Source: a virus. From it: DNA of 64,000 bases. How positions within the stretch are numbered: position 1 is the first letter of the stretch; every line of letters begins with the position of its first letter. Shown here piece after piece: positions 1 through 64,000 of this stretch. A model generated the notes under the pieces. The model was not told the origin of the DNA. It worked only from the letters and a program-made list of their open reading frames with translations, and ran no database searches. The stretch covers positions 1 to 64,000 of the IMG/VR virus record IMGVR_UViG_3300047090_000102. One strand, given 5' to 3'. The position numbers and the translations under genes are program-made.

Positions 1-585
1 GCGGACGAAAGCAAGTTCAAACTCGACTTCCTTGATGAACTGGAGTCCCTGAAGCAGCATAAGGCTGTACGCTCTGCCTTGGAAGGATTCCTCGGCGTCA
101 ACGATCTTGAACTGGCTTTTCAGGTCGATTATCCGTGCCCGCTGAGACTCGGCGTCCAGCAATACTAAGTCTGGCTGGCCGGAGATTACCGCCTTGGTTG
201 GATCTTCGTTCGTGTTCATGTCGGCGTCGAGGTAGAGACGGCGCTCCAAGTCGAGTACGTGGTCCGGGTTGATGCTGAAGCCCGGAAGGAAGTCTTCCAG
301 TAACTGGCGTGTGTCCGTTCCGCAGTTCGCGGCGTGGAGTTCGGCCCGCCACCAAGTCTCGTCCTGGCTCAGTCCTTCGTTGACAAGGTGCGCGATGTAT
401 CCGTCCTCACCCAGTAAAAATCTGTGAAACTGCGTACCGCGGCGTCCGGCGATGCTTTCCACTCGCGTGTTGCGGACCGCAGCATACTTGTGAGCGCAGG
501 CGAGGTCAGGCTCAGACGACGGGCGCAACGGTGGAACCGCTACTGCTGTTTCAAGTGCTTCCGTGATACGTAGATCATTGGACAT
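1..585 (-). CDS. PD-(D/E)XK (RecB/Cas4-like) exonuclease, C-terminus cut by window edge
   Basis: Absent from the ORF track because it runs off the left edge. My translation from ATG 585..583 (AAGGAG 6 nt upstream) gives MSNDLRITEALE...GTQFHRFLL...PDLVLLD...RIIDLKS...QGRAY. These are the D, (D/E)xK and QxxxY nuclease motifs. It lies in the same module as the RecT-like gene. Confidence 0.65.
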   Translation of the reverse strand, partial: MSNDLRITEALETAVAVPPLRPSSEPDLACAHKYAAVRNTRVESIAGRRGTQFHRFLLGEDGYIAHLVNEGLSQDETWWRAELHAANCGTDTRQLLEDFLPGFSINPDHVLDLERRLYLDADMNTNEDPTKAVISGQPDLVLLDAESQRARIIDLKSQFKIVDAEESFQGRAYSLMLLQGLQFIKEVEFELAFVR

Positions 586-881
586 TTTCTCTCCTTAAAT
601 GGTGCGTCCCACTGGCAAAGTGTTTGCGCCTTAATCTCCTGGACGGTATCCGTTTTGCAGCCAAATACTAAATATAGCGTCTCGCATTCCAGAGCATTGT
701 CACGGATAATCGGGCGATCGGTGTATGAGTCTTTCCATCTGTCGGGGTGCATGGTGATCATGCCGGTACTGATGAAGCGGATAGGCTTCGGCGGCAATGA
801 TACTCTCACGGGCGGAGGCGTCCACCAGGGAGACCACGGCATCTTGCTCAACGCCCGGATTATCAGGTCAAGAACTTTCAT
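540..881 (-). CDS. hypothetical protein
   Basis: ORF 540..1055 trimmed to ATG 881, which overlaps the upstream stop (ATGA). Its 3' end overlaps the exonuclease start by 46 nt. Confidence 0.45.
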   Translation of the reverse strand: MKVLDLIIRALSKMPWSPWWTPPPVRVSLPPKPIRFISTGMITMHPDRWKDSYTDRPIIRDNALECETLYLVFGCKTDTVQEIKAQTLCQWDAPFKERKCPMIYVSRKHLKQQ

Positions 882-1141
882 GGTATTTCCCCGCTCATAA
901 ACTGCGGCGCTTTGCGGTGCATATACTGTTCCGGCGATCCATAGCGAACTGCTGGCCCACGGCGGAAGTACTGGCGCAGATACCGGGCCTGATTGAAAGT
1001 CCTCCTGCGCGCATTTGGTAGGAAAAACTTGGCATGATCCTTGGGCTGCCGGCACATATCCAAGAACACCTTACGCCAGCGGTTCACAGCGTTCACCAAG
1101 TCCTCGCGCGTCTGCATTCTCCACGGTTCAAGCCAGGTCAT
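878..1141 (-). CDS. hypothetical protein
   Basis: ORF 878..1168 begins with TTG. I trimmed it to ATG 1141, which has GGAG 7 nt upstream and lies 5 nt after the stop of 1146..1499. Confidence 0.5.
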   Translation of the reverse strand: MTWLEPWRMQTREDLVNAVNRWRKVFLDMCRQPKDHAKFFLPNARRRTFNQARYLRQYFRRGPAVRYGSPEQYMHRKAPQFMSGEIP

Positions 1142-1145
1142 CAGA

Positions 1146-1499
1146 TCACTCCAGTTTCTTGAAATCAAATTCTGCGATGCTTATCTTTGCCTTGGCTACT
1201 TGGCATTTGCCGGCGTAGAAATACTTGTTCCAGATGTCTTCATTTTCCGCGCCTTCACCGTGAAGAGTGAACAGTATACCCGGATGCAACTTGGAAAACT
1301 CGCGTAATTCTTCTTCGTGCTGATACCACTTGGAACTATCTTCGCTGCTTCCGTCGGCATCAAGAGAGTATTGCGCTTCATCGTTGGATTCGCGCAACTG
1401 TTTGATGACTTCCAGTAGCGGCGCGGGATCAGTGAGTTCGGCCTTTTTCCCGCCGATCATCAAGTCTAGTTTCAGTGAATATGTTGTGCTATATCCCAT
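1146..1499 (-). CDS. hypothetical acidic protein
   Basis: ORF 1146..1799 trimmed to ATG 1499 (MGYSTTYSL...). GGAGAAAGGAAA lies upstream. The longer N-terminus is R/S-rich and overlaps other genes. Confidence 0.6.
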   Translation of the reverse strand: MGYSTTYSLKLDLMIGGKKAELTDPAPLLEVIKQLRESNDEAQYSLDADGSSEDSSKWYQHEEELREFSKLHPGILFTLHGEGAENEDIWNKYFYAGKCQVAKAKISIAEFDFKKLE

Positions 1500-1516
1500 T
1501 TTAGGTTTCCTTTCTC

Positions 1517-1696
1517 CTAGCGCAGAGTCGTTAATCTGCCGCAGCGTTTGCAGGTCGTTTCGCCGATGTACAGAGTACGCCCGACGAAGTGTAAAACGAT
1601 AGTGCCATGATCCTCGATACGCGGGACCACTGCTACTTTCATGTCCTCGCGCAGTATCGGGTCGTGACCTAACAGCCAGCAGAGGAATCCGTTCAT
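1517..1696 (-). CDS. small zinc-ribbon protein (59 aa)
   Basis: Below the track cutoff. My translation gives MNGFLCWLLGHDP...TCKRCGRLTTLR. The ATG overlaps the stop of 1693..2193 (ATGA). Confidence 0.45.
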   Translation of the reverse strand: MNGFLCWLLGHDPILREDMKVAVVPRIEDHGTIVLHFVGRTLYIGETTCKRCGRLTTLR

Positions 1697-2193
1697 ACGT
1701 CTCCCGCCCGGCGCAGCGCCTCGTCAGCGATGTAAGCAAGGATCTCTTCGACTGAACCGCCGCGCTGTTTGATGCCGTAGCGGACAAGCAGATCGACAAT
1801 GTTTTGTGAGAAACTGCTAGAACGGAAGGACGCCACTACGTCCCGCAGCAGGGGTGCTGCCGCGATGAGGTGGATGTTGCACTGAGCCACACTCTCGGCG
1901 ATCATGAACCCGCCGTAATAGTCGATATTCTCTGAGCCGCTCAGCGCGCCAACTGGCAGAACTTCGGCGACCACAGCACCACGACCATGGTTGTTGGAGC
2001 CTTTGCCTGGATGCCATGGGCCCGGCGTCGATCTTGGTTTGACGTCCGGCTGCGGCAGCAGGTTCTTTTTAAGCCACTTTAAAGCCTCGGCAGAACGCGA
2101 CCCAGAGAATTCTATCTGCTCCAGCGCACACTCCACGCTCCAAAACTCTTCTGGTAACGGCGCGTCTTTGTTTGGTTCGTTATTTTCTGGCAT
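1693..2193 (-). CDS. Ead/Ea22-like phage protein
   Basis: TPGPW motif followed by ...GGFMIAESVAQCNIHLIAAAPLLRDVV. It has the same architecture as 10227..10607. Start chosen at MPENN (AAGGAGA 7 nt upstream). Confidence 0.55.
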   Translation of the reverse strand: MPENNEPNKDAPLPEEFWSVECALEQIEFSGSRSAEALKWLKKNLLPQPDVKPRSTPGPWHPGKGSNNHGRGAVVAEVLPVGALSGSENIDYYGGFMIAESVAQCNIHLIAAAPLLRDVVASFRSSSFSQNIVDLLVRYGIKQRGGSVEEILAYIADEALRRAGDV

Positions 2194-2497
2194 AGCCATT
2201 CTCCTTTCCATACTGCTTCAGCATCCTTCGGCAGTCTATGGGGATGTCCCAGGATGCATCCGCGCTCACCATCTCCGTGTGATGAGGGTTAGCCTTACAG
2301 GCGGCAACGATATCCCTGATGTCTTCGCGGGCAATTAAAGTACGCGGCCCATCGACGCCAACACATACGGATTTCTCCGTGTCGTACTGTTTGCGCCAGT
2401 ACTCGGCTCGCCTCTCCCATCCCATTTCCAACGCAGCAAGAGCAATGATGACGATACCCAAAACGATTAGATGCCCGTACCCTTTACTCCTTGACAT
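2180..2497 (-). CDS. membrane-anchored hypothetical protein
   Basis: ATG with GGAGGA upstream. N-terminal hydrophobic helix HLIVLGIVIIALAALEMGW. Confidence 0.55.
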   Translation of the reverse strand: MSRSKGYGHLIVLGIVIIALAALEMGWERRAEYWRKQYDTEKSVCVGVDGPRTLIAREDIRDIVAACKANPHHTEMVSADASWDIPIDCRRMLKQYGKENGYARK

Positions 2498-2509
2498 GTC
2501 TGTCCTCCA

Positions 2510-2788
2510 TCACGCGAAATCAATTAGCGTTCCAGCGACTTCCTCGGCGAGTTGGAGAACGCGCTCCAACGTTGGGCCGTGAACAACATTGAAGCCAACC
2601 GGTGTGCTTGGATACCAGTGAAGACTCCAGAGACTGTCCGTGCGAATGCACTCTGCTTTGTCCTCTGGCGTCATGTCCGAGTAGTATCCTTGGCTGTCCT
2701 CGGCGAACTCCTGGGCTATGGTTTCATAGTTGTCTTTGTAATCGTTGTGCGTCAACATCAGACTGCACTTGTGCGCAGGGAATTTCAT
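2510..2788 (-). CDS. hypothetical protein
   Basis: ORF 2510..2857 trimmed to ATG 2788, which overlaps the stop of the ATPase gene (ATGA). Confidence 0.55.
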   Translation of the reverse strand: MKFPAHKCSLMLTHNDYKDNYETIAQEFAEDSQGYYSDMTPEDKAECIRTDSLWSLHWYPSTPVGFNVVHGPTLERVLQLAEEVAGTLIDFA

Positions 2789-4077
2789 GCCGACTCTCCC
2801 TTGACATGGCCATCCTCCATCACGATTGCTGCAGGACCGCCCTTTAACATCTCGCACCAGACCTGATAGTCGTGAGTCTCTGCCATCTCCGCGAGCAAGG
2901 CCATGCTCTTGTCGTCCAGCAGGGACCCGTCGCGCACGCGCAGCACTCTCAGTTTAGGATTCGCGGCCATGGCGATCGCGCAGGACACTCTCAACTGCTC
3001 GGCGTCTGAAGCCTGGTCCAGCGGGAGCCCGTTGTACGTCACCGCCTGCTGGCCAAACCCAAGTCCTGGGACCGGCATCTGAGCGCGGGAGATAGCGTCC
3101 ATCTTCTGTTTATCGCGTAAGTACATGCGCCCAGTAATGACCTCGGATTCCTGCTGCTTTGCCTTTACTTGCGCGGCTAACGCATCCCGCTCGGTGCGGC
3201 GACGGATAGAGTCATTCGTCTTCTGCGCCTGCTGCAGTTCTACCTGGAGTACCGCAGTATCGATCTCTTGGTCTGTCGGCTCTTTCAGGTTTGCGAGGGC
3301 TACGCTTAGTTCTTGCGCCTCCAATTCTCTGCTTCCTGCGAGCGAGTCGAGGTGCATCGCTTCTTTACGCAACTCCTCAGCACGTGCGCGGTAATTTAGG
3401 GCGATGTCTTTGGCCGCAGCAATCCCATCAGTGAACTGCTGCTTATTCCGCTTGAACGCCTCGCGGCTCAGTACGATCTCACCGTTAACCTTGCCAGCCG
3501 AAGCGATCTTATCCACCATGGCACCAGTGTCTATCGCTACGGCCGGCAAGTCCTGGGGCAAGTTGAAGCCGGTAAGTTGTCCTTCGATTCGTTTGATTTC
3601 GCGATTCAGGTCGGTACGCGCATCGAAGTCAGTTTTGTTCTGACGGTCGAGCGCTTCTGGGTCAACGTCCAGTTTCACCATTCCGCGCAACGTTTTGAAT
3701 TGCTTGTCGCGGTCCATCCGCATGAACTCCAGTGGGTCAAACGTGAGGTTCCCGGTCAGAGCATCGAGCATCGCCTGGGGACTTGGATACTTGGCTCCAT
3801 CGGCGTTCTCTACGGTGATCGTCGAGCCGGACTTGGTGAAACGCCGCGTCACCTTCAGTTCGCCCAGGTCAAGCTTGACGACGGCCTTCTCCTCGCCTTT
3901 GCGGATTGGCTGATCTTGGATGTTCTTCGTCCCGGCGAGCGCCCAGAAAATGCTATCCAAAACACTGGTTTTCCCTTGGCCATTCGCTCCGCTGATCTCA
4001 ACCATACTGCCAGACGGTTTGATTTCGACTACGCTGATTCTCTTGATGTTGGCGGCGCTAAGACTCAGAATTTTCAT
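2785..4077 (-). CDS. SMC/RecN/SbcC-like AAA ATPase (recombination-associated)
   Basis: Walker A GANGQGKTS at the N-terminus, a long coiled-coil middle, and the Walker B-like LRVLRVRDGSLLDD near the C-terminus. Confidence 0.7.
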   Translation of the reverse strand: MKILSLSAANIKRISVVEIKPSGSMVEISGANGQGKTSVLDSIFWALAGTKNIQDQPIRKGEEKAVVKLDLGELKVTRRFTKSGSTITVENADGAKYPSPQAMLDALTGNLTFDPLEFMRMDRDKQFKTLRGMVKLDVDPEALDRQNKTDFDARTDLNREIKRIEGQLTGFNLPQDLPAVAIDTGAMVDKIASAGKVNGEIVLSREAFKRNKQQFTDGIAAAKDIALNYRARAEELRKEAMHLDSLAGSRELEAQELSVALANLKEPTDQEIDTAVLQVELQQAQKTNDSIRRRTERDALAAQVKAKQQESEVITGRMYLRDKQKMDAISRAQMPVPGLGFGQQAVTYNGLPLDQASDAEQLRVSCAIAMAANPKLRVLRVRDGSLLDDKSMALLAEMAETHDYQVWCEMLKGGPAAIVMEDGHVKGESA

Positions 4078-4104
4078 AAGTTTACTCCCTTTCTTTTTGG
4101 TTAC

Positions 4105-4491
4105 TCACCACGCAGCGTTTCTGTCATTTTCCGTGGCCCAGTACGCTTCCATTTCCGCTTTGAAGTCGAACTTGTAATCAATCGGACCGTACTCTGCCCA
4201 ATCGTCTTTGCTCTGAATTTTAGCTTGAACTATTCCGGCCAGAATGCAGCAAGGACAGTTCCCCGCTAACTTCCGCAGATCGGCCAGCCCGTAATCAGTC
4301 TTGTCATACGTGACACAGGCTTTCAGTTCTTCGATGGGTCGCTGCGGGTCTTCGATGCCGTACTTGTGCAGATTGCAGACTCTCGCCGGATTGCCGACAC
4401 ACCGTGCCTCGTGCGCTTCCATCGAAGACTTGCGGTAGCCGATCTTCTTGCAGAAGTCACAGCCGTACCGGATTACATGTCGTGATCGCAT
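4105..4491 (-). CDS. Cys-rich hypothetical protein
   Basis: ORF track. Multiple CxxC pairs (CDFC, CPCC). Confidence 0.55.
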   Translation of the reverse strand: MRSRHVIRYGCDFCKKIGYRKSSMEAHEARCVGNPARVCNLHKYGIEDPQRPIEELKACVTYDKTDYGLADLRKLAGNCPCCILAGIVQAKIQSKDDWAEYGPIDYKFDFKAEMEAYWATENDRNAAW

Positions 4492-4492
4492 A

Positions 4493-4765
4493 TCAATTCA
4501 TCTGCGCTTTTGCCGCTTGCCGTGCCATCGTTGCCGTGTTCACATCCAGCCACAACTCGGACGGAATGTCTTTCTCGGGGTCAAGCAGCACGTCTCGCGG
4601 CGCGGTACTGAGCCACTCTGCCATTAACCCAGAGGTATCAGGAGGGGTGGAGAAAGCAATGGCCTCACCCTTTGCGACATGAACGCGGATCTTACCTACC
4701 AACTCCTGAAGGCTGTCGGCATCCGTAATCAACACCTTGCCTATGACTGCTACCCAATATGTCAT
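4493..4765 (-). CDS. hypothetical protein
   Basis: ORF track. Tightly packed between its neighbours. Confidence 0.5.
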   Translation of the reverse strand: MTYWVAVIGKVLITDADSLQELVGKIRVHVAKGEAIAFSTPPDTSGLMAEWLSTAPRDVLLDPEKDIPSELWLDVNTATMARQAAKAQMN

Positions 4766-4771
4766 TGCTTC

Positions 4772-6076
4772 TTACCTTTCGAAGAGCGTTCCCTTTGTCT
4801 CTTTCGGTGCGTCGTCTTCTTTGACCTTCGCCAGGTACTGCTCAGCTTTGGCGATCTCCTGCTCCTGGGGTACACGGCCCATTCCCTCGAACTGCTTTAC
4901 TGTCGGCGGTCCTTGCGGGTCGCGGCCAAGCAGGTCTGTCAGCTCTGCCACGATGGACTTGAACTTCTGGATGCGCTCTTCTTTCTCTTTCTGGATGCAG
5001 TCGAAACACTTGGACTTCAGCCGTTCGCAGTTCGGGCATGAAGGCTCGCGGATATCCGCCTTTACTGCGGTGCGCATATCTCTGTACCCGTGTTCTGTCT
5101 TCTGTGGTGGCTGCGTGCTGGCATCTGGTTTTGCTGTTTCTACTGGCGTCTCCTGCGCGACGACTGAGGGGTCTGCCACCTTCGTGTCGTATACCGTGAC
5201 AGAGGTGCGCCTCACCAGTTCTGCTTTGCCGGCGTCGTAGATCCCTTGCAGGTCGGAGGCTGTCCGGCAGGCTCCCAAGAGTACCGCGATCCGCGCGTCG
5301 TTGTACCGCTTGCCGTCGCCGTCTGTCAGCAGTTTCGTTTTGTAGAAGTCCGCGATCTCCGCACGCAACGGTATGAGCGTATCGACAACTTCCTGCGTCT
5401 CATTCTCCGCTTCAATTGTTGGACCAGCGGGGATGTCACGGGCTTCTTCAACTGAGATCAGGCCACAGAGCGCATCAGGAAACTTATCACGGCACCCCCA
5501 TCCCTGAGCCCGCCACTCCAGCATTCTCTCTCCGTACTTGAGCCAGGGGTCCTTCTTGGGATTAAGCCACAGCTCGGCGCGTTTCGCATCAGCCACGCTA
5601 AAAGTCTGAATGTGCAGTTCGTGGCCCTTGCGCTTAATCTCGAATACTCCCTCGCGCTGATCCCCACTCCCCCTGGTGAAGCGCTTGTGATATTCATACT
5701 GCGGATGGTTCATGACAATGGCCAACATCAAGTCGCCCCAAATTGCAGGGCTGCCGTTGACCACCATGAAATGCTTCATCAGTGTGAGCGTAGGGACGCG
5801 CAAGTTAGCGGCGTACTCCATAGCGATGAAGCAGTCCGCCGGCTTATTGCGAAAGCGATCCGGGACGATGGTGCTCTTTGCGAGAGCGTTAGCAAAAGAC
5901 CATGCCTCCTGGAACGTAGTAGGAGTTAAGCCGCCAACGCCAAACGGAATTTGGTTCGCCGTCCCCTTAGCCAATGCCTCTGATTTTTCTGCTATCTGAA
6001 TATCCTGCTTCGGTTCTTCAGGTACGGCAGTCGTCTGCTCCTGCACGTTGTTTTCCGTGATTGCTTTAGTCGCCAT
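4772..6076 (-). CDS. RecT-like single-strand annealing protein with C-terminal zinc-ribbon extension
   Basis: The core ...ALAKSTIVPDRFRNKPADCFIAMEYAANLRVPTLTLMKHFMVVNGSPAIWGDLMLAIV... resembles RecT-family proteins. The C-terminus carries CPNCERLKSKCFDC. Confidence 0.6.
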   Translation of the reverse strand: MATKAITENNVQEQTTAVPEEPKQDIQIAEKSEALAKGTANQIPFGVGGLTPTTFQEAWSFANALAKSTIVPDRFRNKPADCFIAMEYAANLRVPTLTLMKHFMVVNGSPAIWGDLMLAIVMNHPQYEYHKRFTRGSGDQREGVFEIKRKGHELHIQTFSVADAKRAELWLNPKKDPWLKYGERMLEWRAQGWGCRDKFPDALCGLISVEEARDIPAGPTIEAENETQEVVDTLIPLRAEIADFYKTKLLTDGDGKRYNDARIAVLLGACRTASDLQGIYDAGKAELVRRTSVTVYDTKVADPSVVAQETPVETAKPDASTQPPQKTEHGYRDMRTAVKADIREPSCPNCERLKSKCFDCIQKEKEERIQKFKSIVAELTDLLGRDPQGPPTVKQFEGMGRVPQEQEIAKAEQYLAKVKEDDAPKETKGTLFER

Positions 6077-6374
6077 GTTTCTCTCCTTTGAACGGCTTAC
6101 CGCATAGTGTTACGTTTAGACCCTGACTCACAGCTTGTCTAGAAAGTTCATTCGCCCGCTTGGCTGTGTCGATTATTGCCTCTCCGCGCTGGTCCGTGTG
6201 AGTTTCAAGGAATTGGTGGCCATGCCACGTTTCCGCAGTGAATATCCACATATCAGCCCAGGACACGATTTGCAAGTCTACTACTCTCGGCGTGCTCGTC
6301 TTCAGTCCTGCTGCCCGAATCGCATCTTGCAACGTTGACACAAGGAAACTCCTCATCCCCGGCTGCCTGCCCAT
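6066..6374 (-). CDS. hypothetical protein
   Basis: ORF track, ATG start. Overlaps the RecT start by 11 nt. Confidence 0.45.
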   Translation of the reverse strand: MGRQPGMRSFLVSTLQDAIRAAGLKTSTPRVVDLQIVSWADMWIFTAETWHGHQFLETHTDQRGEAIIDTAKRANELSRQAVSQGLNVTLCGKPFKGEKHGD

Positions 6375-6510
6375 TCAGGCTGCCAGAGTCAGTAGTTTTC
6401 AGTTCATAGTACAGACCGCAGTTGCTGCATTCCGCGGCCACTTGTCGGACAGGATGACACAATGTTTCTGTGCAGCATGCGGCGCTATTGGCGCATGCAA
6501 CGAAATCCAT
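6253..6510 (-). CDS. possible Cys-rich small protein (uncertain)
   Basis: ATG 6510 gives MDFVACANSAACCTETLCHP...CSNCG. It overlaps 6066..6374 by about 120 nt. A competing 42-codon ORF starts at ATG 6527 with a strong GGAGG. Confidence 0.25.
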   Translation of the reverse strand: MDFVACANSAACCTETLCHPVRQVAAECSNCGLYYELKTTDSGSLNGQAAGDEEFPCVNVARCDSGSRTEDEHAESSRLANRVLG

Positions 6511-6543
6511 AATGCAATCCAAAACATAGCCTTTCCTCCTTTT

Positions 6544-6759
6544 CTATTTGCTAAGATATTGCTCAAAGATTTTCTGCGCACATTGCTGGCCGCATACCGG
6601 CTGGTCGTTTGCGGTCAACACCAAGTCCTCTATCGGCTCACAGATGAAGCGCCCGTTTACGATCGAGATTACAAACCAGTGGTTGCACTCGCGTTTGACC
6701 GACTCGCAGTGTGGCGCGGAGCATCTCACCGTCTGCACCGTGAACGGGTTGCCGCTCAT
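6544..6759 (-). CDS. Cys-rich hypothetical protein
   Basis: ATGA overlap with the upstream gene. Confidence 0.5.
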   Translation of the reverse strand: MSGNPFTVQTVRCSAPHCESVKRECNHWFVISIVNGRFICEPIEDLVLTANDQPVCGQQCAQKIFEQYLSK

Positions 6760-7046
6760 TGACTCTCTCTGACATTTGTATCGTCTTCCTTGCGACGATA
6801 CTCCCTACGTGACTCCCACAAACGCAAACTGTAGTATCGCAGCCAGCCGCGTAACATCCTCCGCCTTCGCCATGTCGGAACAGTGTGCACGTATTCGCGC
6901 AGTTCTTTAATCTTTAGCGCCTGTGCATCGAGCGCAGAACTATTCTGGCAGAGAGAAATTCCATTCAGCCCGTTCTTGAAACATACATCCATCGCCCATT
7001 GATCATCGACGCGCCGCTCTGCCATGTAATGTCGGAAAATATTCAT
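6756..7046 (-). CDS. hypothetical protein
   Basis: ATGA overlaps at both ends. Confidence 0.5.
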   Translation of the reverse strand: MNIFRHYMAERRVDDQWAMDVCFKNGLNGISLCQNSSALDAQALKIKELREYVHTVPTWRRRRMLRGWLRYYSLRLWESRREYRRKEDDTNVRESQ

Positions 7047-7267
7047 CTCATCACCCTGGCAACAAGAAATCCCAGAATCAAAGCGCCGACACTGAATCCA
7101 ATCGTCACCAGCAAGTTACCGAGTTCGGAGCGCCGAGGTTTTCTCTTGATCTCGACTTTTACTAGAGGCTCGCCGATCTTGGCCATGCCGACGTAGGTCT
7201 CTTGTGCGTACTCGTCTTCGATGAGAAAGCAGCCATCGCCGAGACTGAATGATTTACGACGGCTCAT
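7043..7267 (-). CDS. tail-anchored membrane protein
   Basis: ATGA overlaps at both ends. C-terminal hydrophobic helix LLVTIGFSVGALILGFLVA. Confidence 0.5.
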   Translation of the reverse strand: MSRRKSFSLGDGCFLIEDEYAQETYVGMAKIGEPLVKVEIKRKPRRSELGNLLVTIGFSVGALILGFLVARVMR

Positions 7268-7455
7268 GGCTTGCGCTCCGTTGCCGCTCCTACCAATTCC
7301 GTATACTCGAAATCGTCTCCGTCCGGGCCTCCGCCACGCCCGCCTGAGTTAAGTGCCCGCTCAAGTTCTGGACAATCAACTTCCAGCGTTTCCATGGCGC
7401 TGTGCACGTGTCCGCAATCTCGCGTGACTCGCCGCAAAATCAATGTGATGCTCAT
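7264..7455 (-). CDS. hypothetical protein
   Basis: ATGA overlaps at both ends. Confidence 0.5.
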   Translation of the reverse strand: MSITLILRRVTRDCGHVHSAMETLEVDCPELERALNSGGRGGGPDGDDFEYTELVGAATERKP

Positions 7456-7685
7456 TTACACCCTCGCTCAACTCCGGCGATCAACTCCCGCTGGGTGCGC
7501 CCGCCCTGGGACATCCCGCCGCGACCAAACATCCTGACTTCAAGGTCGAACACCAGTTTCTTCAGGCGTTCTGGCGGAATCTCCGCGATCACCTTCTTCA
7601 AGTCCTCGGTCGCCTGCGCTACTTCCTCGGTCGTCTGCTTCGCGTCGGCGTTCAGTTTATCCAAGCTCTGAATGTTGGGGTCCAT
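7452..7685 (-). CDS. hypothetical protein
   Basis: ORF track, ATG start. Confidence 0.5.
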   Translation of the reverse strand: MDPNIQSLDKLNADAKQTTEEVAQATEDLKKVIAEIPPERLKKLVFDLEVRMFGRGGMSQGGRTQRELIAGVERGCK

Positions 7686-7896
7686 GTTCTTTCACCTCTC
7701 TCGCTAAATGTTGCCGACCCTCGGTTGTGATTGACCAGCCATCAGCTTCAACCGTAACCAACCAACGGCTCTCCATATCAATCGTGGCCAGCGCTATTGG
7801 TGTCATCTCGCCGCCGATATCGCACTTCAAATCAGAGAGCAGCATCGGGTTTATTGCCCCGGCCAGCGCCTTCAGGATGAGCAGATCGAGCAGCAT
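7657..7896 (-). CDS. hypothetical protein
   Basis: ATG directly follows the upstream TAG. Confidence 0.45.
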   Translation of the reverse strand: MLLDLLILKALAGAINPMLLSDLKCDIGGEMTPIALATIDMESRWLVTVEADGWSITTEGRQHLAREVKEHGPQHSELG

Positions 7897-8124
7897 CTAT
7901 CCCTTTCTCTTGCCGTTCAGTTCAAAGTAGGTCACGGTCTTTGTGACTTCGCGCTTCAAACCGAGAAACTCTCGGAGCTTTTTGCCGATCGGAGCACCTT
8001 GGTTGTAGACCGCGTTCAGATGCGGATAGCTCACGCTAAGGTATTTCGCATACTCGGCGACCGTGCGATCCCCTTGTAGGTTTTTCAGCTTCTGTACGAC
8101 TTCTTCTCTTGTAAAGATTTTCAT
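7897..8124 (-). CDS. HTH DNA-binding regulator (Cro/CI-type candidate)
   Basis: First gene of the leftward operon. Helix-turn-helix-like segment TVAEYAKYLSVSYPHLNAVYNQ. Confidence 0.5.
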   Translation of the reverse strand: MKIFTREEVVQKLKNLQGDRTVAEYAKYLSVSYPHLNAVYNQGAPIGKKLREFLGLKREVTKTVTYFELNGKRKG

Positions 8125-8133
8125 ACCGGCCCG

Positions 8134-8162
8134 ATTATGGCCGAGCGCGGAATCTTTGTCAA
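8134..8162 (-). promoter_or_regulatory. sigma70-like promoter for the leftward operon
   Basis: Minus strand reads TTGACA, then 17 nt, then CATAAT. The -10 element ends 9 nt before ATG 8124, so the transcript would be nearly leaderless. Confidence 0.4.
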
Positions 8163-8196
8163 TAGAGATTTACTATATATTTATCTTATTTTCCGA

Positions 8197-8226
8197 TTGA
8201 CGCCGGATTTGTTACGGGTGTATGTT
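8197..8226 (+). promoter_or_regulatory. candidate promoter for the rightward operon
   Basis: TTGACG, then 18 nt, then TATGTT. The -10 element ends 9 nt before ATG 8236. Confidence 0.3.
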
Positions 8227-8235
8227 GATTCCGTG

Positions 8236-8859
8236 ATGGAGAGAAATCACTTTCCGGTTCGCCGCAAGTCCCGTAAGCCGCGCAAGGACCACCAGTACAA
8301 AGACGGACGGCAGTACGTTGCCAAGAAGACGCAGTTGCGGCAGTTCGTGTTTGAACGGAGCGGGGGTCGGTGCGAGAACATGAAGCGGTTATACCATCCG
8401 GAATTTAAGGTATCAGTGGGCATGGCGCGTTGCGAAAACGAGATCACGCTTAATTCCATGCACCTAGCTCATGGCAAACACGGTCAGGGTTTCAGGAACG
8501 ATGTACCGCGTACTCCGCAGAATCCGGACGGATGCATTGCTGCCTGTGAGGACTGCCACCGAAACGGCGATCACGGCTCAAAGTGCACCTATCCTCGGCG
8601 CCCAGGCAAGATCATGAACGCGAAGAAAGCCCAGGAGTACTGGCGCGGCACCATCTGTTTCTGCTCTACCTTGGAACAGGAAATCATGAAGCCGGCGGAT
8701 ACTTCGTTCTGCGAGACCTGTATCGAAAAGTTACCGGCGGCGTTGCGGCACGACATCGAGAACACCGAAGCGGACGACTATCTGAAAACTTTGGCCGAGT
8801 GTGAAACGGCGATCATGCAGTGGAACGTAAACCAGGTTGCCGGAGCGGAGCAGAAATGA
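8236..8859 (+). CDS. HNH-like / zinc-binding nuclease-like protein
   Basis: ORF 8137..8859 trimmed to ATG 8236. Contains FVFERSGGRCEN...C...MHLAHGKHGQG...CEDCHRNGDH, which fits an HNH pattern only weakly. Confidence 0.45.
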   Translation: MERNHFPVRRKSRKPRKDHQYKDGRQYVAKKTQLRQFVFERSGGRCENMKRLYHPEFKVSVGMARCENEITLNSMHLAHGKHGQGFRNDVPRTPQNPDGCIAACEDCHRNGDHGSKCTYPRRPGKIMNAKKAQEYWRGTICFCSTLEQEIMKPADTSFCETCIEKLPAALRHDIENTEADDYLKTLAECETAIMQWNVNQVAGAEQK

Positions 8860-9068
8860 CAGCGGGTGTGCTGAGTGAAGTCCGTCGGATGCCTGGAGGC
8901 CGGCGTCTGTACTTGTCCTAAGAGCGATGTTTGCGAAGTGGAGAAGTGGGAGATGGATAAACCACGAACCCGTACCCCGCAAAATTCATGATTTTGTGGA
9001 GCGCGAAGCAGACTTAATTCGATGGACTTCACTGAACACAGGGCCCAGCGGGGCGAGGGGGAGCGGAG

Positions 9069-9209
9069 ATGAAACGAGAAGATATCGAAAAATGGGAACG
9101 ATATTACGAGGAAGCAGTTCAGCGTGACTTTGCGCGGGAAATTTACAAACGCTGTGCCGAAGAAGATTCACGAGCCGCAGCCCCAGAGCCAGAGGGCGGG
9201 AGCCGATAA
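9069..9209 (+). CDS. small protein (46 aa)
   Basis: Below the track cutoff. Translation MKREDIEKWERYYEEAVQRDFAREIYKRCAEE.... GGGGGAGCGGAG lies upstream. The stop overlaps the next ATG (TAATG). Confidence 0.4.
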   Translation: MKREDIEKWERYYEEAVQRDFAREIYKRCAEEDSRAAAPEPEGGSR

Positions 9210-9541
9210 TGTGTGACTGTGAAATGCCAGAGTTTTTCGACCGCACTTATCCGATTGCGCGGAGAGAGCATAGATGCTGCGAGTGCTTCCAGCCTATTCG
9301 AATCGGCGAAAAGTATTGCCGCAACTCTGGGAAGTGGGACGGAACGATGGGCTGCTACAAAGTTCATGTCGAGTGCGAGGAGTTACGGGCGGAACTGCAA
9401 GCCAATAGCGGAGACTTCTGCGAGTGTATCCCGTTCGGCGGAATCGCGGAGGAAATATCCAATGTTGGATTACCTGAATTGAGCTTGCAGTGGTGGTTAA
9501 CAAAAACTTTACATCGGCCAGAGGGCGGGAGCACAAAATGA
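9209..9541 (+). CDS. Cys-rich hypothetical protein
   Basis: ORF track. Confidence 0.55.
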   Translation: MCDCEMPEFFDRTYPIARREHRCCECFQPIRIGEKYCRNSGKWDGTMGCYKVHVECEELRAELQANSGDFCECIPFGGIAEEISNVGLPELSLQWWLTKTLHRPEGGSTK

Positions 9542-9852
9542 GCAGGTTTTCAAATAAGTTGACCGATGTGGAAGTTGAGCGGCTGTCTTTGCTGCTGGAA
9601 GAATTGGGCGAGGCTCAGCAGGCCATCGGAAAGATCATGCGACACGGCTACGAGAGCGGATGGCAAGGCTCAAATAATCGAGACGATTTAACCGATGAAC
9701 TCGGCCAAGTGCTATTCGCCATTGACCTGCTTGCCGCGAATGGCGATGTTGAGCAGTCGGAACTTTGCGAATATCGGGAGTGTAAATCGGAATCGGTCAA
9801 GCGATTCCTGCACTACAAACACAAGATGCCTAAATTGCCAGGGAAGTCATAG
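9538..9852 (+). CDS. MazG-like nucleotide pyrophosphohydrolase (candidate)
   Basis: ATGA overlap at the start. LLLEELGEAQQAIGKIMRHG...DELGQVLFAIDLL fits the all-alpha NTP-PPase pattern. Confidence 0.5.
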   Translation: MSRFSNKLTDVEVERLSLLLEELGEAQQAIGKIMRHGYESGWQGSNNRDDLTDELGQVLFAIDLLAANGDVEQSELCEYRECKSESVKRFLHYKHKMPKLPGKS

Positions 9853-9891
9853 TGGCCGCGTGGTCACCGAAAGAGCAGCCGGGGAGCGCAT

Positions 9892-10230
9892 ATGACGGTT
9901 CGACAGCTTGAAATCTTGCAGCACGCTTTAGGGCTTGACCGATACGGCAGAGGCCGAGAGACGCGCAATCACTTCTGTGCTGGGTCTGCCGATGAGCCAA
10001 CTTGCCGCGAGTTGATAGCCTTGGGATTCATGCAGCAACATCGCACGACCGAGGTATTCCCCTACTTCAATTGTTCAGTTACGGATGAAGGTAAATCGGC
10101 GGTTCGCCGCGAGAGTCCGAAGCCGCCAAAGTTGACACGCGGGCAGAGGCGATATAGAGCATTCCTGCGGGCCGATTGCGGCTATAGTTTTCTGGAGTGG
10201 CTGAAGTATTACGGAAAGGAAGTCGCATGA
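9892..10230 (+). CDS. hypothetical protein
   Basis: ORF track. Confidence 0.5.
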   Translation: MTVRQLEILQHALGLDRYGRGRETRNHFCAGSADEPTCRELIALGFMQQHRTTEVFPYFNCSVTDEGKSAVRRESPKPPKLTRGQRRYRAFLRADCGYSFLEWLKYYGKEVA

Positions 10231-10607
10231 CACAGGCCGAGAGAGTAGCGGAGATCAAAGAGCGGGCGGAGAAGGCGACGCCGGGGCCGTGGAAGTGGGT
10301 AGAGACACCATCGGCGCATACCTTGGATTCCCCGGCCAATTCTCCAGATAAAGAATGGGACGGAATAACTCCTCTGGAGATATATCACGCTTTTGATAAG
10401 TTGCAAGGGAAGCCAGATAGTGTTCTGTGGGGTAATTGGTGTAATGATTCCACCGCTGACGTGGGAGTAGGGGAGGCTGATGCTGCCTTTATATTTCATG
10501 CCCGCGAAGACGTGCCTTACCTGTTGGCGCTCGTCGCGGATCTTCAAAAGGAAATCAAAGACATGCGGTCAGCCGGCGAGCACGAGCGAGTGAGGAGGCA
10601 CAACTGA
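10227..10607 (+). CDS. Ead/Ea22-like phage protein
   Basis: ATGA overlap at the start. AEKATPGPWKWV...EADAAFIFHAREDVPYLLALV. Confidence 0.55.
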   Translation: MTQAERVAEIKERAEKATPGPWKWVETPSAHTLDSPANSPDKEWDGITPLEIYHAFDKLQGKPDSVLWGNWCNDSTADVGVGEADAAFIFHAREDVPYLLALVADLQKEIKDMRSAGEHERVRRHN

Positions 10608-11560
10608 TGGAGAGAACCAGCGGCGGATACGAAGTCAAATCGGGAAGCACTTTGCAGTACTCGGCTGAAGGCGTATTGCTTGACAGCTATGACGCAACAT
10701 ACTGCGAATTGGAACTCTGGGCGCTGGTGCAGGCCCAGGAGCGGCAACTCGAACTGGAAAACAAGCGCGGCAAAGACAACATGGATGCCGCCCTGGTATG
10801 GCAGAAGCGTGCGATGGATGCAGAGTCTAAAGAACTTGTAAATTCCTCACAGTTGCAGGCCCAGGAGCGGGACGGCTCGTTCGTCAGACAAATACTTGAA
10901 CTGTTGGCGCATGACCGCTGCACCAATCTTATCTGGTGGGAGCGGGACGGGAAGATCGGCGTTGGTGCCGATTGCAGCGATTGTTTCTTCTGGGGAAGTG
11001 CGGACGCGGAAGAGATCACGCCAGACAACCTGAAACTATTCATCGGCACAATCAAGTTCTGCGAAGATATGGAAGCGACCAACGAAGGCGCATGTCCCAC
11101 GGTTTACGCCGATGAACTGTTCGCGGCCAGGATTCGCAAACAACGCCCACAGGGTGCAAGCTATGAGATGTATCCGCCTTGCCTGTGGGCTGCGTTCGAT
11201 GCTTGCGGGCCAGTGAGAGAAACCGGATTAGGGAATCCGCACAAGCAGCCAGCCAGCCTAGAGGACGTGCCGGATAGGTTCAAGGCGAAACGTGCTCCAA
11301 CTTATGAGGAAATGCGGGCCAAGTTGCAGGCCCAGAAGGAGCTAACCGAGAAGTTCCGCATAGACTGGGCGATGGCAGAGAAGGAGAAATTGGCCCAGGA
11401 GGAGCGGATACTCCTTTTGCTCGGCGCGGCGAAGGATGAATTGCCGACGCTGTTTAAACCTCGCGGGCCATGCCAGAAAGGCTTAGTGACTCGCTGCGTC
11501 TGTCATGATTGCAGAAAAGAGCGGCTGCGGGCCGCAATAGTAGAAGCAGAGAAGCCATGA
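10607..11560 (+). CDS. coiled-coil protein, paralog of 12202..12648
   Basis: TGATG coupling at the start. Shares ELELWALVQAQE and a LRAAIVEAEK C-terminus with 12202..12648. Confidence 0.6.
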   Translation: MERTSGGYEVKSGSTLQYSAEGVLLDSYDATYCELELWALVQAQERQLELENKRGKDNMDAALVWQKRAMDAESKELVNSSQLQAQERDGSFVRQILELLAHDRCTNLIWWERDGKIGVGADCSDCFFWGSADAEEITPDNLKLFIGTIKFCEDMEATNEGACPTVYADELFAARIRKQRPQGASYEMYPPCLWAAFDACGPVRETGLGNPHKQPASLEDVPDRFKAKRAPTYEEMRAKLQAQKELTEKFRIDWAMAEKEKLAQEERILLLLGAAKDELPTLFKPRGPCQKGLVTRCVCHDCRKERLRAAIVEAEKP

Positions 11561-11766
11561 GGCGAGTGAGCCGATATGCTGCGATCATGCAGGTGGTAGA
11601 TAGGATGCATGAAGGCGAGGTGCACCGGCACGTCATGAACGCAGCCGAGCGGGTTAATCCCCATCGCACCATGGCCGGAATAGGAAACCATCTGCGGAGT
11701 AAGTTTGGCTCAGCCGTAGCACTCAAAAGGTTTGAGCACATCATTGTGATTCGGAAGGAAGAGTAA
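11557..11766 (+). CDS. hypothetical protein
   Basis: ORF 11509..11766 trimmed to the ATGA-coupled ATG 11557. Confidence 0.5.
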   Translation: MRRVSRYAAIMQVVDRMHEGEVHRHVMNAAERVNPHRTMAGIGNHLRSKFGSAVALKRFEHIIVIRKEE

Positions 11767-11769
11767 GCC

Positions 11770-12180
11770 GTGAAGTGCAAGCACCCCAAGGTAGACGCGA
11801 GCAAGCGGTGTAAGACGTGCCGGGAGCTGGTAGACCTGACGCAGAAGCGGAACAAACTCAGAAATAAGCCGGTCTGGTTGGACGGAATCAGGTTCGCATC
11901 AGGCCGGGAAGGCAAGCGCTATCTGGAACTGAAGGCGCTAGCTCAGGCGGGCAAGATTTTCAAGCTGGAATTGCAGCCGGAGTTTGAGATTGATTTCAAC
12001 GGAGTGCTTATCTGCAAGGTGCGCCCCGATTTCGCGTATCAGGTGATCGATACCAACGGCGGAGCATTCGCCACCTCGCGGAAGATAGTCGAAGATAGCA
12101 AGGGGTTCCGCACCGATGTGTTCATTCTGAAAAAGAAGTTGATGTTGGCCCGCTATAACATCGACGTGCAGGAAGTATGA
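11770..12180 (+). CDS. DUF1064-like PD-(D/E)XK nuclease
   Basis: GTG start. IRFASGREGKRYLELKALAQAGKI..LELQPEF...PDFAY...VEDSKGFRTDVFILKKKL matches the DUF1064 pattern. Confidence 0.6.
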   Translation: MKCKHPKVDASKRCKTCRELVDLTQKRNKLRNKPVWLDGIRFASGREGKRYLELKALAQAGKIFKLELQPEFEIDFNGVLICKVRPDFAYQVIDTNGGAFATSRKIVEDSKGFRTDVFILKKKLMLARYNIDVQEV

Positions 12181-12201
12181 GCGCGGGGAGGACAGAGGCT
12201 A

Positions 12202-12648
12202 ATGGACAGGACACCGAATGGTTTTTCAATCGACGGATGTGACAGAGTAAGCACTACTGACTGCCGAAATGGCATGAACAGTCCATGGGGAGCTACTGCA
12301 TTTGAACTGGAGCTGTGGGCGCTGGTGCAGGCCCAGGAGGAACAGATAGAGCAATTGGAAGTGCGCCTTAAAACATCAAAGGAAGGCCTATCTCAGCAGT
12401 TAGATTCAGCGCTAGAGGATAAGGGGATGGCGAATCTCTCTTGGAGGGCAACGGATAAGAAATGGAGAGACGCCATCGCACGGCTGGCGGGGCTGCTCAG
12501 CGCGGCGAAACTCGGCAGGAAGCTTTGCCCGCTTCTTGGCGGCTTGAATCATCGGCCATCATGGTTCACTGAGGATGACGCATGGGAAGCATGGGTCAAT
12601 TTGGATGAAGCTTTGCGGGCCGCAATAGCAGAGGCGGAGAAAATTTAA
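12202..12648 (+). CDS. coiled-coil protein, paralog of 10607..11560
   Basis: Shares a 24-nt identical block (12316-12339 = 10718-10741) and the C-terminus LRAAIAEAEK with 10607..11560. Confidence 0.6.
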   Translation: MDRTPNGFSIDGCDRVSTTDCRNGMNSPWGATAFELELWALVQAQEEQIEQLEVRLKTSKEGLSQQLDSALEDKGMANLSWRATDKKWRDAIARLAGLLSAAKLGRKLCPLLGGLNHRPSWFTEDDAWEAWVNLDEALRAAIAEAEKI

Positions 12649-14258
12649 CGGCGTCTGCCGCGTAACCGACTGACGTTGTATGCTCCGCGGCGTCCCATAG
12701 CTACCGGTTTCGGCTTGGCTTCTTCGATCGCCTTCTGGTAAAAGACCATGCGCGAGGTGACGTCCTCTTTCGGGATGCCCTTGATTGCCTCCATCGCCCT
12801 TTCGTGCGCCGGCATCTCGCCAACATTGGTGAAGGAATAGAGCCCGTACCCAGCGCAGTCCATTGCGTCATCCAGCGGATCCCCGATTACCTTGATGATG
12901 TCCCCAGTCTTTTTGGGGTCGTGCATGCGGCTCGGGATAGCGTCACACAGCTTCGGACAGGTGTCTGCTACTGCCCAGTTGCCGGTCTTGAGGTCCGTGT
13001 ACATCAACTGCCACCGGCCCGCGCGATCGTTTGATGCCCGAATCACTCCGATATTGTATGACGCGAACTGGTCCTGGAGTTGGTCGGCTATCGTATGGCC
13101 ATCGCCAATGTCCTTGAAGTTAGATGGATCCAAGAACACAGCACATACGCGGCGTTGCTGGCCCTGGTAGAGAGGCTTGACGAAAGCATCGGCCACCATT
13201 TTACCGAAGTCTACGGCCGGCACTTTGGACTCAACGATCTCGGCGATCGTCCGTATCTGCCCAGTTTGTAGTCTAACGTGCAAGTAGGCGGCTGCCGAGC
13301 TCTTCCCGAAACCATAGTCGATCGAGATAAAATGTGTATCCCACCAGTGTTCCTGAATTGAAGCGTAAGGAATAATCATCTTATTTTGGTCCCAGTGTGA
13401 GAAGTAGGCTCCCTCGAGCTTGCACCAGCAGCCCTGCTCCATGGCTTTGGCTAGGCCACCAGACATCATGCGCAGGCGATAGACGTACTTCTCGTCGAGA
13501 AGGTTGTGATCGGTTAGACGACCAGGGATAAACGCGATCGAGAATCCATGGCCGTCCTTGTCGCGGAGAGGATACTTGTCTGATGGCCAGACAGCATCGT
13601 AGTAGAGCCGACCCGATACCGCGCATTTATCTGGTTCGTGAACCGGGCAAGCACCACGAAGAAACATCTTCTTGTGGAATGCAGCTCCAACATGTCCGGG
13701 GTTAGATGCGAGACGCATGCGTAAACGTAAGCGCTTGTCGGTGGACGCCAGACGGCCCAGGATATTGCGAATCTGGTATTCAGTGTGGAAGGTACTTTCA
13801 TCGAACCCAATCCACGAATATCGAGGGCCCAAATATTTATCCACGGCACCGTCATTATCCATGATCGCCAGCCGTATGGTTCCCCCAGATGGAAACGTCC
13901 ACATCCAGTTTGGCTGTCCGACATAGCGCGCACCCATTGGCAAGTACAGTTTGCGCGTTTTATCCACGATGTCAGTCATCTCCGTGAATGCTTGCCGGAA
14001 GATGATGCCGCGTAGATTTGGGTTGTCACGCTCCATTGCCGCATCGACTAGGAGAGATTCAGTTTTTAGGCTACCTGCGCTGCCTCCTAGAAATAGGATA
14101 TCGGCCATACACTGAAGGGCCTCTTCCTGCATCTTGGTATTTGGATACCAACCAACAGGCAGTCCGCTCCCAAGGCCAGGAAGTAATGCAGTTTCTCCCA
14201 TCTGTTGTTCTGCCATGCGCGCGGCGGCTGCGCGCTGTTCAAGGCTGTAGGTCGACAT
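12645..14258 (-). CDS. terL: terminase large subunit
   Basis: Walker A-like GGSAGSLKTES and Walker B-like WIGFDEST. RNaseH-like nuclease half with ISIDYGFGKSS...DPSNF...DDAMDC. Preceded by a small-terminase-like gene. Confidence 0.8.
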   Translation of the reverse strand: MSTYSLEQRAAAARMAEQQMGETALLPGLGSGLPVGWYPNTKMQEEALQCMADILFLGGSAGSLKTESLLVDAAMERDNPNLRGIIFRQAFTEMTDIVDKTRKLYLPMGARYVGQPNWMWTFPSGGTIRLAIMDNDGAVDKYLGPRYSWIGFDESTFHTEYQIRNILGRLASTDKRLRLRMRLASNPGHVGAAFHKKMFLRGACPVHEPDKCAVSGRLYYDAVWPSDKYPLRDKDGHGFSIAFIPGRLTDHNLLDEKYVYRLRMMSGGLAKAMEQGCWCKLEGAYFSHWDQNKMIIPYASIQEHWWDTHFISIDYGFGKSSAAAYLHVRLQTGQIRTIAEIVESKVPAVDFGKMVADAFVKPLYQGQQRRVCAVFLDPSNFKDIGDGHTIADQLQDQFASYNIGVIRASNDRAGRWQLMYTDLKTGNWAVADTCPKLCDAIPSRMHDPKKTGDIIKVIGDPLDDAMDCAGYGLYSFTNVGEMPAHERAMEAIKGIPKEDVTSRMVFYQKAIEEAKPKPVAMGRRGAYNVSRLRGRRR

Positions 14259-14773
14259 CAGTTCACCGTGGGCTTGTTGTTCTCATGCATGAACCGATGG
14301 AGCTCTTCGGCGTTGACCGGATCACGGCCAAAGAATGCGATGAACTTGAGTTCGTCGGGAGATTTCCCGCGTAACTCTTTGGTGATGTCGTTGACTTCGA
14401 TCTTGTTGGTGATGTGGCCGGCAATCTTCGCCGCTAGTTCATAGGCTGCCACCTGGCCGTTCATGCGGTCCCCGGTCTGGGAGATCGGGATGCGCGCCAG
14501 GGCCAGAAGTTCGTCGACAAAGTCAGACTTGGCAAGATCTTTGCCTTGCTTCATGCCGGCCGCGGCCGCGAAGCGCTCAAGCTTGCGCTCGATGAGTTTG
14601 CGAACGATCGGCTTTTTGAGCGCGCGATAGGCGAATACTGTTTGGTTCTTTTTCGCTCTGGCTGGGGTGTCGCCGGTAACGCCTATCTCTACTGCGGTTG
14701 CGGGTCCGTCGCCCATGTACTTCGCGACGAACGCCAACTCCAGCGGTGTGGGGTATTTTTTAGGTACTGCCAT
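14258..14773 (-). CDS. terminase small subunit (candidate)
   Basis: 171 aa, directly coupled (TGATG) to terL. The N-terminal helical segment ELAFVAKYMGDG...A is typical of small terminases. Confidence 0.5.
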   Translation of the reverse strand: MAVPKKYPTPLELAFVAKYMGDGPATAVEIGVTGDTPARAKKNQTVFAYRALKKPIVRKLIERKLERFAAAAGMKQGKDLAKSDFVDELLALARIPISQTGDRMNGQVAAYELAAKIAGHITNKIEVNDITKELRGKSPDELKFIAFFGRDPVNAEELHRFMHENNKPTVN

Positions 14774-14842
14774 ACTTCTGTACTCCGTGTTATTTTGATT
14801 TTACTTCTTTGCTTCATACACTCTACCCGGACCAACTCTCCG

Positions 14843-14874
14843 CCAAAAACGAAAGGAGCCTGATTAAGGCTCCC
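14843..14874 (-). terminator. rho-independent terminator
   Basis: Minus strand reads GGGAGCC-UUAAUCA-GGCUCC followed by UUUCGUUUUUGG. It lies 23 nt after the stop of 14897..15139. Confidence 0.55.
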
Positions 14875-14896
14875 TTCTTTCTTCTCTGTATGTCTG

Positions 14897-15139
14897 TTAG
14901 CGCCCCAGATTGTAGACGGCGTCGGACCAAGCGCGCTGAGCTTGAGAAAACTTGCACCGGTCGCAGATTTTCTCTGAGTGCCCGTCGAGGAACACGTGCG
15001 TCACGGTTATCAGACCAGCATCCACCGTGGTCACAATGGGGTCAACTTTGGGAAGGCCGTCATCGGCGCGGACAGAGGGTTGCGGTGCAACGGCCAACAT
15101 CAGGCCAAGCATCAAAACTGCAAAAACTAACTTCTTCAT
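14897..15139 (-). CDS. small secreted protein (Sec signal)
   Basis: MKKLVFAVLMLGLMLAVAPQPSVRADD signal-like N-terminus. AAAGGAAAAA lies upstream. Confidence 0.6.
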   Translation of the reverse strand: MKKLVFAVLMLGLMLAVAPQPSVRADDGLPKVDPIVTTVDAGLITVTHVFLDGHSEKICDRCKFSQAQRAWSDAVYNLGR

Positions 15140-15187
15140 ATGTTTTTCCTTTCAGGACTTCTGTACTGCTCCAGGAAATGATACCAC

Positions 15188-15367
15188 TTAGCTGGTGCTC
15201 CCATCGCGGATAAGCCTGCATCCCTTTTGCGGAACCGGAGGGAAACTCCATTCCTTTGCCATCTGGCAACCGCATTCAGCGCAGCGCACATCGCTATTCC
15301 AGTCGAACGTGTCTGGATTCTCAGGCTCGAACGTCTTCCCGCAGTGACACCTATATGGCCAAACCAT
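15188..15367 (-). CDS. small zinc-ribbon protein (59 aa)
   Basis: Below the track cutoff. MVWPYRCHCGKTFEPENP...VRCAECGC. Confidence 0.4.
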   Translation of the reverse strand: MVWPYRCHCGKTFEPENPDTFDWNSDVRCAECGCQMAKEWSFPPVPQKGCRLIRDGSTS

Positions 15368-15683
15368 TACGTCTCCGCTCGTACATATCGACGTGCGCAG
15401 CTATCGCCTTCCGCGCCTCTTCTTGAATCTTGGCTACCATTGCCTCGGTCTCCGGCGGATAGGTGGGTCTTATCAATGGTCCGCCAGGGATAAACGTAAC
15501 AGTGAATGTGCTCCGCGCGTAAACATCGTTGATGAGAGCATGGAACGGTTCGGCGATCTTCTGGCACTCGTACTGCAGCTGGACGTGCTCGCGGATCAGG
15601 TTCTCCATCCGCCGGTTGCGGTCGTCTCTCGCCATTGCTTCGATTGCCGTCATACTTTTCTTGCCATACGCGACGATACCCAT
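15351..15683 (-). CDS. hypothetical protein
   Basis: ORF track. Confidence 0.55.
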   Translation of the reverse strand: MGIVAYGKKSMTAIEAMARDDRNRRMENLIREHVQLQYECQKIAEPFHALINDVYARSTFTVTFIPGGPLIRPTYPPETEAMVAKIQEEARKAIAAHVDMYERRRNGLAI

Positions 15684-15838
15684 TTGTGGACGGTGCCTGC
15701 AGCGCCTTCAATCTCCAGTTTCAACTCACCGTATTCAAATGGATGGTCGTCAATTTCCACGACCTTACCCATGAGTGGAAAAGGGAACTCTGTAGTTGGT
15801 ACCAGGACTTGGTCGCCAAGTTTTATTCCGTTCGTCAT
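15650..15838 (-). CDS. hypothetical protein
   Basis: Trimmed to the ATGA-coupled ATG 15838. Confidence 0.5.
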   Translation of the reverse strand: MTNGIKLGDQVLVPTTEFPFPLMGKVVEIDDHPFEYGELKLEIEGAAGTVHKWVSSRMARKV

Positions 15839-15963
15839 GACTTCTCCATCGGCTCCAGAATAGACTCTCCCAGGTACACCAGCCCGCGCTCTGTCCACTG
15901 ATACCAACCGGACGGCGCACTCATTGGATCATTCACCCGCGTCCAGTAAAAGGGGCGGCTCAT
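15835..15963 (-). CDS. hypothetical small protein
   Basis: Trimmed to the ATGA-coupled ATG 15963. Confidence 0.45.
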   Translation of the reverse strand: MSRPFYWTRVNDPMSAPSGWYQWTERGLVYLGESILEPMEKS

Positions 15964-16178
15964 CTGCTCACATCCAATAGATCGTAGTCGTACCCGTTGT
16001 CCTCGATGCACCAGCAGCATTTCTCGCAACGGCGCTTCTTGTCATCGCCAAACATGATCCGGTGACGAGTACAGTTTGGGCAAGCATCGGCGGTGTAGTC
16101 TCCGCACTTCGCCCGCTGGCGTTCCAGGAATTCCGCGCGCTCTTCCTGGTCCTTCGTCATTGACTCGCCCAAAGTCAT
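15960..16178 (-). CDS. Cys-rich small protein
   Basis: Trimmed to the TGATG-coupled ATG 16178. Contains CPNC...CEKCCWC. Confidence 0.5.
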   Translation of the reverse strand: MTLGESMTKDQEERAEFLERQRAKCGDYTADACPNCTRHRIMFGDDKKRRCEKCCWCIEDNGYDYDLLDVSR

Positions 16179-16534
16179 CAGAACACCGGCGCCTGTCTGG
16201 TTTCGTCCATCTCCGGAGTCCACGGTACCGGCAACCCACGCTCCGCCCGTTCGACATCCGTGGCCTCATAGTGGATTGTGCCGTCACGATGGTCCTGGAC
16301 GACTTTGTTGTAGGGGTTCCAGTACACGGGATTTGCGGGCGGCTTAGCGTCGGTATCAACTTCCGCGACGAAAAAACCAGAGCCATCAGGCAGCCGCTGC
16401 AAAGGCAACCGGCCTTCACGCGCGGCCCGCTCTTTGCTCAAGTAGCTTGTGGCGAGACCACCAGGACACTTCAGATTCCGCCAATGGTGATATGCCAAGT
16501 CTTTTCCGCATTGAACGCAAAGCTCTTCTTTCAT
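16178..16534 (-). CDS. hypothetical protein with N-terminal CxxC
   Basis: ORF track. Confidence 0.55.
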   Translation of the reverse strand: MKEELCVQCGKDLAYHHWRNLKCPGGLATSYLSKERAAREGRLPLQRLPDGSGFFVAEVDTDAKPPANPVYWNPYNKVVQDHRDGTIHYEATDVERAERGLPVPWTPEMDETRQAPVF

Positions 16535-16652
16535 GTTGTCAGTCTCCTGATTATGCCTGTGTTCTCAATGGCTACTTGGACTCTGCGAGGAAGTAATTCG
16601 AGGGTCTCCCTTTTAATTGATTTACGAGAGAAGTAGGCAATCCATTTTCTTT

Positions 16653-17174
16653 TCAACACTTCTGTCTCCTCATCAACTCCGCACCGGCAGCTGTTCGTGA
16701 CGATCCCGCGTCAGTGCCAAACATCGCTGGCTGCACGCCGGTCAGTACCGCCATCTCGTCAGCCATCTTGTTCAGGTACGCAAAGATATCTTTCGGGACC
16801 GGCGACGGGCCTTTCCCTTCGTGCCAGATTGGCTCCGGTGGCGGATGCAAGACATTCTTGCCCAGCAGATAAACGCGGTCGAGCGGGGCGGCCTTGCTGG
16901 TGATGATCTTCTGCACAATATTCGCGGCCTTTGCCGCTTTGACATCATCTTGATTGTTTGGGTCATGAGCAGACCACTTGAACAACGTGTCACCGTCACT
17001 GGCGATGAAGTAGTGCTCGTGCATCACGACGAACGGGTTGGCAAAACCATAGTCAATGCCGAGGATGTAGTGCAGCTCACTCGGAAAGCTGTAGGTCCTG
17101 AATGGCCACACACGCCGCGTTGCTTCTCCGGCAAGAGCCAATGCTGCGAGTTTGAAGAAGCTACGCCGGTCCAT
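16653..17174 (-). CDS. protein with twin-arginine (Tat)-signal-like N-terminus
   Basis: Trimmed to ATG 17174. MDRRSFFKLAALALAGEATRRVWPFRTYSF. Paralogous N-terminus to 17161..17430. Confidence 0.55.
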   Translation of the reverse strand: MDRRSFFKLAALALAGEATRRVWPFRTYSFPSELHYILGIDYGFANPFVVMHEHYFIASDGDTLFKWSAHDPNNQDDVKAAKAANIVQKIITSKAAPLDRVYLLGKNVLHPPPEPIWHEGKGPSPVPKDIFAYLNKMADEMAVLTGVQPAMFGTDAGSSRTAAGAELMRRQKC

Positions 17175-17430
17175 TGAAACTCCGCAGGTCAAGCGTGTCG
17201 CCGCCAGTCGGGTACGGATTCTTGTTCACAAATTGGTCGTACCAGAACGGTGCTTCTTTCCACTGTACCTTACCCCAAGTCTTTAAGTTGATCACGTCAA
17301 TCCGCGCCATGTCTGGGATGAACAGGCGGCGAGCGGGCGCAAAGCTGAATGTGCGGAACGGCCAGACGCGCTGCAACACAGGAGTCGCTGCGGCCAGTCC
17401 GAGCATCTTGAGAAAATTTCGCCTATTCAT
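17161..17430 (-). CDS. protein with Tat-signal-like N-terminus and a capsid-C-terminus-like tail
   Basis: Trimmed to the ATGA-coupled ATG 17430. MNRRNFLKMLGLAAATPVLQRVWPFRTFSF. The C-terminal IDVINLKTWGKVQWKEAPFWY resembles WDLINVKSWGKVKWGNPPFWF in the capsid protein. Confidence 0.55.
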   Translation of the reverse strand: MNRRNFLKMLGLAAATPVLQRVWPFRTFSFAPARRLFIPDMARIDVINLKTWGKVQWKEAPFWYDQFVNKNPYPTGGDTLDLRSFNGPA

Positions 17431-17837
17431 GCTTTCGTCCAGCGGCCCAGCCATGAAGCCGGGAATAGTGATGCAGGAAGTCTCAGCCAGCCAATCAGTT
17501 TTCCGAACTTGGTGACTCGCCAGAATAGGAACTGATCGCCGCGCCAGAATTCAGCCGCCCGATACAGGACGATGGTTGGACGGTCAAAGCCCCAATCTAC
17601 TCCAATCAGCACCGTATCAAGATCAACGCGGCATCCATCACCATAGATCGCTTCCACGAATGGCGCATCAAGCGGATGCGAATAAATCACTAAAGGCTTT
17701 GGCGTTTTGCCGAGATCCGCGATGCACTGATCGGTAAAGGTGCGAAACATTTCGCGGGTGAGGCAGCCACTTGATTCAATCACGTTAGGCGCGGGCGGAA
17801 ATGCGGTGCGGCTTATGTCTGCCCAAGTCTCGCCCAT
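17427..17837 (-). CDS. hypothetical protein
   Basis: ATG start. Shares LIGVDWGF..P......F....D..LFW with 16653..17174. Confidence 0.5.
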   Translation of the reverse strand: MGETWADISRTAFPPAPNVIESSGCLTREMFRTFTDQCIADLGKTPKPLVIYSHPLDAPFVEAIYGDGCRVDLDTVLIGVDWGFDRPTIVLYRAAEFWRGDQFLFWRVTKFGKLIGWLRLPASLFPASWLGRWTKA

Positions 17838-17840
17838 GCT

Positions 17841-18050
17841 CTACCTCACTCCCGGGATAAACACGCTCTTGCGCGCCCATGTCCAGGGCTTCCACCAGAC
17901 GCGGCGACGGACGACAAAACCAAATAGTCTTTCGTTCCACATCATGTAGATGTTGTTTATTTCCTGCTGGAGCCGTAGTACGTCCGCAGAAATAGGAGAC
18001 GGATAAAGCCCTATATCTTGTACGTTGCCGTTCTCGTCAAAGCAGGTCAT
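17841..18050 (-). CDS. hypothetical protein
   Basis: ORF track, ATG start. Confidence 0.45.
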   Translation of the reverse strand: MTCFDENGNVQDIGLYPSPISADVLRLQQEINNIYMMWNERLFGFVVRRRVWWKPWTWARKSVFIPGVR

Positions 18051-18233
18051 AGGTGCAAGTCTTCCGTTACTCCGATTGTAGGCGTGAAGTGACGCCTCGT
18101 TATCTCACGGCAGGAGAGGAGTTCAGGCCCCTCTCCGTTCGCCGTTTCTCGCAATCACATACATTCCGCCTCCCATTGCGATCTCTTCGGAGTAATACAC
18201 GAGGGAAGCCTACCACCAAAAAATAGCCGCCGT

Positions 18234-21200
18234 CTACTGAAATACGCCGTCCCGCAAAGCCTCGGAGCGTTTTACCGGGTCTTTTAACGTCTGTATCTCC
18301 TTCTGAATGTAGATCGGCATGATGACTACCCGCTCCGCCGGCGTGCTTTCCGCCATGACTTTCTTGATCTGGCCCAGAGTGAACCTCGGCAGCATCCGCT
18401 TGAATTCATTGGTCCGCATCTTGAAAAGGATCTTCTTAACATCAGCCTGGGTCAAGTGTCCGCTCGCGATTCTGGCCTTGTTGTCCGTGTACTCCTGCTG
18501 CTCTTCTGGCGTCCGTGGTGGCATCGCCTGTCCTGCGAACCGGTGCATCAGAATCTCTGCCGGGCTCATGCTCTCTGACTTCGGGAACTTGGTGCCCAGT
18601 AGAAGCCGCAGCGCTTCTCTCTTGCCCGCGCCTGGCTCGGTGTCACGCTCGTATTGCTCGTACTGCATCAGTGGGCCGATAGAACTCTTGCCCATGTGCT
18701 CGCCGATCTGTTTCGCTTTCGTCACAGCACTTCCCTCCGGGTTGTAAACAAAGTCGTTCTTGTAGTCACGGTTCTCGATCACATCATGCGCCGCGCGGAT
18801 CAACGTCGACGGCGTGAATTGGGACTGTGCCAGAGAGGAGAACGAACGCTCACCCTTGGCAGTCTCGATCATCTCCGCCGGCAGCTTTGAAAGTCCGAAT
18901 CTGGGCGACTTGGCATTCGGTTCGTTTGTAACTTTCTTCATGAATTGGTCGTAGGCTCCGTATCCCACAGCCACTAGAAGTCCTAACATCGCCAGCATGC
19001 TGAGTGCGTGCCCGCGAGCCTGATCGTCCACTCCGGACTTGAATGCTCCCTCGAAGATGTTCTTGTACGCCTTGAAGCGCCCGAGGTGGTATCCGTTGAA
19101 CCAGGTCAGCCACCGGGTCCGCATGATGTCGCCTAGGAGTTTGGAATCGAGCGGCCGCGTCGGAACTTGGTAGTCGGGGAAAATCTTGTTCGTCTCCCGG
19201 ACCGCTGCCTCCATGCTCATGCCGTCGGCGATCTTTTCATGCACTGACTGCATATACAGAATATCGTTCGAAACGAAAGCTGCGGCGTGACTTGCCCGGC
19301 GGATCGCCTGTACCGGGTCATCGCCCTGACGCAATCCCATGTAGTCCCGCATCTTCTCTTTGAACGGCTTGTTATTTTCCATCATCCCGGTCATCAGTTC
19401 GACGAAGTGCTTATTCAGGTCGGACACGTATTGCTTGTGACTCATCAGGTGGGCGCCCGCGTCCAACGCTCGGATGTAGTCGGCGTCTTTTGTCACTGCG
19501 GACTTTATGGCTTTAGCCATTGTCGACGTTACATTGCCTAAGCCAAGAACGTTGGCGTTTGCCACTGCACCACGGCTGACTACGGCGAAGTCTGCCATGT
19601 TGAGAACATGGAGTAACGGATTCAGCAGGATCGACGTTTGCGCCACGTCCGCGAGTTTGCCCAGAATGCTTGGCGCGTTTTCTTTGTTCAGTTTGTCGGC
19701 GAATCTCTGAAGCACCTCGGCGGTCCTGGGCTCGAACTGGTAGCCTCTGAACTGCGGCAGGTTCGCGATCTCTTTCCATCCGCGAGGGGCATATAGTCCT
19801 TTCTCTGGCAGCATGGCGACACTCGCGAAGGCCGGCGAGGACTTCCACGCATCAAGGAACCGCTTGGCTTCTACGGCCCGGGTGAGTTGCAGGAAATCCG
19901 CCATCGTCGTGGCTACTGGATCCCGGAAATAGGTCAAACCGGTATTTTCCTCAATTTCGTCCTTGGTCGCTTGGGTGATTGACCACTCGCCACGATTATC
20001 GTCAATAAATCGTTTTCCGACAGTAAAGCCCGATGGAGCCTCGCCCGACATAGGAGTAGGCTGGCCGCCGTCCCATCCGGTCACCTGGCCGTCTTTGAAT
20101 GACACTACCCGTCTGGTGCCCTCGCCGTCGTCCAGGGAGTACATGACGCGCTGTTTTAGAGACGCGGCAGTCTTACTGAGTACATTTCCCCGTCCGCTGC
20201 CTCTGGAGCCCTCTGTGGCACGCTGGAGCTGGTTCTGGCGATCGCGGACCACCCGGTGGAGGTACGTGGGGTCAAAGTCTGCCGGGATGTTGGCCTCGCG
20301 CAATTCCTCGTAAAGCGCCTGATTGGCCTCGCGCAGAGGAGTCACGTACTGATCAAGGATTCTCTGCTGCTCTGGGCTGAGCGACGTTGGGCCTGCCTGG
20401 GGAACCAGCAAGGAATCGATATGGCGGTCCACGGCCAGCCGGTCAGCGACCGTGGTGTCTTTGCCGACCTCCTGGAGAGTCTTCGCTGCGGTAATCGCCG
20501 ACCCTTCAAACTTGCGGTCCAGGTCTAAAAGGTTCGTTTCAAGGTTACGGGACTTGGCGAGGTTCTCTTTCCGCTCTGCCCGCGCTTGCCACTTTGATGG
20601 CAGTACGTGGGACTGGATCAAGTCGCGGACAGGTGCTGCCGCTTTGGCTATGGCTTCTACCAGTGGTCTGACGAGAGCGCCGGCTCCGCGTTCAATGACT
20701 GGTGTCGCGTGAGACAGGACTGCTGGTACGTTGAGATTGGCGAATCCACGCTCTCCTTTGCGCTCATCCTCTTTGAGTGAGTACGCTGGCGGTTCTACTG
20801 TAGGCTTTTGGCCTTCTCCGCCCGCATTTTCCTGATCTCGTCCGCGATTGCCCGGCGGCGCGATACCGGTCGGGCCTGCTGCGCTACCTTCGCCAGCCGC
20901 TGTAAGCCCTCGCGTACCTTCTCCGGGTCGGACTGAAAGGGCTGCTCTGTTGGTTTGGAGTCTGACGATTGAGAGTTCATGGAGCTCCTTTGCTCGGTCA
21001 AACATGCCATTCATAATCTCGGCGATCTTTGCGGGACCGTGATGGCGTTCGAGTTCGTTGTAATATTCGGTGAACCAGTCGGCGGCGTCTTCTGGTGATA
21101 GAGTGTTTTCGTCTGCTGCGATCTTGGCTGCCATCTCCGCGACTTTCATGTAATCCGGGTAGGCTTGATAGTAGGAATGCTTCAGTGCTGTGCCGAGTAG

Positions 21201-24200
21201 CTTCTTGGCGACCGGGTGATTCAGTAATCGCGGATAGGCGTCTTCCGGCAGATGCTCGGCAATCTTTCCGGCTCCCAACTCACGTTGTACTCCACCGTGG
21301 AATACCTCTTCTTGGAAGATATGTTCATCCCTCGCGCCAGTGAAGAAGTTCACGCCTTTGGTCTTTGCCTGGGGAGACTTTGCCGCTTGGTCGAAAGCAC
21401 TGGCCAGTGACTCCATGTCCTGCCGTACTTTTGCGTCTGTGGCCATTGGAGCAAAGTTACGCAGGTTCTGTGCAGTTCTTGCGGCCTGTGTGACGCTTAG
21501 ATTGGCTCCAACGATTCCATGCGGCGCACCGATGGCGGAACGTGCCATATCAAACGCGGCAGAGGACAACTCGACGGTCGGCGGAATCGAGCCTACCGAG
21601 GGCCGATACACGGCTTTGATCTCGGTAACTTCAGGAGCGTTCTCTCCAGTACTCTCCCATCCGCTTGGCGATTGCAGCGAGTAGGCTGGCTCTTCCTCCT
21701 CACCTCCCTTCGTCTCTACTTCCGCCGGGTATGTCTTCAGCACCTTGTCGAGGATATTGGCGGCATTGAATCTCTCTGTCCCGCTCATTGGCAGATAGTA
21801 GATCGGCTGTAACCCCTTCTCGTAGACAACACCCATGCTCTTGAGTTGCTCGCCCATTCCATGCCCTGACGGTATGAACTGCACAACCCTGTCACGGCCA
21901 ACACGCCCGCGCACGATTCGAGTCCCGCCCTCCAGCCGATATGGTGTGTTGTTTTCGAGAACATCCTTGATGATCTGGGAGGAGTTGACCGCGCTCTTGT
22001 TGCCGGTGATCTTCGCCAGGAGTTGGGCAATCTGCTCTTTCGGAATCGCCACTCCGACCACGCGCTGGCCGGACTTTGAGTCAACGACGGTGTAGACTTC
22101 AAGCCTCTGGGTCGAATCGTGGATGGCATTCCACCAGTGCATAACCGCGCCGCCGATCAGATGGTTGGGAGTCGTGTTGTGGGCCGGTGCCGCCTCGTAT
22201 TGTTTGCCCCACTCCTCTTTACCCCATGCAATCGGGTCCTTGGTAGCCGCTTCGCTATCGGCCAAGCTCTTCTGCGCACGCTCGAGAGCTTCCTCTTTTT
22301 CCTTGATCGACTCCTCTGTGTAGTATTGCGGATAACGCTCGCGGGATTCCTTGGTGGACTTCAGACTCCACTCTGCCGACTGAACAGAACTCTTCGCCTT
22401 GTCTATGGTCTTCTTGGACCACTCTGATATCTCTTCGAATCCAGGTATGTACGCTGGTTTCTGGTCAGCGCCGTGACCCCATTTACCAATCTCAAGTTTG
22501 TGATTTGCAACCTTTTCCCACTTGCCGTAGTCCGGATACACGACATAAGAGGCTGGCTCCCTGTGGCCGTCTGCTCGTATGATGTCTTTCGCGTCCACTA
22601 CGAACGCCAGTTTCCCATCACCGTTTCGCAGGATGCGCGGATTGAGTTTAGAATCCTGCTTCATCTTCTTTTCAAGTTGCGCGACCGAGAGCCGTTCAGT
22701 ACGAACATCGGCGTCCACTGGATAATAGAATGTCTCGGCCCCGGTCTTAGGATCACGTGCGATCACACGCTGCTCTTTAACAGTGAAAGTGTCTCCGGGC
22801 ATCTGCTTGACGCCGGTATCGAGCGTTCCGTTCTCAATCGCGTCCTTTACCGCTGCTTCAAATATGTCATAGAAATAGTTGTAGGCTCCGTTCTGAACAT
22901 CAGGGTCAAGAGCCAGGAGACGATTGAGCAAGCGGGTCACGTTGACCATGTCGGCGTCGGGCACGGTCGGCGCACCGCCTTGCCCAGTCTTCAACACCTT
23001 TAGGTCTTCCAGTATCTGCATCCCGGTAAGGTTCTTGCCTTTCGATTCTTTAGTCGCGGTCTCCGGCACCTCTGTGTTCTTCAGGAGACTTTGATAAAAC
23101 GCCCTGGTCGCGGCCTTACCCTGGTCGGTCTCGAAGTTGACTTTGTCCATCATCTCCGTGCCTTCGTTCGTCTTGGTCTGGCCTTTGGACAAAGCTTCGA
23201 GGGACCCCAGACGTCGGGCAATGGTCGAGATGAACCGGCTCTCGCCTCCCATATTGGTCTTGAGTAAGGCATATTCTGGAGGTTGAACCTGATTGCTTCG
23301 ATGTGTGCGACCCAGCATCTGCATCGCGCGGTCAGCGCTCCAGCCGACTTGCAAAGTGATATGCAGCCGTTTCTGCTGGTTCTTCATGTCCTTACCAGCA
23401 TGGAGCGAGATCCCGGTACCGCCGGCAGTTGACAGAATTGCTACGCGCTTCTTGCCAGCGTTGAAGTTTCCTTCCTCCACTTTGTTGATCTTGTCGCGCG
23501 CTACACCCGGGTCACCACGAGAGACGAACTTGCTCGTCGTCGGATCGAAGCGTTCTTTGCGTCCGGTGATCTCTGCGACCTTACTGTGACCACCCAGAGA
23601 TTCAACGAGGATATCTAGTGGGTTCGCTGGCATCTGTAGGTTTTGCTTCAGTTCTTTGATGAGTGCATCGCGCTCGGCTACGGCCTGCGGGTTGACCACG
23701 GGAATATCACGCCCGCTTTCGTCCTTCTGTGTCGCCAGAACCTTGATCGGTTTGCCTTCCGAGTCCACATCATCAATCCATTGCTGGGTTGGATAGTGCT
23801 CTTGCACCAAGTCCATCAGCATTTCAGCCGGCCCAAAGTCGTAGTCCGGTATCTCGTCCGTATCCTCGAGTCCCTTAAACTTCAGTTTCTCTCGGTTCTG
23901 TGCGGCCTCGTTCGTGTTGACAAGGCTGATAACGACACTCTTGCCATCGCCCAGCGCCTTGTTAGCTTGCTCGACCGCCGTAGGTATCTTGAGAGTTGTG
24001 AGCAGGACGTTGAAGAACCGTTGCTGGCTCGCGTAGAAGAGAGACATGAAGCGGGATTTCGCGCGACTGCCGCCATTCACCGTGTTCTGGATCGTATCTT
24101 CTACACGCTGTGATACCAGTTTCCACGCCTTGACCGCGCTGCGGTACAAGTCCTTCTGCTCGTCGTTAACCGTGTGCTCGATCTCGGAATACTGCACACC

Positions 24201-27200
24201 TTTATAACTCAAAGTCCGCGATACGTACTTGCCCTGCGACTTCAGTTCTCGCGCGATCATCTCCATGGCACTCATGCCGCCGGCAGAAATCTTAGCGTTG
24301 AACTCTTCAAAGCCACCAGGGAACGGTGTGCCAGCACCCCAGATGCCGAGCCGGTCCATGTATCCCAGGTTTGTCACGTCTGTCGCTGGCGTTGCTGAAA
24401 GGAAGAATGTCCTTAGCTTGGGATTACGTTCGAGGAACTTTTTAACTGTGTCGCCGGTCAGCGACACCTCTTGTTGGCTTCTGGCTACGGCGTTTTTTAA
24501 AGCTTGACAGTTATGGACTAGGAGACCGCCAGCGAAGTAGTTTCTGGTTGCAGTCTCGATATTGTGCACTGTACGGCAGACTCTACGGTTTCCAGGGAAT
24601 CCAGTATCTCCTGGTTCTTGAATCTCATTACAGTCCAGCCTACAGATTGGAGGAACACCTCTTTGCGCCGATCTGCCAGTTTCACCTTTATCGCTTGGTG
24701 TCCCTCTCCGTCCACCTCTATCGCTAACTTCAGTGACGGTTGCGAAATATCCAGTTTGTAGTGAGTCGGCAGTCCAGTCCCGCGATGTGTGTTGGTCGTT
24801 ACCACGAACTCCGTTGGCCACCCCAGCTTCTCTGCCAGCATTCGCTGCCGCAAGGACAGCGGCGTTCCGTTCCCGCCATTGAGATGAGCGAATCCTTTCT
24901 TGCGTGAAGCTTCTAGCGCTACGGCCCTGACTGCTGGACTGCGTAATGGATTCGTTGGGCCGTAAAGATGCTGCTGCATTTTCTCTTGAACGTCCGGGCG
25001 CTTGCGGACTTCTTGAAGAATTGCAGACCACTTCTGCTTTCCTTCTGGAGTTATACGCCTTTTGGCTTTCAATTCCTGATTGTTCATCCGCCACTGTGCC
25101 GAGCACTTCTTCGTACAAAAACGACGTTTTATCGTCCCCCTGATACTGTGAGTAGTACTCCGCTTCGCTACAAATGGCTGCTGGCACAAAGCACAAATGA
25201 GGTTGAAGGGCATCAGGTACAAAGTCTAATAGCGCGACGGTGTCATCGCAAGCCAATTCGTCCGAAGGAACGTATCCACGATTGGCAGTCCAGACTGGGT
25301 GATTGCCGGTCATCGGCGTTTCGTGCACGATTGTAAAATCATTTACGGTCTCACGTCGGAATAGATAAAGTACTGGCGTAGCCTCTATTTCCCCGGTGTC
25401 GTGATTAAATCCCCAAACGCTATCTCCTATGTGTAGTTGCTCGATTGGTACAGGACCGGATGGGGTTTCTATCTTCGTACCAGCAGGAACGCACTCATCG
25501 AAGATAACGTGTGCACCCTCACCCTCATCATTGCCGCGTATCCACTTCTCCAATTGAGCAATGCGCTTGTTGCCTTTTTTGTCCTCGGAACGAAGCAACG
25601 CATACGTAGAAAACATGATCCCTTCATGATCAATCGGAGTTGTGGCCGGCTGCTTCATAAAAGGCTTGATCGTCTTGGAAAGGGTCGTCGCGCCGATACC
25701 GTCGAGGTCGCGGATGGCGTCCTGCATCAAATCCCACTTCTCTGATACCCACACAAGACGGCGTCGCCCTTGGCGCCAATTGTCGAATAACACACCGGCT
25801 GCTTCTCTGCCCTTGCCAACCCCGGTGCCGTCGGAACTAGCGGCTGCGGCACGATGACCGCTTGGCAAAATGATCTGGTTCTGCTGCCCGGCGAGAGCGA
25901 TCGGCTCCATCTGGACTGCGGAAATGCGCCCCTCGGTAACTACAGACTGCGGCAAGCGCGGCTGATATGTAATCTCTGGCAGTGAGACAGTCGCCATAGA
26001 TTTACTTTCGACTATCGGGCCAGGGTGTGTAGAGCCTTTGAGTGTTGGGCGATACGAAACAAAAGCAGACGTGTCCTCAGTCTCCGCTTGTTGCTCGCGG
26101 GCCTCGCGTTCGAGTTGCAGTCCTTGTTTCTCTGCTTCTGTTGCTGGTGGGGCTTTGGGCTTGCCTTCGATGGGCTTACCCAGAAGCGAGGACACTTCCT
26201 GGTGGACTACTTCGAGGTACGGCCGCGCCCATTCGCCCAGGTCGGCGATCATCTTCTTGGACCATGGGTCAAACTGGATTATTCCTTGCTGGAAGTGAAA
26301 TCCGCCGACATCGACCATGTCGTTGATGTCTTCGGGCGTGAGTTCTTTTTCGCCGCCTTCTTCCAAACTGTATGCCGGTGGCTCTTCTCCTTCTGGCTGC
26401 ACCTCACCGCGGCGTGCACGCAGCCGCTTCAGTGCTTCCTCGCGATTGTCGGCCGTGAAGCGTTCGGCAGGTTTGGGCTTCGGAGTTGCAGGCTGTATCG
26501 CGCGGGGTTTCTTGGCCTCTAGTTGCGCCAGTTTCTGTTTTAGCGCTTCGTACTCTGGGCTGCCTGGCTGTGGCTGACCTTCTATTTTCTTGCCGAGCCT
26601 TTCTCCTGCTGCTTTGCGAATTTGTTCGCGGAGTTTTTCGGCTGCACTTACTGTAGACGGTCGTTCAGCGTTGACTGCCGGAGTAGAGCCTCCAGCACCT
26701 CCAGCGGTTTGCACTGGTGTACGAGGTCCTGTTGCAGGTTGAACTTGGGATTGCTGTAGTGGAACTGGTTGATTGCCGACTCCGGCTGCGACTCCTCCAG
26801 GTTGGCCAGGAACTCGTTCAGGTCCACCTGTAGGTTGAATTTCTGCGCCAGTGCCTCGCTCTCCTCGTAGTGGTTGTCCACTGCCTGCTGTGCCAGGAGC
26901 TTTAGATTCTCCCACACCAGTTGCGGCGATTTCTTGCCCAGTGCCTGCTGTGCGGGCGGTTCGAGTCGGGACTGGCCTTGTTTCTGCAACATTCTCAAGG
27001 AGAGTATACGCCTGTTCGAGTGTACTAACATTGCCCTGTACAGTAGAATCCCAGTTTTTTAGGTCACCGCGGTTTGCTTCCCTTTTGAGATAGGCCAGAC
27101 GCCAGCTAGGCTTCCCCTGCAATTCTTGTATTTCATCGGTTATCCGCTTACGGCCGAGCGAGCCCATTCGGGACGGCGTAGAACCGTCCTTGTCGATCAC

Positions 27201-30200
27201 GATGATTCTGGTAGCAAAGCTTGTGCCGTACTTGGCGTACTCCTTGCCAGCAATACGGATGTTGGCGCGAACATTGTACTTTTCGGCTATCTTGTCGAAC
27301 CACCTGCCGGCGCCACCCGGGGCCGTGAGTGCCGCTCCGCCGTTGGCATCGTCTGCGCGTCCACCGCCCAGAATGGTGACAAGACGCCCGCCAGGAGCCA
27401 GACGCTGCAATGCGGAATCTACGTGATTGAATCCATAGACGTTGCGGTTTTTGACCGCCTGCCCTTCTGCGCCTTTTAATGCGCCAGCGGAAAACGGCGG
27501 GTTCATGATGATCACTGTCGGCTGGACAGAACTCTTGAGCAGGGAGTTGATGATCTCGCCGTCGTGGGAAGTGATGTTATCGAACCCAACGTGCTTGAGC
27601 ATCGCCTGTCTGCGCGTCGAGATCTCGTTAACGTGAACCTCGGCGCCAACCGCTTTGGCGAATATTGCCAGACCACCGTTACCGCCGGATGGCTCCAGAA
27701 CCACGTCATCGGGTTTTATGCCAGCGACTTTGGCCACGGTGTAGGCCTCGGTTGGCGGAGTCGAGAACTGCTGGCCCTTCAGTTGCTCATCTGTGCGCGT
27801 GCTCTGCGTTGGCAGACGGTTCATGAGGTTCTCGCGCAACATCGCCAGACCTTCGATCGCTGGCATGCCCATCAGGTTTTCGCCGGCGTCGAGCAGGTAT
27901 TTGTTGACACCTGCCTCCATGGCGTCGGTCGCGTCTTTGGGTGTCCACTCGCCCGAAACCCGCGAGGATCCAAAGTGCTCGGCAGCCAAGCGCTCGAACT
28001 GCGGCATATTTCCGAGGGATTCTCCAGTTATGAGCTTCTTATAGACTGCGTCTGCCAGTTTAGCGGCAGGGGTTGCCTCTGGCTCTTTATCGACCGGAGT
28101 GACTTCGCTCTTGAGTGCCCAGCCCTCTATCCGCTCATGAGTTTTGGGGTCTTGTAGGCGAACCCTGTTTCCCTGCTCGAAACCTACTTCGTACTGCTTT
28201 CCGCGATATTCTACCAGATCACCAATTCTGTAAGTTAGCGGGCCGGGAGGTTGAGGCTCATATCCTGGCAATGGCTGCGCGGCGTATCCCTTCCGGCGAA
28301 TCTGTTCATCCCTGATTTTTTGCAGTTGTTTATTCAACGCTGGAGTTGCGCCGCCGTATGTTCCGCCTGTAGTCTTGTTTGCCTCTAGTGCCTTTTCGAG
28401 TTGGGTTACGCGCTCGGCCAGTGTCTGATCTGAAGCCTCACGTATTTCTGCTGGCTCTGATACACGAGTTTGAGGGCGCGCTTCGTAGCTTCCTTCTTCT
28501 GTTGGAACAACGTCGGCTTTCTTGATTGTAAATTTCGGCTCTGCCTTAGTCGCCTGCTTGAGTTCGTGTACTTCCGGCGCCGTCAGTGGCTTTGCTTCCG
28601 CCTCACGGTTTGGCGCTTCATCGGATGGGTGGACTTCCCACTGATCAACACCAGACCACCGGGACCACAAGTCCTGACCCCATGCTTTGGCCGCTTCTTC
28701 TGTGGGGAAGCGTAGAGCGTTGTAGGCCCAGTTGGCATCGCCTTTGCCTTTGACGCCGACCTTGAAGCTCTGCTGTGGGCCCGGTGGCGTGGCGGTCTCA
28801 GCGGCCTTGTTGAGCCAATATCCTGGTCCGGTGTTGGCGGCAATATTCTCGCCGAAATCTTGGAAGGTAAGGGGTTCGTGGTCTGGCTTATCGAGATATT
28901 CCGAGTAAGCCTTTTTCATCTCATCGAGAGTCGGTATTCTTCCACCCTGGTTTTTGCCGCGCTTTTCGAATGTTGGCTGGAGTACGTGCTTCAGTTGCTC
29001 CTGGTACCACTTATCGTCATATCCACTTCCGATACCACTAAGCCATTGGCTTCCTTCCGAACTAGTCTCTTTCTTATTGGCCTGCGACCTATCATCCATC
29101 CATTTGTTGGTAGCGTCGGTCTCGATCTGGAAACTGTTTATTTTACGTTGAGCATCCGCGATCGCCTTTTCGCGACTTTCGTTCATCCTTGAAATTGAAT
29201 AGCCGTCCTGGTCGTTTACCTGCCAGAGCTTTCCACTCTTGCCGGCTGAATACTCAGTGACAGTCCAGCCTTTCGGTAAATCGGGCGCTTCATCCGCGCG
29301 GAACTTAGCGATCTCCTGCTTGTCTGGCATGGTCGCGTGGTTACGCACACGCTCGCCTTTGATCCGGTTGCCGTCCTTGTCGACGGCTGCTACGTCTACA
29401 TTCCATCCGTTCTTTGGCCAATTGGCTCCAGGTTCAGGTGGATGGAACGCAATGACTTCGTCCCTCTGGCCGCCGTATCCATTGACGATACGGCCGGGCT
29501 TGAAGAACCGCGGCAGCTCTTCATCACTCAAATAGTTTGGACTGGTCTTCGCTGGCGGCGTCTTTTTGGCTGGGGCGGCCGCGGGAGTGGCAGGTGCGCC
29601 TTCCAGGATTGCCAGCCTCTCTGCCTTGCCTTCTGCGGACAGGTACGGCGTGTTGCGCACGACCTGCGTCATTTTGACACGCTGCTCTGGCGTCATCTTG
29701 TCGAAGTTGACGCGCCACTGGTCAGTTATGAGATCAGACTTTACCTCGGTCGGGGCTCGCTCGCCTTTGGTGTCGATGACGAACGTGCGGCCATCGCGGC
29801 GAATTACTTTGTCTCTCGATGGATCGAAGTCTGATATCTGTTGGGCATCCAGCTTCGGTCCACCGCGGCTTTGAGGCGGAAGCTTCAGCAGTTTGGCGTC
29901 CCTCTTGGCCTCTATCTCCGCGAGCCTCTTCTTGAGATCTTCGTACTCGCGGCTGCCTGGGCCGGGCTGACTAGGCTTTGTAGTTGCCGCCGCTTGAGGT
30001 TCAGGTGCTTTCTCTTCCTCCTGTGCCTTCCACTCTTTCACGTCTTCCCGGTGTCCGATCTTCTGCATAAACATGGAATCGCCGAGATACCCGGGCGTGG
30101 CGCTCAGATCGTTTTCATCGACACCATATAACTCGAGTCCGTCCTGGCCGCCACCTACGATCTGGTTGACAACAAACCGTTGCCGCTTATCCCCGTATCC

Positions 30201-33200
30201 AGTATTGATCGTTTCGAGCACATCGCCGACGCCGACATCCATCGCTTTGAGTTTTCCGTTCTTGTCCCACTCTGCTTGGAGTTCAGCTTTACGCTCACTG
30301 GCCTCTTTCTCCGCGTCGTCTGCACGCTGCTTTTCCGCTGCCTTCTTGGCCTCCTCGCGCCGCTTGATCTCCGGATCGTTCTTCACGGTCCAGTTCTGAT
30401 CGGCCGGGTAGGTCTTGCCAACGGATGAGGTGCTTCCAATCAGAGACGCGGAGCCGGTAACGCGCACACGCAGCTCGCCCTTGCGGTTCGTCTCGACTTT
30501 TCCGTTGATGTACGCGATCGATCCGCCGAAGCCTGGGACTGCCTGGTAGACCTCGTCGCCATCCTTGGATTTCATGCGGCCATCGGCCCATGTGTCAGTA
30601 GCAGCCGCGCCAAGAAATTGCTTTATCTTGGCATCAAACTTTTGTTTGCCATTCTGCTGTAGCAGCTTAATGGTGCCATCTAGGGTCCGCTGCTCGGTGC
30701 TGTGTTGATGGATTTCAGTGAAGAGACGCGCACCGGTGGTTATCTCATAGGAAGACCATCCCTGTTTGTCGTGTTTTGCGATACTTCCGCGCGGCGGCAC
30801 GACGGCGATACGGTATTCCTCGAATCCAGGCAAGAGGTATTCGGTTCCCTTGAGGTGGAGTTTTTCGCCACCATGGAGAGGATTAGTGAACTCCACTCCA
30901 CGCTTGAGAACCAATGGCTGTGCAACCTGCGGTGGGTTATCGCGCTTGAATGTTGGAACCTCCGGAGACTTGGCAGAAGGGGCCGGTTTAGCGATTGCGC
31001 CTGTAGCCCTATCAACAATTTCCCCGATTTCCTGCCTGATTTGGTGCAGTAATACCGCTTCATGTCCGGGGATTTTCTTTCGTCCAGCAATCAAATCACG
31101 TTCGGCGGCGCGCAGAGCTTCGAGTTTTACGCCCTCTTCCGAGTCTGCTGGTATGCGGGCCGGGCTACGCTTCTCCTGCGCTTTTTGGGCGGCGCGAACA
31201 GGCTCGGCTGCTCCAACTCCCTGGCCAGTTGAACCTGATCCCTGACCTTGGCCGGGAGTCTCTGGAGTACGAGTTTGAGCTTGTCCTGCATCTGTGGATA
31301 AACCTGTTGAAATTGTACCACCAAGCGGTATCGTCTCCTGGCTCCCGTCCTTCTTTGATACGACGATATGGTCTACTGGGACATTTTGGCCTTCAAGTTG
31401 CCTTCCGCCTTTGTATTGTGCGGCGACCTCTGGCTTTACGTATCCAATCGTCAAATGCGGGCGATAGGAGTCGAACGTGTCTTTGTGGAAGCTACCTGCG
31501 CCTTCTACAGCCTTACGCAGCGCCAGCAACTCAGGAGTGCTCTCCAGTGGCGCAATAACCGGTACAGCGCCGTCAGAGTGCTCGCTGGCAGGGAATGTAT
31601 CGGTCGGCCCAATAGGGACCTCGAACGGGGCGATCTTTGACGCCGCTTCTTTGATCTTCTCGACCGCTGCCGGACTGTCATCCTTCAGGCCATACCGCAG
31701 GGTCAAATGGGGGTGATCCTCCCGGCCCTTTGGATTCCCGCCGAAGTCAGTCGGCATCAGGTGCTCGTCTGGGATGGACGCCGCGGCTGCCGCGTGAGCC
31801 TGACCGAGTGCGCTCTCTGGCGCGATATTGATCTGAGTCGAGCCTTTCTTGAACTCCTGCTCTTCTGTCCCGGTACGCTCGCGGAACTGCTGGACCGCTG
31901 CTTCGTGGAATCGTGCTGCCTCATCCCAGTACTTCTTGCGCTCTGCTGACCCTTCAGGAAACTCCCGGCCCGAGGTGTACAGCCGGTGTGTTTGGTCTGT
32001 GATTGCCTGTATCTCAGGGATTACGATCTGGATTTCAGCACTCAAGCCTGATGGCATCTGAGCCTGAACATTAGCACTTGCGTATCCTGCCTTGTTTTCA
32101 CGCGGTTGCAGGAAGTTGTCTTCGACTCCAAGGACGTTGTACCGCTGCTTCAGCGCGGCGATGATCTGGTCTTTGGCTTCGACCGTGTCCGCTACGATCT
32201 GGCTGGCCAAGTAGTCGCCAATGGTGTTCGGCGGCTTGTCGTCTTCTGTCTTCTCGCCCAGGCGTTCCAAGTTCTTTTGCGGTCTGAGTCGGCCGCCGTG
32301 GGCTTCGTCAAAGTGGGCTCCTTGGACGCTCGCCGCGATCTCAGAGAGCCCGGCTGCCAGTTCTGGCGCCGCTTCTGCCGCGAGCCGTTCGTTCTCAATC
32401 TCGCTACCTGACGGCTGGACTATCTGACGGCCGGCTTCGTGGTCGTAGTCTCCAACCTTGGCTACGGCTACTTCTGAAGGCTCCTTGGCTGGCTGCGCGA
32501 GTTTCGCGGCATCGGCTGGAGATTCGTCTTTTACTTCTACCCGGGGAACCTGGCCCGGTGCAAGTTGGGCCTCCTGGTGTACCTTCTGTACCGCCGGTGA
32601 ATCGGTGGTCATTGCTCGTCCCATAGCAGGGACATCGCCAGCGTTCGGTAACTGTGGTGCTCCAGTCTGACCTTTGGTGCGTTCTGCCTTTATCCGGGTA
32701 GCTTCGGCTGAGATAGCGGGCGAGTAGTCGGCGTTCGCCGGTAGTCCCAGGTTCTTCTTGGCCTGCATCCAGTCGTCGGTTTCGTTCTGCGCCACGGTGG
32801 CGGATGTTGCTGCGGTCTCTGGTTTGGCGGGTGGTTCGCCTATCCATGTAGGCGGACGTGAGGGATTGGCCGCGTCTCTCTTGATGAGTCCATCCTGTTC
32901 CATTCTATCAATGAGGTGTGTGGCCTCTGCGTAACCAATATTGAGGCGGCGCTGCAAGAGAGATGTTGATGCCTTGCCGAATTCAGCCGAAGCCTGCTTT
33001 GCCTGTTCGTATTTGTCGCTCACTGCCGGTGATTCCGGCGTAGGTGTCGATGGTTTCGGCTTGCCGCGGTCAATCACCCGCTGTACAGCCGCTGCAGGCT
33101 TTGTTGCAGGCGTTGCAGGTTTATCTGCCGCTTTGGCCGCTGCCTCCTGCGCCTTGTTGTGCCCCTGGACGGCGTCATTTATCAACGTCTGCGCGAGCTT

Positions 33201-34928
33201 CTCTGCCTGCTCTGGCGTTTTCGCTATGTGCAGGGTTCCATCCGGACCAACAAACCTCCCGCCAGACTGCTGGATCGCATTGATTAGGTAGTCGTGCGCG
33301 TGAAGGATCAGTTGCGGGCGCTGTGCGGGCGAGGCTGCGGCGATCTTGGTCGCCAAATCGTTCAGATGATCAGGGTGAAGCTCGGCGGGATGAGCCTGCG
33401 GCGTGGATCCAGTTGCTGGAGGTTGCGCGGCGGCGGTTGCTGCCTCTGTCTGCTGCTTACCAAAGGTATCCACCTGCCGGTTGATCATGTCCAGTGCCAA
33501 CTTCGCGGCTGTCTTAAGGTCGGTCGCGGTCTCTACGTGCCCGGTAGTTGGATCGGTGAATGTTCCCATCGGGCGGGCCAGTATCCACTTTGTCAGGTTC
33601 CAGTATCCTTCTTTCATTAGCGCTTCACGCGCCATTGGATCCGGAGCCTTGGCGATTGCTCTCGCGACAGTGTCAAGTACTTCTGGAGTAAGCGACGGCG
33701 GGCCTGGCGGCGGTGGAGGAGGAGCCTTTGGCACTTCTCCAGTTCCTTGAAGATAATGCATCATCGATTGCGTTGCTTCATCGATGACCGGCGCACTACG
33801 TGGCGGAACACTTACCTCAAATGGACCTACCTTGCCTCGAAATGTCGTTCCTTCTGCCGTTTGCGCTACTCCGGCAGCAACCTTGCCACCAAACACTGAA
33901 CCACCAGAAAATTTCCCCCTTGGCGTTTCTACAGATCCAGTCTTGAGGCCAGTTATGACTCCAAGAGCGGATGGCAGGAAGAATGCCGCTGACCGTATAA
34001 GCTCTTCGTCTTCTGGCGAAACATGACCATGAACTGCCGAACCAGTCCCTTCGCTAGCCAACATTCCTGCTCCATACCCAGCAGCAACCTTGAGCGGCGA
34101 AGTAAGCGCACCAGCAACCGCCAGCGGTTCCATGAGTTCACCAGATCCCTGTAGAATCTCAGCGGCACCCAATGAACGCTGCCTGCGCCTTTTCTCCTCA
34201 TCTTCAACAGCAGATCCCTTTGCAAAATTAGTGAGCATCTTAGCCTCGTCTTCGGGCGTAAGGTGCATATCTCCGGTAGGAAGGCTATGGGGATGCTCCG
34301 GCCTGCTCGTTGATTCTTCTGGCACATCTCGATAATGTGCTGGCCCTATAGTATTAGGGTCATCAGGAACCATCGTTTGTTTATGCACAAACAGCGGAGC
34401 ATGTGTCTGCGCTTGGTTCTCGCTGATGCGGCTTATGCCAGTCGCCAGCGGCTCAGCTCCAACCCATGCATCAAGGACAGGAATACGATCAGCCTCCGGA
34501 ACAAGAGGTTCCTGATAAGGTGTTCCGGTTTTTGCATGATACAAAATTGGTTGATCGAGTTGAGGGTCATGTGGCTTCCCTGTTGGTTCTGCTACGGGCT
34601 GCCCAGACGCTGCACGAGCTGCACCTGTTGGCGTCTGCGTGCGATACGCGCCGGGATAAGCTGTGGGGCCACGCGGTACATCCACGTGAGAAGGCATCGA
34701 CTCAAATAGGCTGGGTTGTTTCGGACGATAGCCGACGGACCCTGGCCCAAGAGGATTGCCGAGACGGTCAAACTCTTGGTCAGCCTGAGTTTTAGTGAGT
34801 GATGGAGTGGAAGGCGCGGAGCCCTCTAATTCAAAGCCGGGAGGGAGCGTTAGAGCGGGAGAGGGAGAGGAATCTTGGCCCTCAAGTTCAAAGCCTGGAG
34901 GGAGAGCAACTGCGTTTTTGTCTGCCAT
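18234..34928 (-). CDS. giant polyvalent internal-virion-slot protein (5,564 aa) with FtsK-gamma-like, RelA/SpoT-like, 2H phosphoesterase, N6-adenine methyltransferase and intein-interrupted Sbno/SNF2-like helicase modules
   Basis: Uninterrupted 16,695-nt ORF with an ATG start. Catalytic motifs were read directly (see the domain features). It occupies the T7 gp16-equivalent position between internal-virion-like genes and the terminase. Confidence 0.85.
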   Translation of the reverse strand: MADKNAVALPPGFELEGQDSSPSPALTLPPGFELEGSAPSTPSLTKTQADQEFDRLGNPLGPGSVGYRPKQPSLFESMPSHVDVPRGPTAYPGAYRTQTPTGAARAASGQPVAEPTGKPHDPQLDQPILYHAKTGTPYQEPLVPEADRIPVLDAWVGAEPLATGISRISENQAQTHAPLFVHKQTMVPDDPNTIGPAHYRDVPEESTSRPEHPHSLPTGDMHLTPEDEAKMLTNFAKGSAVEDEEKRRRQRSLGAAEILQGSGELMEPLAVAGALTSPLKVAAGYGAGMLASEGTGSAVHGHVSPEDEELIRSAAFFLPSALGVITGLKTGSVETPRGKFSGGSVFGGKVAAGVAQTAEGTTFRGKVGPFEVSVPPRSAPVIDEATQSMMHYLQGTGEVPKAPPPPPPGPPSLTPEVLDTVARAIAKAPDPMAREALMKEGYWNLTKWILARPMGTFTDPTTGHVETATDLKTAAKLALDMINRQVDTFGKQQTEAATAAAQPPATGSTPQAHPAELHPDHLNDLATKIAAASPAQRPQLILHAHDYLINAIQQSGGRFVGPDGTLHIAKTPEQAEKLAQTLINDAVQGHNKAQEAAAKAADKPATPATKPAAAVQRVIDRGKPKPSTPTPESPAVSDKYEQAKQASAEFGKASTSLLQRRLNIGYAEATHLIDRMEQDGLIKRDAANPSRPPTWIGEPPAKPETAATSATVAQNETDDWMQAKKNLGLPANADYSPAISAEATRIKAERTKGQTGAPQLPNAGDVPAMGRAMTTDSPAVQKVHQEAQLAPGQVPRVEVKDESPADAAKLAQPAKEPSEVAVAKVGDYDHEAGRQIVQPSGSEIENERLAAEAAPELAAGLSEIAASVQGAHFDEAHGGRLRPQKNLERLGEKTEDDKPPNTIGDYLASQIVADTVEAKDQIIAALKQRYNVLGVEDNFLQPRENKAGYASANVQAQMPSGLSAEIQIVIPEIQAITDQTHRLYTSGREFPEGSAERKKYWDEAARFHEAAVQQFRERTGTEEQEFKKGSTQINIAPESALGQAHAAAAASIPDEHLMPTDFGGNPKGREDHPHLTLRYGLKDDSPAAVEKIKEAASKIAPFEVPIGPTDTFPASEHSDGAVPVIAPLESTPELLALRKAVEGAGSFHKDTFDSYRPHLTIGYVKPEVAAQYKGGRQLEGQNVPVDHIVVSKKDGSQETIPLGGTISTGLSTDAGQAQTRTPETPGQGQGSGSTGQGVGAAEPVRAAQKAQEKRSPARIPADSEEGVKLEALRAAERDLIAGRKKIPGHEAVLLHQIRQEIGEIVDRATGAIAKPAPSAKSPEVPTFKRDNPPQVAQPLVLKRGVEFTNPLHGGEKLHLKGTEYLLPGFEEYRIAVVPPRGSIAKHDKQGWSSYEITTGARLFTEIHQHSTEQRTLDGTIKLLQQNGKQKFDAKIKQFLGAAATDTWADGRMKSKDGDEVYQAVPGFGGSIAYINGKVETNRKGELRVRVTGSASLIGSTSSVGKTYPADQNWTVKNDPEIKRREEAKKAAEKQRADDAEKEASERKAELQAEWDKNGKLKAMDVGVGDVLETINTGYGDKRQRFVVNQIVGGGQDGLELYGVDENDLSATPGYLGDSMFMQKIGHREDVKEWKAQEEEKAPEPQAAATTKPSQPGPGSREYEDLKKRLAEIEAKRDAKLLKLPPQSRGGPKLDAQQISDFDPSRDKVIRRDGRTFVIDTKGERAPTEVKSDLITDQWRVNFDKMTPEQRVKMTQVVRNTPYLSAEGKAERLAILEGAPATPAAAPAKKTPPAKTSPNYLSDEELPRFFKPGRIVNGYGGQRDEVIAFHPPEPGANWPKNGWNVDVAAVDKDGNRIKGERVRNHATMPDKQEIAKFRADEAPDLPKGWTVTEYSAGKSGKLWQVNDQDGYSISRMNESREKAIADAQRKINSFQIETDATNKWMDDRSQANKKETSSEGSQWLSGIGSGYDDKWYQEQLKHVLQPTFEKRGKNQGGRIPTLDEMKKAYSEYLDKPDHEPLTFQDFGENIAANTGPGYWLNKAAETATPPGPQQSFKVGVKGKGDANWAYNALRFPTEEAAKAWGQDLWSRWSGVDQWEVHPSDEAPNREAEAKPLTAPEVHELKQATKAEPKFTIKKADVVPTEEGSYEARPQTRVSEPAEIREASDQTLAERVTQLEKALEANKTTGGTYGGATPALNKQLQKIRDEQIRRKGYAAQPLPGYEPQPPGPLTYRIGDLVEYRGKQYEVGFEQGNRVRLQDPKTHERIEGWALKSEVTPVDKEPEATPAAKLADAVYKKLITGESLGNMPQFERLAAEHFGSSRVSGEWTPKDATDAMEAGVNKYLLDAGENLMGMPAIEGLAMLRENLMNRLPTQSTRTDEQLKGQQFSTPPTEAYTVAKVAGIKPDDVVLEPSGGNGGLAIFAKAVGAEVHVNEISTRRQAMLKHVGFDNITSHDGEIINSLLKSSVQPTVIIMNPPFSAGALKGAEGQAVKNRNVYGFNHVDSALQRLAPGGRLVTILGGGRADDANGGAALTAPGGAGRWFDKIAEKYNVRANIRIAGKEYAKYGTSFATRIIVIDKDGSTPSRMGSLGRKRITDEIQELQGKPSWRLAYLKREANRGDLKNWDSTVQGNVSTLEQAYTLLENVAETRPVPTRTARTAGTGQEIAATGVGESKAPGTAGSGQPLRGERGTGAEIQPTGGPERVPGQPGGVAAGVGNQPVPLQQSQVQPATGPRTPVQTAGGAGGSTPAVNAERPSTVSAAEKLREQIRKAAGERLGKKIEGQPQPGSPEYEALKQKLAQLEAKKPRAIQPATPKPKPAERFTADNREEALKRLRARRGEVQPEGEEPPAYSLEEGGEKELTPEDINDMVDVGGFHFQQGIIQFDPWSKKMIADLGEWARPYLEVVHQEVSSLLGKPIEGKPKAPPATEAEKQGLQLEREAREQQAETEDTSAFVSYRPTLKGSTHPGPIVESKSMATVSLPEITYQPRLPQSVVTEGRISAVQMEPIALAGQQNQIILPSGHRAAAASSDGTGVGKGREAAGVLFDNWRQGRRRLVWVSEKWDLMQDAIRDLDGIGATTLSKTIKPFMKQPATTPIDHEGIMFSTYALLRSEDKKGNKRIAQLEKWIRGNDEGEGAHVIFDECVPAGTKIETPSGPVPIEQLHIGDSVWGFNHDTGEIEATPVLYLFRRETVNDFTIVHETPMTGNHPVWTANRGYVPSDELACDDTVALLDFVPDALQPHLCFVPAAICSEAEYYSQYQGDDKTSFLYEEVLGTVADEQSGIESQKAYNSRRKAEVVCNSSRSPQAPGRSRENAAASLRPNESITQSSSQGRSARSFTQERIRSSQWRERNAAVLAAANAGREAGVANGVRGNDQHTSRDWTADSLQTGYFATVTEVSDRGGRRGTPSDKGETGRSAQRGVPPICRLDCNEIQEPGDTGFPGNRRVCRTVHNIETATRNYFAGGLLVHNCQALKNAVARSQQEVSLTGDTVKKFLERNPKLRTFFLSATPATDVTNLGYMDRLGIWGAGTPFPGGFEEFNAKISAGGMSAMEMIARELKSQGKYVSRTLSYKGVQYSEIEHTVNDEQKDLYRSAVKAWKLVSQRVEDTIQNTVNGGSRAKSRFMSLFYASQQRFFNVLLTTLKIPTAVEQANKALGDGKSVVISLVNTNEAAQNREKLKFKGLEDTDEIPDYDFGPAEMLMDLVQEHYPTQQWIDDVDSEGKPIKVLATQKDESGRDIPVVNPQAVAERDALIKELKQNLQMPANPLDILVESLGGHSKVAEITGRKERFDPTTSKFVSRGDPGVARDKINKVEEGNFNAGKKRVAILSTAGGTGISLHAGKDMKNQQKRLHITLQVGWSADRAMQMLGRTHRSNQVQPPEYALLKTNMGGESRFISTIARRLGSLEALSKGQTKTNEGTEMMDKVNFETDQGKAATRAFYQSLLKNTEVPETATKESKGKNLTGMQILEDLKVLKTGQGGAPTVPDADMVNVTRLLNRLLALDPDVQNGAYNYFYDIFEAAVKDAIENGTLDTGVKQMPGDTFTVKEQRVIARDPKTGAETFYYPVDADVRTERLSVAQLEKKMKQDSKLNPRILRNGDGKLAFVVDAKDIIRADGHREPASYVVYPDYGKWEKVANHKLEIGKWGHGADQKPAYIPGFEEISEWSKKTIDKAKSSVQSAEWSLKSTKESRERYPQYYTEESIKEKEEALERAQKSLADSEAATKDPIAWGKEEWGKQYEAAPAHNTTPNHLIGGAVMHWWNAIHDSTQRLEVYTVVDSKSGQRVVGVAIPKEQIAQLLAKITGNKSAVNSSQIIKDVLENNTPYRLEGGTRIVRGRVGRDRVVQFIPSGHGMGEQLKSMGVVYEKGLQPIYYLPMSGTERFNAANILDKVLKTYPAEVETKGGEEEEPAYSLQSPSGWESTGENAPEVTEIKAVYRPSVGSIPPTVELSSAAFDMARSAIGAPHGIVGANLSVTQAARTAQNLRNFAPMATDAKVRQDMESLASAFDQAAKSPQAKTKGVNFFTGARDEHIFQEEVFHGGVQRELGAGKIAEHLPEDAYPRLLNHPVAKKLLGTALKHSYYQAYPDYMKVAEMAAKIAADENTLSPEDAADWFTEYYNELERHHGPAKIAEIMNGMFDRAKELHELSIVRLQTNRAALSVRPGEGTRGLTAAGEGSAAGPTGIAPPGNRGRDQENAGGEGQKPTVEPPAYSLKEDERKGERGFANLNVPAVLSHATPVIERGAGALVRPLVEAIAKAAAPVRDLIQSHVLPSKWQARAERKENLAKSRNLETNLLDLDRKFEGSAITAAKTLQEVGKDTTVADRLAVDRHIDSLLVPQAGPTSLSPEQQRILDQYVTPLREANQALYEELREANIPADFDPTYLHRVVRDRQNQLQRATEGSRGSGRGNVLSKTAASLKQRVMYSLDDGEGTRRVVSFKDGQVTGWDGGQPTPMSGEAPSGFTVGKRFIDDNRGEWSITQATKDEIEENTGLTYFRDPVATTMADFLQLTRAVEAKRFLDAWKSSPAFASVAMLPEKGLYAPRGWKEIANLPQFRGYQFEPRTAEVLQRFADKLNKENAPSILGKLADVAQTSILLNPLLHVLNMADFAVVSRGAVANANVLGLGNVTSTMAKAIKSAVTKDADYIRALDAGAHLMSHKQYVSDLNKHFVELMTGMMENNKPFKEKMRDYMGLRQGDDPVQAIRRASHAAAFVSNDILYMQSVHEKIADGMSMEAAVRETNKIFPDYQVPTRPLDSKLLGDIMRTRWLTWFNGYHLGRFKAYKNIFEGAFKSGVDDQARGHALSMLAMLGLLVAVGYGAYDQFMKKVTNEPNAKSPRFGLSKLPAEMIETAKGERSFSSLAQSQFTPSTLIRAAHDVIENRDYKNDFVYNPEGSAVTKAKQIGEHMGKSSIGPLMQYEQYERDTEPGAGKREALRLLLGTKFPKSESMSPAEILMHRFAGQAMPPRTPEEQQEYTDNKARIASGHLTQADVKKILFKMRTNEFKRMLPRFTLGQIKKVMAESTPAERVVIMPIYIQKEIQTLKDPVKRSEALRDGVFQ
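24510..25493 (-). mobile_element. intein (328 aa) inserted in helicase motif II
   Basis: Begins CVPAGTKIETPSG (Cys1 codon 25491..25493). TGNHPVW block B. Ends ...VHNIETATRNYFAGGLLVHN, followed by the +1 Cys (24507..24509). Confidence 0.85.
24518..25222 (-). CDS. DUF559/Vsr-like (PD-(D/E)XK) homing-endonuclease-like ORF, nested in the +1 frame inside the intein
   Basis: 234-codon ORF with TTG at 25222 and the first ATG at 25213. N-terminal zinc-finger-like CALCQQPF...RFCTKKC. Core LRQRMLAEKLGWPTEF...YKLDIS..SLKLAIEVDGEGHQ...ADRRKEVFLQSVGWTVMRFKNQEI. Its stop lies 5 nt before the intein's terminal Asn codon. Confidence 0.6.
   Translation of the reverse strand: MYLMPFNLICALCQQPFVAKRSTTHSIRGTIKRRFCTKKCSAQWRMNNQELKAKRRITPEGKQKWSAILQEVRKRPDVQEKMQQHLYGPTNPLRSPAVRAVALEASRKKGFAHLNGGNGTPLSLRQRMLAEKLGWPTEFVVTTNTHRGTGLPTHYKLDISQPSLKLAIEVDGEGHQAIKVKLADRRKEVFLQSVGWTVMRFKNQEILDSLETVESAVQCTISRLQPETTSLAVS
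26648..27031 (-). CDS. candidate overprinted +1-frame ORF (127 aa) inside a linker of the giant ORF
   Basis: ATG start. The helical, non-repetitive product (...LVWENLKLLAQQAVDNHYEESEALAQKFNLQVDLNEFLANLEES...) uses CTG/GAG/AAC/CAG/TTC codons. The giant frame here is a G/P/T/A linker with atypical GGA/CCT/CAA/CGA codons. Confidence 0.35.
   Translation of the reverse strand: MLVHSNRRILSLRMLQKQGQSRLEPPAQQALGKKSPQLVWENLKLLAQQAVDNHYEESEALAQKFNLQVDLNEFLANLEESQPESAINQFHYSNPKFNLQQDLVHQCKPLEVLEALLRQSTLNDRLQ
27249..27941 (-). other. N6-adenine DNA methyltransferase domain (within the giant ORF)
   Basis: QQFSTPP, SAM motif VLEPSGGNGG (27672..27701) and the catalytic NPPF (27492..27503). Confidence 0.8.
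31329..31811 (-). other. 2H phosphoesterase (LigT/Acb1-type fold) domain (within the giant ORF)
   Basis: Two HxT motifs 84 residues apart. HPHLTLRYG has HLTL at 31698..31709. RPHLTIGYV has HLTI at 31446..31457. Confidence 0.7.
31899..32351 (-). other. RelA/SpoT (RSH)-like nucleotidyltransferase motif region (within the giant ORF)
   Basis: RLRPQKNLERLGEK...IGDYLASQIV...NKAGYASANVQAQMPSGLSAEIQIVIPEIQAITDQTHRLY resembles the R.K...eK / D..g.Ri / GY.s.H / EiQirT / H..YK layout. Eye-level match only. Confidence 0.4.
32829..33011 (-). other. FtsK-gamma-like winged-helix domain (within the giant ORF)
   Basis: KASTSLLQRRLNIGYAEATHLIDRMEQDGLIKRD matches the S.S.LQRrl.IGYnRA..li..mE..GiV pattern of FtsK gamma. 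Confidence 0.6.
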
Positions 34929-34941
34929 GAGATGTCAGTGT

Positions 34942-35103
34942 TCACGCGATTTTGTAGCCAGCATCAAGGAACTGGCGTTCAGCGGTAGCGTACGGGATGC
35001 GGAGTTCTTCGGCAAGTTCTTCGACTTCATTGCGCTGCACAGTCTTCTTGCTTGAGTCTGGAGTTCCTTCGAGAGTGAAACCAGGAGGAAGAGTGGGGTT
35101 CAT
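34942..35103 (-). CDS. small protein (53 aa) carrying the LPPGFTLEG motif
   Basis: Below the track cutoff. MNPTLPPGFTLEGTPDSSKKTVQRNEVEELAEELRIPYATAERQFLDAGYKIA. TAAATG junction with the upstream gene. Its stop lies 13 nt before the giant ORF ATG. Confidence 0.5.
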   Translation of the reverse strand: MNPTLPPGFTLEGTPDSSKKTVQRNEVEELAEELRIPYATAERQFLDAGYKIA

Positions 35104-35421
35104 TTACGAATCCAGTATCTTTTGCAGTTCGGCCTCGGTCGGCAGAGGGTCTCCATCTTTGCGTCCACCAAGAGACAGAGCCGCACATTCAGCGCATGAC
35201 TCTGTAGCACAATCTCTTCCGTGAATGCAACGCGGATACCATTCGCCAAGCTCAGGCCAGCGGTGGGCCATGTACTTACGGAGATACTTGCCGGCTTTAT
35301 TGTAACCAGGGCAACCCGGCTCGCGCGAGTACCCGTAGCCGTCAGTTACACCATTGTGATAAGCAGAGATGCACGACACTACGGCGAAGAGCGTCACGAC
35401 GATTAAAAGGATTTCCATCAT
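35104..35421 (-). CDS. membrane-anchored Cys-rich protein
   Basis: N-terminal helix MMEILLIVVTLFAVVSCISAY followed by several Cys residues. Confidence 0.55.
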   Translation of the reverse strand: MMEILLIVVTLFAVVSCISAYHNGVTDGYGYSREPGCPGYNKAGKYLRKYMAHRWPELGEWYPRCIHGRDCATESCAECAALSLGGRKDGDPLPTEAELQKILDS

Positions 35422-35428
35422 AGCGACT

Positions 35429-35584
35429 TCACCAAGCCAGCAAGCGCTGCTGCTTTTTCATGAGCCCACGATCAGTAAGGTGTTGTAGAGAACAGCTGAA
35501 AAAAGAATACTCCTGCCCTGGCTGCATTGTTCGTAGCACTCGGCATTGTTTTTCGACGGCCTCGTTTGCGTAGGTGATCTTCAT
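35429..35584 (-). CDS. possible small protein (51 aa)
   Basis: Below the track cutoff. MKITYANEAVEKQCRVLRTMQPGQEY.... GAGG lies 11 nt upstream. The evidence is weak. Confidence 0.25.
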   Translation of the reverse strand: MKITYANEAVEKQCRVLRTMQPGQEYSFFSCSLQHLTDRGLMKKQQRLLAW

Positions 35585-35666
35585 TCAGGTTAGCCTCTAC
35601 CCGACAGGCCTTGATCTACTTTCCTGCCGGGCTTCGGCTCTCGTCGTGGGTTTAAAGGATTACGTG

Positions 35667-35700
35667 ACTCCCTTTTGCTCGCCCAGCAAAACAGGAGTCT
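35667..35700 (-). promoter_or_regulatory. strong RNA hairpin in a 340-nt intergenic region
   Basis: Minus strand reads GACUCCUGUUUUGC-UGGGCGA-GCAAAAGGGAGUC. That is a 13-bp stem with one bulge. No U-tract follows. Confidence 0.4.
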
Positions 35701-35763
35701 CGTAAGCCGTTAAAACAATTGCACATCATCCTGCCACAGCCGAAGAATAGCCGCAAGGGAAAT

Positions 35764-37536
35764 CTATCTCAACGGTTGACCGGTCTTGATGTCGACCCAG
35801 GTCTTACCGTCGTCAGAACCTACCCTCTGGCCTGATTTTCCCTTGGCAACGTATTGGTAATATTGCCCTTGCTTGTTCTTTACGCCCTCAGGATTGTGCG
35901 CTGGCGGCTTACTGGTTGGCGCTTGCTGCTGGGGTGTTGCCGGTTGCTGTACTGGCGCCGAAGTTGCCGCTGGTGCCGTTTGCGGTCTCCGTTTGACTAT
36001 CTCTTGTTCGATTGTCTGCTTCTGACCTTCGAGTTTATTAACCTCATCCTCGGCGGCCTTGAGCGCGTTCTCCGCGAAAGTCTTAGTCTGCTGTGATTGA
36101 GAATCCGTTGCTGGCTGGGCGATAATTGCCTTGTAATCGTTCGCATTCTTCTCGGCTGCCTGAATCTGCCGATCGATACCTGATGTCCGCCGATTGTACT
36201 CGCTGCGTTCAGCCGAATTGACGAATGTCTCTCCACCTGATGGCTTCCTCCCCTGTGCTTCATCGAACTGCTGCTTGCTCATGTTTTTCACAGCTTCGTC
36301 AGCAGTCTTCCCTGGAATCTGGTGGTCTCGGGCATAGGCCATGATGTTCGCTTCGTCCACCTTGCTCCACTTCGAGCCTTCGCCGGTATGGACATGGATG
36401 TTCGGATTGTTCTTGTTCTCCGACATTGCCGCACGTGTGTAGGGCCCAGCCTTAACGAGTTTGCCGTTGGCGTCGTACGTCGTGAGCCCGTTCGCGATCT
36501 CCCAGCTCCAGCCTTCATCGTTGTTCTTTGGCGCGATCGTTGCATCCCCAGCCATGAACTTGCCTGTCTGAGAGTTGAACGTCGGCGCCTGCATGGACTT
36601 CTTGAGATCTTCCGCCTGCTGCCGCACTTGGTTGGTCTTCGCGCGCTCGGCGTCAATGGCTTGATCTTTGCTCGTCCGCTCGGCGAGTACGTCTTGCTGC
36701 GCGGCGGTCTTTGCTTCGTCGCGATATTGCGTGTTCTTGTTCTGGAAGTCGCGTTCTTGAAGCGCTGCTTCTTTGTCGAGCGCCGATTCCTGTTCCGTGC
36801 CACCCTTCAATCTTGCTTGGCGAGCCGCTTCATCTCTGGTGTACCTGGAGTTCACTGCCCCTGATCCAATGTAGTTCGGATCATTCGGATTCGATGTCAC
36901 CTCGGCCAATCCTGGGAGTCCATGTCCCAGAGTAGCGGCAGCGCCCATCAGTATCCGGCGTCCCAATCCCATTTTGTACTGAGGCAGAGTGTTGCCTTGG
37001 GCATCGACCTTAGCGGTAGGGACAGACGCTTGGGAGATAGTGTCGATAGCTGCCGCTCGCCGCGGATCCGCTTCTGGTGCTGATGGCGCTGGCGGAAGAG
37101 CCGAAACCATTGACGGACGCTGGATCACATTCGGTATCTGTAACGTTGGGCGTTTGGCTATTCCGGGCGAAACAGTGATGTCTGTCGCCGCGTCGGTTCC
37201 TGTTGATGCTGCCGGGCCACGTTCATGCAGTGTCGGCCTGGGCGTAACCATTGACACCGGTTGTTGCATGCGGCGTGGGCCCGAATCTGAGCCATTGCCG
37301 TTCTGCTTAGCTTGATCGACTGCCTGATCGGCCTGCTGGAGTAGTGTCGGCCTTGGCTTGAATCCAACATCGTCAGTGCTCGGTCTGCCGCGGTACTGCC
37401 CCATAGTCATCGGCGGGGCTTGAGCAGTTTCGTCCGGGCCACCGAGATCACGATCGCGCAACGGAGCAAGCAGACGTCGTCCTACTGAGTTGTCATCATC
37501 ATCGTATCCGTCGTCGCCGTCGTAATAAGGGGCCAT
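35764..37536 (-). CDS. internal-virion/ejection-like protein (low complexity, Q/A/K-rich coiled coil)
   Basis: 590 aa with an acidic N-terminus and a long coiled-coil-like middle. Positioned between the tail-tube-like genes and the giant ORF. Confidence 0.6.
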   Translation of the reverse strand: MAPYYDGDDGYDDDDNSVGRRLLAPLRDRDLGGPDETAQAPPMTMGQYRGRPSTDDVGFKPRPTLLQQADQAVDQAKQNGNGSDSGPRRMQQPVSMVTPRPTLHERGPAASTGTDAATDITVSPGIAKRPTLQIPNVIQRPSMVSALPPAPSAPEADPRRAAAIDTISQASVPTAKVDAQGNTLPQYKMGLGRRILMGAAATLGHGLPGLAEVTSNPNDPNYIGSGAVNSRYTRDEAARQARLKGGTEQESALDKEAALQERDFQNKNTQYRDEAKTAAQQDVLAERTSKDQAIDAERAKTNQVRQQAEDLKKSMQAPTFNSQTGKFMAGDATIAPKNNDEGWSWEIANGLTTYDANGKLVKAGPYTRAAMSENKNNPNIHVHTGEGSKWSKVDEANIMAYARDHQIPGKTADEAVKNMSKQQFDEAQGRKPSGGETFVNSAERSEYNRRTSGIDRQIQAAEKNANDYKAIIAQPATDSQSQQTKTFAENALKAAEDEVNKLEGQKQTIEQEIVKRRPQTAPAATSAPVQQPATPQQQAPTSKPPAHNPEGVKNKQGQYYQYVAKGKSGQRVGSDDGKTWVDIKTGQPLR

Positions 37537-38336
37537 CAGTCAATCTCCTCAAGGGCACTATTCAGAGCACGAACAAAGAGCGGGCGGAGTATAGCGCGCA
37601 CCATCGCCGAACGCCGGGCAAGTGCCGCCACCTGCCGCCCGAACGTGCGATAAAACCACATGACCACAGATCCAAACGGACTCTTGGCAAACGAGTGATT
37701 CAACCATGCGCGCAAGATGAACACACGAATGTCGGTCGGAGACCAGAGAGCCTCAGCAATCCAGCAGCCCATCTTTGCATAGTCCGCACCACCCTGCGCG
37801 GCGTAGTTCAATGCCGTCTGCCACCATGGCGGTTGGTTCTCTGCTTTCTGTGCGGTGTTCAGAGAATTGTCAGAGGCTCCGAGAGACGTACCATAAGCCC
37901 CTTCCCACATCTGCGGAACTTTGCCTTCTTCGCCCACAACGTACTGATTTCCCTTGTCCAGTTGCTCGGTATCCAGTTGCTGCTCTTTGGCGTTGAAAGA
38001 AGTAAGATCACGCGCGCCGGCCCGGGCTGCTTCAGCTTCTACTGCTGGAGCATTCGCCGTGTTATATCCGGTACGCTGCGCATCCCTCGAAACCGTATCC
38101 TCAAAGCCTTTCTGGTTTGCTTGTGAAACGTCATTCGCCATAACGCCGGCGTTATTCATGAAGCTTCCACCTGGACCATACGTGCTATTCAACCAGTTCG
38201 AATAGTTTCCGATCCCGCTCTGGAAGTCAGTGATGCCTTTACCGACACCGGCAAATGCGGTCCCGGCGTTCGCCTGGTCCTGCTTAGAGTTGGCTTCCGC
38301 CTGCTGTCCGATTCGTTTTTGGTCAGATTTTCCCAT
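37536..38336 (-). CDS. internal-virion-like protein
   Basis: ATG with GAGGAG upstream. Q/N/G/A-rich, with a hydrophobic C-terminal part. Assignment is positional. Confidence 0.55.
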   Translation of the reverse strand: MGKSDQKRIGQQAEANSKQDQANAGTAFAGVGKGITDFQSGIGNYSNWLNSTYGPGGSFMNNAGVMANDVSQANQKGFEDTVSRDAQRTGYNTANAPAVEAEAARAGARDLTSFNAKEQQLDTEQLDKGNQYVVGEEGKVPQMWEGAYGTSLGASDNSLNTAQKAENQPPWWQTALNYAAQGGADYAKMGCWIAEALWSPTDIRVFILRAWLNHSFAKSPFGSVVMWFYRTFGRQVAALARRSAMVRAILRPLFVRALNSALEEID

Positions 38337-38343
38337 GATCTCC

Positions 38344-38769
38344 TCAGAGCATCCGGCGGTAATGAATAAGTCCGGTTGGCTTCAATTTGGCCTTGTCCAG
38401 ATGACGTTCGTTAGCTTTTTCCCACGGGCCGGGCATCACAAAGGCATGCAGCCAGCGTGCACCGGCCTTACTGGCTAGGGCGAATACCACTTCCTGGAAG
38501 TCGATGGTTTCTTTCAATGCCTCTGGATCAATTCCGGCCAGATTCCATTCGATACAAAGTTCAAGATAGAAAGGCAAAACTATCTCGCCATCACGCTCTA
38601 CGACCCAGTAGAAGACGGCCGGATTGCGTTTCAATTCGCCAGAGCCGTCCTCGATCATCATCTCCGGAAGATCCATCTGCCCTGGTTCCCGTCCGATCTT
38701 CTCCTCAAGTTGTGCCTGACAACGGACGATTGCTGGCCAGTCTTCCGGAAGCGCCTCGCGAATACTCAT
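38344..38769 (-). CDS. GNAT-like acetyltransferase (weak)
   Basis: MSIREALPEDWPAI... N-terminus and a VVERDGEIV strand typical of GNAT proteins. No clear Q/RxxGxG motif. Confidence 0.4.
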   Translation of the reverse strand: MSIREALPEDWPAIVRCQAQLEEKIGREPGQMDLPEMMIEDGSGELKRNPAVFYWVVERDGEIVLPFYLELCIEWNLAGIDPEALKETIDFQEVVFALASKAGARWLHAFVMPGPWEKANERHLDKAKLKPTGLIHYRRML

Positions 38770-39239
38770 GGCGTTGGTGAAAGGAAGCCTACTGAAGGAC
38801 TGTCATCACCAAAGTTTTGGCCGCCATCAACAGATGCGGATACTTTAAAAAACAAGCCCGCCGGACCAGGAATGGTGAATATATGCTGTGTGCCGAAGCC
38901 GTAGTCCTTTACGTTATTTTGGAAATTTATGTCCGTCGAAGACACCAGGTGGTAAGTCAATAAAAATCCCTGAGCATTCGTTGCTGGCGCTGTAATTGTC
39001 ACAGTGTAGAAACCGGTCGTGGCATCATATTGAACAATCAGTCCGGGAGGATTTGCCGGTGGAGGATTTTGAGGCACAGGCGGATTCTTCTGAGAGTCAA
39101 CCATGGTCAATGGGTTGGCACCTGTGATGGACTCAAGAAGTAATAAGCGATCATGGACCGCTCCCAGAGCACGGTGCATGGCATCGTGTACGTTCTGGTC
39201 TTCAATCCCGTCGGCGTACATTCTTAGATCAGATGGCAT
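38766..39239 (-). CDS. structural-module hypothetical protein
   Basis: ATGA overlap with the upstream gene. Confidence 0.6.
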   Translation of the reverse strand: MPSDLRMYADGIEDQNVHDAMHRALGAVHDRLLLLESITGANPLTMVDSQKNPPVPQNPPPANPPGLIVQYDATTGFYTVTITAPATNAQGFLLTYHLVSSTDINFQNNVKDYGFGTQHIFTIPGPAGLFFKVSASVDGGQNFGDDSPSVGFLSPTP

Positions 39240-39242
39240 AGG

Positions 39243-41876
39243 CTATATATTTGGACGGCTCCCAGAAATTTTCCTGGCGTAAATGGCCGCCCATTGGACG
39301 TCTGCCGAGGCATCTGGCGTTCTATTGTTGTGAATTCTCAGACGGAATCGTTCGTTCTGTCCGCTTGCTCCGCACGAATAACCAACAGGGGAAGTGGTGG
39401 CATTCCATGTTCGAGACAGCTGCCGAAACAGTTTAGGGTCCCTCCCGCCTGATTCAGGACTTACGCTGCGTCCAAACAGTACTTCCACGAAAATATCTCC
39501 AGTGGTAGTACCGTTAGTCTGTACGCCGCCTAACTGACTTACGGCCATGAGTTCCTCGTGTGTAGCGGTTTCTACTACGAAATCGATACCACCGCCGTTG
39601 TCGTTATAGACGTAGGGTACGATCACATTCACGATGCCGTCGAAGTTGGAAGTGCCGAACATGAGCTGAGTATTCAGAATGCTTGCGTCCAACAATGGGG
39701 CCGGATTCACTAATGTGCGCTCGACTCGGAATATTACATTCGCCGCGATGTCATCAATATTCCACTTCCTGGCGATAGGAGAGGCCACAAGTTTACCGCT
39801 AAAACTCATGTGGAACGGTGCTGCAAACTCTTCGTTCAGGGTAGGATCATGCGATTGGCGATAGTTGCATTTCAGCACCACATTGTTCTGTGTGCTTAAA
39901 TCCAATGGGACTGCGATACGAATCTCTTTTTCCTCGTCGTCAATGTGGACAACAATGTTTTGCGCGAACTTCCAGTTGATGCGTGCCCATAGTTTGCTGA
40001 TTTCTCGTGTGATCGGATACGGCTGGTTGCCTTGATAAATATAGAGCCCGCTACGGTGGGCATAAGCCATAAATCTGGTGCAGACATCGACCGCCCGCGG
40101 GCCACATGGACCTGACCCTATCCAGCGTTCCTGCACTGCCCATGTTGAGGGATCGGAACCTCCTGGACTCATAACATAGCCGGCGCGTTCTTTGAAGAGA
40201 TACACCTGGCCGCGCCACTCGCGCGCAGTAATCGCCCTCATGCCATTACCCTGAGCGACGATTACTAATCCGGTGTCGCCAAATACTCCTTCTGGATTGT
40301 TCTGCAAAGATACGTACCAGCCATCGGGAATGATGTCGGCTTGATAGAGTAACCTGCCGACTGAACGCACAAACTGGATGTCGGAACAACCGGGAAGTTG
40401 AATAAGGCGAAAATTGTCAGTGACGTTTGCATTTCCGATAAGCGCCTGCAGATAAGTATCAGTGAAGTTGAAAGTTGCTGTCGTGGTGACGTTATCGTTG
40501 ATTACCGTCGTGGTGATCGCCACACCGTTGGATACATCATTTGCCGGGATATAGAAGTATGGCCCAGCAGAGGATGCGCCTGCAGGCGTAAGCGCTACGA
40601 TCCGTTGTGCAGTATGGGGAGTAGGGCCGAGCGGAATTTTGAGGGCAAATAATTGTGCAGCAGTCGCAGTTCCGCCAGAAATATTCAACTGGACCACGCT
40701 AGGCGATGTCATGCCAGAGATATAGCCATTGCGATTCACGAAAAGCACGACCGCCCAACGTCTTCCTGCAGGAACGTTCCCTGTAGTGCTAATGATCAGG
40801 GCACTGTTCGTAGCCAAAGGCTGTGCTGATACTGGAGTGCTATTCACTGACACAAAAGTTCCCGCAACAAGAGCGAACGGGCCGCCAGGATATTTATTGA
40901 ACGCTGTTAAGGCTGGCTGTGCTGCGCCGGTTGCAACATCTACCACATATATGTTCCAGTTAGTCGGTGGATTCGTCAGACCTGTAACCCATGCGCGCAA
41001 GCCATTGGGTGTCTTCACGGTAATGTTCACCAGATCATTGAGTGCCGTGTTTTTAACTGCCAGCGCGACTAAAGGGTCTGATTCACCATTTGCGTTAAGC
41101 AATGTAATAGCGACCCATACGTCTCGGTTGGCGGGGAATGCCCCGGCACCGGCAACTACGGTTGCGGCAAGCGAAAAGCCAGAGGTCGGAACATCGGGTG
41201 AGACTGTGGCAAAAACTCCGCCTGCTGCTGTCAAACCAGTCGGTGCAGGAACTGCAGTGCTGAAAATTAACGTGTTCTCAGTCCAGACAACGGTACCGTC
41301 ATTCGTTGTAGCACTGTCGCCTACATTCCATGCTGGTTCTATATTCCCGCTTTTACCAGCAGTCGTACACCGGAAAACTTTGCCAAGCGCAGGAGTACTT
41401 GCCGAGCATACACATTCGCCGACAACATAGTTCGTTGCAGCCTTCCATGGGTCGCCGACCGGACGAAGACTCAAGGGATCAAGATTCCCAGTTGTAAGGT
41501 TATAGACAGCAGGAACGGACGTAGAGCGGATCAGATTGGTTAGCGCAAGATACGCACCAATAAATGCCGGCGCGATTTGCATTGAACCTGGCACCAAAGA
41601 TACAGTCGGGTTTGATACAGAAACCAGTGTACCGCTTCCGGCCGGAGACTCGATCCAGAGGTTGCCTTGTGAGTCAAATATCATCGGCACCTGCTGGAGC
41701 GTCTGAACATTAACGAGAGACGCTCCGCCGGTTATCGGGTTGAGTTTGCCAGTGCTGATCCCCCACTGCCTGGAGAGGCCGTCGCGAGTACGCACGCTGC
41801 TCCCGTGATAGCGTACATTTCGCATGATTGGAGACAGACCAACCGGAATTTTCGTTACATCCTCTTCGTCAAACAT
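39243..41876 (-). CDS. large tail/nozzle-like structural protein (T7 gp12-position)
   Basis: 877 aa, beta-rich composition. Assignment is by position and size only. Confidence 0.6.
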   Translation of the reverse strand: MFDEEDVTKIPVGLSPIMRNVRYHGSSVRTRDGLSRQWGISTGKLNPITGGASLVNVQTLQQVPMIFDSQGNLWIESPAGSGTLVSVSNPTVSLVPGSMQIAPAFIGAYLALTNLIRSTSVPAVYNLTTGNLDPLSLRPVGDPWKAATNYVVGECVCSASTPALGKVFRCTTAGKSGNIEPAWNVGDSATTNDGTVVWTENTLIFSTAVPAPTGLTAAGGVFATVSPDVPTSGFSLAATVVAGAGAFPANRDVWVAITLLNANGESDPLVALAVKNTALNDLVNITVKTPNGLRAWVTGLTNPPTNWNIYVVDVATGAAQPALTAFNKYPGGPFALVAGTFVSVNSTPVSAQPLATNSALIISTTGNVPAGRRWAVVLFVNRNGYISGMTSPSVVQLNISGGTATAAQLFALKIPLGPTPHTAQRIVALTPAGASSAGPYFYIPANDVSNGVAITTTVINDNVTTTATFNFTDTYLQALIGNANVTDNFRLIQLPGCSDIQFVRSVGRLLYQADIIPDGWYVSLQNNPEGVFGDTGLVIVAQGNGMRAITAREWRGQVYLFKERAGYVMSPGGSDPSTWAVQERWIGSGPCGPRAVDVCTRFMAYAHRSGLYIYQGNQPYPITREISKLWARINWKFAQNIVVHIDDEEKEIRIAVPLDLSTQNNVVLKCNYRQSHDPTLNEEFAAPFHMSFSGKLVASPIARKWNIDDIAANVIFRVERTLVNPAPLLDASILNTQLMFGTSNFDGIVNVIVPYVYNDNGGGIDFVVETATHEELMAVSQLGGVQTNGTTTGDIFVEVLFGRSVSPESGGRDPKLFRQLSRTWNATTSPVGYSCGASGQNERFRLRIHNNRTPDASADVQWAAIYARKISGSRPNI

Positions 41877-41962
41877 GGAACCGAAGATTTCGAACGGCCT
41901 AGGAGTGAATCCTTCAAAATTGATGGGGCACCGGCCTTTTTAAAAGCGGAGGGAAAGAAGTT

Positions 41963-42071
41963 GCTGGTGTCTTGCCATTAGACGACTCTCCGCCTGGGGC
42001 CATACACCATAAGAGCGGCTCATGGGAGAGGGCTTGCGCAGAGAACCAGGACTCGAACCTGGATTTCCAGC
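41963..42071 (-). ncRNA. circularly permuted tRNA-like element (3' half, 45-nt linker, 5' half)
   Basis: Minus strand 42071->42038 reads GCTGG AAAT CCAGG TTCGAGT CCTGG TTCTCTG C. Minus strand 41992->41963 reads CGGAGAG TC GTCT AATGGCA AGAC A CCAGC. The acceptor stem pairs 7/7 (2 G-U). The anticodon stem pairs 5/5. U8, A14, G18G19, A21, G53:C61 and the T-loop are canonical. No canonical anticodon loop is present. Confidence 0.5.
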
Positions 42072-42108
42072 CACGTTCATTATGCTATCGCACACTGGGC
42101 GAATCGGT

Positions 42109-42504
42109 CTACGTGCCAGTCTTCCAGGTCAACGAGATGACGAGTTGCATGCCGCCGACACCGTTGAAGTTGGCAAGAGTAATAGCCTGGCTGGCATAAC
42201 TGGCTCCAGTAAATTCCGCTCCGCCACCTGTGTAGAACTTCATCTTAAAGGTAGAGAGCGTTGCCGCCGTAATGATACCGGTGTAAACGCCACCCATTTC
42301 CTCAAGATAGATACCAGGAGGAATCAAAGGCACACGGCTTGGTATCGGGTGAGCGATGAAGTTTGGATTCGCCGGACTCGTTGCGCTGGCGAAGTTTATG
42401 ATATCTCCCCCAACGGTGTAGAGGCCACTCGGCAGGACGCTTATATAAGTGGTTGTCTGAGTACCGCCCTGCTGGACATCAATAACGGAAAGAGCTAGAG
42501 GCAT
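42109..42504 (-). CDS. structural-module hypothetical protein
   Basis: ORF track. Confidence 0.6.
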   Translation of the reverse strand: MPLALSVIDVQQGGTQTTTYISVLPSGLYTVGGDIINFASATSPANPNFIAHPIPSRVPLIPPGIYLEEMGGVYTGIITAATLSTFKMKFYTGGGAEFTGASYASQAITLANFNGVGGMQLVISLTWKTGT

Positions 42505-42526
42505 TGTTTTTCTCCTAATGAAAAAT

Positions 42527-43207
42527 TTAGCGCGGATTTACTGAACGGCGACGTCGACCGGCATGCATCCTTCCAACGCGCCTTATCTTTTTCTGGTTCT
42601 GCCGTGACAGGAACTGCGCCACGTCATCAAATGAATCGTCTGCTTTCTTGCTGTATGCCTGAATCCATCCTTGGTTCCCGCGAACCACGCCGATCAGCGC
42701 AGCGACTCCGTACGCAAGCACGACACCGAAGTTGTTTGTGATCCGCACCACATCTTGCTCGTTTGCCAGCGGCGCGAACATGAATTCACCAGTAACGCGA
42801 ATGTCCATTGCGAGAGTAGACGGCGTTAAGAAGATTACGCCTGAGCGCCACTCCCAGTCTGTGATCAACTGCCCGGGCGTCACGTCGCTAACTTTGTCCA
42901 CGAACTCTGCTTCCTGATAACTGACCCTAGATAGTCCATTCTGTTTGTATTCAAGGATGCGCGGCTGAAACATGAGTTCCAAGGGCTTACCAGATACTTG
43001 GAATGAACTCAGGTCCGTCGTCTGGGCAGGGACATTGATAAGTTCGACCTGTTTGCGTTCGAAGGAGCCATCGGCGGCAAGCAGTTTGTTGGCGCTTTCT
43101 TCGTAAATTTGCGCGACAAGGGGATTTAGGAAAGCATCGGACGTGTAAGTTCCGTCCGCGTCGTCACAGAGTCCTCGGATTCTAGCTTTAAGGTCGGAGT
43201 AAAACAT
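42527..43207 (-). CDS. head-tail adaptor / tail-tube-A-position protein (candidate)
   Basis: 226 aa. Assignment is positional only. Confidence 0.55.
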   Translation of the reverse strand: MFYSDLKARIRGLCDDADGTYTSDAFLNPLVAQIYEESANKLLAADGSFERKQVELINVPAQTTDLSSFQVSGKPLELMFQPRILEYKQNGLSRVSYQEAEFVDKVSDVTPGQLITDWEWRSGVIFLTPSTLAMDIRVTGEFMFAPLANEQDVVRITNNFGVVLAYGVAALIGVVRGNQGWIQAYSKKADDSFDDVAQFLSRQNQKKIRRVGRMHAGRRRRSVNPR

Positions 43208-43785
43208 TGTGTCCAGGTTTTATTAGTACAGATTCTCCAAATTTGTCCGCGTGTAATTCCAAATACTGCGGTTATTTCTTTGCGGGTTTTACCTTCTTGC
43301 ACCATTGCCTTTATTTTGGCGATGTCCTCTGATTTTAGTTTGCACTTCGGATTTTCAGTAGCACGCCAATGTGTACGGCGACCTTTTGCCGCACAGTCAC
43401 GCATATTTTCAATGTGCGTCCCAGTCCAGAGATGATCTGGATTTACACACGGAGGATTGTCGCAATGATGAAGAACCCCATGTCCATCTGGGATCGGTCC
43501 TTTAGTAAGTATCCATGCGACTCTTTGAGCTTGCTGCGTAGTCCATTTGCCGGAAATTTTAGTGCGGAATGTGCCATATCCATCACGCTTCTTGCAGCAA
43601 CCAGTCCAAACCCAGCAGGGCCCAAGTTCAGGCCGATGCGCAGGCACCGGCCCATCCTTGTTTACCTTTTTCCAGAATAACTCGCAGAGTGGCCTTCTAC
43701 GTTTTTCTGCCGTTGCTGCTGCGGCAGCAGATGCTTTAATAGCGTGAGTGCGCCGTTCTTCTGGAGTTTCTCCCATGCCATGCAA
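43126..43785 (-). CDS. free-standing HNH homing endonuclease with C-terminal HTH
   Basis: PCWVWTGCC..RDGYG...AQRVAW......GHGVLHHCDNPPCVNPDHLWTGTHIENM plus KTRKEITAVFGITRGQIWRI. TTG at 43785 and ATG at 43776. Confidence 0.7.
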   Translation of the reverse strand: MHGMGETPEERRTHAIKASAAAAATAEKRRRPLCELFWKKVNKDGPVPAHRPELGPCWVWTGCCKKRDGYGTFRTKISGKWTTQQAQRVAWILTKGPIPDGHGVLHHCDNPPCVNPDHLWTGTHIENMRDCAAKGRRTHWRATENPKCKLKSEDIAKIKAMVQEGKTRKEITAVFGITRGQIWRICTNKTWTQCFTPTLKLESEDSVTTRTELTRPMLS

Positions 43786-43803
43786 TATAGCATGGCACCA
43801 TGT

Positions 43804-44844
43804 CTACTTCTCGTCCTTTTCCTTCCCGGTCTTCGGTTTGGCTTTCTTGCCTGCTTCGCCGTCGCTGCGGGCCAGATCACGTTGCGCTTTTATTTCATTG
43901 GCCTCAGCCCATTGTTCGGACGTCATGCGGTCCATCGCGAGATCGCCGTACGGGATGAGGGCCATTTTGTAAGCCCGCAGAGGGTCGTACACAAAGCCGC
44001 AGGTCTTGCACTGTGCAAAACGCTTCTCTGGAATCTCGCCGCAGTTAGGACACGGTTCCGTGTTCTGGCCGAGCAGGATGGGTCCGGCTACCAGCCATTC
44101 AGGCTTACGGCTGATGAGCTTCAGGTGCAGAGCCATCGCCGCGGCATCCCGGTGGTGGTTCACGACTTCGATTCTCCGGTTCGGCATACCCCAAATGGCA
44201 TCGGCAACCTGGCACTGAGCGACAAGGTAGCGATTCCGTGCCTGTTCCGCTTCCTGAAGTTTGTGCTTCAGCCCAGAACTTGAATCCGGCGGAGCCTCAC
44301 CCTCGTACGCCATTACTCCCCAGTGGGCACCGTCAATGAACTCATGAATGTAGTCTTCCGCCAACTTCTTTGGGATCCATGGAATGGACGAGAAGTTGTC
44401 GATGTTGTCGAATCCGGCGCCAAGGTCTTTCACATCCCAATGGACTTCGCCGAGGACCTTCTGGACATATGGCGAACCGATGGTACATGCCGGGATCTGG
44501 TTGCCATTGACCGCGATCCGAGAGTGGATCACGCCGTTGACATTCAGCGGGTAGGGCATGAGATTGACTACGCTCCAAGGGAACCAGCGCATGTCCTTGA
44601 GCATGTCCTGCATTTCTGTGCGCGTGCGGTGAAGACGTCTGACTGACTCGCCGGCATTCTTGTCGTTGAATACCGCGTCTGGTGTTGCTCCGGGGATATG
44701 TATCGGCTTTCCCTGGTCGTCATAACCAGTGCCTGATGTCCTTTGGATGATGCGTTGCTGCTCTGCTTGCCATTCGCGGTCGGTCGGTGGAACTACTGGA
44801 ACTGCGAGGTCTACTCCGTATCTTACTTCTGTATCTCCTGCCAT
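43804..44844 (-). CDS. structural-module protein with C-terminal zinc ribbon and Lys-rich tail
   Basis: ORF track. Contains CPNCGEIPEKRFAQCKTCG. Confidence 0.6.
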   Translation of the reverse strand: MAGDTEVRYGVDLAVPVVPPTDREWQAEQQRIIQRTSGTGYDDQGKPIHIPGATPDAVFNDKNAGESVRRLHRTRTEMQDMLKDMRWFPWSVVNLMPYPLNVNGVIHSRIAVNGNQIPACTIGSPYVQKVLGEVHWDVKDLGAGFDNIDNFSSIPWIPKKLAEDYIHEFIDGAHWGVMAYEGEAPPDSSSGLKHKLQEAEQARNRYLVAQCQVADAIWGMPNRRIEVVNHHRDAAAMALHLKLISRKPEWLVAGPILLGQNTEPCPNCGEIPEKRFAQCKTCGFVYDPLRAYKMALIPYGDLAMDRMTSEQWAEANEIKAQRDLARSDGEAGKKAKPKTGKEKDEK

Positions 44845-44987
44845 TTGTTACTCCTTTTGCTGCTTGTTTTTTACTTCTGGACTGCTAAACTTATGGACGT
44901 TCTTGCATGTTAGGCATTGGGGTGCGCGCCCTCTGTACTGATCCAGTCCTGCTAAGTTTCATGCAAGAAAGAGGGCAATTTGATTTC

Positions 44988-45248
44988 ATGAGCAACCTTC
45001 TGCCATCGGCCTACCGCCCGCCCTACGACGCTTACCACCGGCCAATGTTAGGTCGTTACCACCGGCTGAGCACACGGGTTGAAGAACGAATCACCCAATG
45101 CAAAACCGAGCACCGGCGACTGCAACTCATGACGTTGAACTTTCATTGCATGGTGATGGCCGGGATCATCGTGCTTGAAGATCGTTTCATCCCGGAACCT
45201 ACGGAGTTTGCTTTGAAACTTAGAGCCGCGATTGGAGCACCACTATGA
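44988..45248 (+). CDS. hypothetical protein (start uncertain: 44907, 44961 or 44988)
   Basis: First gene of the opposite-strand island. ATGA-coupled to the next gene. Confidence 0.4.
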   Translation: MSNLLPSAYRPPYDAYHRPMLGRYHRLSTRVEERITQCKTEHRRLQLMTLNFHCMVMAGIIVLEDRFIPEPTEFALKLRAAIGAPL

Positions 45249-45562
45249 GCGAATCGTCCTTGAATCATGCCGGGAAAATACCTGGAATCGTCTTGATGTT
45301 CTGCCCTCTGTGCGGCGTTAAACTGACAGCCCACGAGAACTACACGTCCATCATCGGCGTTGATCGAAAATACGAGTGCATCCCTTGCGGCGTCCTTTTC
45401 TACTCGCATTGCTGGGATAACAAAGTTTTGTGGTACCCGACGGCCAGCAAAGCCAGGCCATGGTTTGACCCGATGTGCCAAGGAGAACCTGTTCTCCGCG
45501 CAGAAGTTGAAGCGCTCAAGTGCGGCATGACCGATATGCGCCCGCGCGACAACTTGACTTAA
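45245..45562 (+). CDS. zinc-ribbon protein
   Basis: CPLCG...CIPCG. Confidence 0.5.
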   Translation: MSESSLNHAGKIPGIVLMFCPLCGVKLTAHENYTSIIGVDRKYECIPCGVLFYSHCWDNKVLWYPTASKARPWFDPMCQGEPVLRAEVEALKCGMTDMRPRDNLT

Positions 45563-45571
45563 AGGAGCTTC

Positions 45572-46039
45572 ATGCAAATCCGTAGAGCCCAACCCAGTGA
45601 AACTCGCGTCCTGAAAGACTGGATCGCCGCAAGCCATTACCTTCAATCGTGCCCTCCTGGTTTTGTTCACCTGTACGAGTTCATCGAAGGCAAGGAATTG
45701 ATTGGTGGCATGTTGCTTGGTAGGCCGTCCGCCAAGCAATATGACCCTGACAAAATACTTCAACTACACCGTGTTTTTTTCATTGACGATACTGCTCATT
45801 GCGTTGAAAGCCAGGGACTCGCCCAGATGCGTAAGCATGTTCGTATTTGGCTTCCGAACATTCGCGGACTGCTGTCTTACTCCGACCCGACCATCGGTCA
45901 TCAAGGAACGATCTACGAAGCCGACATGTGGTGCCCGCTCGGTTTGACTGATGAACATTGGGGTTATGGATGGAAGTCGAGAGGTGGAAGACGCGATCAA
46001 CGAATAAGCCGAAAGATGCGCTGGTTCCGCACGCCGTAA
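45572..46039 (+). CDS. GNAT-fold (Mom-like) acyltransferase candidate
   Basis: The pattern ...SHYLQSCPPG...LIGGMLLGRPSAKQYD...LQLHRVFFIDD....ESQGLAQMRKH...LLSYSDPTIGHQGTIYEA..W resembles the Mom/GNAT-like prophage family. Eye-level match only. Confidence 0.4.
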   Translation: MQIRRAQPSETRVLKDWIAASHYLQSCPPGFVHLYEFIEGKELIGGMLLGRPSAKQYDPDKILQLHRVFFIDDTAHCVESQGLAQMRKHVRIWLPNIRGLLSYSDPTIGHQGTIYEADMWCPLGLTDEHWGYGWKSRGGRRDQRISRKMRWFRTP

Positions 46040-46051
46040 AGGAGATTCATC

Positions 46052-46258
46052 ATGCCGCCCAAAAGTCATAAGCGCTGCCGCGCTGTCGTAGAAGGCCATA
46101 TCCGAAAGGCTGCTTACGCTCTCTACTGCATCAAGATTTTTCATGCCGATGGCTGCAAGGAATCTGGAGTCACTGACGAGATCAAAGAACTTGTCGAGAA
46201 AGCGGAGACGATCTTGTCCGACATACGATACAAAGGCGAGTACAAGGCCAGCACCTAG
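46052..46258 (+). CDS. hypothetical small protein
   Basis: ORF track. Last gene of the island. Confidence 0.45.
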   Translation: MPPKSHKRCRAVVEGHIRKAAYALYCIKIFHADGCKESGVTDEIKELVEKAETILSDIRYKGEYKAST

Positions 46259-46953
46259 TTTCCAACGTGGACCATGATGCCCAACTTCTCGGCGCGCTTC
46301 GTTCTGATCCGTCCCGCCGTCAGCGTGTTACTCCGCAGGTAGCTCGTCAGATCGTTCGCCTCAAGCACGAAGTCTGTCACCAGCGCTTTCTCGCGCCGAC
46401 GCTCCTCATAGATCGCGTTGTTGTACGTATCGAGAACTCTCTGCTCAATCGACGCGCTCCGTACGCTCAACGCTGTCCAGTAGGCATTCAGCAAGCTTCC
46501 AAGTTCGTTCTGTGATGGAATGCGCATCATTGGCGGATGAGTGCACTCGTAGTCACCATTCTCTGGGTACGGCCCAAGTTTCGGCGTTCCATCCGGCATC
46601 AGGTTCTGCGGCGAGAACCAGTGGTGCTTTGGGTAGAACGCAGGCGACTTCCACACCTGGAGCAACCAACCATCGCAATGCGGAAACTTCAGGCGCTGTA
46701 CCAGTTGGCCGTAGTCGTCGCGCAGCGGCCGCGCATTCGGATTCATCACTCCACCACGCTCGGCCAGAGTCAGGTTATCGTCCCAAACTTTTCCGCCGGC
46801 AATCATCCAGACAACGGACTTCGCCCAGACAAGTCGCCAGCGCGGTTCGTTGTACGGGTTGTATCCGCCGACCTGCGCGAGAAACCGGTTGAGATGCTTC
46901 GGCGTTGGATCCGGCCGCTTGATGTCCCGCCGATCAAACCTGGGCTTTATCAT
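46255..46953 (-). CDS. hypothetical protein
   Basis: ORF 46255..47085 trimmed to ATG 46953 (MIKPRFDRRD...). The longer N-terminus is S/R-rich. Confidence 0.55.
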   Translation of the reverse strand: MIKPRFDRRDIKRPDPTPKHLNRFLAQVGGYNPYNEPRWRLVWAKSVVWMIAGGKVWDDNLTLAERGGVMNPNARPLRDDYGQLVQRLKFPHCDGWLLQVWKSPAFYPKHHWFSPQNLMPDGTPKLGPYPENGDYECTHPPMMRIPSQNELGSLLNAYWTALSVRSASIEQRVLDTYNNAIYEERRREKALVTDFVLEANDLTSYLRSNTLTAGRIRTKRAEKLGIMVHVGN

Positions 46954-47416
46954 CTTCCTTCTCCGGCGGCCCGCCAACGATGAAACTGATTTCCTGCTCA
47001 TGGATCTGAAATAGCAGGTGCTCACCGATCTTGACTTTCTCGGAAACGTACTTCGAGAAATGCACGAAGTTGCCAGGGTAGACATTCAGTGGGATGTACT
47101 TCCCGCCTTCGAGATGTCCATCGCCAACCGCGACGACAATCCCGACACACTGATCCTCTTTTGCGTTATCCGGCAGGTGGATCACGCCTTGGCGATCATC
47201 AGGTGGCAAAGGCAGAATCAGAACCTTAGCTCCGAGCGGACGCCCTTGAATGGCGCGGAGGATCGATACGACCTCCATAGCCTGTGGATGCCTCAGAACC
47301 TGCGCGCGCTGAATTGCAGGGATACTCCGGTCGGTGAGATCGGCCTCGGTGAGTTGACGTACAGGTGTAAGTGGACTTCTCTTTCTTACTGCAAGTGCTG
47401 TCGATGTTTTTGCCAT
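46934..47416 (-). CDS. GroES/Cpn10-like co-chaperonin with ~70-aa N-terminal extension
   Basis: RPLGAKVLILPLPPDDRQGVIHLPDNAKEDQCVGIVVAVGDGHLEGGKYIPLNVYPGNFVHFSKY..EKVKIGEHLLFQIHEQEISFIV aligns by eye along the whole GroES sequence. ATG 47416 has GGAG upstream. Confidence 0.7.
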   Translation of the reverse strand: MAKTSTALAVRKRSPLTPVRQLTEADLTDRSIPAIQRAQVLRHPQAMEVVSILRAIQGRPLGAKVLILPLPPDDRQGVIHLPDNAKEDQCVGIVVAVGDGHLEGGKYIPLNVYPGNFVHFSKYVSEKVKIGEHLLFQIHEQEISFIVGGPPEKEDDKAQV

Positions 47417-47433
47417 GCTTCTTTGCTCCAATT

Positions 47434-47465
47434 GAAAACGGGCGCGACAAATACTGACCGCGCCC
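47434..47465 (-). terminator. rho-independent terminator after the capsid gene
   Basis: GGGCGCG, a 12-nt loop, then CGCGCCC followed by GUUUUC. It lies 24 nt after the capsid stop. Confidence 0.65.
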
Positions 47466-47488
47466 TTTTAAAGTTAAATAACTACAGG

Positions 47489-48760
47489 CTAGTTGCCGCT
47501 TGGAACTTTTGCACTTGAGATGGTTGATACTGCTTTTGGATTGTCCAGATAAAACTGAACAGCATCAACCAGATAGCTCTTCTCAATAGTCTTCGGGTTC
47601 CCAGTATTGGTATCGTATGCCTGGAAGACGGTCTGTCCACCGCGGTTCTTGAACCAGAAAGGCGGGTTGCCCCACTTCACTTTGCCCCAGGACTTGACGT
47701 TGATCAGGTCCCAGCGTGTCTGGTCGGCGTGAACGTTGGTGAGAACTTCGCGTCCGTCGATGGTGAACTTTCCGGCGAAGAGACCGTCAAAGTCCTTGGC
47801 TTTGCCACCTTCAAGCGGCAGGAACTGGAGTTGGAATCCCAACTCTTCGTATGCCTGACGTTGTGATGGGTTGGTGTGCCACAACTGGTCTTTGAGTCCT
47901 TCGGGGCCCAAGGCGATTTCCACCTGGGTCTGAGAAAGACGGAAGAGAGGCAGTGTGACCTGGGCGTTTGCGGCGTTCACTCCGTTGGCTACCACATAGG
48001 ACTGCGTACGCGGGATACCCATAAGGGTTCCTGCCTGCGAGGTCGAGTGGAAGACTGGAATGCCGTTGATGAACGGATCCTGGCCGGTTGCTACACCGTC
48101 TACCACGATTACGTCTGTGGCGATGGTGCCGGCTGGGACGATGTCAACCTGGATGGTCTGCGTTGCGCCGAGTGCATTGAACAGAGAGTTGATCGTGGCC
48201 GATCCGCGAGCGATGGTCTGCGCCGCGTTCATCACGGTTACTTTCTGTCCAATATGCAGCAGGCGTCCACCGAATGGGGTAGACGACAGAATGATCGGGT
48301 TGGCACCGCCACCGGCGTACGTGGCGTCAACCGTACCGATTACTCCGAAGCCGGCCGTCTGCAGGAAGATGTCACGCATACGCTGAATGTAGATCGCAGC
48401 GTCGGCGATGGTCTTCGATACCGGGTTGAGGGTTGCAACGTCGTTCGGTTCTCCGACAAGGTCGGCCAAACGGGTGTACTGGATAGGAACGGCATAGGCC
48501 AGAGGGGTCAGAGTGAACTGGTCCCACTGTGAACTGCCGCCATCAGGAAGCGAGCTTCCATCCAGGCCGATCTTTGCTACCGTGCCGGTGAGTGCGAACT
48601 GGATCCGCACGCGGTACGATTTGGTCGAAACACGATTGGACCGACCATTGTCCTTGATACGAGCATCGAGTGCGTTTGTCTTTTCCACGAGCAACGGGAT
48701 AATGTCATTGACATCTTCCAGTTGCAGTGGCGCCGAGGATGCTCCAGTAAGTGTAGGCAT
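47489..48760 (-). CDS. major capsid protein (candidate)
   Basis: 423 aa. AGGAA upstream of the ATG. Lies between a scaffold-like gene and a strong terminator, the T7 gene-10-like context. Confidence 0.65.
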   Translation of the reverse strand: MPTLTGASSAPLQLEDVNDIIPLLVEKTNALDARIKDNGRSNRVSTKSYRVRIQFALTGTVAKIGLDGSSLPDGGSSQWDQFTLTPLAYAVPIQYTRLADLVGEPNDVATLNPVSKTIADAAIYIQRMRDIFLQTAGFGVIGTVDATYAGGGANPIILSSTPFGGRLLHIGQKVTVMNAAQTIARGSATINSLFNALGATQTIQVDIVPAGTIATDVIVVDGVATGQDPFINGIPVFHSTSQAGTLMGIPRTQSYVVANGVNAANAQVTLPLFRLSQTQVEIALGPEGLKDQLWHTNPSQRQAYEELGFQLQFLPLEGGKAKDFDGLFAGKFTIDGREVLTNVHADQTRWDLINVKSWGKVKWGNPPFWFKNRGGQTVFQAYDTNTGNPKTIEKSYLVDAVQFYLDNPKAVSTISSAKVPSGN

Positions 48761-48813
48761 GAGATTGTTCCTTACGCGGAGTATGCCGCGCTCATTCGTT
48801 TACAACCGATCCG

Positions 48814-50406
48814 TTAACTTGCGCGTGTGCCTTTTTGGGCTTGCTTGAGCTTCGCGAACCGCTCAATGACCTTTTGCATTTCACCCTGCCCCGGTTTGTA
48901 TCCAATTTCTGCTGCTATCTCGTTTTCTGCTTGTGTGTACAACTGCTCTGCGGTTTGCTGCGGTACTGCGGTAGAGGCTGGTCCAGCAGTGCTACGTGGC
49001 TCTGTGGCCCGGGTGGTGGCTTCCTGGGCGCGTACCCTGGCCGTTTTGTCGGCGGCCTGTGCAATGAATCCCTTGGAGGCTTCGGCAAGTACTCTCTTGA
49101 CGACCGGACCAGCTACACCCTGAACCTGTCCAACAACCAATTGCTTGATGCGCTTCTGGGTATCGGCGGAAGGTGGCAGTGCATAAAGCTCGGCAAGTCG
49201 TGACTGAAAGAATCGGTTGCTCTCCAGACTCTCAGCGATGGCTTTTCCAATCTTGTCTTGGGCGGCCTCCGCTAGAAACGTGGAGAGGTTAGCTTTTGCG
49301 AGTACCGGGGAAACGAGGGCATCGATCGATGTGTCGATGTCTGTTTCGACGGCGGCATCAAAGTGCTGACGTGCTTGCGTTTGCCTCTGACTGTCTTCGC
49401 GGACAATTTCTTGCTCACGAGCAGCTAGTTTAGCTTCACGCTGTTTGATGTGCTCGGGGACTTCATCATCATTGACTGACGGGCTGGCGGCTCCCGCAAT
49501 ACGCGCCTTGACAACTTTGATTGCATCCATGAGCTCGAGATCGTTACGCGCCTGTGCTCCGGTGAGCATGGCGTCGATTTGGCTGTCACGCACCCTCTGG
49601 AGAATGATTCCAAAGGACGGAACCATTTCGTAAACTGGCTGGCCGTTGTGCATGGCTGGCCTGTTGTTGGCATCCAGTTTGGGAATTTTGTTGCCCTGTT
49701 CGTCGACGTAAGTGGCCTGCTGTGCCCAGAAATTCAGCACATCGTTGACGCCTTCGGGAGTAGTCGCGGCCAGAAACCGGCGGTCAACTTCTACCCAGGT
49801 CGAGGCATTCTGTACCGCTGACTTGGCTCCTTCGATACCATCGGCACCGAATAATTCTTCATACGGTGCTGCCTTTTCTGCCAGGCGGGCGTTCCGGAAG
49901 AGAGCGCCTTTCAGTTCGGGATCGGCCTTGACCAGAGCGTCCAGTGCGGGATTGGCCTTCAGTTTCTCATTCAACTCCTGCGCGGTCAGTCCGCCTTGCA
50001 GATCAAGTCCTTCTGGGGCCTTCGTGAGATCCTCTTCCGCCGGCGCTGCTTCAGCCTCTGGCGGTTTGACATCCTCGTCGCCTGCTGGCGCTACGTCTTC
50101 AGGACGTTGGCCCTCGGGAGCGGCTTCAACGGCTGGCGGCTCGGTCGCTGGTGCGGCTGTTTCTTTCGCGCGCTCTTCCCGCTTCCACTTGCCGTACGCT
50201 TCTACGTAAGCAGGGGTATCGCCTGCAAAGTCCGCGATATTAGGCGCAACGCTCTGTGCTGGGGCCGCAGGCGTAGAGACCGGCGCTGCCGTAGATGCTG
50301 GCGTAGGAGTGGCAGGTGCTGCCGGGGTTGACGTGCTTACTGGTGCTGCTGGCGGCAGGGCCGCTGCGGAGGTTGCTACTGCTGCTGGGGTCGCGTCTGT
50401 ACTCAT
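48814..50406 (-). CDS. scaffolding protein (candidate)
   Basis: A/P/T-rich N-terminus and an acidic, helical remainder. Positioned between the portal-like and capsid genes. Confidence 0.5.
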   Translation of the reverse strand: MSTDATPAAVATSAAALPPAAPVSTSTPAAPATPTPASTAAPVSTPAAPAQSVAPNIADFAGDTPAYVEAYGKWKREERAKETAAPATEPPAVEAAPEGQRPEDVAPAGDEDVKPPEAEAAPAEEDLTKAPEGLDLQGGLTAQELNEKLKANPALDALVKADPELKGALFRNARLAEKAAPYEELFGADGIEGAKSAVQNASTWVEVDRRFLAATTPEGVNDVLNFWAQQATYVDEQGNKIPKLDANNRPAMHNGQPVYEMVPSFGIILQRVRDSQIDAMLTGAQARNDLELMDAIKVVKARIAGAASPSVNDDEVPEHIKQREAKLAAREQEIVREDSQRQTQARQHFDAAVETDIDTSIDALVSPVLAKANLSTFLAEAAQDKIGKAIAESLESNRFFQSRLAELYALPPSADTQKRIKQLVVGQVQGVAGPVVKRVLAEASKGFIAQAADKTARVRAQEATTRATEPRSTAGPASTAVPQQTAEQLYTQAENEIAAEIGYKPGQGEMQKVIERFAKLKQAQKGTRAS

Positions 50407-50420
50407 TTGTCTGCTCCAAT

Positions 50421-50445
50421 AGAAAAGGCCCGCACTTGGCGGACC
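50421..50445 (-). terminator. hairpin plus U-tract (terminator/attenuator) just upstream of the scaffold gene
   Basis: GGUCCGC-CAAGU-GCGGGCC followed by UUUUCU. The scaffold SD follows 6 nt later. Confidence 0.45.
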
Positions 50446-50477
50446 TTGATTTTTTGCTACTTCTGATTTACTTCAAT

Positions 50478-50759
50478 TTACGAGATGATCGGGCACCATC
50501 CGGTCTTGTTTTCGGATGGGATGTCTTCCCGTTTGGCGTACCTGTGCTGATAAGTCTTGATTACAGCCTGAAACCGCTCGCACTTACATCCTGGGGCGGT
50601 ACAACCAAGAAGCGCCTCGCCTTCGTGTTTGTGACGTGAAGCGTAGTGGCCGCATCCGCGCTCGCTACAGCATTCATTCTCAGGAACGGTCTGCGGGCAC
50701 CATCCTTCTTGCTTTGTATGCGGGCCGACCGACCATGTGCAGTTGCAGAGCTCAGCCAC
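50478..50759 (-). CDS. Cys-rich hypothetical protein
   Basis: ORF track. 13 Cys in 93 aa. Confidence 0.5.
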   Translation of the reverse strand: MAELCNCTWSVGPHTKQEGWCPQTVPENECCSERGCGHYASRHKHEGEALLGCTAPGCKCERFQAVIKTYQHRYAKREDIPSENKTGWCPIIS

Positions 50760-51228
50760 GCGATAGTCCTTTCAGGATTTCTGCGTTTTCTTGGCGAATC
50801 TGATCCCAGTGTGTCCGTAGTTTTTTCATGCCTGTTTCAAGCAATGCGACATCCTGGTACATGGTCATACGCGACTTCGCTCCGCAGACGCGACAGTCAT
50901 TCAAGCCTTTCATAATTCCGTCGCCGAACTCAACGACCTTTCCGCGATTACAGAGCGCGCAACGATAAACCGTGCCGTGCACTTTCTGCATGTCGGTAGA
51001 CAGGAAATCATAGCCTTGGCACTCATGCCAAACGCCAGCGCGCTCAACTTCCACCAACCACTGCCCCATATAGTTGGATCGTGGTGTCTCTTTTAGCCCA
51101 TCGAGATAGTCCACTGGGAGGTATGGATTGTCTAACGTGGACTTCGCCGGCACCAATCCCATGAGCGGTTTCACGGCCAGGGCAATGATCGTACCGAAAA
51201 ACCATTTGAATAGTTCGCGTCGTTTCAT
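50752..51228 (-). CDS. protein with Tat/signal-anchor-like N-terminus and a zinc ribbon
   Basis: MKRRELFKWFFGTIIALAVKPLMG..., then CALCNRG...CRVCG. Confidence 0.55.
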   Translation of the reverse strand: MKRRELFKWFFGTIIALAVKPLMGLVPAKSTLDNPYLPVDYLDGLKETPRSNYMGQWLVEVERAGVWHECQGYDFLSTDMQKVHGTVYRCALCNRGKVVEFGDGIMKGLNDCRVCGAKSRMTMYQDVALLETGMKKLRTHWDQIRQENAEILKGLSRG

Positions 51229-51232
51229 GCGG

Positions 51233-51379
51233 TTATTGTCTCACGTTGATGAGCCGATCCAACTCGCCGACCGTCAATTTCTCCAAATCACTGCCAGCCT
51301 CAAGACTCAGGCCGATCGTCTCAGCCTTTGCCAGCAGGTCGATTACTTCCTCTTCGGAGTATAGGCGCTCGTCACTCAC
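51233..51379 (-). CDS. small acidic protein (48 aa)
   Basis: Below the track cutoff. GTG start overlapping the upstream stop (GTGA). VSDERLYSEEEVIDLLAKAETIGLSLEAGSDLEKLTVGELDRLINVRQ. Confidence 0.35.
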   Translation of the reverse strand: MSDERLYSEEEVIDLLAKAETIGLSLEAGSDLEKLTVGELDRLINVRQ

Positions 51380-52179
51380 TGTACCGTCTTCGATCCTTCC
51401 TCGCTGGCGATCTTGGCCGCAGCCTGGGTTTGGTACTCACGGTACGCGAAGATGGAATCGTCGAGCCTGCCCGCCAGATTGTTGTCCCGTAGCCATTTGT
51501 CTCCGGCAGCAACGTCTGCCTCGAAGTCATCAGGCATCTGCATGATTGCCGCATGATCTTCTGGCTTCAACTCTTTGCGCTCGGCGATCTGCTTCTCAGC
51601 CATGTACGCGGCGATCGCTTTCTCTTTGTAGAACAGTTTGTCCTGCCCGGGTGCCGATGGCATGTGCAACTCTACGCCGCGGTATGCCTTGTCCGGTGGG
51701 AATAGAAGTTTCAGCACCGCGATCTGCGGAGACGGAACATTCTGCGCTGGAATGTCTGTGCGGACTACTGGCGCTGGTTCCTCGATAGCAACGCTCTGCG
51801 GAGGAACGTCCTCGCCTTCGTTCAGATAGAACCCGCCGGGCTTCACCATAAACCCCGTTGACTCGTGTTTCGTCACCAGACCCAAGGCAGGCATCCCCGG
51901 AACAGGTACATGACTCTTCTCCTGGACCGCCGTCTTTGCCTCAAAGGGAGCATGTGCCGGATGGCTTGCGTGTGTGCAATCGTATACCACCTTCATCGCT
52001 CCAGTGACGTTCCCGCGCATCAGTTCGCTCTCCAGTTCCTTCGGGAAGTAGAGTAGCGTCACACGCGGCTCTTCCAGCGGCTCGCCGAAGTCTGCGCCGT
52101 CACGGAAAGAGATGCTCACGGCTTGGTGGACGATGTAGTTCGTGTCTACGAATCGGAGAGGTTTATGCTCTATTTTCAT
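51376..52179 (-). CDS. hypothetical protein
   Basis: ORF 51376..52236 trimmed to ATG 52179 (AAGGAAA upstream). Confidence 0.55.
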   Translation of the reverse strand: MKIEHKPLRFVDTNYIVHQAVSISFRDGADFGEPLEEPRVTLLYFPKELESELMRGNVTGAMKVVYDCTHASHPAHAPFEAKTAVQEKSHVPVPGMPALGLVTKHESTGFMVKPGGFYLNEGEDVPPQSVAIEEPAPVVRTDIPAQNVPSPQIAVLKLLFPPDKAYRGVELHMPSAPGQDKLFYKEKAIAAYMAEKQIAERKELKPEDHAAIMQMPDDFEADVAAGDKWLRDNNLAGRLDDSIFAYREYQTQAAAKIASEEGSKTVQ

Positions 52180-52190
52180 GCGGTTTCCTT

Positions 52191-52640
52191 TTACGCAGCG
52201 ATGAACGCCGCAATCTTCTTTCTGAATGTGGCCCACGTGCGGTCGGCGATTTCTATGATTGGCCAGGGGACGCGCCGTCCAGTACGTACTGCTTCCTCAC
52301 GTTGAAGTTGAAGCATCTTGGCCGCGAAGCCGTCGAGTATTGATCCGAGCTGCACAGGGCCGTAGTCGCGGTCTTGGATGACTGGCAAAGTGGCGGCATA
52401 CCAGCCATTGTCATTGCAGCCAGAGATTGCAAGAGGCTGGGGAAATGCACCGCCGTCCATGAATGTGGAACGACCCCATCCCTCCAGAATCAAACAGCAA
52501 ACTTGAGTAACTTTTGGCAGGCCAGTGACATCGTACCACTGGAAAAGACGTTCGCTGCCACGATTGCAGAACACGCGGATATGTGGATGCTTGTACTTCT
52601 CAAGAAAGTCCTTCACGTCGAACTGGCGGCTCTCGCTCAT
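52191..52640 (-). CDS. hypothetical protein
   Basis: ORF track. Confidence 0.55.
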   Translation of the reverse strand: MSESRQFDVKDFLEKYKHPHIRVFCNRGSERLFQWYDVTGLPKVTQVCCLILEGWGRSTFMDGGAFPQPLAISGCNDNGWYAATLPVIQDRDYGPVQLGSILDGFAAKMLQLQREEAVRTGRRVPWPIIEIADRTWATFRKKIAAFIAA

Positions 52641-52978
52641 TCCTGCGCTCCCTGTGGTAAGCGTGTGCCTTTTGTGGCACCAAAGAGACCGTTCATGAGG
52701 TTAATTACCAAGGCGTCTGGATCAAAGTCAACGATTCTGCCATTGCATGTAGCGCTCTTTATGGCATGGCGTAATACCTGCTTGACCTGCTCGGCAGTAT
52801 CCATATTGAATATTGCGGATGCAAAAGGAGATGTTGGATCGTCTTGAGTTTCCTGGTATAACCAATGATCCTTGGGCAAGGGCATGGACATGGTTGCACC
52901 AAATTCACTGACTGACTCAATCTTGCCTCCAACCGCGTCTGCAATCGTGCTCAAAACTTCCGGAATGTTGCCGCTCAT
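52637..52978 (-). CDS. hypothetical protein
   Basis: Trimmed to ATG 52978, which overlaps the portal stop (ATGA). Confidence 0.5.
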   Translation of the reverse strand: MSGNIPEVLSTIADAVGGKIESVSEFGATMSMPLPKDHWLYQETQDDPTSPFASAIFNMDTAEQVKQVLRHAIKSATCNGRIVDFDPDALVINLMNGLFGATKGTRLPQGAQE

Positions 52979-55389
52979 TGTGCTCCTCCCTGTGGTAACT
53001 GAGGCTGCCCGCCCTGCGGCGGTGGCCCCTGTGCTGCCTGCTTCTTCTGTGCTTCTTCCATTCCCCACTGATAGGCCAAACGGTAGTAGCTTAACAGATT
53101 TTGCCACCCATTTGGATTTTCCTGTTCCTTTTCCCAATACTTTTGCGCCCAGCGCTTTACTGTCTTTACCGTTACATCGAGCTCGTCCAACTCCCGATTC
53201 GGCATGACGCTCGGCATCATGATCTGCTTGGCCATCGGCGGCTGTCCTGGCTGCCCTCCTGGTATCGGTACAGTCGTCCGAATCGGCTTGCCCTGCATCA
53301 ACTTGTCGATCTGCTGTAGAACCTTGTTCCGCATATCGCGGCCCGGTACGATCATGCCCGGTGTCGCGGTCCAGGTAGCAATCTCCTCCTGGTTCTCGGG
53401 CTCGTCCATGATCGCGTTGATGTACGGGTTCTTTCCGCTTTCGTTCGCCATGATCAGCTTTTCCCAGAATGCCTTGATCTCGGCATAGGTCATTGGGAAG
53501 CCCTGGTCGGTCTCCGGGTAGGCGTGGACGTTGCCTTTCATCTCGTCCAGTCGAACGTAGTTGTTGCGATACTGCTTGCTTTCGTCTGTTACGACCGATA
53601 TCCAGTCGTCAGTCATGTTCCGCGCCGCGCATTTCACTGAGAGTTCCGCGGCGTCCGCATTCTCCTGGCGAATGTTGTCCCAGAACAGCCCCAGTTTGCC
53701 CATGGCGGTGGTTAACTGCTGCTCCTGCCCGCCTTTGGTCTGGATATTGGGGTCCCCGGAGCCACCATAAATCTGCGGCGGTGTGCCGACCAGCATCTGT
53801 GCGGTAAATACCAGTTTCTCCTGATAGGTGTACATCGCGGAGTCGATCTCAGCCTTGATCTGGACGATTGCGTCCTCAAGCTTATTGCCCTGCGCGGACG
53901 CTACCTGCTTCATCTTCAGCCCAGTTAACCGGCCGGGCACGAATGGCGTACCGTCCAAACTCTCCCCGTCGATCAAATTCGAGTTGTAGAGCACCATCCC
54001 GCAGGCGATACGGTCCATGTACTCGTGTACGATATTGGCAACGTCGTTGATACGGTCCTGGACCGGGATCGCTGCATCGCCAACCGCCGGCGGGAACAGG
54101 CCAAAGATTTCCTCAACAGTGCCGGCCCAAGTCCATTCCTCGGTAAGCTTTGCCGATGTAGCACTCAGGAACAGGTCTCCGACATTGATCAGCAGAAGGC
54201 CTTTGGGGAACAGCCGACGCAGTTTTTTAGCCGTAGCCTGATCATCGATCTTGTTGAGCGCGAACGGCTGTATCCAGGTTCTGGAGAGGGTCGGCTGCAT
54301 GTCCTGAATGAAGTTCGAACGCGAGCCGGACTCGGAGTACACATACTGGCGCATCTGCCTCTCCATCTGGTTATCGGCATTGATTGGCCCGAGGGAGGTA
54401 GCCAGTTCTTTCCACTTGCCCGGAAACATCTCGCGTAGTGCTGCCAGGTCTACTTCTTCTTCGACGCTGAGAATCGGTGTCTCGCTAAGGGTCTTTGCCC
54501 ACGGCGCCGCGTCCACCATCAAAGCTGAGTACAGGGTATGAGCGACCATCCCGTTTGGAACGTCTTCGCTTCCTTCAACTGATGGCAATTCCGCTTCCTC
54601 TGCCGGGTAGAAGTCGTTTCCTCCCATCTGCGTACCGCAATTGGGGCAGCGCATTCCAGCCTGGTCAACCTTCTTACCATCGATCGGCACCAGCGAAGCG
54701 CATCCTGGACAGATAAACCGGTCAGGGAAGATGATCTGAGTCTTGAGTTTGATTACCGGCTCTTTGTGCGTCCCGGCGCGATCGGCGTCGACCACGTACC
54801 TGACATGGCGGAAGTAGGACCCGGCCATCCACAGAAAGAGCAGGCCTTGTTTGTGAAGGCTCTTGATCTTGTTTTGCCGTTGGATGATCTCCTGAATCCG
54901 GCTGGAGGCCTTGGCGGTCGCTATGTCCTCTTCTTCCTCGGCGTTCTCCGGCAGGAACTGGGTCTTCGGCAGTTGCGTTGACAGGGCGGAGACGAACGCG
55001 AAGCCGAACATCTGGTAGAAGTTGGTCGCAAACTGGTAGAGGTCGAGGTCTTCATTCTCCGCGCCTGCTTGCTGGCTGAACATCGCGTCCAGGGCATCGA
55101 ACCATTGGAAGCTTTCTGGGTCGAAGCTGATGAAGTGATTGCCCTTGAAGAACTCATACGCTTTCAGGATGCGGCGAAGGATCATGCGGCGGCGCAGGAA
55201 CCATGACTGCTTATACTGACGGACAACACTAATCAACTGCTGTTGGTCGGCTTCAGTCAACTGATCGGGCGCTCCGCCGGCCGCAGGAGTCTTGAGTGGG
55301 TCGTCTTTGGTGACTTCCTCACCGTGTTGACGAGGCTCCGGCTTCCCTGCTGACATGTCGATGTTCAGGGCGTTATTGATTGCTGCCAT
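52975..55389 (-). CDS. portal protein (candidate) with an inserted zinc ribbon
   Basis: 804 aa, upstream of the scaffold and capsid genes. N-terminal KQSWFLRRRMILRRILKAYEFFKGNHF is portal-like. CPGC...CPNCG insertion. Confidence 0.55.
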   Translation of the reverse strand: MAAINNALNIDMSAGKPEPRQHGEEVTKDDPLKTPAAGGAPDQLTEADQQQLISVVRQYKQSWFLRRRMILRRILKAYEFFKGNHFISFDPESFQWFDALDAMFSQQAGAENEDLDLYQFATNFYQMFGFAFVSALSTQLPKTQFLPENAEEEEDIATAKASSRIQEIIQRQNKIKSLHKQGLLFLWMAGSYFRHVRYVVDADRAGTHKEPVIKLKTQIIFPDRFICPGCASLVPIDGKKVDQAGMRCPNCGTQMGGNDFYPAEEAELPSVEGSEDVPNGMVAHTLYSALMVDAAPWAKTLSETPILSVEEEVDLAALREMFPGKWKELATSLGPINADNQMERQMRQYVYSESGSRSNFIQDMQPTLSRTWIQPFALNKIDDQATAKKLRRLFPKGLLLINVGDLFLSATSAKLTEEWTWAGTVEEIFGLFPPAVGDAAIPVQDRINDVANIVHEYMDRIACGMVLYNSNLIDGESLDGTPFVPGRLTGLKMKQVASAQGNKLEDAIVQIKAEIDSAMYTYQEKLVFTAQMLVGTPPQIYGGSGDPNIQTKGGQEQQLTTAMGKLGLFWDNIRQENADAAELSVKCAARNMTDDWISVVTDESKQYRNNYVRLDEMKGNVHAYPETDQGFPMTYAEIKAFWEKLIMANESGKNPYINAIMDEPENQEEIATWTATPGMIVPGRDMRNKVLQQIDKLMQGKPIRTTVPIPGGQPGQPPMAKQIMMPSVMPNRELDELDVTVKTVKRWAQKYWEKEQENPNGWQNLLSYYRLAYQWGMEEAQKKQAAQGPPPQGGQPQLPQGGAQ

Positions 55390-55398
55390 TTCTCTTAA

Positions 55399-55659
55399 CT
55401 ATGATTCCTTGTTCGGTTCTTTGGTGCCGTTTGGCGGTTGCAGAGTTTGCGGTAATTGTGGAAGTTGGCCTAACTGCCCAACAGCTTTACCGGCGCTATA
55501 GCCGAGGATTCCAGAGAGCACTTGAGATGCTAGATTCTGCCCCCAATCTCGTGCTGCATCGTCTCCGTTGTGGATTAGATGAATGTCCACACACACTAAG
55601 AACACGAAGATTAGCATCAGAGATATTTTGTCCCAGTGTGCTTCCCAGAAATCTTTCAT
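55399..55659 (-). CDS. small membrane protein
   Basis: Hydrophobic helix ISLMLIFVFLVCVDIHLI. Confidence 0.5.
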   Translation of the reverse strand: MKDFWEAHWDKISLMLIFVFLVCVDIHLIHNGDDAARDWGQNLASQVLSGILGYSAGKAVGQLGQLPQLPQTLQPPNGTKEPNKES

Positions 55660-55665
55660 TGGCTT

Positions 55666-55875
55666 TTAGGCGCGTCGGCCTTTACTTTTGTCGACGCTCG
55701 AATGGAAGAAGCCGCCCATGCTGCCGGAGGTCATCTTGTCGTACTGCTCCTGGGTCATCGGGTAGATCCAGGTATCGCCACTCTTACGGAATTTCAAGTA
55801 AACCTCTTGGTTCTGCTCATCGAATCCGTAATGAGAGAAGGCCTTCGAATCTGTCTCTTGCATCTGTGGTGTCAT
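55666..55875 (-). CDS. KTSC-domain-like small protein
   Basis: YGFDEQNQEVYLKFRKSGDTWIYPMTQEQYDKMTSGSMGGFF fits the KTSC pattern. Confidence 0.5.
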   Translation of the reverse strand: MTPQMQETDSKAFSHYGFDEQNQEVYLKFRKSGDTWIYPMTQEQYDKMTSGSMGGFFHSSVDKSKGRRA

Positions 55876-56060
55876 GCTGGATCGTCGTTATTAAAGGTTG
55901 CAGGTTTGAAGTTGTGATCCATGCTGACATCTCCGCGAGCTGCTTCAGGTGTATGGGCACTCTTGGGTTCTCCACACATGATCAGGCCATCCACGTGAGC
56001 ACATGCGACATTCTCCGGCGTGCAAACACTCTTGCCATTCTTATCTTGAACAAACAACAT
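55872..56060 (-). CDS. hypothetical small protein
   Basis: ATG with GGAG upstream. Confidence 0.45.
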   Translation of the reverse strand: MLFVQDKNGKSVCTPENVACAHVDGLIMCGEPKSAHTPEAARGDVSMDHNFKPATFNNDDPA

Positions 56061-56072
56061 TCGCGTCTCCTC

Positions 56073-56318
56073 TCATGCTGCGCTCTGATCGCTGCCCCAG
56101 ACAAACCGGAATCGCCCGGTTCCAAGTCGGATCATCCGATAACGGTGCCCGGGACTCTTCTCGTCCAGTTTGTCTTTTACGCCCTTAACCGCGGCGTCGA
56201 TGCTTTCCTGCGTGAAGTGCTTGCCGCGCTTCGCCGTGATAGGAAACCGTTGGGCGATCTTATGGTTCCCATGATCCATGAATTCAAAGACGATCCTACT
56301 GCACTGTGGTTGTGACAA
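56073..56318 (-). CDS. hypothetical protein
   Basis: TTG start with GGAGAGGA 8 nt upstream. Confidence 0.45.
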   Translation of the reverse strand: MSQPQCSRIVFEFMDHGNHKIAQRFPITAKRGKHFTQESIDAAVKGVKDKLDEKSPGHRYRMIRLGTGRFRFVWGSDQSAA

Positions 56319-56712
56319 TGATCTGATCCTCTCCGAGATTCGCGCTCATCAGGATTTCCTTGCGACACTCGCGCTCGACTTTGTCCAAGTAACCCGTTAC
56401 GTCCTTGCGGTGCCTGTACTGCGGAAGCGGCCACGAGTTGAACTTGGTGCTCGGCGTTACCCCAATGAACCCCATCGGCCTTCCGCCGTTCCGGATCAGC
56501 GCGTTCATTGCAGCCAGTCGCGCAACTGGATCACCGTCGCCAGCGAATATCAGTTCTGTGCCCTTCCCATCGTCAATCAGGAACACCAAGGCCACGGCCA
56601 GATAGTTCAGCCGCTGCTGGCGGTCAAGCTCGTCGAACAGGCCACCAGTCGAGGTGATGGGTTCTGCCGGCCGATCAGAAGCCACTGGCCCCTCCTCCTG
56701 CTCCTCCTGCAT
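56296..56712 (-). CDS. hypothetical protein
   Basis: ORF track, ATG start. Confidence 0.5.
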   Translation of the reverse strand: MQEEQEEGPVASDRPAEPITSTGGLFDELDRQQRLNYLAVALVFLIDDGKGTELIFAGDGDPVARLAAMNALIRNGGRPMGFIGVTPSTKFNSWPLPQYRHRKDVTGYLDKVERECRKEILMSANLGEDQIIVTTTVQ

Positions 56713-57061
56713 TATCGTCTGGAGTCGAGCCTATCCCAAGCTTCTGTTTGATGGCCTCCAGGCTATCCTCGATTGCCTCCATGCGGGCTGGTAGACCTGC
56801 CATGGCTCCCTGGTCTGGATGGTCGGCAGAGGGCATGTCCAATGGCATACTGGACTCTTTAGGTGGCATCGACTCTTCTGGTTGTGGACCGCGCGCGCCA
56901 GCCAGGATACGCTTACCAATCCCGCCAACCTTCGGTGCAACGGACGGAGTTGAAGGCAATGGAGCATCGTCACTCTCACCAACACTCGGCGCAGGCTTGC
57001 TGCCCATAATGGCGCGGCGGTTAAACTTGTTTGGCGGAGTTGAAGTAGCTGGTTTGAACAT
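56675..57061 (-). CDS. hypothetical P/S/G-rich protein
   Basis: Trimmed to ATG 57061. Confidence 0.45.
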   Translation of the reverse strand: MFKPATSTPPNKFNRRAIMGSKPAPSVGESDDAPLPSTPSVAPKVGGIGKRILAGARGPQPEESMPPKESSMPLDMPSADHPDQGAMAGLPARMEAIEDSLEAIKQKLGIGSTPDDNAGGAGGGASGF

Positions 57062-57065
57062 TGTT

Positions 57066-57527
57066 TTATCCTGCCTTTTTGTCATTCTGGCTTTGATGGA
57101 CTTCGGCCTCCACCTGGTCAAACTGTCTTAGTACGATCTCGCGCTCTTCAGCCCCAGGATTGCGCCGTTTGTTCATGTTATCGAATGCCTGGCGCGTCAT
57201 TCGGTTAACGATCTGACTTGGGCGCCGCGTCATCGGGTGCGACTGGCGAGATGGCGTGGGCTCTTTAACTTCCGCGTCGGACTGTGGTAGCCGTGGCGCA
57301 GGTTCAGGCTTTGAGAAGAGAGCCCCACCGAGTCCATGCTCCGCCAATCGATCAAGTAGTAATCGGCGCTCGGCCTCGACTTCTGTAAGTCTATCCTTGA
57401 GATCATTGAATCGTGCTCGGCTTACAAAAGGAAAAAGAAACAAGCAGCGTACCCCTTCCTCATCATCGTGATGATCTTTGAGCCAAGCTTCTGGCGATCG
57501 TCCTTCTTCGGCAACTTTCCGTCCCAC
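57066..57527 (-). CDS. hypothetical coiled-coil protein (start uncertain)
   Basis: ORF track. Overlaps 57422..57751 by 106 nt. Confidence 0.4.
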   Translation of the reverse strand: MGRKVAEEGRSPEAWLKDHHDDEEGVRCLFLFPFVSRARFNDLKDRLTEVEAERRLLLDRLAEHGLGGALFSKPEPAPRLPQSDAEVKEPTPSRQSHPMTRRPSQIVNRMTRQAFDNMNKRRNPGAEEREIVLRQFDQVEAEVHQSQNDKKAG

Positions 57528-57751
57528 TTCTTCTTGTCATTCAGCGAAAGGAATTCATTACAACACTCGCGTGGGCGAGCCATGATGTGTCCATTCGCCA
57601 GAAGTCTATTCTTGTAGTCAGGAATGCTCTTGTCCTCGGCCACCTCTTTGTCGTAGCACACGCCGTCCTGCCACTTCTGACAGTTTGAACAAAGAAATGG
57701 CCCGAGGTCTTCCGTTGCGAATCCGACTTTTTCAGATCCAGAGGATGCCAT
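57422..57751 (-). CDS. Cys-rich hypothetical protein
   Basis: ORF track. Confidence 0.45.
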   Translation of the reverse strand: MASSGSEKVGFATEDLGPFLCSNCQKWQDGVCYDKEVAEDKSIPDYKNRLLANGHIMARPRECCNEFLSLNDKKKWDGKLPKKDDRQKLGSKIITMMRKGYAACFFFLL

Positions 57752-57756
57752 AGAAA

Positions 57757-58035
57757 TTATAGGGCGATATTTGGGCCGATCAGGAAAACGTCGGTGAAAG
57801 ACGTGGACGTTCCATAATTTGCATCCACGTAATTAGAAACTTGCGTTGCAATGGATATGTTGAATAGAAGTGCAGATATCAAGTTGGGTGCGGTGATCAC
57901 GACTGGGAAGCTGGCGATATTTACAGCTCCAGTGCCTGGGAGGTCGAATGAGATGTTCACAGGGATGTCTATTTCGTAAACACCCCCGACGATTTGGCTG
58001 GACATCTGGCTGTTAGTCTGCACGAATAATTTCAT
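57757..58035 (-). CDS. hypothetical protein
   Basis: ORF track, ATG start. Confidence 0.5.
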   Translation of the reverse strand: MKLFVQTNSQMSSQIVGGVYEIDIPVNISFDLPGTGAVNIASFPVVITAPNLISALLFNISIATQVSNYVDANYGTSTSFTDVFLIGPNIAL

Positions 58036-58045
58036 ATATCCCCTT

Positions 58046-61000
58046 TCAATTCTGCACGATCTCTATGATTGCGTTGGTGAAGGTGCTCGTCGTGGTCGTA
58101 GCCGCACTCTTGTAGGCAAGGCTGAATATACCGCTTGCCGTGGTCGTGTTGAACGCTGTACCTGCGACGGACTTCACGTTTGGCGTAGCCACGATGCCGA
58201 TGTTTCCGTCCGACACAATCTGCATCATGCCTTGGCTAGTTGCCGCCGCACCAGCAGTTCTTACGGTCAAATCTATCTCTGTACGGAACCCGTTATTAGT
58301 ACCGGATGCTGCTGCAACACTGCTTGCGAATGCCGCAACCGTGCCGTCTGCCGTCGTTCCATTCGTGCCCCAGCGTAACGTAAATGTGCTGACATTGGCT
58401 ACCGTCGATGTGCAGGTGCCGTCCAGAATGATACGGATGTGCGTCCCGGCGTTGATCCGATTCGCCGCCAGAGATGGAGTCTTTACGATGACGGTCTCAG
58501 TGGTATTGATGGCTCCGGAACTGGCAACGATATCCGCCTGCCCGGTCTTGTTTGGCCCCGTGTCGGCAATCGACATCATCACGTTGCCGACCGAATCGTC
58601 TAACTGGGTCGGAGTTGCGCTGGTGTTGTTGCGAATTACCGCACTACGTGCTGCTACTCCCGCAAATCCACCGCCACCGGTGATCGGCTGCCATGCCTGA
58701 AGCGCGTTCAGCGGAAAAGTTGCAGTCGTGTCACCGGGGAGGCCGAGCGTGGGATTCACTGCGATATCGATGAACGTACACTGGCGCTTCGCTGCATCCG
58801 TCTGCGCGGTCTGGCCTTCGGAACCGACGCTCCATGCAGGCTGACAGAATATCTGGTCGGCATTGATGAAGAGTTGGCCGCGCTGCCGCCACTGGCATGC
58901 TGTCACGTTGCAGGTATGCGCATTCACCGTGCGAACCGCGATCGTCGTATCGCTTAATCTGCACCAGTGGCCCAGCACAGGACTGCCACCGCAGGCGAAT
59001 CCATCACCCACGAGAGTCTCCTCAACCGTGTTGCCACCTGCCGGGTCGGTGATTGTGATGCTGACAGCGCACCCTCCCTGGAAGGCCGTGGTGCACCAGT
59101 CCGTGACCGTACTCAGAGTGATCGTAGTGATGGTGTTCGCTACGATATTCGTAGAGGAAGTTTCAACCTCGGCGACCGTCCCGACGTGTTGGTCTGCAGC
59201 GCCTATCGACTTTTCGTTGAGATCGTTGCCTTTGATGAAGGAGCCTGACGCTGGCATCGGGCGGACTTCCGTGTAGACGTACATACGCCCGTAAGTGCTG
59301 CCACCGCCAGAATCGGTCGAGAATCCGAATATACGCTCAGTCGCTCCGCCAGATGTACCGTGCAACAGACCGAATTTCAATTGACCCACGCCGACGCCTG
59401 CACGTAAATCAAGCAGCAATGAACCAACTGATTGAGTCGTTGGATTGGTCGTCGGCTCATTGTCGAATGGGATGATCCCGAACGAGTTCACGCCACCATC
59501 TGTCGCACACTGCGTTGCCTGTGCTCCTGTGTTTGCTCCGGTGGCCTGCGAGCAATCGCGGATCATCGTATTTCCATGAACACGGGCGACCACCGCGCCT
59601 GTTCCGGAATTGAACTGAATGTATTCGTGTAAATCGGTGGGGTTGTCACGGAGCCGCCAGATTCCACTCAGTCCGACAGATGGAGCTGAGTACCAGATAT
59701 ACCCGTACGGCGATGCCTGGGACGTGAAGTACGGCTGATTCGTGGTCGAGCCGCTGACGTCGATGTTGAGAAGATTCGTTCCACCCGTGGTCGCATACTG
59801 CACACCGCTCTTAAGCACAGGATTGCTTTGGAGCACAACCGGAGTTCCTGTACTGCCGGTTGTCGTCCGCCACACTGGAGCCGCAGATACCGCGCCTGTA
59901 CCGATCTGAGAGAGGATAGCGTCGGTCGCGGAAGTGCTACCAGAGAGCTTCGTCCACTTCGGCGTAGCGTTCGCGAATATCGTGTCTCCGAGTACAGGCG
60001 TCTGCGCTACTACATCACTGAAGTCAGTAGTATTAAGAAATGGCTGCGGCGGAAGTGCGACCGTCACTGTACCAGGAATGCCGATCTGGAGGATTCCGGT
60101 ATTGTCGGTCTTGAGAGAGCGTACTGCTGCTCCGTCCCATCCACCACCCACCACGGGATTAGGCTGCGTTGCACTCGCGGCTGCCTGTGTACCCTGCACC
60201 AGAGGATCCGGCAAAGCATCCTGTTGGGTAACCGCTCTCATGCCAGCCGTTGCTGTGCCTGATGTGTACGGATTTACCCGCACTCGAACATGAGACGCCC
60301 CACCAGGGACCTGGATGTTGTAGGCCAGATTACTCGAGCTTACGGCCACGGATGCCGCCCATATTCCCGAGGGTGTAGCTGGGCGAATCACACTGGCCTG
60401 CCAAGTCGTGCCGCCGTCTGACGAGCTTTCAGGAAGCAGGGTGCCGATCAGGTTATTGCCGGCTGGCAAAGTAACCGAGGCCGAGTTTGTGCCGGCCATT
60501 GGAATATTCACTGTAGCGTCTAGTGATCCAAGCGCGCCGCTGGCTGTAGTATCTGCCGCGGCCCCTCCGCATCCTGAATCACAGTTGACATGCAGGTTCG
60601 CGCCAGAGGATTGGGTAGCAATAGTAGAGCTATCGGAGGACACAGTTACCCGGGGAATCCCGGCGCCACTTGTGCCTGTCCCTGTAACGACGTTGCTTCC
60701 GCCAAACTGTGTCACGTTGACACTGGAACTGCCACAGCCGGAGTCACAAACGATATGAAGGTTCGTTCCAGTGGCCTGGACTACCGTGAAGTTCCCCGAT
60801 CCTAGCGCCGTAACGGAGTCAGTGCCGGAATTCAGCGTCCACGTGCGCCCAGTCGTCCAGGATCCAGATTGCGTCACAGCGAGCGTAGAGTTGTTGATTG
60901 TCAGACCGGCTGGAACGGATACAACAAAACAGTTTGTATTTGCAACACAATTAGCAATAACTGATGCTGTCGCCGATGTCGTGGTGCCAGGAACCGGACC

Positions 61001-61330
61001 ACGTACAACGACGCTTGTCTGGGCATGCAACTTCACCGGCAGGAGCAGAAGCAGGACCAGCGCAAAAAGCACCAGCACAATACCCCAAGTGATCTTTTCG
61101 AGACGGCTTACACGGGTATGGACTGGTGTTAATCCCTTGCAGTGCTTGTCCCAGATCATGAAGTAGGCCGCCCGGTCATGCAGTTCCTGCGGCGATTCGT
61201 TGGCGTGGGACAGTGACTTGCTGAACTGAGCCACAACTTTCGCATGCTCTTGGGCATCAATTTCATGCTCGTGATCGAGGCCGTGCTTACTGAGGTGCCC
61301 GGCGATATCTGATGGAGGGATGTATTTCAT
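58046..61330 (-). CDS. fibre/adhesin-like beta-rich protein with N-terminal signal anchor
   Basis: 1094 aa, S/T/G/A/N/V-rich. TM helix ITWGIVLVLFALVLLLLLPV at about aa 80-100. NLH[IV]xCDSGCG motif occurs twice (60731..60763 and 60566..60598). Confidence 0.65.
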   Translation of the reverse strand: MKYIPPSDIAGHLSKHGLDHEHEIDAQEHAKVVAQFSKSLSHANESPQELHDRAAYFMIWDKHCKGLTPVHTRVSRLEKITWGIVLVLFALVLLLLLPVKLHAQTSVVVRGPVPGTTTSATASVIANCVANTNCFVVSVPAGLTINNSTLAVTQSGSWTTGRTWTLNSGTDSVTALGSGNFTVVQATGTNLHIVCDSGCGSSSVNVTQFGGSNVVTGTGTSGAGIPRVTVSSDSSTIATQSSGANLHVNCDSGCGGAAADTTASGALGSLDATVNIPMAGTNSASVTLPAGNNLIGTLLPESSSDGGTTWQASVIRPATPSGIWAASVAVSSSNLAYNIQVPGGASHVRVRVNPYTSGTATAGMRAVTQQDALPDPLVQGTQAAASATQPNPVVGGGWDGAAVRSLKTDNTGILQIGIPGTVTVALPPQPFLNTTDFSDVVAQTPVLGDTIFANATPKWTKLSGSTSATDAILSQIGTGAVSAAPVWRTTTGSTGTPVVLQSNPVLKSGVQYATTGGTNLLNIDVSGSTTNQPYFTSQASPYGYIWYSAPSVGLSGIWRLRDNPTDLHEYIQFNSGTGAVVARVHGNTMIRDCSQATGANTGAQATQCATDGGVNSFGIIPFDNEPTTNPTTQSVGSLLLDLRAGVGVGQLKFGLLHGTSGGATERIFGFSTDSGGGSTYGRMYVYTEVRPMPASGSFIKGNDLNEKSIGAADQHVGTVAEVETSSTNIVANTITTITLSTVTDWCTTAFQGGCAVSITITDPAGGNTVEETLVGDGFACGGSPVLGHWCRLSDTTIAVRTVNAHTCNVTACQWRQRGQLFINADQIFCQPAWSVGSEGQTAQTDAAKRQCTFIDIAVNPTLGLPGDTTATFPLNALQAWQPITGGGGFAGVAARSAVIRNNTSATPTQLDDSVGNVMMSIADTGPNKTGQADIVASSGAINTTETVIVKTPSLAANRINAGTHIRIILDGTCTSTVANVSTFTLRWGTNGTTADGTVAAFASSVAAASGTNNGFRTEIDLTVRTAGAAATSQGMMQIVSDGNIGIVATPNVKSVAGTAFNTTTASGIFSLAYKSAATTTTSTFTNAIIEIVQN

Positions 61331-61623
61331 TGCTCGATTACGTCGAAGTTGACAGATCCAGTGACGGCCTTTAAAAATCCCAAAGTCTGGCCAGGCAGAA
61401 ACTGCGCGCCAAGGTTGTTATTCGGCCCCGGCTGAGTAAACGGGAAACTGCTGCCTGCGGGCATAGTTGCTGGCCCACTGCTAACGAGCGGCGTAGCCAC
61501 AAGATAGTCTGTGCTCGCTGCCTGATTGGACTCACGTACCGTTACCATATTGCACCTGGTCACAGCTATGATCTGCGTGAAGCCCGCGGTGTTGACGTTG
61601 ACCGGTGCTTGAGTCAGAGGCAT
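61327..61623 (-). CDS. small protein preceding the fibre-like gene (paralog-like to 63234..63590)
   Basis: ATGA/TAAATG coupling on both sides. Confidence 0.5.
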   Translation of the reverse strand: MPLTQAPVNVNTAGFTQIIAVTRCNMVTVRESNQAASTDYLVATPLVSSGPATMPAGSSFPFTQPGPNNNLGAQFLPGQTLGFLKAVTGSVNFDVIEQ

Positions 61624-63237
61624 TTAGAACGTTGGTAGCGTCCCGCTAAGATGGTTGACGTTGTAAGTGATCGTGTACGAAGTGGGTGTCGCCATATTCA
61701 CTAGCGTACAAGTTGCTTGCAAGAGTGCCGGATTAGCTCCGGTCAATGCGAAGGTACAGACGTTTGTCAGCGTCACCGTGCAGGCTGTCGCGTTGGTTCC
61801 GATCACGCTCGTATTGACTACAAACACGCCTGCTGAGTTCTCGCCGGAGTATTCAACCGTGCCAGAGGTAGAGCAGTTCAGGTGGTTGACGGTATCGGTC
61901 GCCAGCGCCGAGAAACTAACCGTTCCGCCTGCGGTCTGATCCGCTGCGAGTGGAATACTGAGAATTGTAGCCGCTACGCCACTCGTTATATTTTTGGTAT
62001 CGCCAATTGCAAGACGGTCGATGTCATTGACTGTATTGCGAATCAAAAACCCGGTCGCAACGTTCTCGAAGATGTTGTGTTCTTCTGTGCCAGATATGCA
62101 AGTGATCGGAGTACGGCTATTGCTACATCCAACCACCGTATCCCCGCTGGCGTTCGACGTGAGGATGTCCAAGTCCTGCGCAGCAGATGGACTAACGGCA
62201 GCAAGACTGCCATTACTCAAAAGGAATGCTGGCCCATTGCGCGCCCCGCCCGCCGTACTCACGAAAGTCAAACCGCCGCCCGCATCAAGCGAGAGAGCGC
62301 CAGCGCTGTTGATGCACAAAAGCTGCTCAATATTTCCGCCCGCCGAGATGCCATCAAACGTAGACGATGTTGAGCTACAGGAGGCTCCATTGGGAAGCAG
62401 AAATCTATTTGCCTTGAGCGTTCCGCCAACTTCCACGCCGTTCGTCACGTTCAAACTGCCGATTGTCTCGGCTGCAGAGGATGAGTTGCCAACGAATGGG
62501 GTAGCGGTGCTGGTCGTAGTCGAGGGGAATGCGATTACGAAGAGTGCGGAGTCGTTAGCATTGGCCGATCCTGCCAACGTATATCCCATCTTCACCGCTG
62601 GCGACGTGCCAGTCCCCCAGGGCAACCATCCCAAGAAAGAATCGCTGGATTGTGCGATCTTGTTGACGTTACCGGGCACGTTCACCCAATTTAACGCACC
62701 AGAAGATTGCGCGCTTAAAACTAAAAATAGATCATTTGCAATTGCCGGAGTGAATGTCGTAGCTGTGAGCGTCGAAGCATTGCCAGAGGCTGTGCCGATT
62801 CCATCTGTAGCACAACTTGTACTTAAGAGATTAACCATCCAGGCCACTGCCGTGTTGGTATTGTTGTTCCAATTGACGATATAGTTCCCAGATTCCGCAT
62901 TGGCGACTTTACAGCCCACTGCCGCTTGCATCTTCGCGCTTCCGACAGAACTTAATGTGGTGCCAAGTTGCGTAAATCCAGCCGGGAAGGTGACAGTTTC
63001 GCTGTTCGCGCCGGATATGGCGATGAAGATTACCAGTGCGTTGCCGTTAACGATTGAGGCTGGAGCCGTAATGGTCAACGTTGTCCCAGCGCCAACTATT
63101 GCCGCCGCGCTATTAGTAGAAAACGGTGGCGTGATGTTGAACGACCCTGCGGGAGCGCCACTAGCAAGGGTGCCGCCAACGCTTTGTCCGAAGCCTTGGG
63201 CCGAGATCAACAATAAGAGAGCGATAATCTTTTTCAT
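61624..63237 (-). CDS. fibre/adhesin-like beta-rich protein with a cleavable-type signal peptide
   Basis: MKKIIALLLLISAQGFGQS N-terminus. 537 aa, S/T/G/A/N-rich. Confidence 0.65.
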   Translation of the reverse strand: MKKIIALLLLISAQGFGQSVGGTLASGAPAGSFNITPPFSTNSAAAIVGAGTTLTITAPASIVNGNALVIFIAISGANSETVTFPAGFTQLGTTLSSVGSAKMQAAVGCKVANAESGNYIVNWNNNTNTAVAWMVNLLSTSCATDGIGTASGNASTLTATTFTPAIANDLFLVLSAQSSGALNWVNVPGNVNKIAQSSDSFLGWLPWGTGTSPAVKMGYTLAGSANANDSALFVIAFPSTTTSTATPFVGNSSSAAETIGSLNVTNGVEVGGTLKANRFLLPNGASCSSTSSTFDGISAGGNIEQLLCINSAGALSLDAGGGLTFVSTAGGARNGPAFLLSNGSLAAVSPSAAQDLDILTSNASGDTVVGCSNSRTPITCISGTEEHNIFENVATGFLIRNTVNDIDRLAIGDTKNITSGVAATILSIPLAADQTAGGTVSFSALATDTVNHLNCSTSGTVEYSGENSAGVFVVNTSVIGTNATACTVTLTNVCTFALTGANPALLQATCTLVNMATPTSYTITYNVNHLSGTLPTF

Positions 63238-63590
63238 TCGTCCTCGGTAACCCTAACCTTGGTTGTAGCAGCAGTCGCCGACGTTGCCTTGAGCAGTGGG
63301 TCCGCTGTATGGAAATTGAAAGCGCCGGCAGAGTTCTGTGCGGGGATTCCAAGCAATGCGCCGATCGCACCGCCCTGTCCTGTTGGGTTCCCAAGGATCA
63401 CGGGCTCAGTCTGTGGTGCAACCTGGAAAGTAGTCGTGAAGTTGTCCTTCATGCTGGTGAATATCAGTCCGGTGGGGACGGCAATCGATCCGTCTTCGAT
63501 GATCTCGCATCGCCGGGCCGGGATCGAAGAGGAGATGGTTACGATTGCGCCGCCTGCGGCATTGAGAGCTACAAGCCTGACGTTCGACAT
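63234..63590 (-). CDS. small protein preceding the fibre-like gene
   Basis: Coupled on both sides. Confidence 0.5.
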   Translation of the reverse strand: MSNVRLVALNAAGGAIVTISSSIPARRCEIIEDGSIAVPTGLIFTSMKDNFTTTFQVAPQTEPVILGNPTGQGGAIGALLGIPAQNSAGAFNFHTADPLLKATSATAATTKVRVTEDE

Positions 63591-63904
63591 CAGTTGCCTC
63601 CTGACAGAAAGGCTTCAAGGTCGGAAGCTCGAACGCAGTGAACCTCCGCGCCTTGTTTGTGGACCTCTTTGTGATCGTGCGGCCAGACTCTGTGCCCATT
63701 GCTGACGAGACTGGACTTTCTGGCAATCACAAAGTCGATGAGTTTCTTGAAGCGCGTCGGGCCGATTTCGGCCTCAACCTCGTCCACATCAAAGCTGTCA
63801 TAAAAGCCGTGGGAGTGCTCTGCCGGATTGGTCTTGAGCACAGAGCATGCGCCGTACTGCTGGTGGAAGAGTCTGAGAAGATCTTTCTTGTCTTGGTCTT
63901 TCAA
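63590..63904 (-). CDS. hypothetical protein
   Basis: TTG start with GGGAGGG 4 nt upstream. Confidence 0.5.
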   Translation of the reverse strand: MKDQDKKDLLRLFHQQYGACSVLKTNPAEHSHGFYDSFDVDEVEAEIGPTRFKKLIDFVIARKSSLVSNGHRVWPHDHKEVHKQGAEVHCVRASDLEAFLSGGN

Positions 63905-63905
63905 T

Positions 63906-64000
63906 CTACCCTCCCTGGTTTCTGCGGGCCATGGCCAGTACGCGCGCGCCTACGCCACGCTTCTTCGGCTTGGCTGGTGGCTGATAGTCTTTCTTGCCGC
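63906..64000 (-). CDS. C-terminal fragment of an upstream gene (cut by window edge)
   Basis: My translation gives ...GKKDYQPPAKPKKRGVGARVLAMARRNQGG, with a stop at 63906..63908. Confidence 0.3.
   Translation of the reverse strand, partial: GKKDYQPPAKPKKRGVGARVLAMARRNQGG

Follow-up and report, generated by a model that had tools for sequence, protein, structure and literature searches.

Inteins whose homing-endonuclease gene (HEG) lies out of the host frame or antisense to it have been on record since Gorbalenya 1998, and recent reports have added antisense LAGLIDADG, antisense VSR-like and sense frame-3 EndoVII-like HEGs (Gosselin, Arsenault & Gogarten, bioRxiv 10.1101/2025.01.02.630785) as well as a cyanobacterial dnaX intein with a sense +2 LAGLIDADG gene (Phillips, DeSimone & Gogarten, bioRxiv 10.64898/2026.09.14.751524). 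In these reports of non-canonical inteins, the antisense and frame-3 genes sit in actinophage genes for terminase, capsid, polymerase and ThyX, and all such inteins are read as mini-inteins secondarily invaded by a free-standing HEG. Fractured genes, whose inteins are split, also harbour free-standing Vsr-like or GIY-YIG endonucleases (Dassa et al. 2009, PMC2677866). In this study, we analysed a 64,000-nucleotide stretch of the virus record IMGVR_UViG_3300047090_000102 (positions 1 to 64,000; the window), in which an intein within a giant helicase gene carries an endonuclease gene in its +1 frame. The preliminary description of this locus knew of no precedent, which the reports cited above show to be wrong: an out-of-frame HEG inside an intein is already known as a general arrangement. 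The new part is the sense-strand +1 Vsr-like family at a helicase site, of which we found no prior description in the literature searched (CP-T1/DUF559 plus intein). We consider it probable that the element is a mobile non-canonical intein, composed of a mini-intein-type HINT domain and a free-standing +1 HEG that shares its DNA with a stop-free host-frame spacer. The features on which the argument draws are these:

18234..34928, minus strand: host gene, a 5564-aa phage polyvalent protein encoded by a single continuous ORF running from 34928 to 18234
25494..25499, minus strand: Walker-B/motif II 'DE' codons (GAT GAG) of the N-extein, directly 5' of the intein, read from the sequence
24510..25493, minus strand: class-1 intein (HINT) in the host frame, 328 aa, from Cys1 to His-Asn, followed by Cys+1
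25242..25493, minus strand: N-terminal splicing lobe of the intein, blocks A/B (CVPAGT..., TGNHPVW)
24600..25241, minus strand: host-frame linker of ~214 aa, where the host frame runs through the endonuclease gene as an R/S/G/Q-rich string, by translation; homologous to nothing
24510..24599, minus strand: C-terminal splicing lobe of the intein, blocks F/G (VHNIETATRNYFAGGLLVHN), matching the NrdJ-1 and DnaX mini-inteins
24507..24509, minus strand: +1 Cys codon TGT of the C-extein, the trans-esterification nucleophile and first codon of CQALKN, the rest of helicase motif II
24518..25222, minus strand: nested homing-endonuclease gene in the +1 frame, 234 codons counted from TTG 25222, with stop codon TAG at 24520-24518
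25103..25195, minus strand: zinc-ribbon-like CxxC...CxxxC module, nested residues 10-40, with conserved Cys and two beta-hairpins (E6-9, E16-19) in the model
24569..24763, minus strand: DUF559/Vsr-like nuclease core, residues 154-218 (D158, E169, D171, H175, D184), from PF04480, PDB profiles and Foldseek
24518..24599, minus strand: co-encoding segment, in which the final ~27 endonuclease codons (C-terminal helix 210-224) share their DNA with intein blocks F/G

The host protein combines FtsK-gamma, 2H/LigT phosphoesterase and Strawberry-notch-type SF2 helicase (AAA_34 plus Helicase_C_4) domains. Its Pfam matches are FtsK_gamma (1e-14), 2_5_RNA_ligase2 (2e-14), Helicase_C_4 (2e-77) and AAA_34 (8e-86), the last in two stretches with the intein between them. 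The window is of phage character, with TerL at 12645-14258 (phrog_979, 1e-33); besides TerL, a head-decoration match and an SMC-like ATPase, Pfam and PHROGs recognised little among the neighbouring window genes, and GenBank phages gave zero blastn matches to the 3-kb region.

Our analysis confirmed that 24510..25493 is a complete class-1 intein inserted in the Walker-B/motif II of the Strawberry-notch-type helicase (DE↓C...HN↓C, arrows marking the junctions). The N-terminal nucleophile, a Cys codon at 25493-25491, stands right after DE, and Cys comes first in 110 of 114 relatives; the block B TxxH motif reads ...MTGNHPVW... in the host frame, with a His that is nearly invariant in an alignment of 57 hosts; and the intein closes with LLVHN↓C (24515-24507), the terminal Asn codon being AAC at 24512-24510 and the +1 codon TGT at 24509-24507. 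The assignment of the window copy was based on a family profile and motif positions: the family N-lobe HMM matches intein residues 1-84 with 77 bits, and the Pfam models applied to the window copy alone score below their cutoffs (Hint_2, 25.4 bits, gathering cutoff 28.4; Intein_splicing, 13 bits, cutoff 35.8). A profile built from four inteins matches the NrdJ-1 intein (2e-12), a BIL domain (1e-9), the Spl DnaX mini-intein (8e-6) and RecA mini-inteins, with the mini-intein matches covering both splicing lobes, and 42 of 57 related hosts match Intein_splicing at E<=1e-3 (best 5.6e-16). Intact catalytic residues and the interruption of an essential Walker-B motif suggest that the window intein splices, and it would do so in cis, since the host frame is continuous.

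The HEG is situated between blocks B and F of the splicing domain, in a frame that differs from that of the host, with both frames open. Its register is +1, (34928-25222) mod 3 being 1, and the third frame of the same strand has 18 stops over the same span. The ATG at 25213-25211 is the likely start of the gene, and 5 nt separate its TAG from the terminal Asn codon of the intein. The nested protein matches Pfam DUF559 (PF04480) over residues 154-218 with E=2.4e-11 (43.9 bits, gathering cutoff 20.6), and sequence profiles place it with the PDB structures 3HRL (5e-10) and 3R3P (7e-3). Its AlphaFold2 model (mean pLDDT 89.8) retrieves the same two structures with Foldseek (TMt 0.73 for 3HRL and 0.64 for 3R3P, both with prob 1.0; E-values 2.5e-3 to 7e-3). 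Among 47 homologues, C10, C13 and C36 as well as D158, E169, H175 and D184 are invariant, C40 and D171 are at least 90% conserved, and the window copy has kept every one of the family's 16 invariant and 13 nearly invariant positions, zinc ligands included. E169, D171, H175 and D184 are aligned in the HMMER alignment with 3R3P, and D158, judged by its position upstream of the printed alignment, would be the counterpart of I-Bth0305I D196 and Vsr D51. As a set, these residues answer to the catalytic positions of the EDxHD family (Vsr D51, H64/N, H69 and D97). Pfam found no NUMOD in the nested protein, whose N-terminus is a CxxC...CxxxC zinc ribbon followed by helices; the protein is thus a zinc ribbon plus a helical region plus a DUF559/Vsr-like (EDxHD-type) nuclease. 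In all of this the preliminary description was accurate: the ORF at 24518-25222 with its TTG 25222, its ATG 25213 and its stop 5 nt before the terminal Asn codon, the intact DUF559/Vsr endonuclease, for which it had proposed the HMM search, the zinc-finger-like N-terminus, and the kinship with the Vsr-like free-standing endonucleases of fractured genes.

Across the endonuclease gene the host frame is R/S/G/Q-rich yet open, as had been noted at the outset. No PDB profile matches were found for intein profile positions 115-285, which correspond to this linker, and an AlphaFold model of the intein as read in the host frame, built from the single sequence, is uninformative (pLDDT 34.9). The absence of stops is beyond chance: none is observed over the nested ORF, compared to a mean of 7.1 in 20,000 synonymous-codon shuffles (P(0)=1.5e-4), and T-ending nested codons are missing wherever they would create a host-frame stop (0/54, compared to 39/180 elsewhere). 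The window and three homologous loci agree, each with 0 host-frame stops where 7-9 are expected (P<=1.5e-4 each) and with T-ending codons at 0/54, 0/62, 0/58 and 0/55 of the at-risk positions. Selection maintains the open host frame by avoiding T-ending endonuclease codons before codons that begin with AA, AG or GA, and all such stops are avoidable because the change from NNT to NNC is synonymous. The constraint on protein sequence lies in the other frame. In 13 close pairs of relatives (the window copy itself has no close relative, so that dN/dS and mobility evidence come from relatives), substitutions fall 181/192/498 on the three endonuclease codon positions, the codon-position comparison that the preliminary description had proposed, and dN/dS is 0.08-0.31 in the endonuclease frame and 0.8-2.3 in the host frame. 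Stop avoidance apart, the host frame over the HEG appears in these relatives to be free of protein-level constraint. To speak of an endonuclease 'overprinted' on the intein, as was done initially, therefore gets the direction wrong: the endonuclease frame is the constrained one, and the host frame is constrained only against stops. At the 3' end, where endonuclease and blocks F/G are co-encoded, relatives show the same overlap, with the nested stop at most ~20 codons from HN↓. We dropped the idea of a 'double constraint' on this segment, as its divergence (12.4% compared to 13.4%) reveals no extra nucleotide conservation.

The arrangement is not peculiar to the window. Of 136 non-redundant related loci, 120 have the endonuclease nested in the +1 frame of a long open ORF, a fraction inflated by retrieval with motifs from nested copies, and the same holds for 21 of 23 full-length MAG relatives, 20 of these 21 with a detected HN↓C/S intein end; finished genomes of cultured phages show the arrangement too (Vibrio CP-T1 gp10, Pseudomonas MR14 gp44). 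Ordinary DUF559 genes, in contrast, have stops in the corresponding frame in 56 of 57 cases, with a mean of ~10. The C-junction HN↓C/S is found in ~110 of the 120 loci, with the motif ...YFxxGxLVHN↓C/S, and the N-junction DE↓C in 105 of 114 related hosts. These hosts are SF2 helicases (Helicase_C in 42 of 57, ResIII in 33, DEAD in 26, SNF2 in 16), plus a few AAA+ clamp loaders. The nearest relatives of the window element share 45-51% protein identity with it, and the dual-frame state persists down to ~30%. Among the best 120 of 387 relatives at E<=1e-10, all are stand-alone-sized proteins (~135-270 aa), most of them unnamed and the named ones called 'hypothetical' or 'DUF559'. Other states are rare: an in-frame endonuclease (locus L068) and an IntN-endonuclease in-frame fusion (L140), the only clearly fractured case among relatives of the window HEG. 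The dual-frame state, taken initially for an intermediate, is the dominant one among the sampled relatives, and it can be long-lived rather than transient.

A wider reading, to which we give slightly less than even credence, is that the window belongs to an old and very large clade that continues to recombine. This clade would comprise at least 140 non-redundant loci, from phages and MAGs of many bacterial phyla including the cultured Vibrio cholerae phage CP-T1, and sense +1 dual coding would be its stable default for housing a Vsr-like homing endonuclease in inteins at Walker-B sites. An endonuclease gene that stands free could then colonise a mini-intein without ever fusing to it, the endonuclease cassette, or parts such as its zinc-ribbon module, may pass from one intein to another without the splicing lobes, and the register, always +1 and never +2 among nested relatives, may be favoured because its stops are erasable by synonymous NNT-to-NNC changes. 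We rejected the stronger proposition that the genetic code forces the +1 register: +2 would leave only Met-A.. dicodons unfixable, which makes common descent an equally good explanation. Annotation treats such loci in two ways, keeping the helicase as a single gene and missing the endonuclease (CP-T1 gp10, MR14 gp44) or calling the endonuclease and breaking the helicase into fragments (L001, L002). If the wider reading is true, gene callers systematically split such helicases into 'DUF559 + Helicase_C', mimicking fractured genes.

Evidence for mobility comes from several sides. Related phages carry intein-free alleles that read DESHxLKN (L165, 74% identity; L166, 60%), and these are candidate targets of the endonuclease. 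Between loci, the element is far more similar than the exteins are, as in the comparison of the window with L085 (HEG 47%, Hint 51%, extein 17% identity), and two pairs of loci, L048/L061 and L029/L053, have mosaic, co-conversion-like divergence profiles. Endonuclease and Hint lobes co-evolve moderately (Spearman 0.47; endonuclease and extein, 0.43). With this coefficient we do not claim that the two are always inherited as one unit, and the two mosaic pairs point to partial independence. On the preferred reading, that of a mobile non-canonical intein, ribosomes translating the giant ORF would pass directly through the ~214-codon spacer, which, probably disordered, would loop out while the HINT lobes dock, and excision of the intein would restore DE-C-QALKN. 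Other ribosomes would start internally at the nested start (ATG 25213) and produce the endonuclease as a separate protein. During co-infection, this enzyme would cleave helicase alleles that lack the intein, at the motif-II site or close to it, and repair would then transfer intein and HEG into the cleaved alleles.

How the endonuclease is translated in the window phage is the step at which two rivals enter. As initially noted, no Shine-Dalgarno (SD) sequence precedes either nested start in the window (TTG 25222, ATG 25213); no sigma-70-like promoter was found at the nested start, and two terminator-like matches lie on the wrong strand at chance level. RNA structure around the start (25170-25290) is no better than in shuffles (z=-0.31), and the same interval holds no recognisable slippery or stall motif or stable stimulatory structure. 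About half of the window genes have no SD, the giant ORF among them. Relatives have SDs at their nested starts, as in L002 (AAGGAGG-N7-ATG), L004 (AGGAGG-N8-GTG), CP-T1 and MR14 (both GAGG-N9-ATG). SDs of 4 nt or more precede 57% of nested starts compared to 25% of matched controls, and those of 5 nt or more 32% compared to 9%; 42% of family members have none at the nested start. A usable start codon is present in 118 of 120 nested loci, the remaining two being on short or truncated contigs. These figures favour the view that the nested endonucleases of relatives are initiated independently, through an SD and a start inside the host frame.

The lack of start signals, shared with the SD-less members of the family, could mean that the architecture is real but that the window copy is a relic, no longer expressed or active, which would make the intein a de facto mini-intein whose nested ORF is intact through recent fixation or through decay slowed by stop-avoidance selection in the host frame. 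Decay after fixation is what homing-cycle theory predicts. We consider this unlikely: all the invariant and nearly invariant positions are kept, including the zinc ligands and D158/E169/D171/H175/D184, although host-frame selection does not prevent missense changes in the +1 frame; the 234 codons are free of stops and their product is modelled with high confidence; genes of the window genome commonly start without an SD; and intein-free target alleles still circulate in relatives. Programmed +1 frameshifting, which would yield an N-extein-IntN-endonuclease fusion instead of a free protein, would account for the exclusive register and the missing SD, and L140 is an example of an IntN-endonuclease in-frame fusion. 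We hold it to be very improbable, as a +1-frame TAG two codons (6 nt) upstream of the nested TTG leaves only ~10 codons before the conserved zinc ribbon in which a shift could occur, the interval around the start shows no recognisable slippery or stimulatory element, and relatives carry canonical SDs and starts at the homologous position, so that frameshifting, suggested initially as a possible route, is not needed; moreover, a site-specific nuclease is hardly likely to work while fused to 3200 aa. Equally remote, in our view, is a domesticated nested protein, serving in nicking, repair or anti-defence, for which the intein is only a safe harbour. Most proteins of the DUF559/Vsr superfamily, such as those of core-only cellular genes, are not homing enzymes, the host is a DNA-modification/helicase polyvalent protein, and homing cleavage by the nested protein is a prediction from sequence; but gene and intein occur together across unrelated host helicases, always at the Walker-B site, the homing endonuclease I-Bth0305I is, among characterised proteins, its nearest structural relative, homing would account for the presence/absence polymorphism and the mosaic tracts, and fractured genes and introns contain endonucleases of the same family (PMC2677866). 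A canonical in-frame fusion shifted by two compensating indel errors, named at the outset as a refuting outcome, is practically excluded: an in-frame version in the same kind of intein exists (L068) and the window is a single assembly, but the same +1 register and junctions recur in more than 100 independent, divergent loci from many samples, as well as in MAG contigs and finished cultured-phage genomes, the upstream TAG closes the nested frame, and avoidance of T-ending codons is a signature of selection and not of error.

Taken as a mobile non-canonical intein, the element belongs to a family that forms a dense natural series of one endonuclease lineage in free-standing, +1-nested, in-frame and fractured states. 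With such a series, the model of Dassa 2009 and Gogarten's group, by which mini-inteins are invaded by free-standing endonucleases, becomes directly testable, and a cultured system is on hand in Vibrio phage CP-T1. The locus is also a clean example of overlapping genes in which a single frame is constrained only against stops, with the lack of T at third positions before AA, AG or GA as its signature. As for tools, the family points to cis-splicing inteins that would tolerate an unstructured insert of ~200 aa, and to a large number of as yet unexploited Vsr-like endonucleases with helicase motif II as their putative targets.

Compared to known systems, the window intein resembles canonical bifunctional inteins (PI-SceI, PI-MtuI) in its class-1 HINT domain with Cys1, block B TxxH and HN plus Cys+1, in the endonuclease coding between blocks B and F, and in its insertion in a conserved nucleotide-binding motif; in those inteins, however, the endonuclease is part of the intein polypeptide, whereas the excised window intein would carry a frame-shifted spacer of ~214 aa. 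The endonuclease shares with I-Bth0305I (2011, PMC3239194; 3R3P) and the DUF559 structure 3HRL a C-terminal Vsr-like fold with conserved acidic and histidine residues, and with I-Bth0305I a two-part layout, with DNA binding assigned to the N-terminal region and catalysis to the C-terminal domain. Yet I-Bth0305I is intron-encoded and has an N-terminal NUMOD/HTH where the nested protein has its zinc ribbon and helical region, and the nested protein is nearer to Pfam DUF559/3HRL than to I-Bth0305I, whose profile match is weak (E=7e-3). The 'hidden HNH' of ShiLan in actinophage methylases (Arsenault et al. 2025, PMC11855218) is likewise an out-of-frame endonuclease ORF in an open host frame that annotation had missed, but that insertion encodes an HNH enzyme and has no splicing lobes, so that the insert remains in the protein. 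Fractured genes (PMC2677866) share the Vsr-like superfamily, the use of one strand, the mostly phage origin and the DNA-metabolism hosts, and their HEGs overlap the coding region of the intein C-part by 6-69 bp, compared to ~80 nt here; they differ in having a stop after IntN, a non-coding gap of 27-51 nt and a separate IntC start, where the window has a continuous host frame. Closest are the non-canonical inteins, which likewise have their splicing lobes in the host frame, the HEG at the usual endonuclease position but out of that frame, a stop-free host frame, purifying selection on the HEG frame and elevated host-frame dN/dS. Unlike those reported, the HEG described here is sense-strand, +1 and DUF559/Vsr-like with a zinc ribbon, is located in SF2 helicases at their Walker-B site, and is a member of a large, phylogenetically broad clade in which canonical SDs are present in many members.

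We find the dual-frame arrangement in the window, a gene for a DUF559/Vsr-like, predicted homing endonuclease lying in the +1 frame inside the intein of a helicase, to be a well-supported, real feature. The coordinates and descriptions first reported for it all proved correct on re-reading of the window, and the two open frames are as follows.

18234..34928, minus strand: giant host ORF, 5564 aa
24518..25222, minus strand, +1 frame: nested ORF, 234 codons, TTG start, ATG at 25213

The host frame reads ...HVIFDE|CVPAGTKIET...TGNHPVW...(~214 aa R/S/G/Q-rich)...VHNIETATRNYFAGGLLVHN|CQALKN..., and 5 nt separate the nested TAG (24520-24518) from the terminal Asn codon of the intein (24512-24510). 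The third frame of the same strand carries 18 stops across the nested-ORF span. A host-frame stop arises only where an endonuclease codon ending in T precedes a codon starting with AA, AG, or GA; in the window, T-ending codons occupy 0 of 54 such at-risk positions compared to 39 of 180 positions elsewhere, and synonymous shuffles give a mean of 7.1 host-frame stops (P(0)=1.5e-4). The dual-frame arrangement exceeds chance and is no sequencing error. The two frames differ in constraint: across 13 close-relative pairs, substitutions number 181/192/498 at endonuclease codon positions 1/2/3, and dN/dS is 0.08-0.31 in the endonuclease frame versus 0.8-2.3 in the host frame. Because of this excess at position 3 and this dN/dS contrast, we conclude that the endonuclease is the constrained protein, whereas the overlying host frame is kept stop-free only. 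The term "overprinted," originally applied to the endonuclease, is a better fit for the spacer, the stretch of host frame that lies over it. At 24540-24590 of the window and at the equivalent sites of relatives, intein block F, (Y/H)N(I/L)E, yields the conserved endonuclease tail motif (S)TIS(K/R) when read in the +1 frame; nucleotide divergence in this overlap is, overall, not below that of the rest of the endonuclease gene.

The DUF559/Vsr identity proposed from sequence was upheld by HMM search, the nested ORF scoring higher than the gathering cutoff of Pfam DUF559 (E=2.4e-11); by profile, it also matches a DUF559 structure, 3HRL, at 5e-10 and 3R3P, the homing endonuclease I-Bth0305I, at 7e-3. 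An AlphaFold2 model built with a 47-sequence alignment is confident (pLDDT 89.8) and predicts a zinc ribbon at the N terminus, then a helical region, and a nuclease core of the alpha/beta type, with 3R3P (TMt 0.64) and 3HRL (TMt 0.73) as top structural matches, both at prob 1.0. In the same alignment, no sequence departs from C10, C13, C36, D158, E169, H175, or D184, and conservation of C40 and D171 reaches at least 90%; the window protein keeps all of these residues.

On the intein side, a profile built from four inteins of this kind matches the solved mini-inteins NrdJ-1 (2e-12), a BIL domain (1e-9), and those of DnaX and RecA, in two separate pieces corresponding to the N and C lobes, with no match to them in the spacer between; taken alone, the window copy scores just under the cutoffs of the Pfam Hint models. 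The host domain is a Strawberry-notch-type helicase (AAA_34, 8e-86; Helicase_C_4, 2e-77), whose AAA_34 match is cut into two by the intein. It belongs to a single-ORF phage "polyvalent" protein of 5564 aa that also bears FtsK-gamma and 2H/LigT phosphoesterase domains, most of its length having no Pfam match; it also holds an NPPF-containing methyltransferase-like stretch that Pfam does not detect at 1e-3. The contig encodes TerL, which marks it as a phage. Among the very few other recognizable genes is an SMC/RecF-like AAA_23 ATPase (2785-4077, minus strand; 1.4e-9), and most large window ORFs (590-1094 aa) match neither Pfam nor PHROG.

The arrangement is shared by a family. The three nearest database homologues (33-39% identity) sit on short metagenomic contigs where gene callers report "DUF559" and then "Helicase_C"; in their DNA, the helicase ORF reads through a DE|C...HN|C intein whose +1 frame holds the endonuclease, and each has zero host-frame stops compared to 7-9 expected. 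Viral and metagenomic contigs, scanned by pattern plus tblastn, yielded 160 further loci, 136 after de-duplication, of which 120 have a +1 endonuclease within a long open ORF, a fraction biased upward by survey motifs derived from nested copies; the +2 register is never used among the 136. An intein end, ...YFxxGxLVHN|C/S, lies no more than 20 codons from the nested stop in ~110 of the 120 loci. A second scan, in which a single genome represented each species, gave 23 full-length relatives, drawn from MAGs of many phyla; 21 of these are likewise nested (HN|C/S end detected in 20). In the control set, ordinary DUF559 genes of cells, 56 of 57 carry stops when read in the matching frame (mean, ~10), and the lone stop-free gene is itself intein nested. 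The same intein with an intact +1 endonuclease ORF also occurs in two cultured, finished phages, both times within a gene annotated "putative helicase" in which intein and nested gene are unannotated.

Vibrio phage CP-T1 (locus L167), NC_019457 gp10: CDS 1465-4446, nested ORF 2348-3097
Pseudomonas phage MR14 (locus L168), gp44: the annotated helicase contains intein and nested ORF

At two metagenomic loci (L001 1-3500; L002 900-3800), callers break the helicase into a DUF559 ORF and, downstream of it, a "Helicase_C" fragment; the N-terminal half in L001 is also covered by an antisense call that is spurious. Such split calls put pseudo-"fractured genes" into public protein sets.

Several families of SF2 helicase serve as hosts, as do a few AAA+ clamp-loader-like ATPases; the N-terminal junction is DE|C in 105 of 114 inteins and DEAH|C in three. 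The element appears to track Walker-B-like DE motifs across P-loop NTPases. The DEAH|C members sit two residues downstream of the DE|C site. A Pfam scan placed 3 of 57 hosts among AAA+ clamp-loader-like ATPases (DNA_pol3_delta2, Rad17, RuvB_N) rather than helicases, and loci with a DE|CFAK...HN|CH(M/Q)(L/S)T junction resemble such hosts by motif (loci behind these observations: L040, L041, L044; L020, L024, L039, L058, L104, L124).

Several comparisons bear on mobility. The helicase module is intein free in two related phage contigs, 74% and 60% identical, whose sites read ...DESHNLKNAV and ...DESHALKNAV, respectively, and an intein-less motif-II sequence of the L165 type reads ...TATGATGAATCTCATAAC.... 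Between the window and locus L085, the endonuclease (47%) and Hint splicing lobes (51%) are much closer than the exteins, the flanking helicase parts (17%). Because the element is more similar than the exteins, sequence comparison implies that it moved between different helicase families at their common Walker-B motif. Close pairs show mosaic divergence profiles. Loci L048 and L061 differ by ~22% over the N lobe, the first (5') third of the endonuclease, and the two exteins, and by only ~1.5% from mid-endonuclease to the intein C-terminal junction (intein nt ~480-1050); the remaining (3') two-thirds of the endonuclease and the C-terminal splicing half (IntC) lie in this near-identical tract, which stops at the intein/C-extein junction. 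Between L029 and L053, divergence peaks flank the insertion site at a distance of no more than ~100 nt amid near-identical distal exteins, a profile as would be expected of co-conversion tracts. In another pair (L102 3971-4159; L134 1125-1298), flanks are ~97.6% identical and the ~175-190 nt between them, which encode the N-terminal zinc-ribbon region and differ in length by 15 nt, do not align; this may represent the swap of a DNA-recognition module.

How the nested gene is expressed had been left between frameshifting and internal initiation. At the nested start in the window, there is indeed no Shine-Dalgarno (SD) sequence, as noted earlier, nor a promoter-like site or special RNA structure; about half of the window genes, the giant ORF included, lack an SD. 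In relatives, canonical SD and start signals lie inside the host coding sequence, as in AAGGAGG-N7-ATG (L002), AGGAGG-N8-GTG (L004), and GAGG-N9-ATG in CP-T1 and MR14, where the conserved D-E-V codons of the intein provide the motif. Over the family as a whole, 57% of nested starts have an SD of at least 4 nt, versus 25% of matched +1-frame controls; for an SD of at least 5 nt, the figures are 32% and 9%. For the family, this enrichment favors independent internal initiation over frameshifting.

The preliminary description saw in the window an intermediate between in-frame and fractured states. All the states it imagined do exist, since free-standing, in-frame, fractured, and dual-frame relatives are seen, but it is the dual-frame state that is common and long-lived. 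The gene is free-standing in about a dozen relatives, whose neighborhood contains no Hint lobes. Locus L068 (2729-5524) is a canonical in-frame intein in a UvrD-like host, ordered DE|C, Hint N lobe, DUF559 core, Hint C lobe, HN|C, without zinc ribbon; the same nuclease lineage can therefore belong to the intein polypeptide. In L140 (3350-4800, on a high-GC contig), N-extein, IntN (the N-terminal splicing half), and endonuclease share one frame that ends at the endonuclease stop, and IntC and C-extein, which start from a Met of their own (MLDVIRG...), occupy another frame and overlap the 3' end of the endonuclease; this fractured form could be a natural split intein with the nuclease on the N fragment or a single-indel error. 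L149 and L164 are degraded copies.

A sense-strand +1 DUF559/Vsr-like family at helicase Walker-B sites, and its scale, were not found in the searchable literature, itself incomplete. The general kind is already known, contrary to the initial view, which knew of no described precedent, because out-of-frame and antisense endonuclease genes in inteins have been published. Endonuclease genes in actinophage inteins include LAGLIDADG and VSR-like ones in antisense and EndoVII-like ones in sense frame 3 (Gosselin et al., bioRxiv 10.1101/2025.01.02.630785, where the idea is credited to Gorbalenya 1998). A +2 LAGLIDADG ORF lies in the cyanobacterial dnaX intein, and its dN/dS contrasts with that of the host frame in the same way (Phillips et al., bioRxiv 10.64898/2026.09.14.751524), and a hidden HNH is known without an intein (Arsenault et al. 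2025, PMC11855218). In the fractured genes of Dassa et al. 2009 (PMC2677866), whose Vsr-like endonucleases are free-standing, a stop and a gap of 27-51 nt are present, and the 3' overlap with IntC measures 6-69 bp. The window finding has its main value at the level of the family and is directly testable in CP-T1.

Follow-up and report, generated by a model that had tools for sequence, protein, structure and literature searches.

A giant phage polyvalent protein carrying FtsK-gamma, RelA/SpoT-like and 2H phosphoesterase modules

Phage P1 DarB is a large virion-delivered methyltransferase and helicase protein that is thought to protect incoming DNA. Phage polyvalent proteins have been described as a class, among whose phage-specific domains RelA/SpoT (RSH) and 2H phosphoesterase were listed (Iyer, Burroughs, Anand, de Souza & Aravind 2017, J Bacteriol; PMC5512222). 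The FtsK-type winged helix-turn-helix (wHTH) and a dyad of DNA methylase and Strawberry-notch-type helicase are on record for the class as well, and both alarmone synthesis and degradation of immune nucleotides have already been proposed as activities of the polyvalent RelA/SpoT and 2H domains (Iyer et al. 2017, PMC5512222).

A protein of this type is encoded in the stretch of viral DNA analysed here (the window: 64,000 nucleotides, positions 1 to 64,000 of IMG/VR record IMGVR_UViG_3300047090_000102). A single open reading frame with an ATG start, at 18234-34928 on the minus strand, encodes 5,564 residues with Pfam domains scattered along its length. The preliminary description had placed three modules at 31329-33011 of the minus strand, and its coordinates and frame are right, since this region corresponds to residues 640-1200 of the one uninterrupted frame. 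At least seven recognisable modules were found in the giant protein with Pfam, the large terminase gene (terL) lies within the window, and modules are shuffled among the relatives. The giant protein thus displays the multi-effector mosaic of phage polyvalent proteins, and like the phage-type examples of Iyer et al. (2017) it is a huge protein of many domains from a phage of the terminase-portal type. It differs from them in the intein within its helicase and in its setting: the RelA/SpoT domain was described there as acquired in spirochaete and epsilonproteobacterial (pro)phages, whereas a host of the Acidobacteriota lineage is inferred for the giant protein. Neither a Pfam match to the polyvalent-type metallopeptidase (MPTase-PolyVal) nor an HExxH motif was present in the giant protein; a metallopeptidase for self-processing is frequent in the polyvalent class and not obligatory. 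Because the domain mix has already been described for polyvalent proteins, we regard the giant protein as a well-supported new example and not as a new kind of system.

Beyond residues 640-1200, the giant protein contains several regions that provide context. A methyltransferase-like module (residues ~2300-2590; 27159-28031, minus strand) gave weak MTS and Erm matches and is common to two relatives (P0102 and P0107, E ~1e-115). The Strawberry-notch-type helicase (AAA_34 and Helicase_C_4; 22629-26051, minus strand) was matched strongly (PF13872, E 1.8e-86; PF13871, E 6.9e-78) and is split by an intein at residues 3146-3473 (24510-25493, minus strand; Hint_2, E 1e-4) with the boundaries DE|C...HN|C. 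The C-terminal ~765 residues (18237-20531, minus strand) form a conserved helical region with one hydrophobic segment, a backbone common to the orthologues that was matched in P0092, P0089 and P0087 with E values of 1e-159 to 1e-174 (phmmer). A homologue search with these 765 residues returned one near-identical fragment (P0229, 87% identity), and an AF2 model of the backbone built from 6 sequences was uninformative (pLDDT 46.6). P1 DarB resembles the giant protein in combining methyltransferase and helicase in one large protein; it is not known to carry RSH, 2H or FtsK-gamma modules, and it is less than half as large.

HMM and structure comparisons of residues 640-1200 bore out all three domain assignments of the preliminary description. 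The first of them, FtsK gamma, is in cells a KOPS-reading, XerD-activating wHTH. In the giant protein it occupies residues ~638-688 (32865-33017, minus strand), and PF09397 matched it at E 2e-15 (56.7 bits, cut-off 30.6); further matches were obtained to solved FtsK-gamma domains in the PDB (e.g. 2j5p, E 4e-4, phmmer) and to phrog_13700, annotated 'FtsK/SpoIIIE-like' (E 5.5e-14). Apart from a few positions, the domain follows the Acidobacteriota FtsK-gamma consensus, including EFGKASTSLLQRRL, HLID and MEQDG. It carries four substitutions, located where the recognition helix begins and ahead of it (R to N, GR to AE, A to T). All cellular matches carry the FtsK_SpoIIIE ATPase, whereas Pfam found no such domain anywhere in the giant protein, so that its wHTH is detached from any FtsK motor. 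The wHTH is absent from all 146 other RSH-module proteins; of the related viral loci, a single one (L021) has it too, and it does not belong to a conserved unit with RSH and 2H. It appears to be a one-off capture.

The RSH-type pyrophosphokinase-like domain extends over residues 826-1020 (31869-32453, minus strand). The giant protein's own sequence scored below the cut-off of the RelA_SpoT Pfam model (17-20 bits against 27, E 7e-3 to 8e-4), and the assignment is secured by relatives, family profile, AF2 model and invariant ligands. RelA_SpoT was matched by 36 of 38 diverse family members (best E 3.1e-10, Pfam), and the family profile matched RelP, Rel, RelA, RelSeq and Tas1 in the PDB with E values from 8e-10 to 4e-6. 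The AF2 model (pLDDT 87.4) shows the RSH synthetase fold, and Foldseek aligned its RSH half with Tas1, RelP, RelQ, CapRel and SaSAS at target-normalised TM scores of 0.6-0.7 (Tas1 6ox6, E 1e-6; RelQ 5ded and RelP 6fgk, TM 0.69-0.70). A conserved segment (MGRxMTxDSPAV...PGQxPxVxVK; residues ~766-825; 32454-32633, minus strand) accompanies the RSH module in relatives. BLASTP alignments to P0001-P0011 start at residues 700-769, and a phmmer search with residues 695-826 recovered 23 relatives in which the segment always lies immediately upstream of the RSH module.

An alignment of 141 RSH modules revealed that the Mg2+ carboxylates and the Lys/Arg phosphate clamp of RSH synthetases are present in the giant protein. 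The conserved residues are R882, K885, R889, K893, D905, A908 and Q910, followed by G948-Y949-A-S951-A-N953, E965-I-Q967, H981 and Y984. The 'R.K' of the preliminary description is actually R882-x-x-K885. K893 and D905 are found in all 141 modules, E965 and H981 in 140 each, R882 in 139 and K885 in 133. Mapped onto SaRelP, K893 corresponds to K88, D905 to D107, E965 to E174, H981 to H190, R882 to R78 and K885 to K80; SaRelP K88, D107, E174, H190 and R78 between them bind phosphate, coordinate Mg2+, contact the ribose and stack on the adenine (PMC5794853). The giant protein accordingly shares with RelP/RelQ, Tas1, CapRel and FaRel2 the R/K phosphate clamp, the D and E Mg2+ ligands, ExQ and H..Y, and differs from the small alarmone synthetases and RSH toxins in its R-x-x-K (R-x-K in those enzymes) and in being embedded in a protein of 5,564 residues. 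Compared with known RSH systems, it is without a hydrolase, TGS or antitoxin partner.

The canonical donor and acceptor contacts are missing from the giant protein, which has D-Y-L-A-S-Q, with Gln in place of Arg, and G-Y-A-S-A-N. Where known RSH enzymes have a second stacking Arg, YRSxH and EIQIRT, its clade has Gln, YASAN and EIQIV(I/P). Since 78 of the 141 relatives keep the second adenine-stacking Arg and 34 keep the His of YRSxH, the loss is specific to the clade, and given Q910 and YASAN the donor or acceptor may differ from those of known RSH enzymes. The three replaced substrate-contact residues (GxR Arg to Gln, YRS Arg to Ala/Pro, SxH His to Asn) could be taken to mean that the module of this clade is a pseudo-enzyme or a non-catalytic nucleotide-binding module. 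However, the clade keeps the Mg2+ ligands D905 and E965, the phosphate-binding K885 and K893, and Q967, R882 and H981, and these residues do not vary among its members at an overall identity of 46-61%, which makes a non-catalytic module highly improbable. We favour a divergent, catalytically intact RSH domain, which would most likely transfer pyrophosphate from ATP to the 3'-OH of a nucleotide, yielding an alarmone-like product, or of an RNA end.

Next to the RSH domain lies the 2H phosphoesterase domain (residues 1028-1204; 31317-31847, minus strand), with the motifs H1074-L-T and H1158-L-T. The double-HxT assignment was well founded, as PF13563 (2_5_RNA_ligase2) matched at E 2e-16 (60.8 bits, cut-off 27) and PF02834 (LigT_PEase) at 30.5 against 23.3 bits, and the expected conservation of catalytic residues in homologues, already evident in the RSH modules, extends to the two HLT motifs, neither of which varies in two alignments, one of 15 and one of 18 homologues. 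The two H-x-T/S motifs lie in a duplicated lobe, and the 2H half of the AF2 model has a 2H fold that Foldseek matched to the poxvirus cGAMP phosphodiesterase, Usb1, plant CPDase and YjcG (structures including 9ciw, 6pfq, 1jh6 and 2d4g). With only the 2H module as query, a word-indexed search for homologues returned nothing at E <= 1e-3; its relatives were gathered by tblastn on phage genomes, from RSH-profile proteins and from IMG/VR.

The 2H module could not be assigned to any single known 2H subfamily. It has two HxT motifs and a duplicated alpha-beta fold in common with LigT/YjcG, Acb1, the poxvirus cGAMP phosphodiesterase and Usb1, and differs from the known subfamilies in its own conserved N-terminal S-T-Q strand and in its signatures H-V-T-V-R-Y-G and P-H-x-T-x-A-Y-V-K-P-E. 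The comparison with the anti-CBASS nuclease Acb1 drawn in the preliminary description found no specific support: in a profile search of the PDB, YjcG (E 0.005) and Acb1 (9q2g, E 0.012) scored about equally, followed by the poxvirus phosphodiesterase (E 0.13). Acb1 proteins ranked 38-39 in BFVD (E ~5e-5), behind many LigT-like phage proteins, and the structure scores of LigT-like proteins, Usb1 and the poxvirus cGAMP phosphodiesterase equal or exceed that of Acb1. An identification as LigT likewise found no specific support, the TIGR02258 equivalog model scoring 18.8 bits where its cut-off is 65.7.

In sequence and PHROG comparisons, the 2H module scored best against YjcG, LigT and phage 2H proteins annotated as 'RNA ligase', and CPDases (1jh6, 5h7e, 1iuh) are among its structural matches, all of which would fit an RNA end-healing or 2',3'-cyclic phosphodiesterase that counters host anticodon nucleases or RNase toxins and does not degrade immune signals. 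We hold this narrower role to be rather unlikely, because domain searches along the giant protein brought up neither an RNA ligase nor a polynucleotide-kinase domain, the LigT equivalog falls far below its cut-off, the penguinpox cGAMP phosphodiesterase and Acb1 score comparably, and Iyer et al. (2017, PMC5512222) report that 2H domains of the polyvalent type are never found together with RNA ligases. Our preferred reading is a catalytically intact 2H domain that would most likely act by cleaving nucleotides that are cyclic or bear a 2',3'-cyclic phosphate; immune second messengers and RNA ends are candidates for its substrate.

The three modules had been portrayed as lying back to back, which is correct for RSH and 2H, joined by a 7-residue linker, and incorrect for the wHTH and RSH, which are separated by ~135 residues made up partly of low-complexity sequence and partly of the conserved pre-RSH segment. 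RSH and 2H form a recurrent pair in giant phage proteins of the family. A 2H domain of the same subfamily occurs in 25 of the 81 relatives with room downstream of the RSH module, directly after it in 20, and both modules are present in 13 of the 36 relatives of at least 1,500 residues; two phage polyvalent proteins in BFVD align over both. To our knowledge, no chemistry links RSH and 2H activities. Literature searches retrieved no paper on an RSH-2H fusion, and the searchable text of Iyer et al. (2017, PMC5512222) makes no mention of a recurrent adjacency of the two.

This recurrence raises the question whether RSH and 2H act as a coupled two-step unit on one substrate, the 2H domain processing a 2',3'-cyclic or 3'-modified species that the RSH domain makes or needs, or both inactivating a host immune nucleotide. 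The order RSH-then-2H recurs in 20 relatives with linkers of 4-30 residues, and the two modules share a polypeptide even when they are separated or reversed (P0102, P0149, L021 and L034), as coupling would lead one to expect. Against it, about two thirds of the large RSH-module relatives have no 2H domain, the RSH module is missing from most viral loci that have the 2H module, the RSH active-site variants (R/Q at 910, N/H/T at 953) show no correlation with whether 2H is present, and the pTM of 0.54 in AF2 gives no confident RSH-2H interface. A coupled unit is therefore unlikely in our judgement, and the two domains, which travel as a recurrent cassette, would probably work as independent enzymes. 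A still bolder possibility, a dedicated RSH-2H cassette with a shared substrate undescribed so far and hence a new anti-defence mechanism delivered at infection, we likewise consider unlikely; a Gln910/Asn953 RSH domain could, for example, pyrophosphorylate a host immune nucleotide or RNA 3' end that the 2H domain cleaves.

The giant gene lies between conserved unannotated upstream genes, one of which gave a weak major-head match, and terL (12645-14258), and the order p877, p590, polyvalent gene and terL is conserved in IMG/VR contigs. When 20 neighbouring ORFs were searched against Pfam and PHROG, only TerL, an SMC-like ATPase and weak head-decoration and major-head matches were obtained, and because annotation is so sparse the virion-module context is drawn from synteny. 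In the Tunturiibacter phage Tunturi_5, gp321, which also has a 2H domain, is flanked by the head-tail connector on one side and a minor tail protein on the other.

What points to injection of the giant protein is its analogy to polyvalent proteins, the conserved gene order and the methylase-helicase pair that it contains. Conserved N- and C-terminal backbone regions with hydrophobic segments could instead be structural, independently of the enzymes, and the protein would then be mainly a structural or ejection protein with accessory enzymes, or would be made, act or be processed inside the infected cell without being delivered. Such non-delivery is improbable in our view, given that the gene is part of a same-strand block of presumed virion genes by terL that is conserved across relatives, that the closest experimentally studied analogue, P1 DarB, is packaged and injected, and that packaging and injection are predicted for phage polyvalent proteins (Iyer et al. 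2017, PMC5512222). We infer that the giant protein is delivered with the DNA at infection and has an anti-host or anti-defence role. The suggestion of the preliminary description that such a protein could interfere with host nucleotide signalling, or with RNA ends, as infection begins is plausible, and the same reading had been published for the RelA/SpoT and 2H domains of phage polyvalent proteins by Iyer et al. (2017).

Taken together, residues 640-1200 are probably best explained as the effector region of a tailed-phage polyvalent protein, consisting of a captured FtsK-gamma wHTH, an intact RSH domain and an intact 2H domain, the last two as an RSH-2H cassette. The wHTH would contribute a dsDNA-binding module, presumably captured recently from an Acidobacteriota-type host FtsK. 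The idea behind this reading was published in 2017, and the value of the present locus lies in a well-defined test case and a family, with no new concept. The RSH-like family is large and essentially uncharacterised, with 1,006 cluster representatives (E <= 1e-3), many of them within phage proteins of 2,000-4,000 residues, and its frequent pairing with one 2H subfamily offers a concrete, cheap domain pair for expression and assay. If the modules are active and are delivered with the DNA, this protein would constitute a natural catalogue of first-minute counter-defence enzymes in the phages of soil Acidobacteriota, an experimentally little-studied group.

The giant ORF occupies window 18234-34928 on the minus strand as a single unbroken frame of 5,564 aa, in which residues 640-1200 correspond exactly to window 31329-33011 (minus strand). 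The preliminary description had placed FtsK-gamma, RSH and 2H modules in this segment, and all three were confirmed. A Pfam scan in five pieces covering the full length revealed FtsK_gamma at aa ~638-688 (E 2e-15, 56.7 bits vs a cut-off of 30.6), RelA_SpoT, matched only weakly, at aa ~885-969 (E 7e-3, 17 bits vs a cut-off of 27), 2_5_RNA_ligase2 at aa ~1069-1194 (E 2e-16, 60.8 bits vs 27) with LigT_PEase alongside, a methyltransferase signal, likewise weak, at aa ~2400-2530 and a Strawberry-notch-type helicase (AAA_34, E 1.8e-86; Helicase_C_4, E 6.9e-78) whose AAA_34 match is split by a Hint domain, all encoded on the minus strand.

The giant's RSH sequence alone falls below the Pfam RelA_SpoT threshold; the RSH layout previously recognized is supported at the family level, and four independent lines make the call secure. 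First, sixteen close homologues of the module (aa ~766-1020) share 46-61% identity with it, and five of these are ~450-aa stand-alone proteins with a precomputed PF04607 match. Second, a nine-module RSH profile searched against 1.84 billion proteins, counted as cluster representatives, recovered 1,006 at E <= 1e-3 and 291 at E <= 1e-10, many lying within 2,000-4,000-aa proteins, and 36 of 38 diverse family members matched RelA_SpoT in Pfam (best E 3.1e-10). Third, a 38-member profile matched the PDB structures of RelP (6fgk, E 8e-10), Rel (8acu, E 1.7e-9), RelA (8fr8, E 3e-7), RelSeq (1vj7, E 6e-7) and Tas1 (6ox6, E 4e-6). Finally, an AlphaFold2 (AF2) model of aa 826-1210, computed from 18 sequences containing both RSH and 2H modules, reached a mean pLDDT of 87.4, and in Foldseek the first half of this model matched Tas1 (E 1e-6), RelP, RelQ, CapRel and a Streptomyces exported SAS, with TM scores of 0.6-0.7, normalised to the target, for RelP and RelQ.

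Residue conservation was counted over 141 aligned RSH modules (giant numbering): K893 and D905 are present in all 141, E965 and H981 in 140, R882 in 139, Y/F949 and Y984 in 137, Q955 in 134, K885 in 133, Q967 in 130, R889 in 126 and G948 in 118. Based on HMM alignments to RelP and the published SaRelP-AMPCPP structure (PMC5794853), R882, K885 and K893 correspond to Arg78 (adenine stacking), Lys80 and Lys88 (phosphate binding), D905 and E965 to the Mg2+ ligands Asp107 and Glu174, and H981 to His190 (ribose contact). This match to substrate and Mg2+ contacts, together with its conservation, indicates that the catalytic core is intact. In contrast to SaRelP, the second stacking arginine (R112) is Gln910 in the giant's clade (across the family, 62 modules have Q at position 910 and 78 have R), and the canonical YRSxH and EIQIRT motifs read G-Y-A-S-A-N and EIQIVI. 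Since these substitutions fall at substrate-contact positions, we infer that the enzyme is active and may prefer a different donor or acceptor from the characterised RSHs.

The double-HxT signature ascribed to the 2H module was also borne out: both motifs, H1074-L-T and H1158-L-T, are invariant in all aligned homologues, so that the catalytic residues of both the RSH and 2H modules are conserved among relatives. The other half of the AF2 model, which follows the RSH part, resembles the penguinpox cGAMP phosphodiesterase (E 2.7e-6), with further Foldseek matches to Usb1, Arabidopsis CPDase, YjcG, Deinococcus CPDase and TT0787. A 15-sequence 2H profile matched YjcG (E 0.005), Acb1 (9q2g, E 0.012) and the poxvirus PDE (E 0.13), scores that do not resolve one named subfamily from another, and BFVD ranked LigT-like phage proteins above Acb1 (ranks 38-39). 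Assignment as a LigT equivalog was rejected, the score being far under the model cut-off, and domain scans of the giant protein detected neither an RNA ligase nor a polynucleotide kinase domain. The earlier proposal of an injected protein manipulating host nucleotide signalling or RNA ends is supported in part: the domains and catalytic residues stand, whereas Acb1 is not specifically favoured over YjcG, and injection, substrates and an Acb1-like role are putative.

The wHTH (window 32865-33017, minus strand; EFGKASTSLLQRRLNIGYAEATHLIDRMEQDG) closely matches the consensus EFGKASTSLLQRRLRIGYGRAAHLIDLMExDG of Acidobacteriota FtsK gamma domains (Occallatibacter- and Terracidiphilus-type). This closeness points to Acidobacteriota as the phage host and suggests that the domain was captured recently from an FtsK of the host lineage. 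Its substitutions cluster at the start of the recognition helix and directly ahead of it, so that its DNA specificity may differ. None of 146 other proteins with an RSH-like module carries an FtsK-gamma domain, which recurs once (locus L021) among 83 related viral loci. The three modules had been described as back to back; the RSH and 2H modules do adjoin, but the wHTH lies ~135 residues from the RSH module, and the last ~60 residues of this gap (MGRxMTxDSPAV...PGQxPxVxVK) are conserved and accompany the RSH module in relatives.

Elsewhere in the protein, a 328-aa intein (aa 3146-3473, window 24510-25493, minus strand; Hint_2 match, C...HN|C boundaries) sits precisely within helicase motif II (VIFDE|C), and the relatives P0102 and P0107, which share the MTase-helicase block, align on either side without the insert. 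The motif E-(E/P)-P-A-Y-S-L occurs at aa 2851, 4414 and 4714 (window 26364-26378, 21675-21689 and 20775-20789, minus strand), each time in an acidic or Gly-rich linker at a module boundary: one copy precedes the helicase, one follows the helicase block and one precedes the C-terminal region. A comparable QPPHYYLQ is present in P0001, and such motifs could serve in processing or docking. The N-terminus carries LPPGFELEG twice (aa 10-36, window 34821-34901, minus strand), P0001 begins with two PPGF(R/Q)FE and P0009 with three PDLVxEHE, tandem motifs that may act as signals for targeting or packaging. An (E/Q)EE(L/V)FH(G/S)xxQ/R..LG module without a Pfam match (aa ~4560-4735, window 20724-21251, minus strand) lies near the C-terminal backbone, and adjoins RSH-like modules in P0001, P0002, P0003 and P0009. 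The C-terminal ~765 aa (aa 4800-5564, window 18237-20531, minus strand) are the most conserved backbone among orthologues (87% identity in P0229, ~40% in P0089, P0092 and P0087), and are predicted to be mostly helical with one strongly hydrophobic segment (aa 5304-5327); the AF2 confidence of 46.6 is too low for fold identification.

The large terminase TerL (window 12645-14258, minus strand; phrog_979, E 1e-33) has podoviruses as nearest cultured relatives (~28% identity). Weak matches mark a major-head-like ORF (window 47489-48760) and a head-decoration-like stretch within an 877-aa ORF. Almost all large ORFs in window 35764-63237 and 12645-17837 (both minus strand) lack a significant Pfam or PHROG match (590, 266, 877, 346, 423, 530, 804, 1094 and 537 aa), and the lineage looks very poorly sampled. 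A 430-aa ORF (window 2785-4077, minus strand) matches AAA_23/SMC_N-type ATPases (E 1e-9), possibly an SbcC/Rad50-like or defence/anti-defence ATPase. Relatives of the 2H module or the RSH-2H pair are encoded in 365 IMG/VR stretches. Comparison of 83 loci (80 IMG/VR, 3 GenBank phage) revealed a recurring same-strand order of 877-aa gene, 590-aa gene, polyvalent gene and TerL, kept in many 57-70 kb IMG/VR contigs, the polyvalent gene comprising an N-terminal region, optional RSH, 2H, optional MTase-helicase and a C-terminal region. P0089, P0092, P0087 and P0100 are orthologues sharing the N-terminal region, the RSH-2H pair and the C-terminal ~765 aa. Going by T7-like gene order, the polyvalent gene appears to occupy a position like that of podovirus internal or ejection proteins. 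The cultured Tunturiibacter phage Tunturi_5 encodes a 1,362-aa protein with the same 2H subfamily between the head-tail connector and a minor tail protein. This protein (gp321, PP885688.1) was deposited as 'MutT/NUDIX hydrolase', a name that looks inadequate, since it is itself of the polyvalent type and combines a SprT-like HELCHH motif and the 2H domain with additional modules towards the C-terminus.

Polyvalent proteins were defined by Iyer et al. 2017 (PMC5512222), who found RelA/SpoT and 2H domains only in the phage type, counted the FtsK wHTH among the infrequent DNA-binding domains and also listed the methylase-helicase dyad, Strawberry-notch versions included; the giant likewise carries all of these. 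They proposed alarmone synthesis reprogramming the host for RelA/SpoT, and RNase activity or degradation of defence-activating nucleotides for 2H (PMC5512222), so the functional interpretation in the preliminary description is essentially published. Added here are the definition of a large RSH-like family and the mapping of its active site, the clade-specific Gln, Asn and Ala substitutions, recurrent RSH-2H adjacency, the apparent host-derived origin of the wHTH and the conserved genomic position of the giant gene; no paper in the literature searched mentions both an alarmone synthetase and a 2H phosphoesterase.

Local HMMs for both modules, run across the recovered proteins, found the same 2H subfamily in 25 of 81 relatives in which 200 aa or more follow the RSH module, directly downstream in 20 of these 25 with linkers mostly of 4-30 aa, and both modules in 13 of 36 relatives that are 1,500 aa or longer. 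In BFVD, two phage polyvalent proteins from UniProt align across both domains, and the modules are separated or reversed in the proteins P0102 and P0149 and the loci L021 and L034. Such recurrent adjacency could reflect a coupled two-step machine. Because the pairing is optional, RSH active-site variants show no correlation with 2H presence and the AF2 model of the pair (pTM 0.54) gives no confident interface, we favour two independent effectors, often inherited as a cassette.

Follow-up and report, generated by a model that had tools for sequence, protein, structure and literature searches.

Among the closest described systems to the element considered here are the YrlA Y RNAs, whose tRNA-like domain has the parts of a tRNA in permuted order and has been reported in 22 phages (PMC4201824; bioRxiv 10.1101/312249). 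YrlA (Rfam RF02553) consists in turn of an anticodon-stem strand, a variable region, a T arm, a closed acceptor stem-loop, a D arm and a second anticodon-stem strand, and the tertiary positions of tRNA are kept. YrlA genes are found beside rsr, the published ones within 4 kb of it (PMC4201824), or in tRNA arrays. YrlA of Mycobacterium smegmatis, with an acceptor stem of 7 bp, undergoes RNase P cleavage and CCA addition (PMC4201824). Until now, the definition of Y RNAs that possess a tRNA-like domain has rested on their partner, Ro60.

Permuted tRNA genes are known in Cyanidioschyzon and in an archaeon (PMC3978253). In those of Cyanidioschyzon merolae, green algae and Thermofilum, the 3' half comes before the 5' half. 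In the Cyanidioschyzon-type genes the intervening sequence is removed by RNase P and RNase Z, and the anticodon loop is rebuilt through a bulge-helix-bulge motif, a splicing endonuclease and a circular intermediate. Two-piece tmRNA, made from permuted ssrA, likewise has the acceptor 3' strand placed ahead of the 5' strand and is two-piece when mature. It has neither a D stem nor an anticodon stem, and it carries a tag reading frame and G3:U70, the alanine identity pair of tmRNA. Mitochondrial tRNA punctuation, the mascRNA of MALAT1 and the tRNAs of bacterial operons show how a tRNA fold within a longer transcript can have its ends set by RNase P and RNase Z. In these the halves are in normal order, and a free tRNA-like RNA is released.

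The element described here comes from an uncultured soil phage (IMGVR_UViG_3300047090_000102), of which the whole stretch of DNA analysed, 64 kb in length, is termed the window. It sits on the minus strand between two late genes, and sequence reading and rejoining tests confirm that the circularly permuted, tRNA-derived structure on the coding strand is real. Its parts, together with the upstream gene, are as follows.

42109..42504, minus strand: upstream late gene of 131 aa (open reading frame list), TAG stop at 42111-42109; orthologues in L001, L002, L003, L125 and L127 are 121-131 aa long with the same end point
41938..42105, minus strand: whole insertion of ~168 nt, from alignment of the window with L001; absent in the relatives
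42038..42071, minus strand: tRNA 3' half, by sequence reading; corresponds to positions 1-34 of covariance model R1 (see below)
42071-42067, minus strand: anticodon-stem 3' strand, GCTGG
42066-42063, minus strand: variable loop, AAAT
42062-42046, minus strand: T arm, CCAGG-TTCGAGT-CCTGG
42045-42039, minus strand: acceptor 3' strand, TTCTCTG
42038, minus strand: discriminator C73, with CCA not encoded
41993..42037, minus strand: linker of 45 nt, closing the acceptor stem, with its own hairpin by folding
41963..41992, minus strand: tRNA 5' half, by sequence reading, rejoining tests and R1 alignment
41992-41986, minus strand: acceptor 5' strand, CGGAGAG
41985-41984, minus strand: U8 and C9
41983-41969, minus strand: D arm, GTCT-AATGGCA-AGAC
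41968, minus strand: A26
41967-41963, minus strand: anticodon-stem 5' strand, CCAGC

Within the insertion the tRNA-like core, 109 nt long, is flanked by 34 nt on the 5' side and 25 nt on the 3' side. The 3' half (42071..42038), linker (42037..41993) and 5' half (41992..41963) had been given the same coordinates and bases in an initial annotation made from the sequence, whose pairings and conserved bases were also borne out by our reading. All 21 stem pairs form, with 7/7 in the acceptor stem (two of them G-U), 5/5 in the anticodon stem, 5/5 in the T stem and 4/4 in the D stem. The tertiary positions are intact: U8, A14, G18G19, A21, the A15:U48 Levitt pair, T54-C56, A58 and C61. The linker hairpin is formed by CCAUGAG/CUUAUGG within GCC/GGC, and the last linker base, G-1 (41993), is able to pair with C73. 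The 3' 28 nt of the linker resemble the 5' half in local alignment (19/28 identities), a score equalled by 97 of 5000 shuffles.

In native order the sequence is matched by neither ARAGORN nor Rfam. When the 5' half, a loop and the 3' half are joined in the usual order, a tRNA is called with every one of 32 loops, comprising 28 joins from flanking bases and four artificial loops. Rejoining the same geometry (34 + 45 + 30 nt) at all 127,782 positions on both strands of the window gave a tRNA call only at the element, within 1-2 nt. A fold constrained to the cloverleaf lies within 1-2 kcal/mol of the minimum free energy, with an acceptor stem of 7-8 bp and with 4 and 5 adjoining linker bases unpaired. 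The features of an RNase P and RNase Z substrate are present, namely a 7-bp acceptor stem on a T arm, a discriminator and unpaired bases on either side. The fold z-score of the region is merely -0.7; tRNA-like folds are unexceptional by energy alone, and we therefore relied on the constrained fold and the detector tests. Neither a sigma-70 promoter consensus nor an intrinsic terminator consensus was found at the element.

Comparison with tRNA genes shows that the element is of tRNA descent and of the tRNA-Gln type. Soil tRNA-Gln(CUG) genes have an identical D arm, anticodon stem and T loop; between U8 and position 31 the element agrees with these genes and with the D arms of phage tRNA-Gln genes, which carry the same D arm as the element. 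Set against phage and bacterial tRNA-Gln(CUG) as a whole, U8-31, G39-G43 and the T loop are the same or differ by one base. Compensatory changes relative to tRNA-Gln(CUG) are found at 1:72, 4:69 and 50:64; the first two bridge the halves, which argues that these are halves of one and the same tRNA. Unlike tRNA-Gln(CUG), the element is permuted, its loop CUCUGGA is gone, and the U1:A72 and G73 of the tRNA are replaced by C1:G72 and C73. The identity elements recognized by GlnRS are U1:A72, G73 and a CUG or UUG anticodon; with C1:G72, C73 and a missing anticodon loop the element has lost them. CCA is absent after all 120 sampled soil tRNA-Gln genes, the tie of which to the host is uncertain, and such genes are compatible with an RNase Z route. 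Among the sampled soil tRNA-Gln(CUG) loci, 120 in all, no tandem arrangement is seen; tandem tRNA-Gln pairs are present in viral contigs (L244). No match to the T arm plus acceptor 24-mer or the D arm plus stem 23-mer was obtained in a representative-genome collection, near and distant BLAST searches of INPHARED phages returned trivial T-arm matches only, and IMG/VR gave no match to the two flanking proteins or to exact 21-mers and 26-mers of the element.

The surroundings of the element involve a further set of features.

39243..41924, minus strand: downstream late gene, 877 aa from the first ATG at 41876
41922..41937, minus strand: start region of the downstream gene, by alignment and direct reading
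41937-41935, minus strand: AGG
41931-41929, minus strand: GTG, one base out of frame, followed by a CCCC run (41928-41925)
41924-41922, minus strand: ATC, in frame and aligned with the orthologue starts
43126..43785, minus strand: free-standing HNH_3 + HTH_7 homing-endonuclease gene (Pfam)

In five relatives (L001, L002, L003, L125 and L127) the same two genes are 8-28 nt apart, and there is no tRNA. Both sides of the insertion are collinear with the relatives, and this alignment shows the element to be a lineage-specific insertion of ~168 nt, a status not recognized in the initial annotation. One genome only carries it, and even the closest relative (72% protein identity) is without it. There is consequently no orthologous covariation or conservation, although both had been suggested as a check in related phages. 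A search of the window and the relatives for a further copy of the gap sequence was negative. By eye, the composition of the insert seems usual for the phage.

The 232-nt gap between the two genes is longer than the stretch that is non-coding. In the N-terminal alignment, homology of the downstream protein to its counterparts in the relatives starts at 41924, so that the conserved N-terminus INFEGFTPRPFEIFGS extends 16 codons beyond the first ATG and has no canonical start codon. By splitting two closely spaced genes and depriving the downstream N-terminus of an in-frame canonical start, the insertion looks costly rather than adaptive. The homing-endonuclease gene, 1.1 kb upstream of the element, is a second lineage-specific insertion, for which a link to the element is not demonstrated; in L001 the genes of 346 aa and 227 aa lie next to each other.

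How far, then, is the element a YrlA? It has the YrlA order of parts, the tRNA tertiary positions and a phage setting in common with that family, and its 7-bp acceptor stem is that of the M. smegmatis YrlA cut by RNase P. The YrlA-type order was recovered, with the same structure line, beside the Ro-like gene of phage Bxz1 as a positive control. The topology, which the initial annotation did not know from a phage structural operon, has precedents in phages: the 22 phages with YrlA (PMC4201824; bioRxiv 10.1101/312249), Bxz1 and about 20 IMG/VR contigs. Unlike YrlA, the element has no rsr in 64 kb, no GNCGAA(N)G, no extended closing helix and no Rfam match, and it has a 45-nt hairpin in place of a short acceptor loop. 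In D arm and anticodon stem it follows tRNA-Gln, and it lies inside a late structural operon rather than beside rsr or in a tRNA array. RF02553, with a gathering score of 69 bits, found no match at E <= 10 in 41700-42300; known or likely phage YrlA copies score 27-43 bits with this model, also under the gathering score. No TROVE domain was detected in the ~65 ORFs of the window by Pfam and a purpose-built TROVE HMM, and the Ro-binding motif GNCGAA(N0-1)G is absent from the 232-nt gap. An extended closing helix like that of Y RNAs was rejected, since pairing of the flanks outside the 5-bp stem does not exceed that of shuffles, 43-73% of which are as stable.

Comparison with the other permuted systems is equally mixed. 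The element shares the order of halves with the permuted tRNA genes but, unlike the Cyanidioschyzon-type genes, has no anticodon loop that can be rebuilt and no bulge-helix-bulge motif in its flanks, between which no significant helix was found. As first noted, no joining register gives U33: none of the eight seven-nt registers has U33 or a purine at position 37, and all eight have A33 and a pyrimidine at 37. A functional permuted tRNA of the Cyanidioschyzon type, one of the parallels originally drawn, is not upheld. The parallel with tmRNA is not supported either. The ARAGORN permuted-tmRNA search and the Rfam tmRNA models were silent, and the element has none of the distinguishing traits of tmRNA, possessing G3:C70, a full 4-bp D stem and an anticodon stem.

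The same architecture exists in other phages. A limited scan of IMG/VR recovered about 20 permuted elements, some beside Ro60 genes, some in tRNA arrays and some as orphans. Among T-arm/D-arm matches outside ARAGORN tRNAs, acceptor pairing reached at least 6/7 in 13 of 20, against only 3 of 104 tandem tRNA pairs. For five elements with the same D arm, a TROVE/Ro60 gene is encoded on the same strand at a distance of 86-1436 nt. The orphans (L132 and L139, also L165 and L219) share the D arm TCGTCTAATGGCAAGACA, the T loop TTCGAGT and a 4-nt variable loop. Like the window element, they have a 7-bp acceptor stem and a 45-nt hairpin linker and lie between same-strand protein genes with no Ro60 gene or tRNA nearby. 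L132 and L139, in the replication module of an AT-rich phage, have a D arm identical to that of the window element and show a compensatory change from C3:G70 to U3:A70. Unlike the window element they encode G73-CCA and have a long outer helix, and the linker sequences are unrelated. These orphan copies are carried by unrelated phages.

A covariance model (R1) was trained on 11 of the IMG/VR permuted elements with the window left out. In a default search of the local region the window element scored 64.3 bits, aligned along the whole model and with every pair formed, part of this score arising by construction since the training pattern shares this D arm and T loop. With filters off, the alignment was partial and sub-optimal at 23.8 bits, drawing on a stretch of the linker that resembles a D arm. 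Recognized permuted elements scored 54-77 bits and a tandem tRNA-Gln junction 45.6 bits; ordinary tandem tRNA junctions scored 30-50 bits, so that R1 alone is insufficient to define the class, and the class call also required closure of the acceptor and anticodon stems and no ARAGORN tRNA call. ARAGORN missed all permuted elements, and Rfam missed the window element and most of those tested.

The explanation that we tentatively prefer, while giving it somewhat less than even chances, is that the element is an orphan YrlA-type tRNA mimic, derived from tRNA-Gln, recently inserted and transcribed within the late polycistronic mRNA. Its RNA would take the L-shape of tRNA and be handled by host tRNA enzymes. 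It would probably be processed by RNase P and RNase Z, after the manner of M. smegmatis YrlA. RNase P would cut 5' of C1 or G-1, and the end after C73 would be made by RNase Z, or by trimming plus CCA addition. The 45-nt linker would thereby be excised and the operon mRNA severed between the two genes. The product would be a two-piece tRNA mimic without an anticodon, like a nicked tRNA, its halves kept joined by 12 stem pairs (7 acceptor, 5 anticodon-stem) and capping the upstream mRNA at its 3' end and the downstream mRNA at its 5' end. Unlike mascRNA-type signals, the halves, if cleaved, would stay attached to two mRNAs. Against processing, RNase P might cut less readily or at another position on account of the G-1:C73 pair and the partial pairing of the linker. 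Also against this reading are the confinement of the element to one genome, the costly look of the insertion, the missing promoter and terminator consensus and the lack of an Rfam YrlA match. Of the roles first put forward, three are still live, namely punctuation by RNase P/Z, a mimic of tRNA in two pieces and an origin in tandem tRNA genes; a tmRNA is not supported.

If processed, the element would be a case from a bacterial virus of tRNA-type punctuation, with a split tRNA mimic on two mRNAs, and a natural counterpart of the engineered 'nicked tRNA' for probing RNA-repair sensing. An intact module with no Ro60 gene, Ro-binding motif or neighbouring tRNA suggests that the tRNA-like domain can act or spread alone. 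A wider proposal, which we regard as doubtful, is that Ro60-independent, permuted, anticodon-less tRNA mimics form a broader uncatalogued class in phages, cut by RNase P and RNase Z to two-piece look-alikes of nicked tRNA that could serve as decoys or signals in tRNA conflicts (anticodon nucleases, RtcR/RtcB-type repair) or as mRNA punctuation. Were this so, the window element would be the first seen within a structural-gene mRNA.

A serious rival, possible though not probable, is a neutral hitch-hiker. A permuted fragment of a phage tRNA array, a YrlA-type gene or a tandem tRNA-Gln pair would have been inserted recently by illegitimate recombination or homing-endonuclease-linked repair, and would be undecayed and without a role. 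The presence of the element in one genome and not in five relatives fits this, as do the nearby HNH insertion, the disturbed start of the downstream gene, the viral contigs with tandem tRNA-Gln pairs and the part of the linker that resembles a decayed second 5' half. Yet both breakpoints coincide exactly with the ends of the 5-bp anticodon stem and no remnant of the anticodon loop is left in either flank, an outcome not expected if a tandem pair had been fragmented at random; the sampled soil loci have no tandem arrangement; every stem and tertiary position is intact; and the same closed architecture recurs in other phages. Even a recent hitch-hiker would record the movement of permuted tRNA-like genes between phage genomes. 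The topology identical to that of YrlA (bioRxiv 10.1101/312249) and the five elements with the same D arm that adjoin TROVE genes would also suit a genuine Y RNA, with a Ro60/Rsr partner supplied by the host or by the ~38 kb of contig beyond the window. We consider this unlikely in view of the missing TROVE domain and Ro-binding motif, flank pairing at shuffle level, the silence of the Rfam YrlA model and the proximity of published YrlA genes to rsr (<=4 kb; PMC4201824).

The element might instead act as a mimic of nicked tRNA in a tRNA conflict, as a decoy or signal for anticodon nucleases, RtcR/RtcB repair or similar sensors. An engineered tRNA of circularly permuted form imitates a nicked one and, when it ends in a 2',3'-cyclic phosphate, is bound by RtcR and joined by RtcB (PMC10159003), the rsr-yrlBA-rtcBA repair operon contains YrlA, and orphan copies exist in several phages. 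This is pure analogy, however; the 2',3'-cyclic phosphate required by RtcR would be missing unless a specific cleavage produced it, none of the possible partners (nuclease, RtcB, RtcR) turned up in the window, and the idea is quite improbable. Very improbable, too, is that the element is a product of chimeric assembly, or that it is a genuine permuted tRNA gene maturing into a decoding tRNA. The source is a metagenome contig and such genes do exist elsewhere (PMC3978253), but the flanks of the insertion are collinear with the relatives and its composition is usual by eye, no joining register restores a U33 loop, the flanks form no helix, and a bacterial equivalent of the eukaryotic and archaeal tRNA splicing endonuclease is unreported (bioRxiv 10.1101/312249). 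Hardly credible is a tmRNA-like or IRES-like translation device that starts the downstream gene, which has no in-frame canonical start for its conserved N-terminus. The conserved N-terminus opens at ATC with GTG 41931-41929 out of frame, and a frame is open from ATG 42080 across the element, save one TAA. Against such a device, the ARAGORN and Rfam tmRNA models are silent, the third acceptor pair is G3:C70 instead of G3:U70, and reading of the three frames downstream of the 5' half revealed no tag-like reading frame. On a rough estimate a random open frame of 46 codons is ~10% likely, and a one-base error in the CCCC run, or a start at ATG 41876, is a simpler account of the start anomaly.

As to other members of the operon, attention had been drawn to a 2H (LigT-type) module in the giant protein. 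The module is real, but its functional tie to the element was rejected, since the giant proteins of L125 and L127 carry it in genomes without the element. The downstream protein has 103 homologues, many of them in Acidobacteria metagenome-assembled genomes, and a weak match to a head-decoration PHROG.

The gap between the 131-aa late gene (42109..42504) and the 877-aa late gene downstream (39243..41876 from its first ATG) holds a tRNA-like element in two parts. Direct reading places them as follows:

42071..42038, minus strand: tRNA 3' half, GCTGG-AAAT-CCAGG-TTCGAGT-CCTGG-TTCTCTG-C
42037..41993, minus strand: linker of 45 nt between the 3' half and the 5' half
41992..41963, minus strand: tRNA 5' half, CGGAGAG-TC-GTCT-AATGGCA-AGAC-A-CCAGC

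The halves belong together with the 3' half before the 5' half, as the initial annotation had proposed. All stems are intact (acceptor 7/7 with two G-U pairs, anticodon stem 5/5, T stem 5/5, D stem 4/4), U8, A14, G18G19, A21, G53:C61, the T loop and the A15:U48 Levitt pair are kept, and the rejoined halves are called as a tRNA by ARAGORN. C1 is preceded by a G, for which C73 is a possible pairing partner, and CCA is not encoded. When constrained to the permuted cloverleaf, the fold lies 1-2 kcal/mol from the minimum free energy, and the linker folds into a separate hairpin that stacks on the acceptor stem.

In the native order, ARAGORN reports no tRNA or tmRNA in the whole window, and Rfam gives no match even at E <= 10 on 41700-42300. 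Putting the 5' half ahead of the 3' half produced an ARAGORN tRNA call with 32/32 loops tried, namely 28 joins from flanking bases and 4 artificial loops. As a control for chance, the 34 + 45 + 30 nt geometry was rejoined throughout the window on both strands (127,782 placements), and a tRNA was called at the element and nowhere else. The observation is real and not due to chance. The earlier remark that no joining register of the flanks yields U33 also held, since in all eight registers position 33 is an A and position 37 a pyrimidine. A decoding permuted tRNA was rejected because the anticodon loop cannot be rebuilt.

The element derives from a tRNA-Gln-type gene. A metagenome scan with the D arm and anticodon-stem pattern returned at least 120 loci, nearly all of them ordinary tRNA-Gln(CUG) genes of the form TGGGGGG/TGCGGGG-TC-GTCT-AATGGCA-AGAC-G-CCAGC-CTCTGGA-GCTGG-TTAT-CGGGG-TTCGAGT-CCCTG-...-G. 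The element and these soil genes have U8 to position 31, G39-G43 and the T loop in common and are distinguished by paired changes at 1:72 (U:A to C:G), 4:69 (G:C to A:U) and 50:64 (A:U to C:G). Two of the three changed pairs span the swapped halves, and therefore both halves come from one tRNA. U1:A72 and G73, which are GlnRS identity elements, have been lost, and the entire anticodon loop is missing. Phage tRNA-Gln genes in IMG/VR typically have the element's exact D arm with A26; two scans of representative bacterial genomes found neither the T arm with acceptor nor the exact D arm with stem. A tandem tRNA-Gln pair occurs at 0/120 soil loci sampled and in one viral contig (L244).

The same order of parts is found in YrlA, a Y RNA (Rfam RF02553) whose tRNA-like domain comprises an anticodon-type stem, variable region, T stem-loop, closed acceptor stem-loop and D stem-loop and was likened by its authors to a circularly permuted tRNA (bioRxiv 10.1101/312249). 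In >250 bacteria and 22 phages, YrlA is encoded no more than 4 kb from rsr, the Ro60 orthologue, and it carries a GNCGAA(N)G motif close to its 5' end; the YrlA of M. smegmatis has a 7-bp acceptor stem, is cleaved by RNase P and receives CCA (PMC4201824). The initial annotation, which knew of no such topology in a phage structural operon, overlooked these 22 phages. As a positive control, RF02553 matches the locus beside the Ro-like gene of phage Bxz1, where the structure line is the same as in the element; it does not match the element itself. The TROVE domain of Ro60 orthologues is absent from the ~65 window ORFs, the Ro-binding motif GNCGAA(N)G is missing in the element region, and pairing of the element flanks is not above that of shuffles. 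The element is an intact tRNA-like module, circularly permuted and of the YrlA type, and an orphan as regards Ro60. The tmRNA reading was abandoned, given the silent detectors, the G3:C70 pair and the presence of a D stem.

Two scans of IMG/VR for TCGTCTAANGG lying 14-70 nt after a T loop matched tandem tRNAs in the majority of cases. Acceptor pairing of at least 6/7 at the fixed offset was seen in 13/20 matches with neither arm in an ARAGORN tRNA versus 3/104 tandem tRNA pairs, the chance expectation being an estimated ~1.3%. Five elements (L129, L152, L172, L201, L220) lie 86-1436 nt from a same-strand TROVE gene and are classical phage YrlA loci, five (L149, L162, L178, L208, L258) lie 16-64 nt from tRNAs within tRNA arrays, and those of L132/L139, L165, L219 and L216 have no TROVE gene or tRNA close by. 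Two of these orphans lie between protein genes of an AT-rich phage replication module (DNA polymerase, UvsY-like, SSB, UvsX):

L132 3845..3953, minus strand: orphan permuted element
L139 3805..3913, minus strand: orphan permuted element

They match the window element at 18/18 positions of the D arm, in the T loop and in the length of the linker (45 nt), but encode G73-CCA. Their linker is an 18-bp hairpin, their outer helices are long, and their minimum-free-energy fold is the permuted cloverleaf; L132 and L139 differ by a compensatory acceptor-stem change, C3:G70 to U3:A70.

A covariance model built from 11 IMG/VR permuted elements with the window left out (R1) aligns with the window element from end to end at 64.3 bits, and all 21 pairs form. 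Some of this score is built in, because the selection pattern of the training set has the same D arm and T loop; the independent information is the closure of the acceptor and anticodon stems. Recognised permuted elements score 54-77 bits (55.6-77.3 for the 11 in training, 54.0-60.1 outside it) and a tandem tRNA-Gln junction 45.6 bits. With filters off, R1 placed its D arm in the 3' two-thirds of the linker (41994..42021, minus strand). This stretch resembles the tRNA 5' half (GAGCCGCTCTTATGGTGTATGGCCCCAG versus GAGTCGTCTAATGGCAAGACACCAG; 19/28 identities), with 97/5000 shuffles scoring equal or above, which hints that these 28 nt may be a decayed duplicate of the 5' half from an old duplication.

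Some contigs carry other unusual tRNA-like sequences. L131 has two neighbouring R1 matches of 54 and 58 bits (1643..1740 and 1744..1814, minus strand), which may be a YrlA/YrlB-like pair. In L162, the Rfam tRNA model matches weakly (27 bits) but over its full length, across 175 nt (2690..2864, minus strand), which implies that a tRNA-like sequence with a ~100-nt insert lies directly upstream of the permuted element and a tRNA-Thr. L274 (~1116..1200, plus strand) and L282 (~4273..4357, plus strand) have tRNA-like genes with normal D and T arms and a 10-nt 'anticodon loop' (CCCTC-tgttcgtgtt-GAGGG) that ARAGORN does not call.

The window is phage-like, with almost no Pfam or PHROG matches to its proteins and no matching phage in INPHARED or IMG/VR. 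The 877-aa protein has 103 homologues, several in Acidobacteria metagenome-assembled genomes. In five relatives (L001, L002, L003/L004, L125/L126, L127), 8-28 nt separate the orthologue of the 131-aa gene from that of the large gene, and none of the five loci has a tRNA. Aligned with L001 (72% identity), the window has an additional stretch of ~168 nt, roughly 42105..41938, that separates the TAG stop from the AGG...GTG start region. The element is a lineage-specific, recent insertion into the late operon. A second recent insertion lies 1.1 kb upstream:

43126..43785, minus strand: free-standing homing-endonuclease gene (HNH_3 + HTH_7) between a 346-aa gene and a 226-aa gene

It is missing from L001, the closest relative, where the 346-aa and 226-aa genes adjoin.

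In the large protein, the conserved N-terminal sequence INFEGFTPRPFEIFGS starts at an in-frame ATC (41924-41922), the first in-frame ATG being 16 codons further in, and the GTG at 41931-41929 that aligns with the L001 start is one base out of frame. Within this anomalous start region (41913..41942, minus strand), the GTG is followed by CCCC and opens a short frame, GTG CCC CAT CAA TTT TGA. With one C less in the run, the gene would start cleanly at GTG; a +1 slip at TTT-TGA (41919-41914) would be an alternative route into the large-gene frame, as in prfB. That frame is open from ATG 42080 across the whole element (41940..42080, minus strand), interrupted solely by TAA 41942-41940, for which the random chance is estimated at roughly 10%.

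The complete tRNA fold without anticodon loop is encoded on the late-operon strand and will therefore belong to the late transcript. Host enzymes would handle it as a tRNA, RNase P cutting ahead of C1, or ahead of G-1 if the G-1:C73 pair moves the site as in tRNA-His, and RNase Z after C73; the sampled soil tRNA-Gln genes, which need not come from the host, likewise lack an encoded CCA. Cleavage would remove the linker and split the mRNA between the two genes; 12 stem pairs, 7 of the acceptor and 5 of the anticodon stem, would keep its two ends together as an anticodon-less split tRNA mimic. Nicked tRNA has an accepted mimic in an engineered circularly permuted tRNA, which, with a 2',3'-cyclic phosphate end, binds RtcR and is an RtcB substrate (PMC10159003); this gives a speculative link to conflicts over tRNA. 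Processing by tRNA enzymes is the likeliest biochemical consequence of the element, and any function is putative. The element occurs in one genome only, interrupts a tight gene junction and goes together with a damaged start-codon context, which makes a neutral recent insertion a serious rival to any adaptive role, although both breakpoints fall exactly at the anticodon-stem ends, all stems are intact and the architecture is found again in other phages.

The initial annotation had also connected the element with a 2H module in a giant protein:

18234..34928, minus strand: 5564-aa polyvalent protein with FtsK_gamma, 2H/LigT phosphoesterase and Strawberry-notch-type helicase (AAA_34 + Helicase_C_4)

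The module is confirmed, but the connection was dropped, as relatives without the element carry it too. In the capsid region, relatives have a Cpn10 (GroES) domain protein directly upstream of the capsid-region genes (L001 350..862, L003 1..348, L125 5206..5940, L127 5993..6424), and Cpn10 has no match among the window ORFs scanned. The helicase halves of the 5564-aa protein are ~600 aa apart, and a weak Hint_2 match between them suggests an intein.
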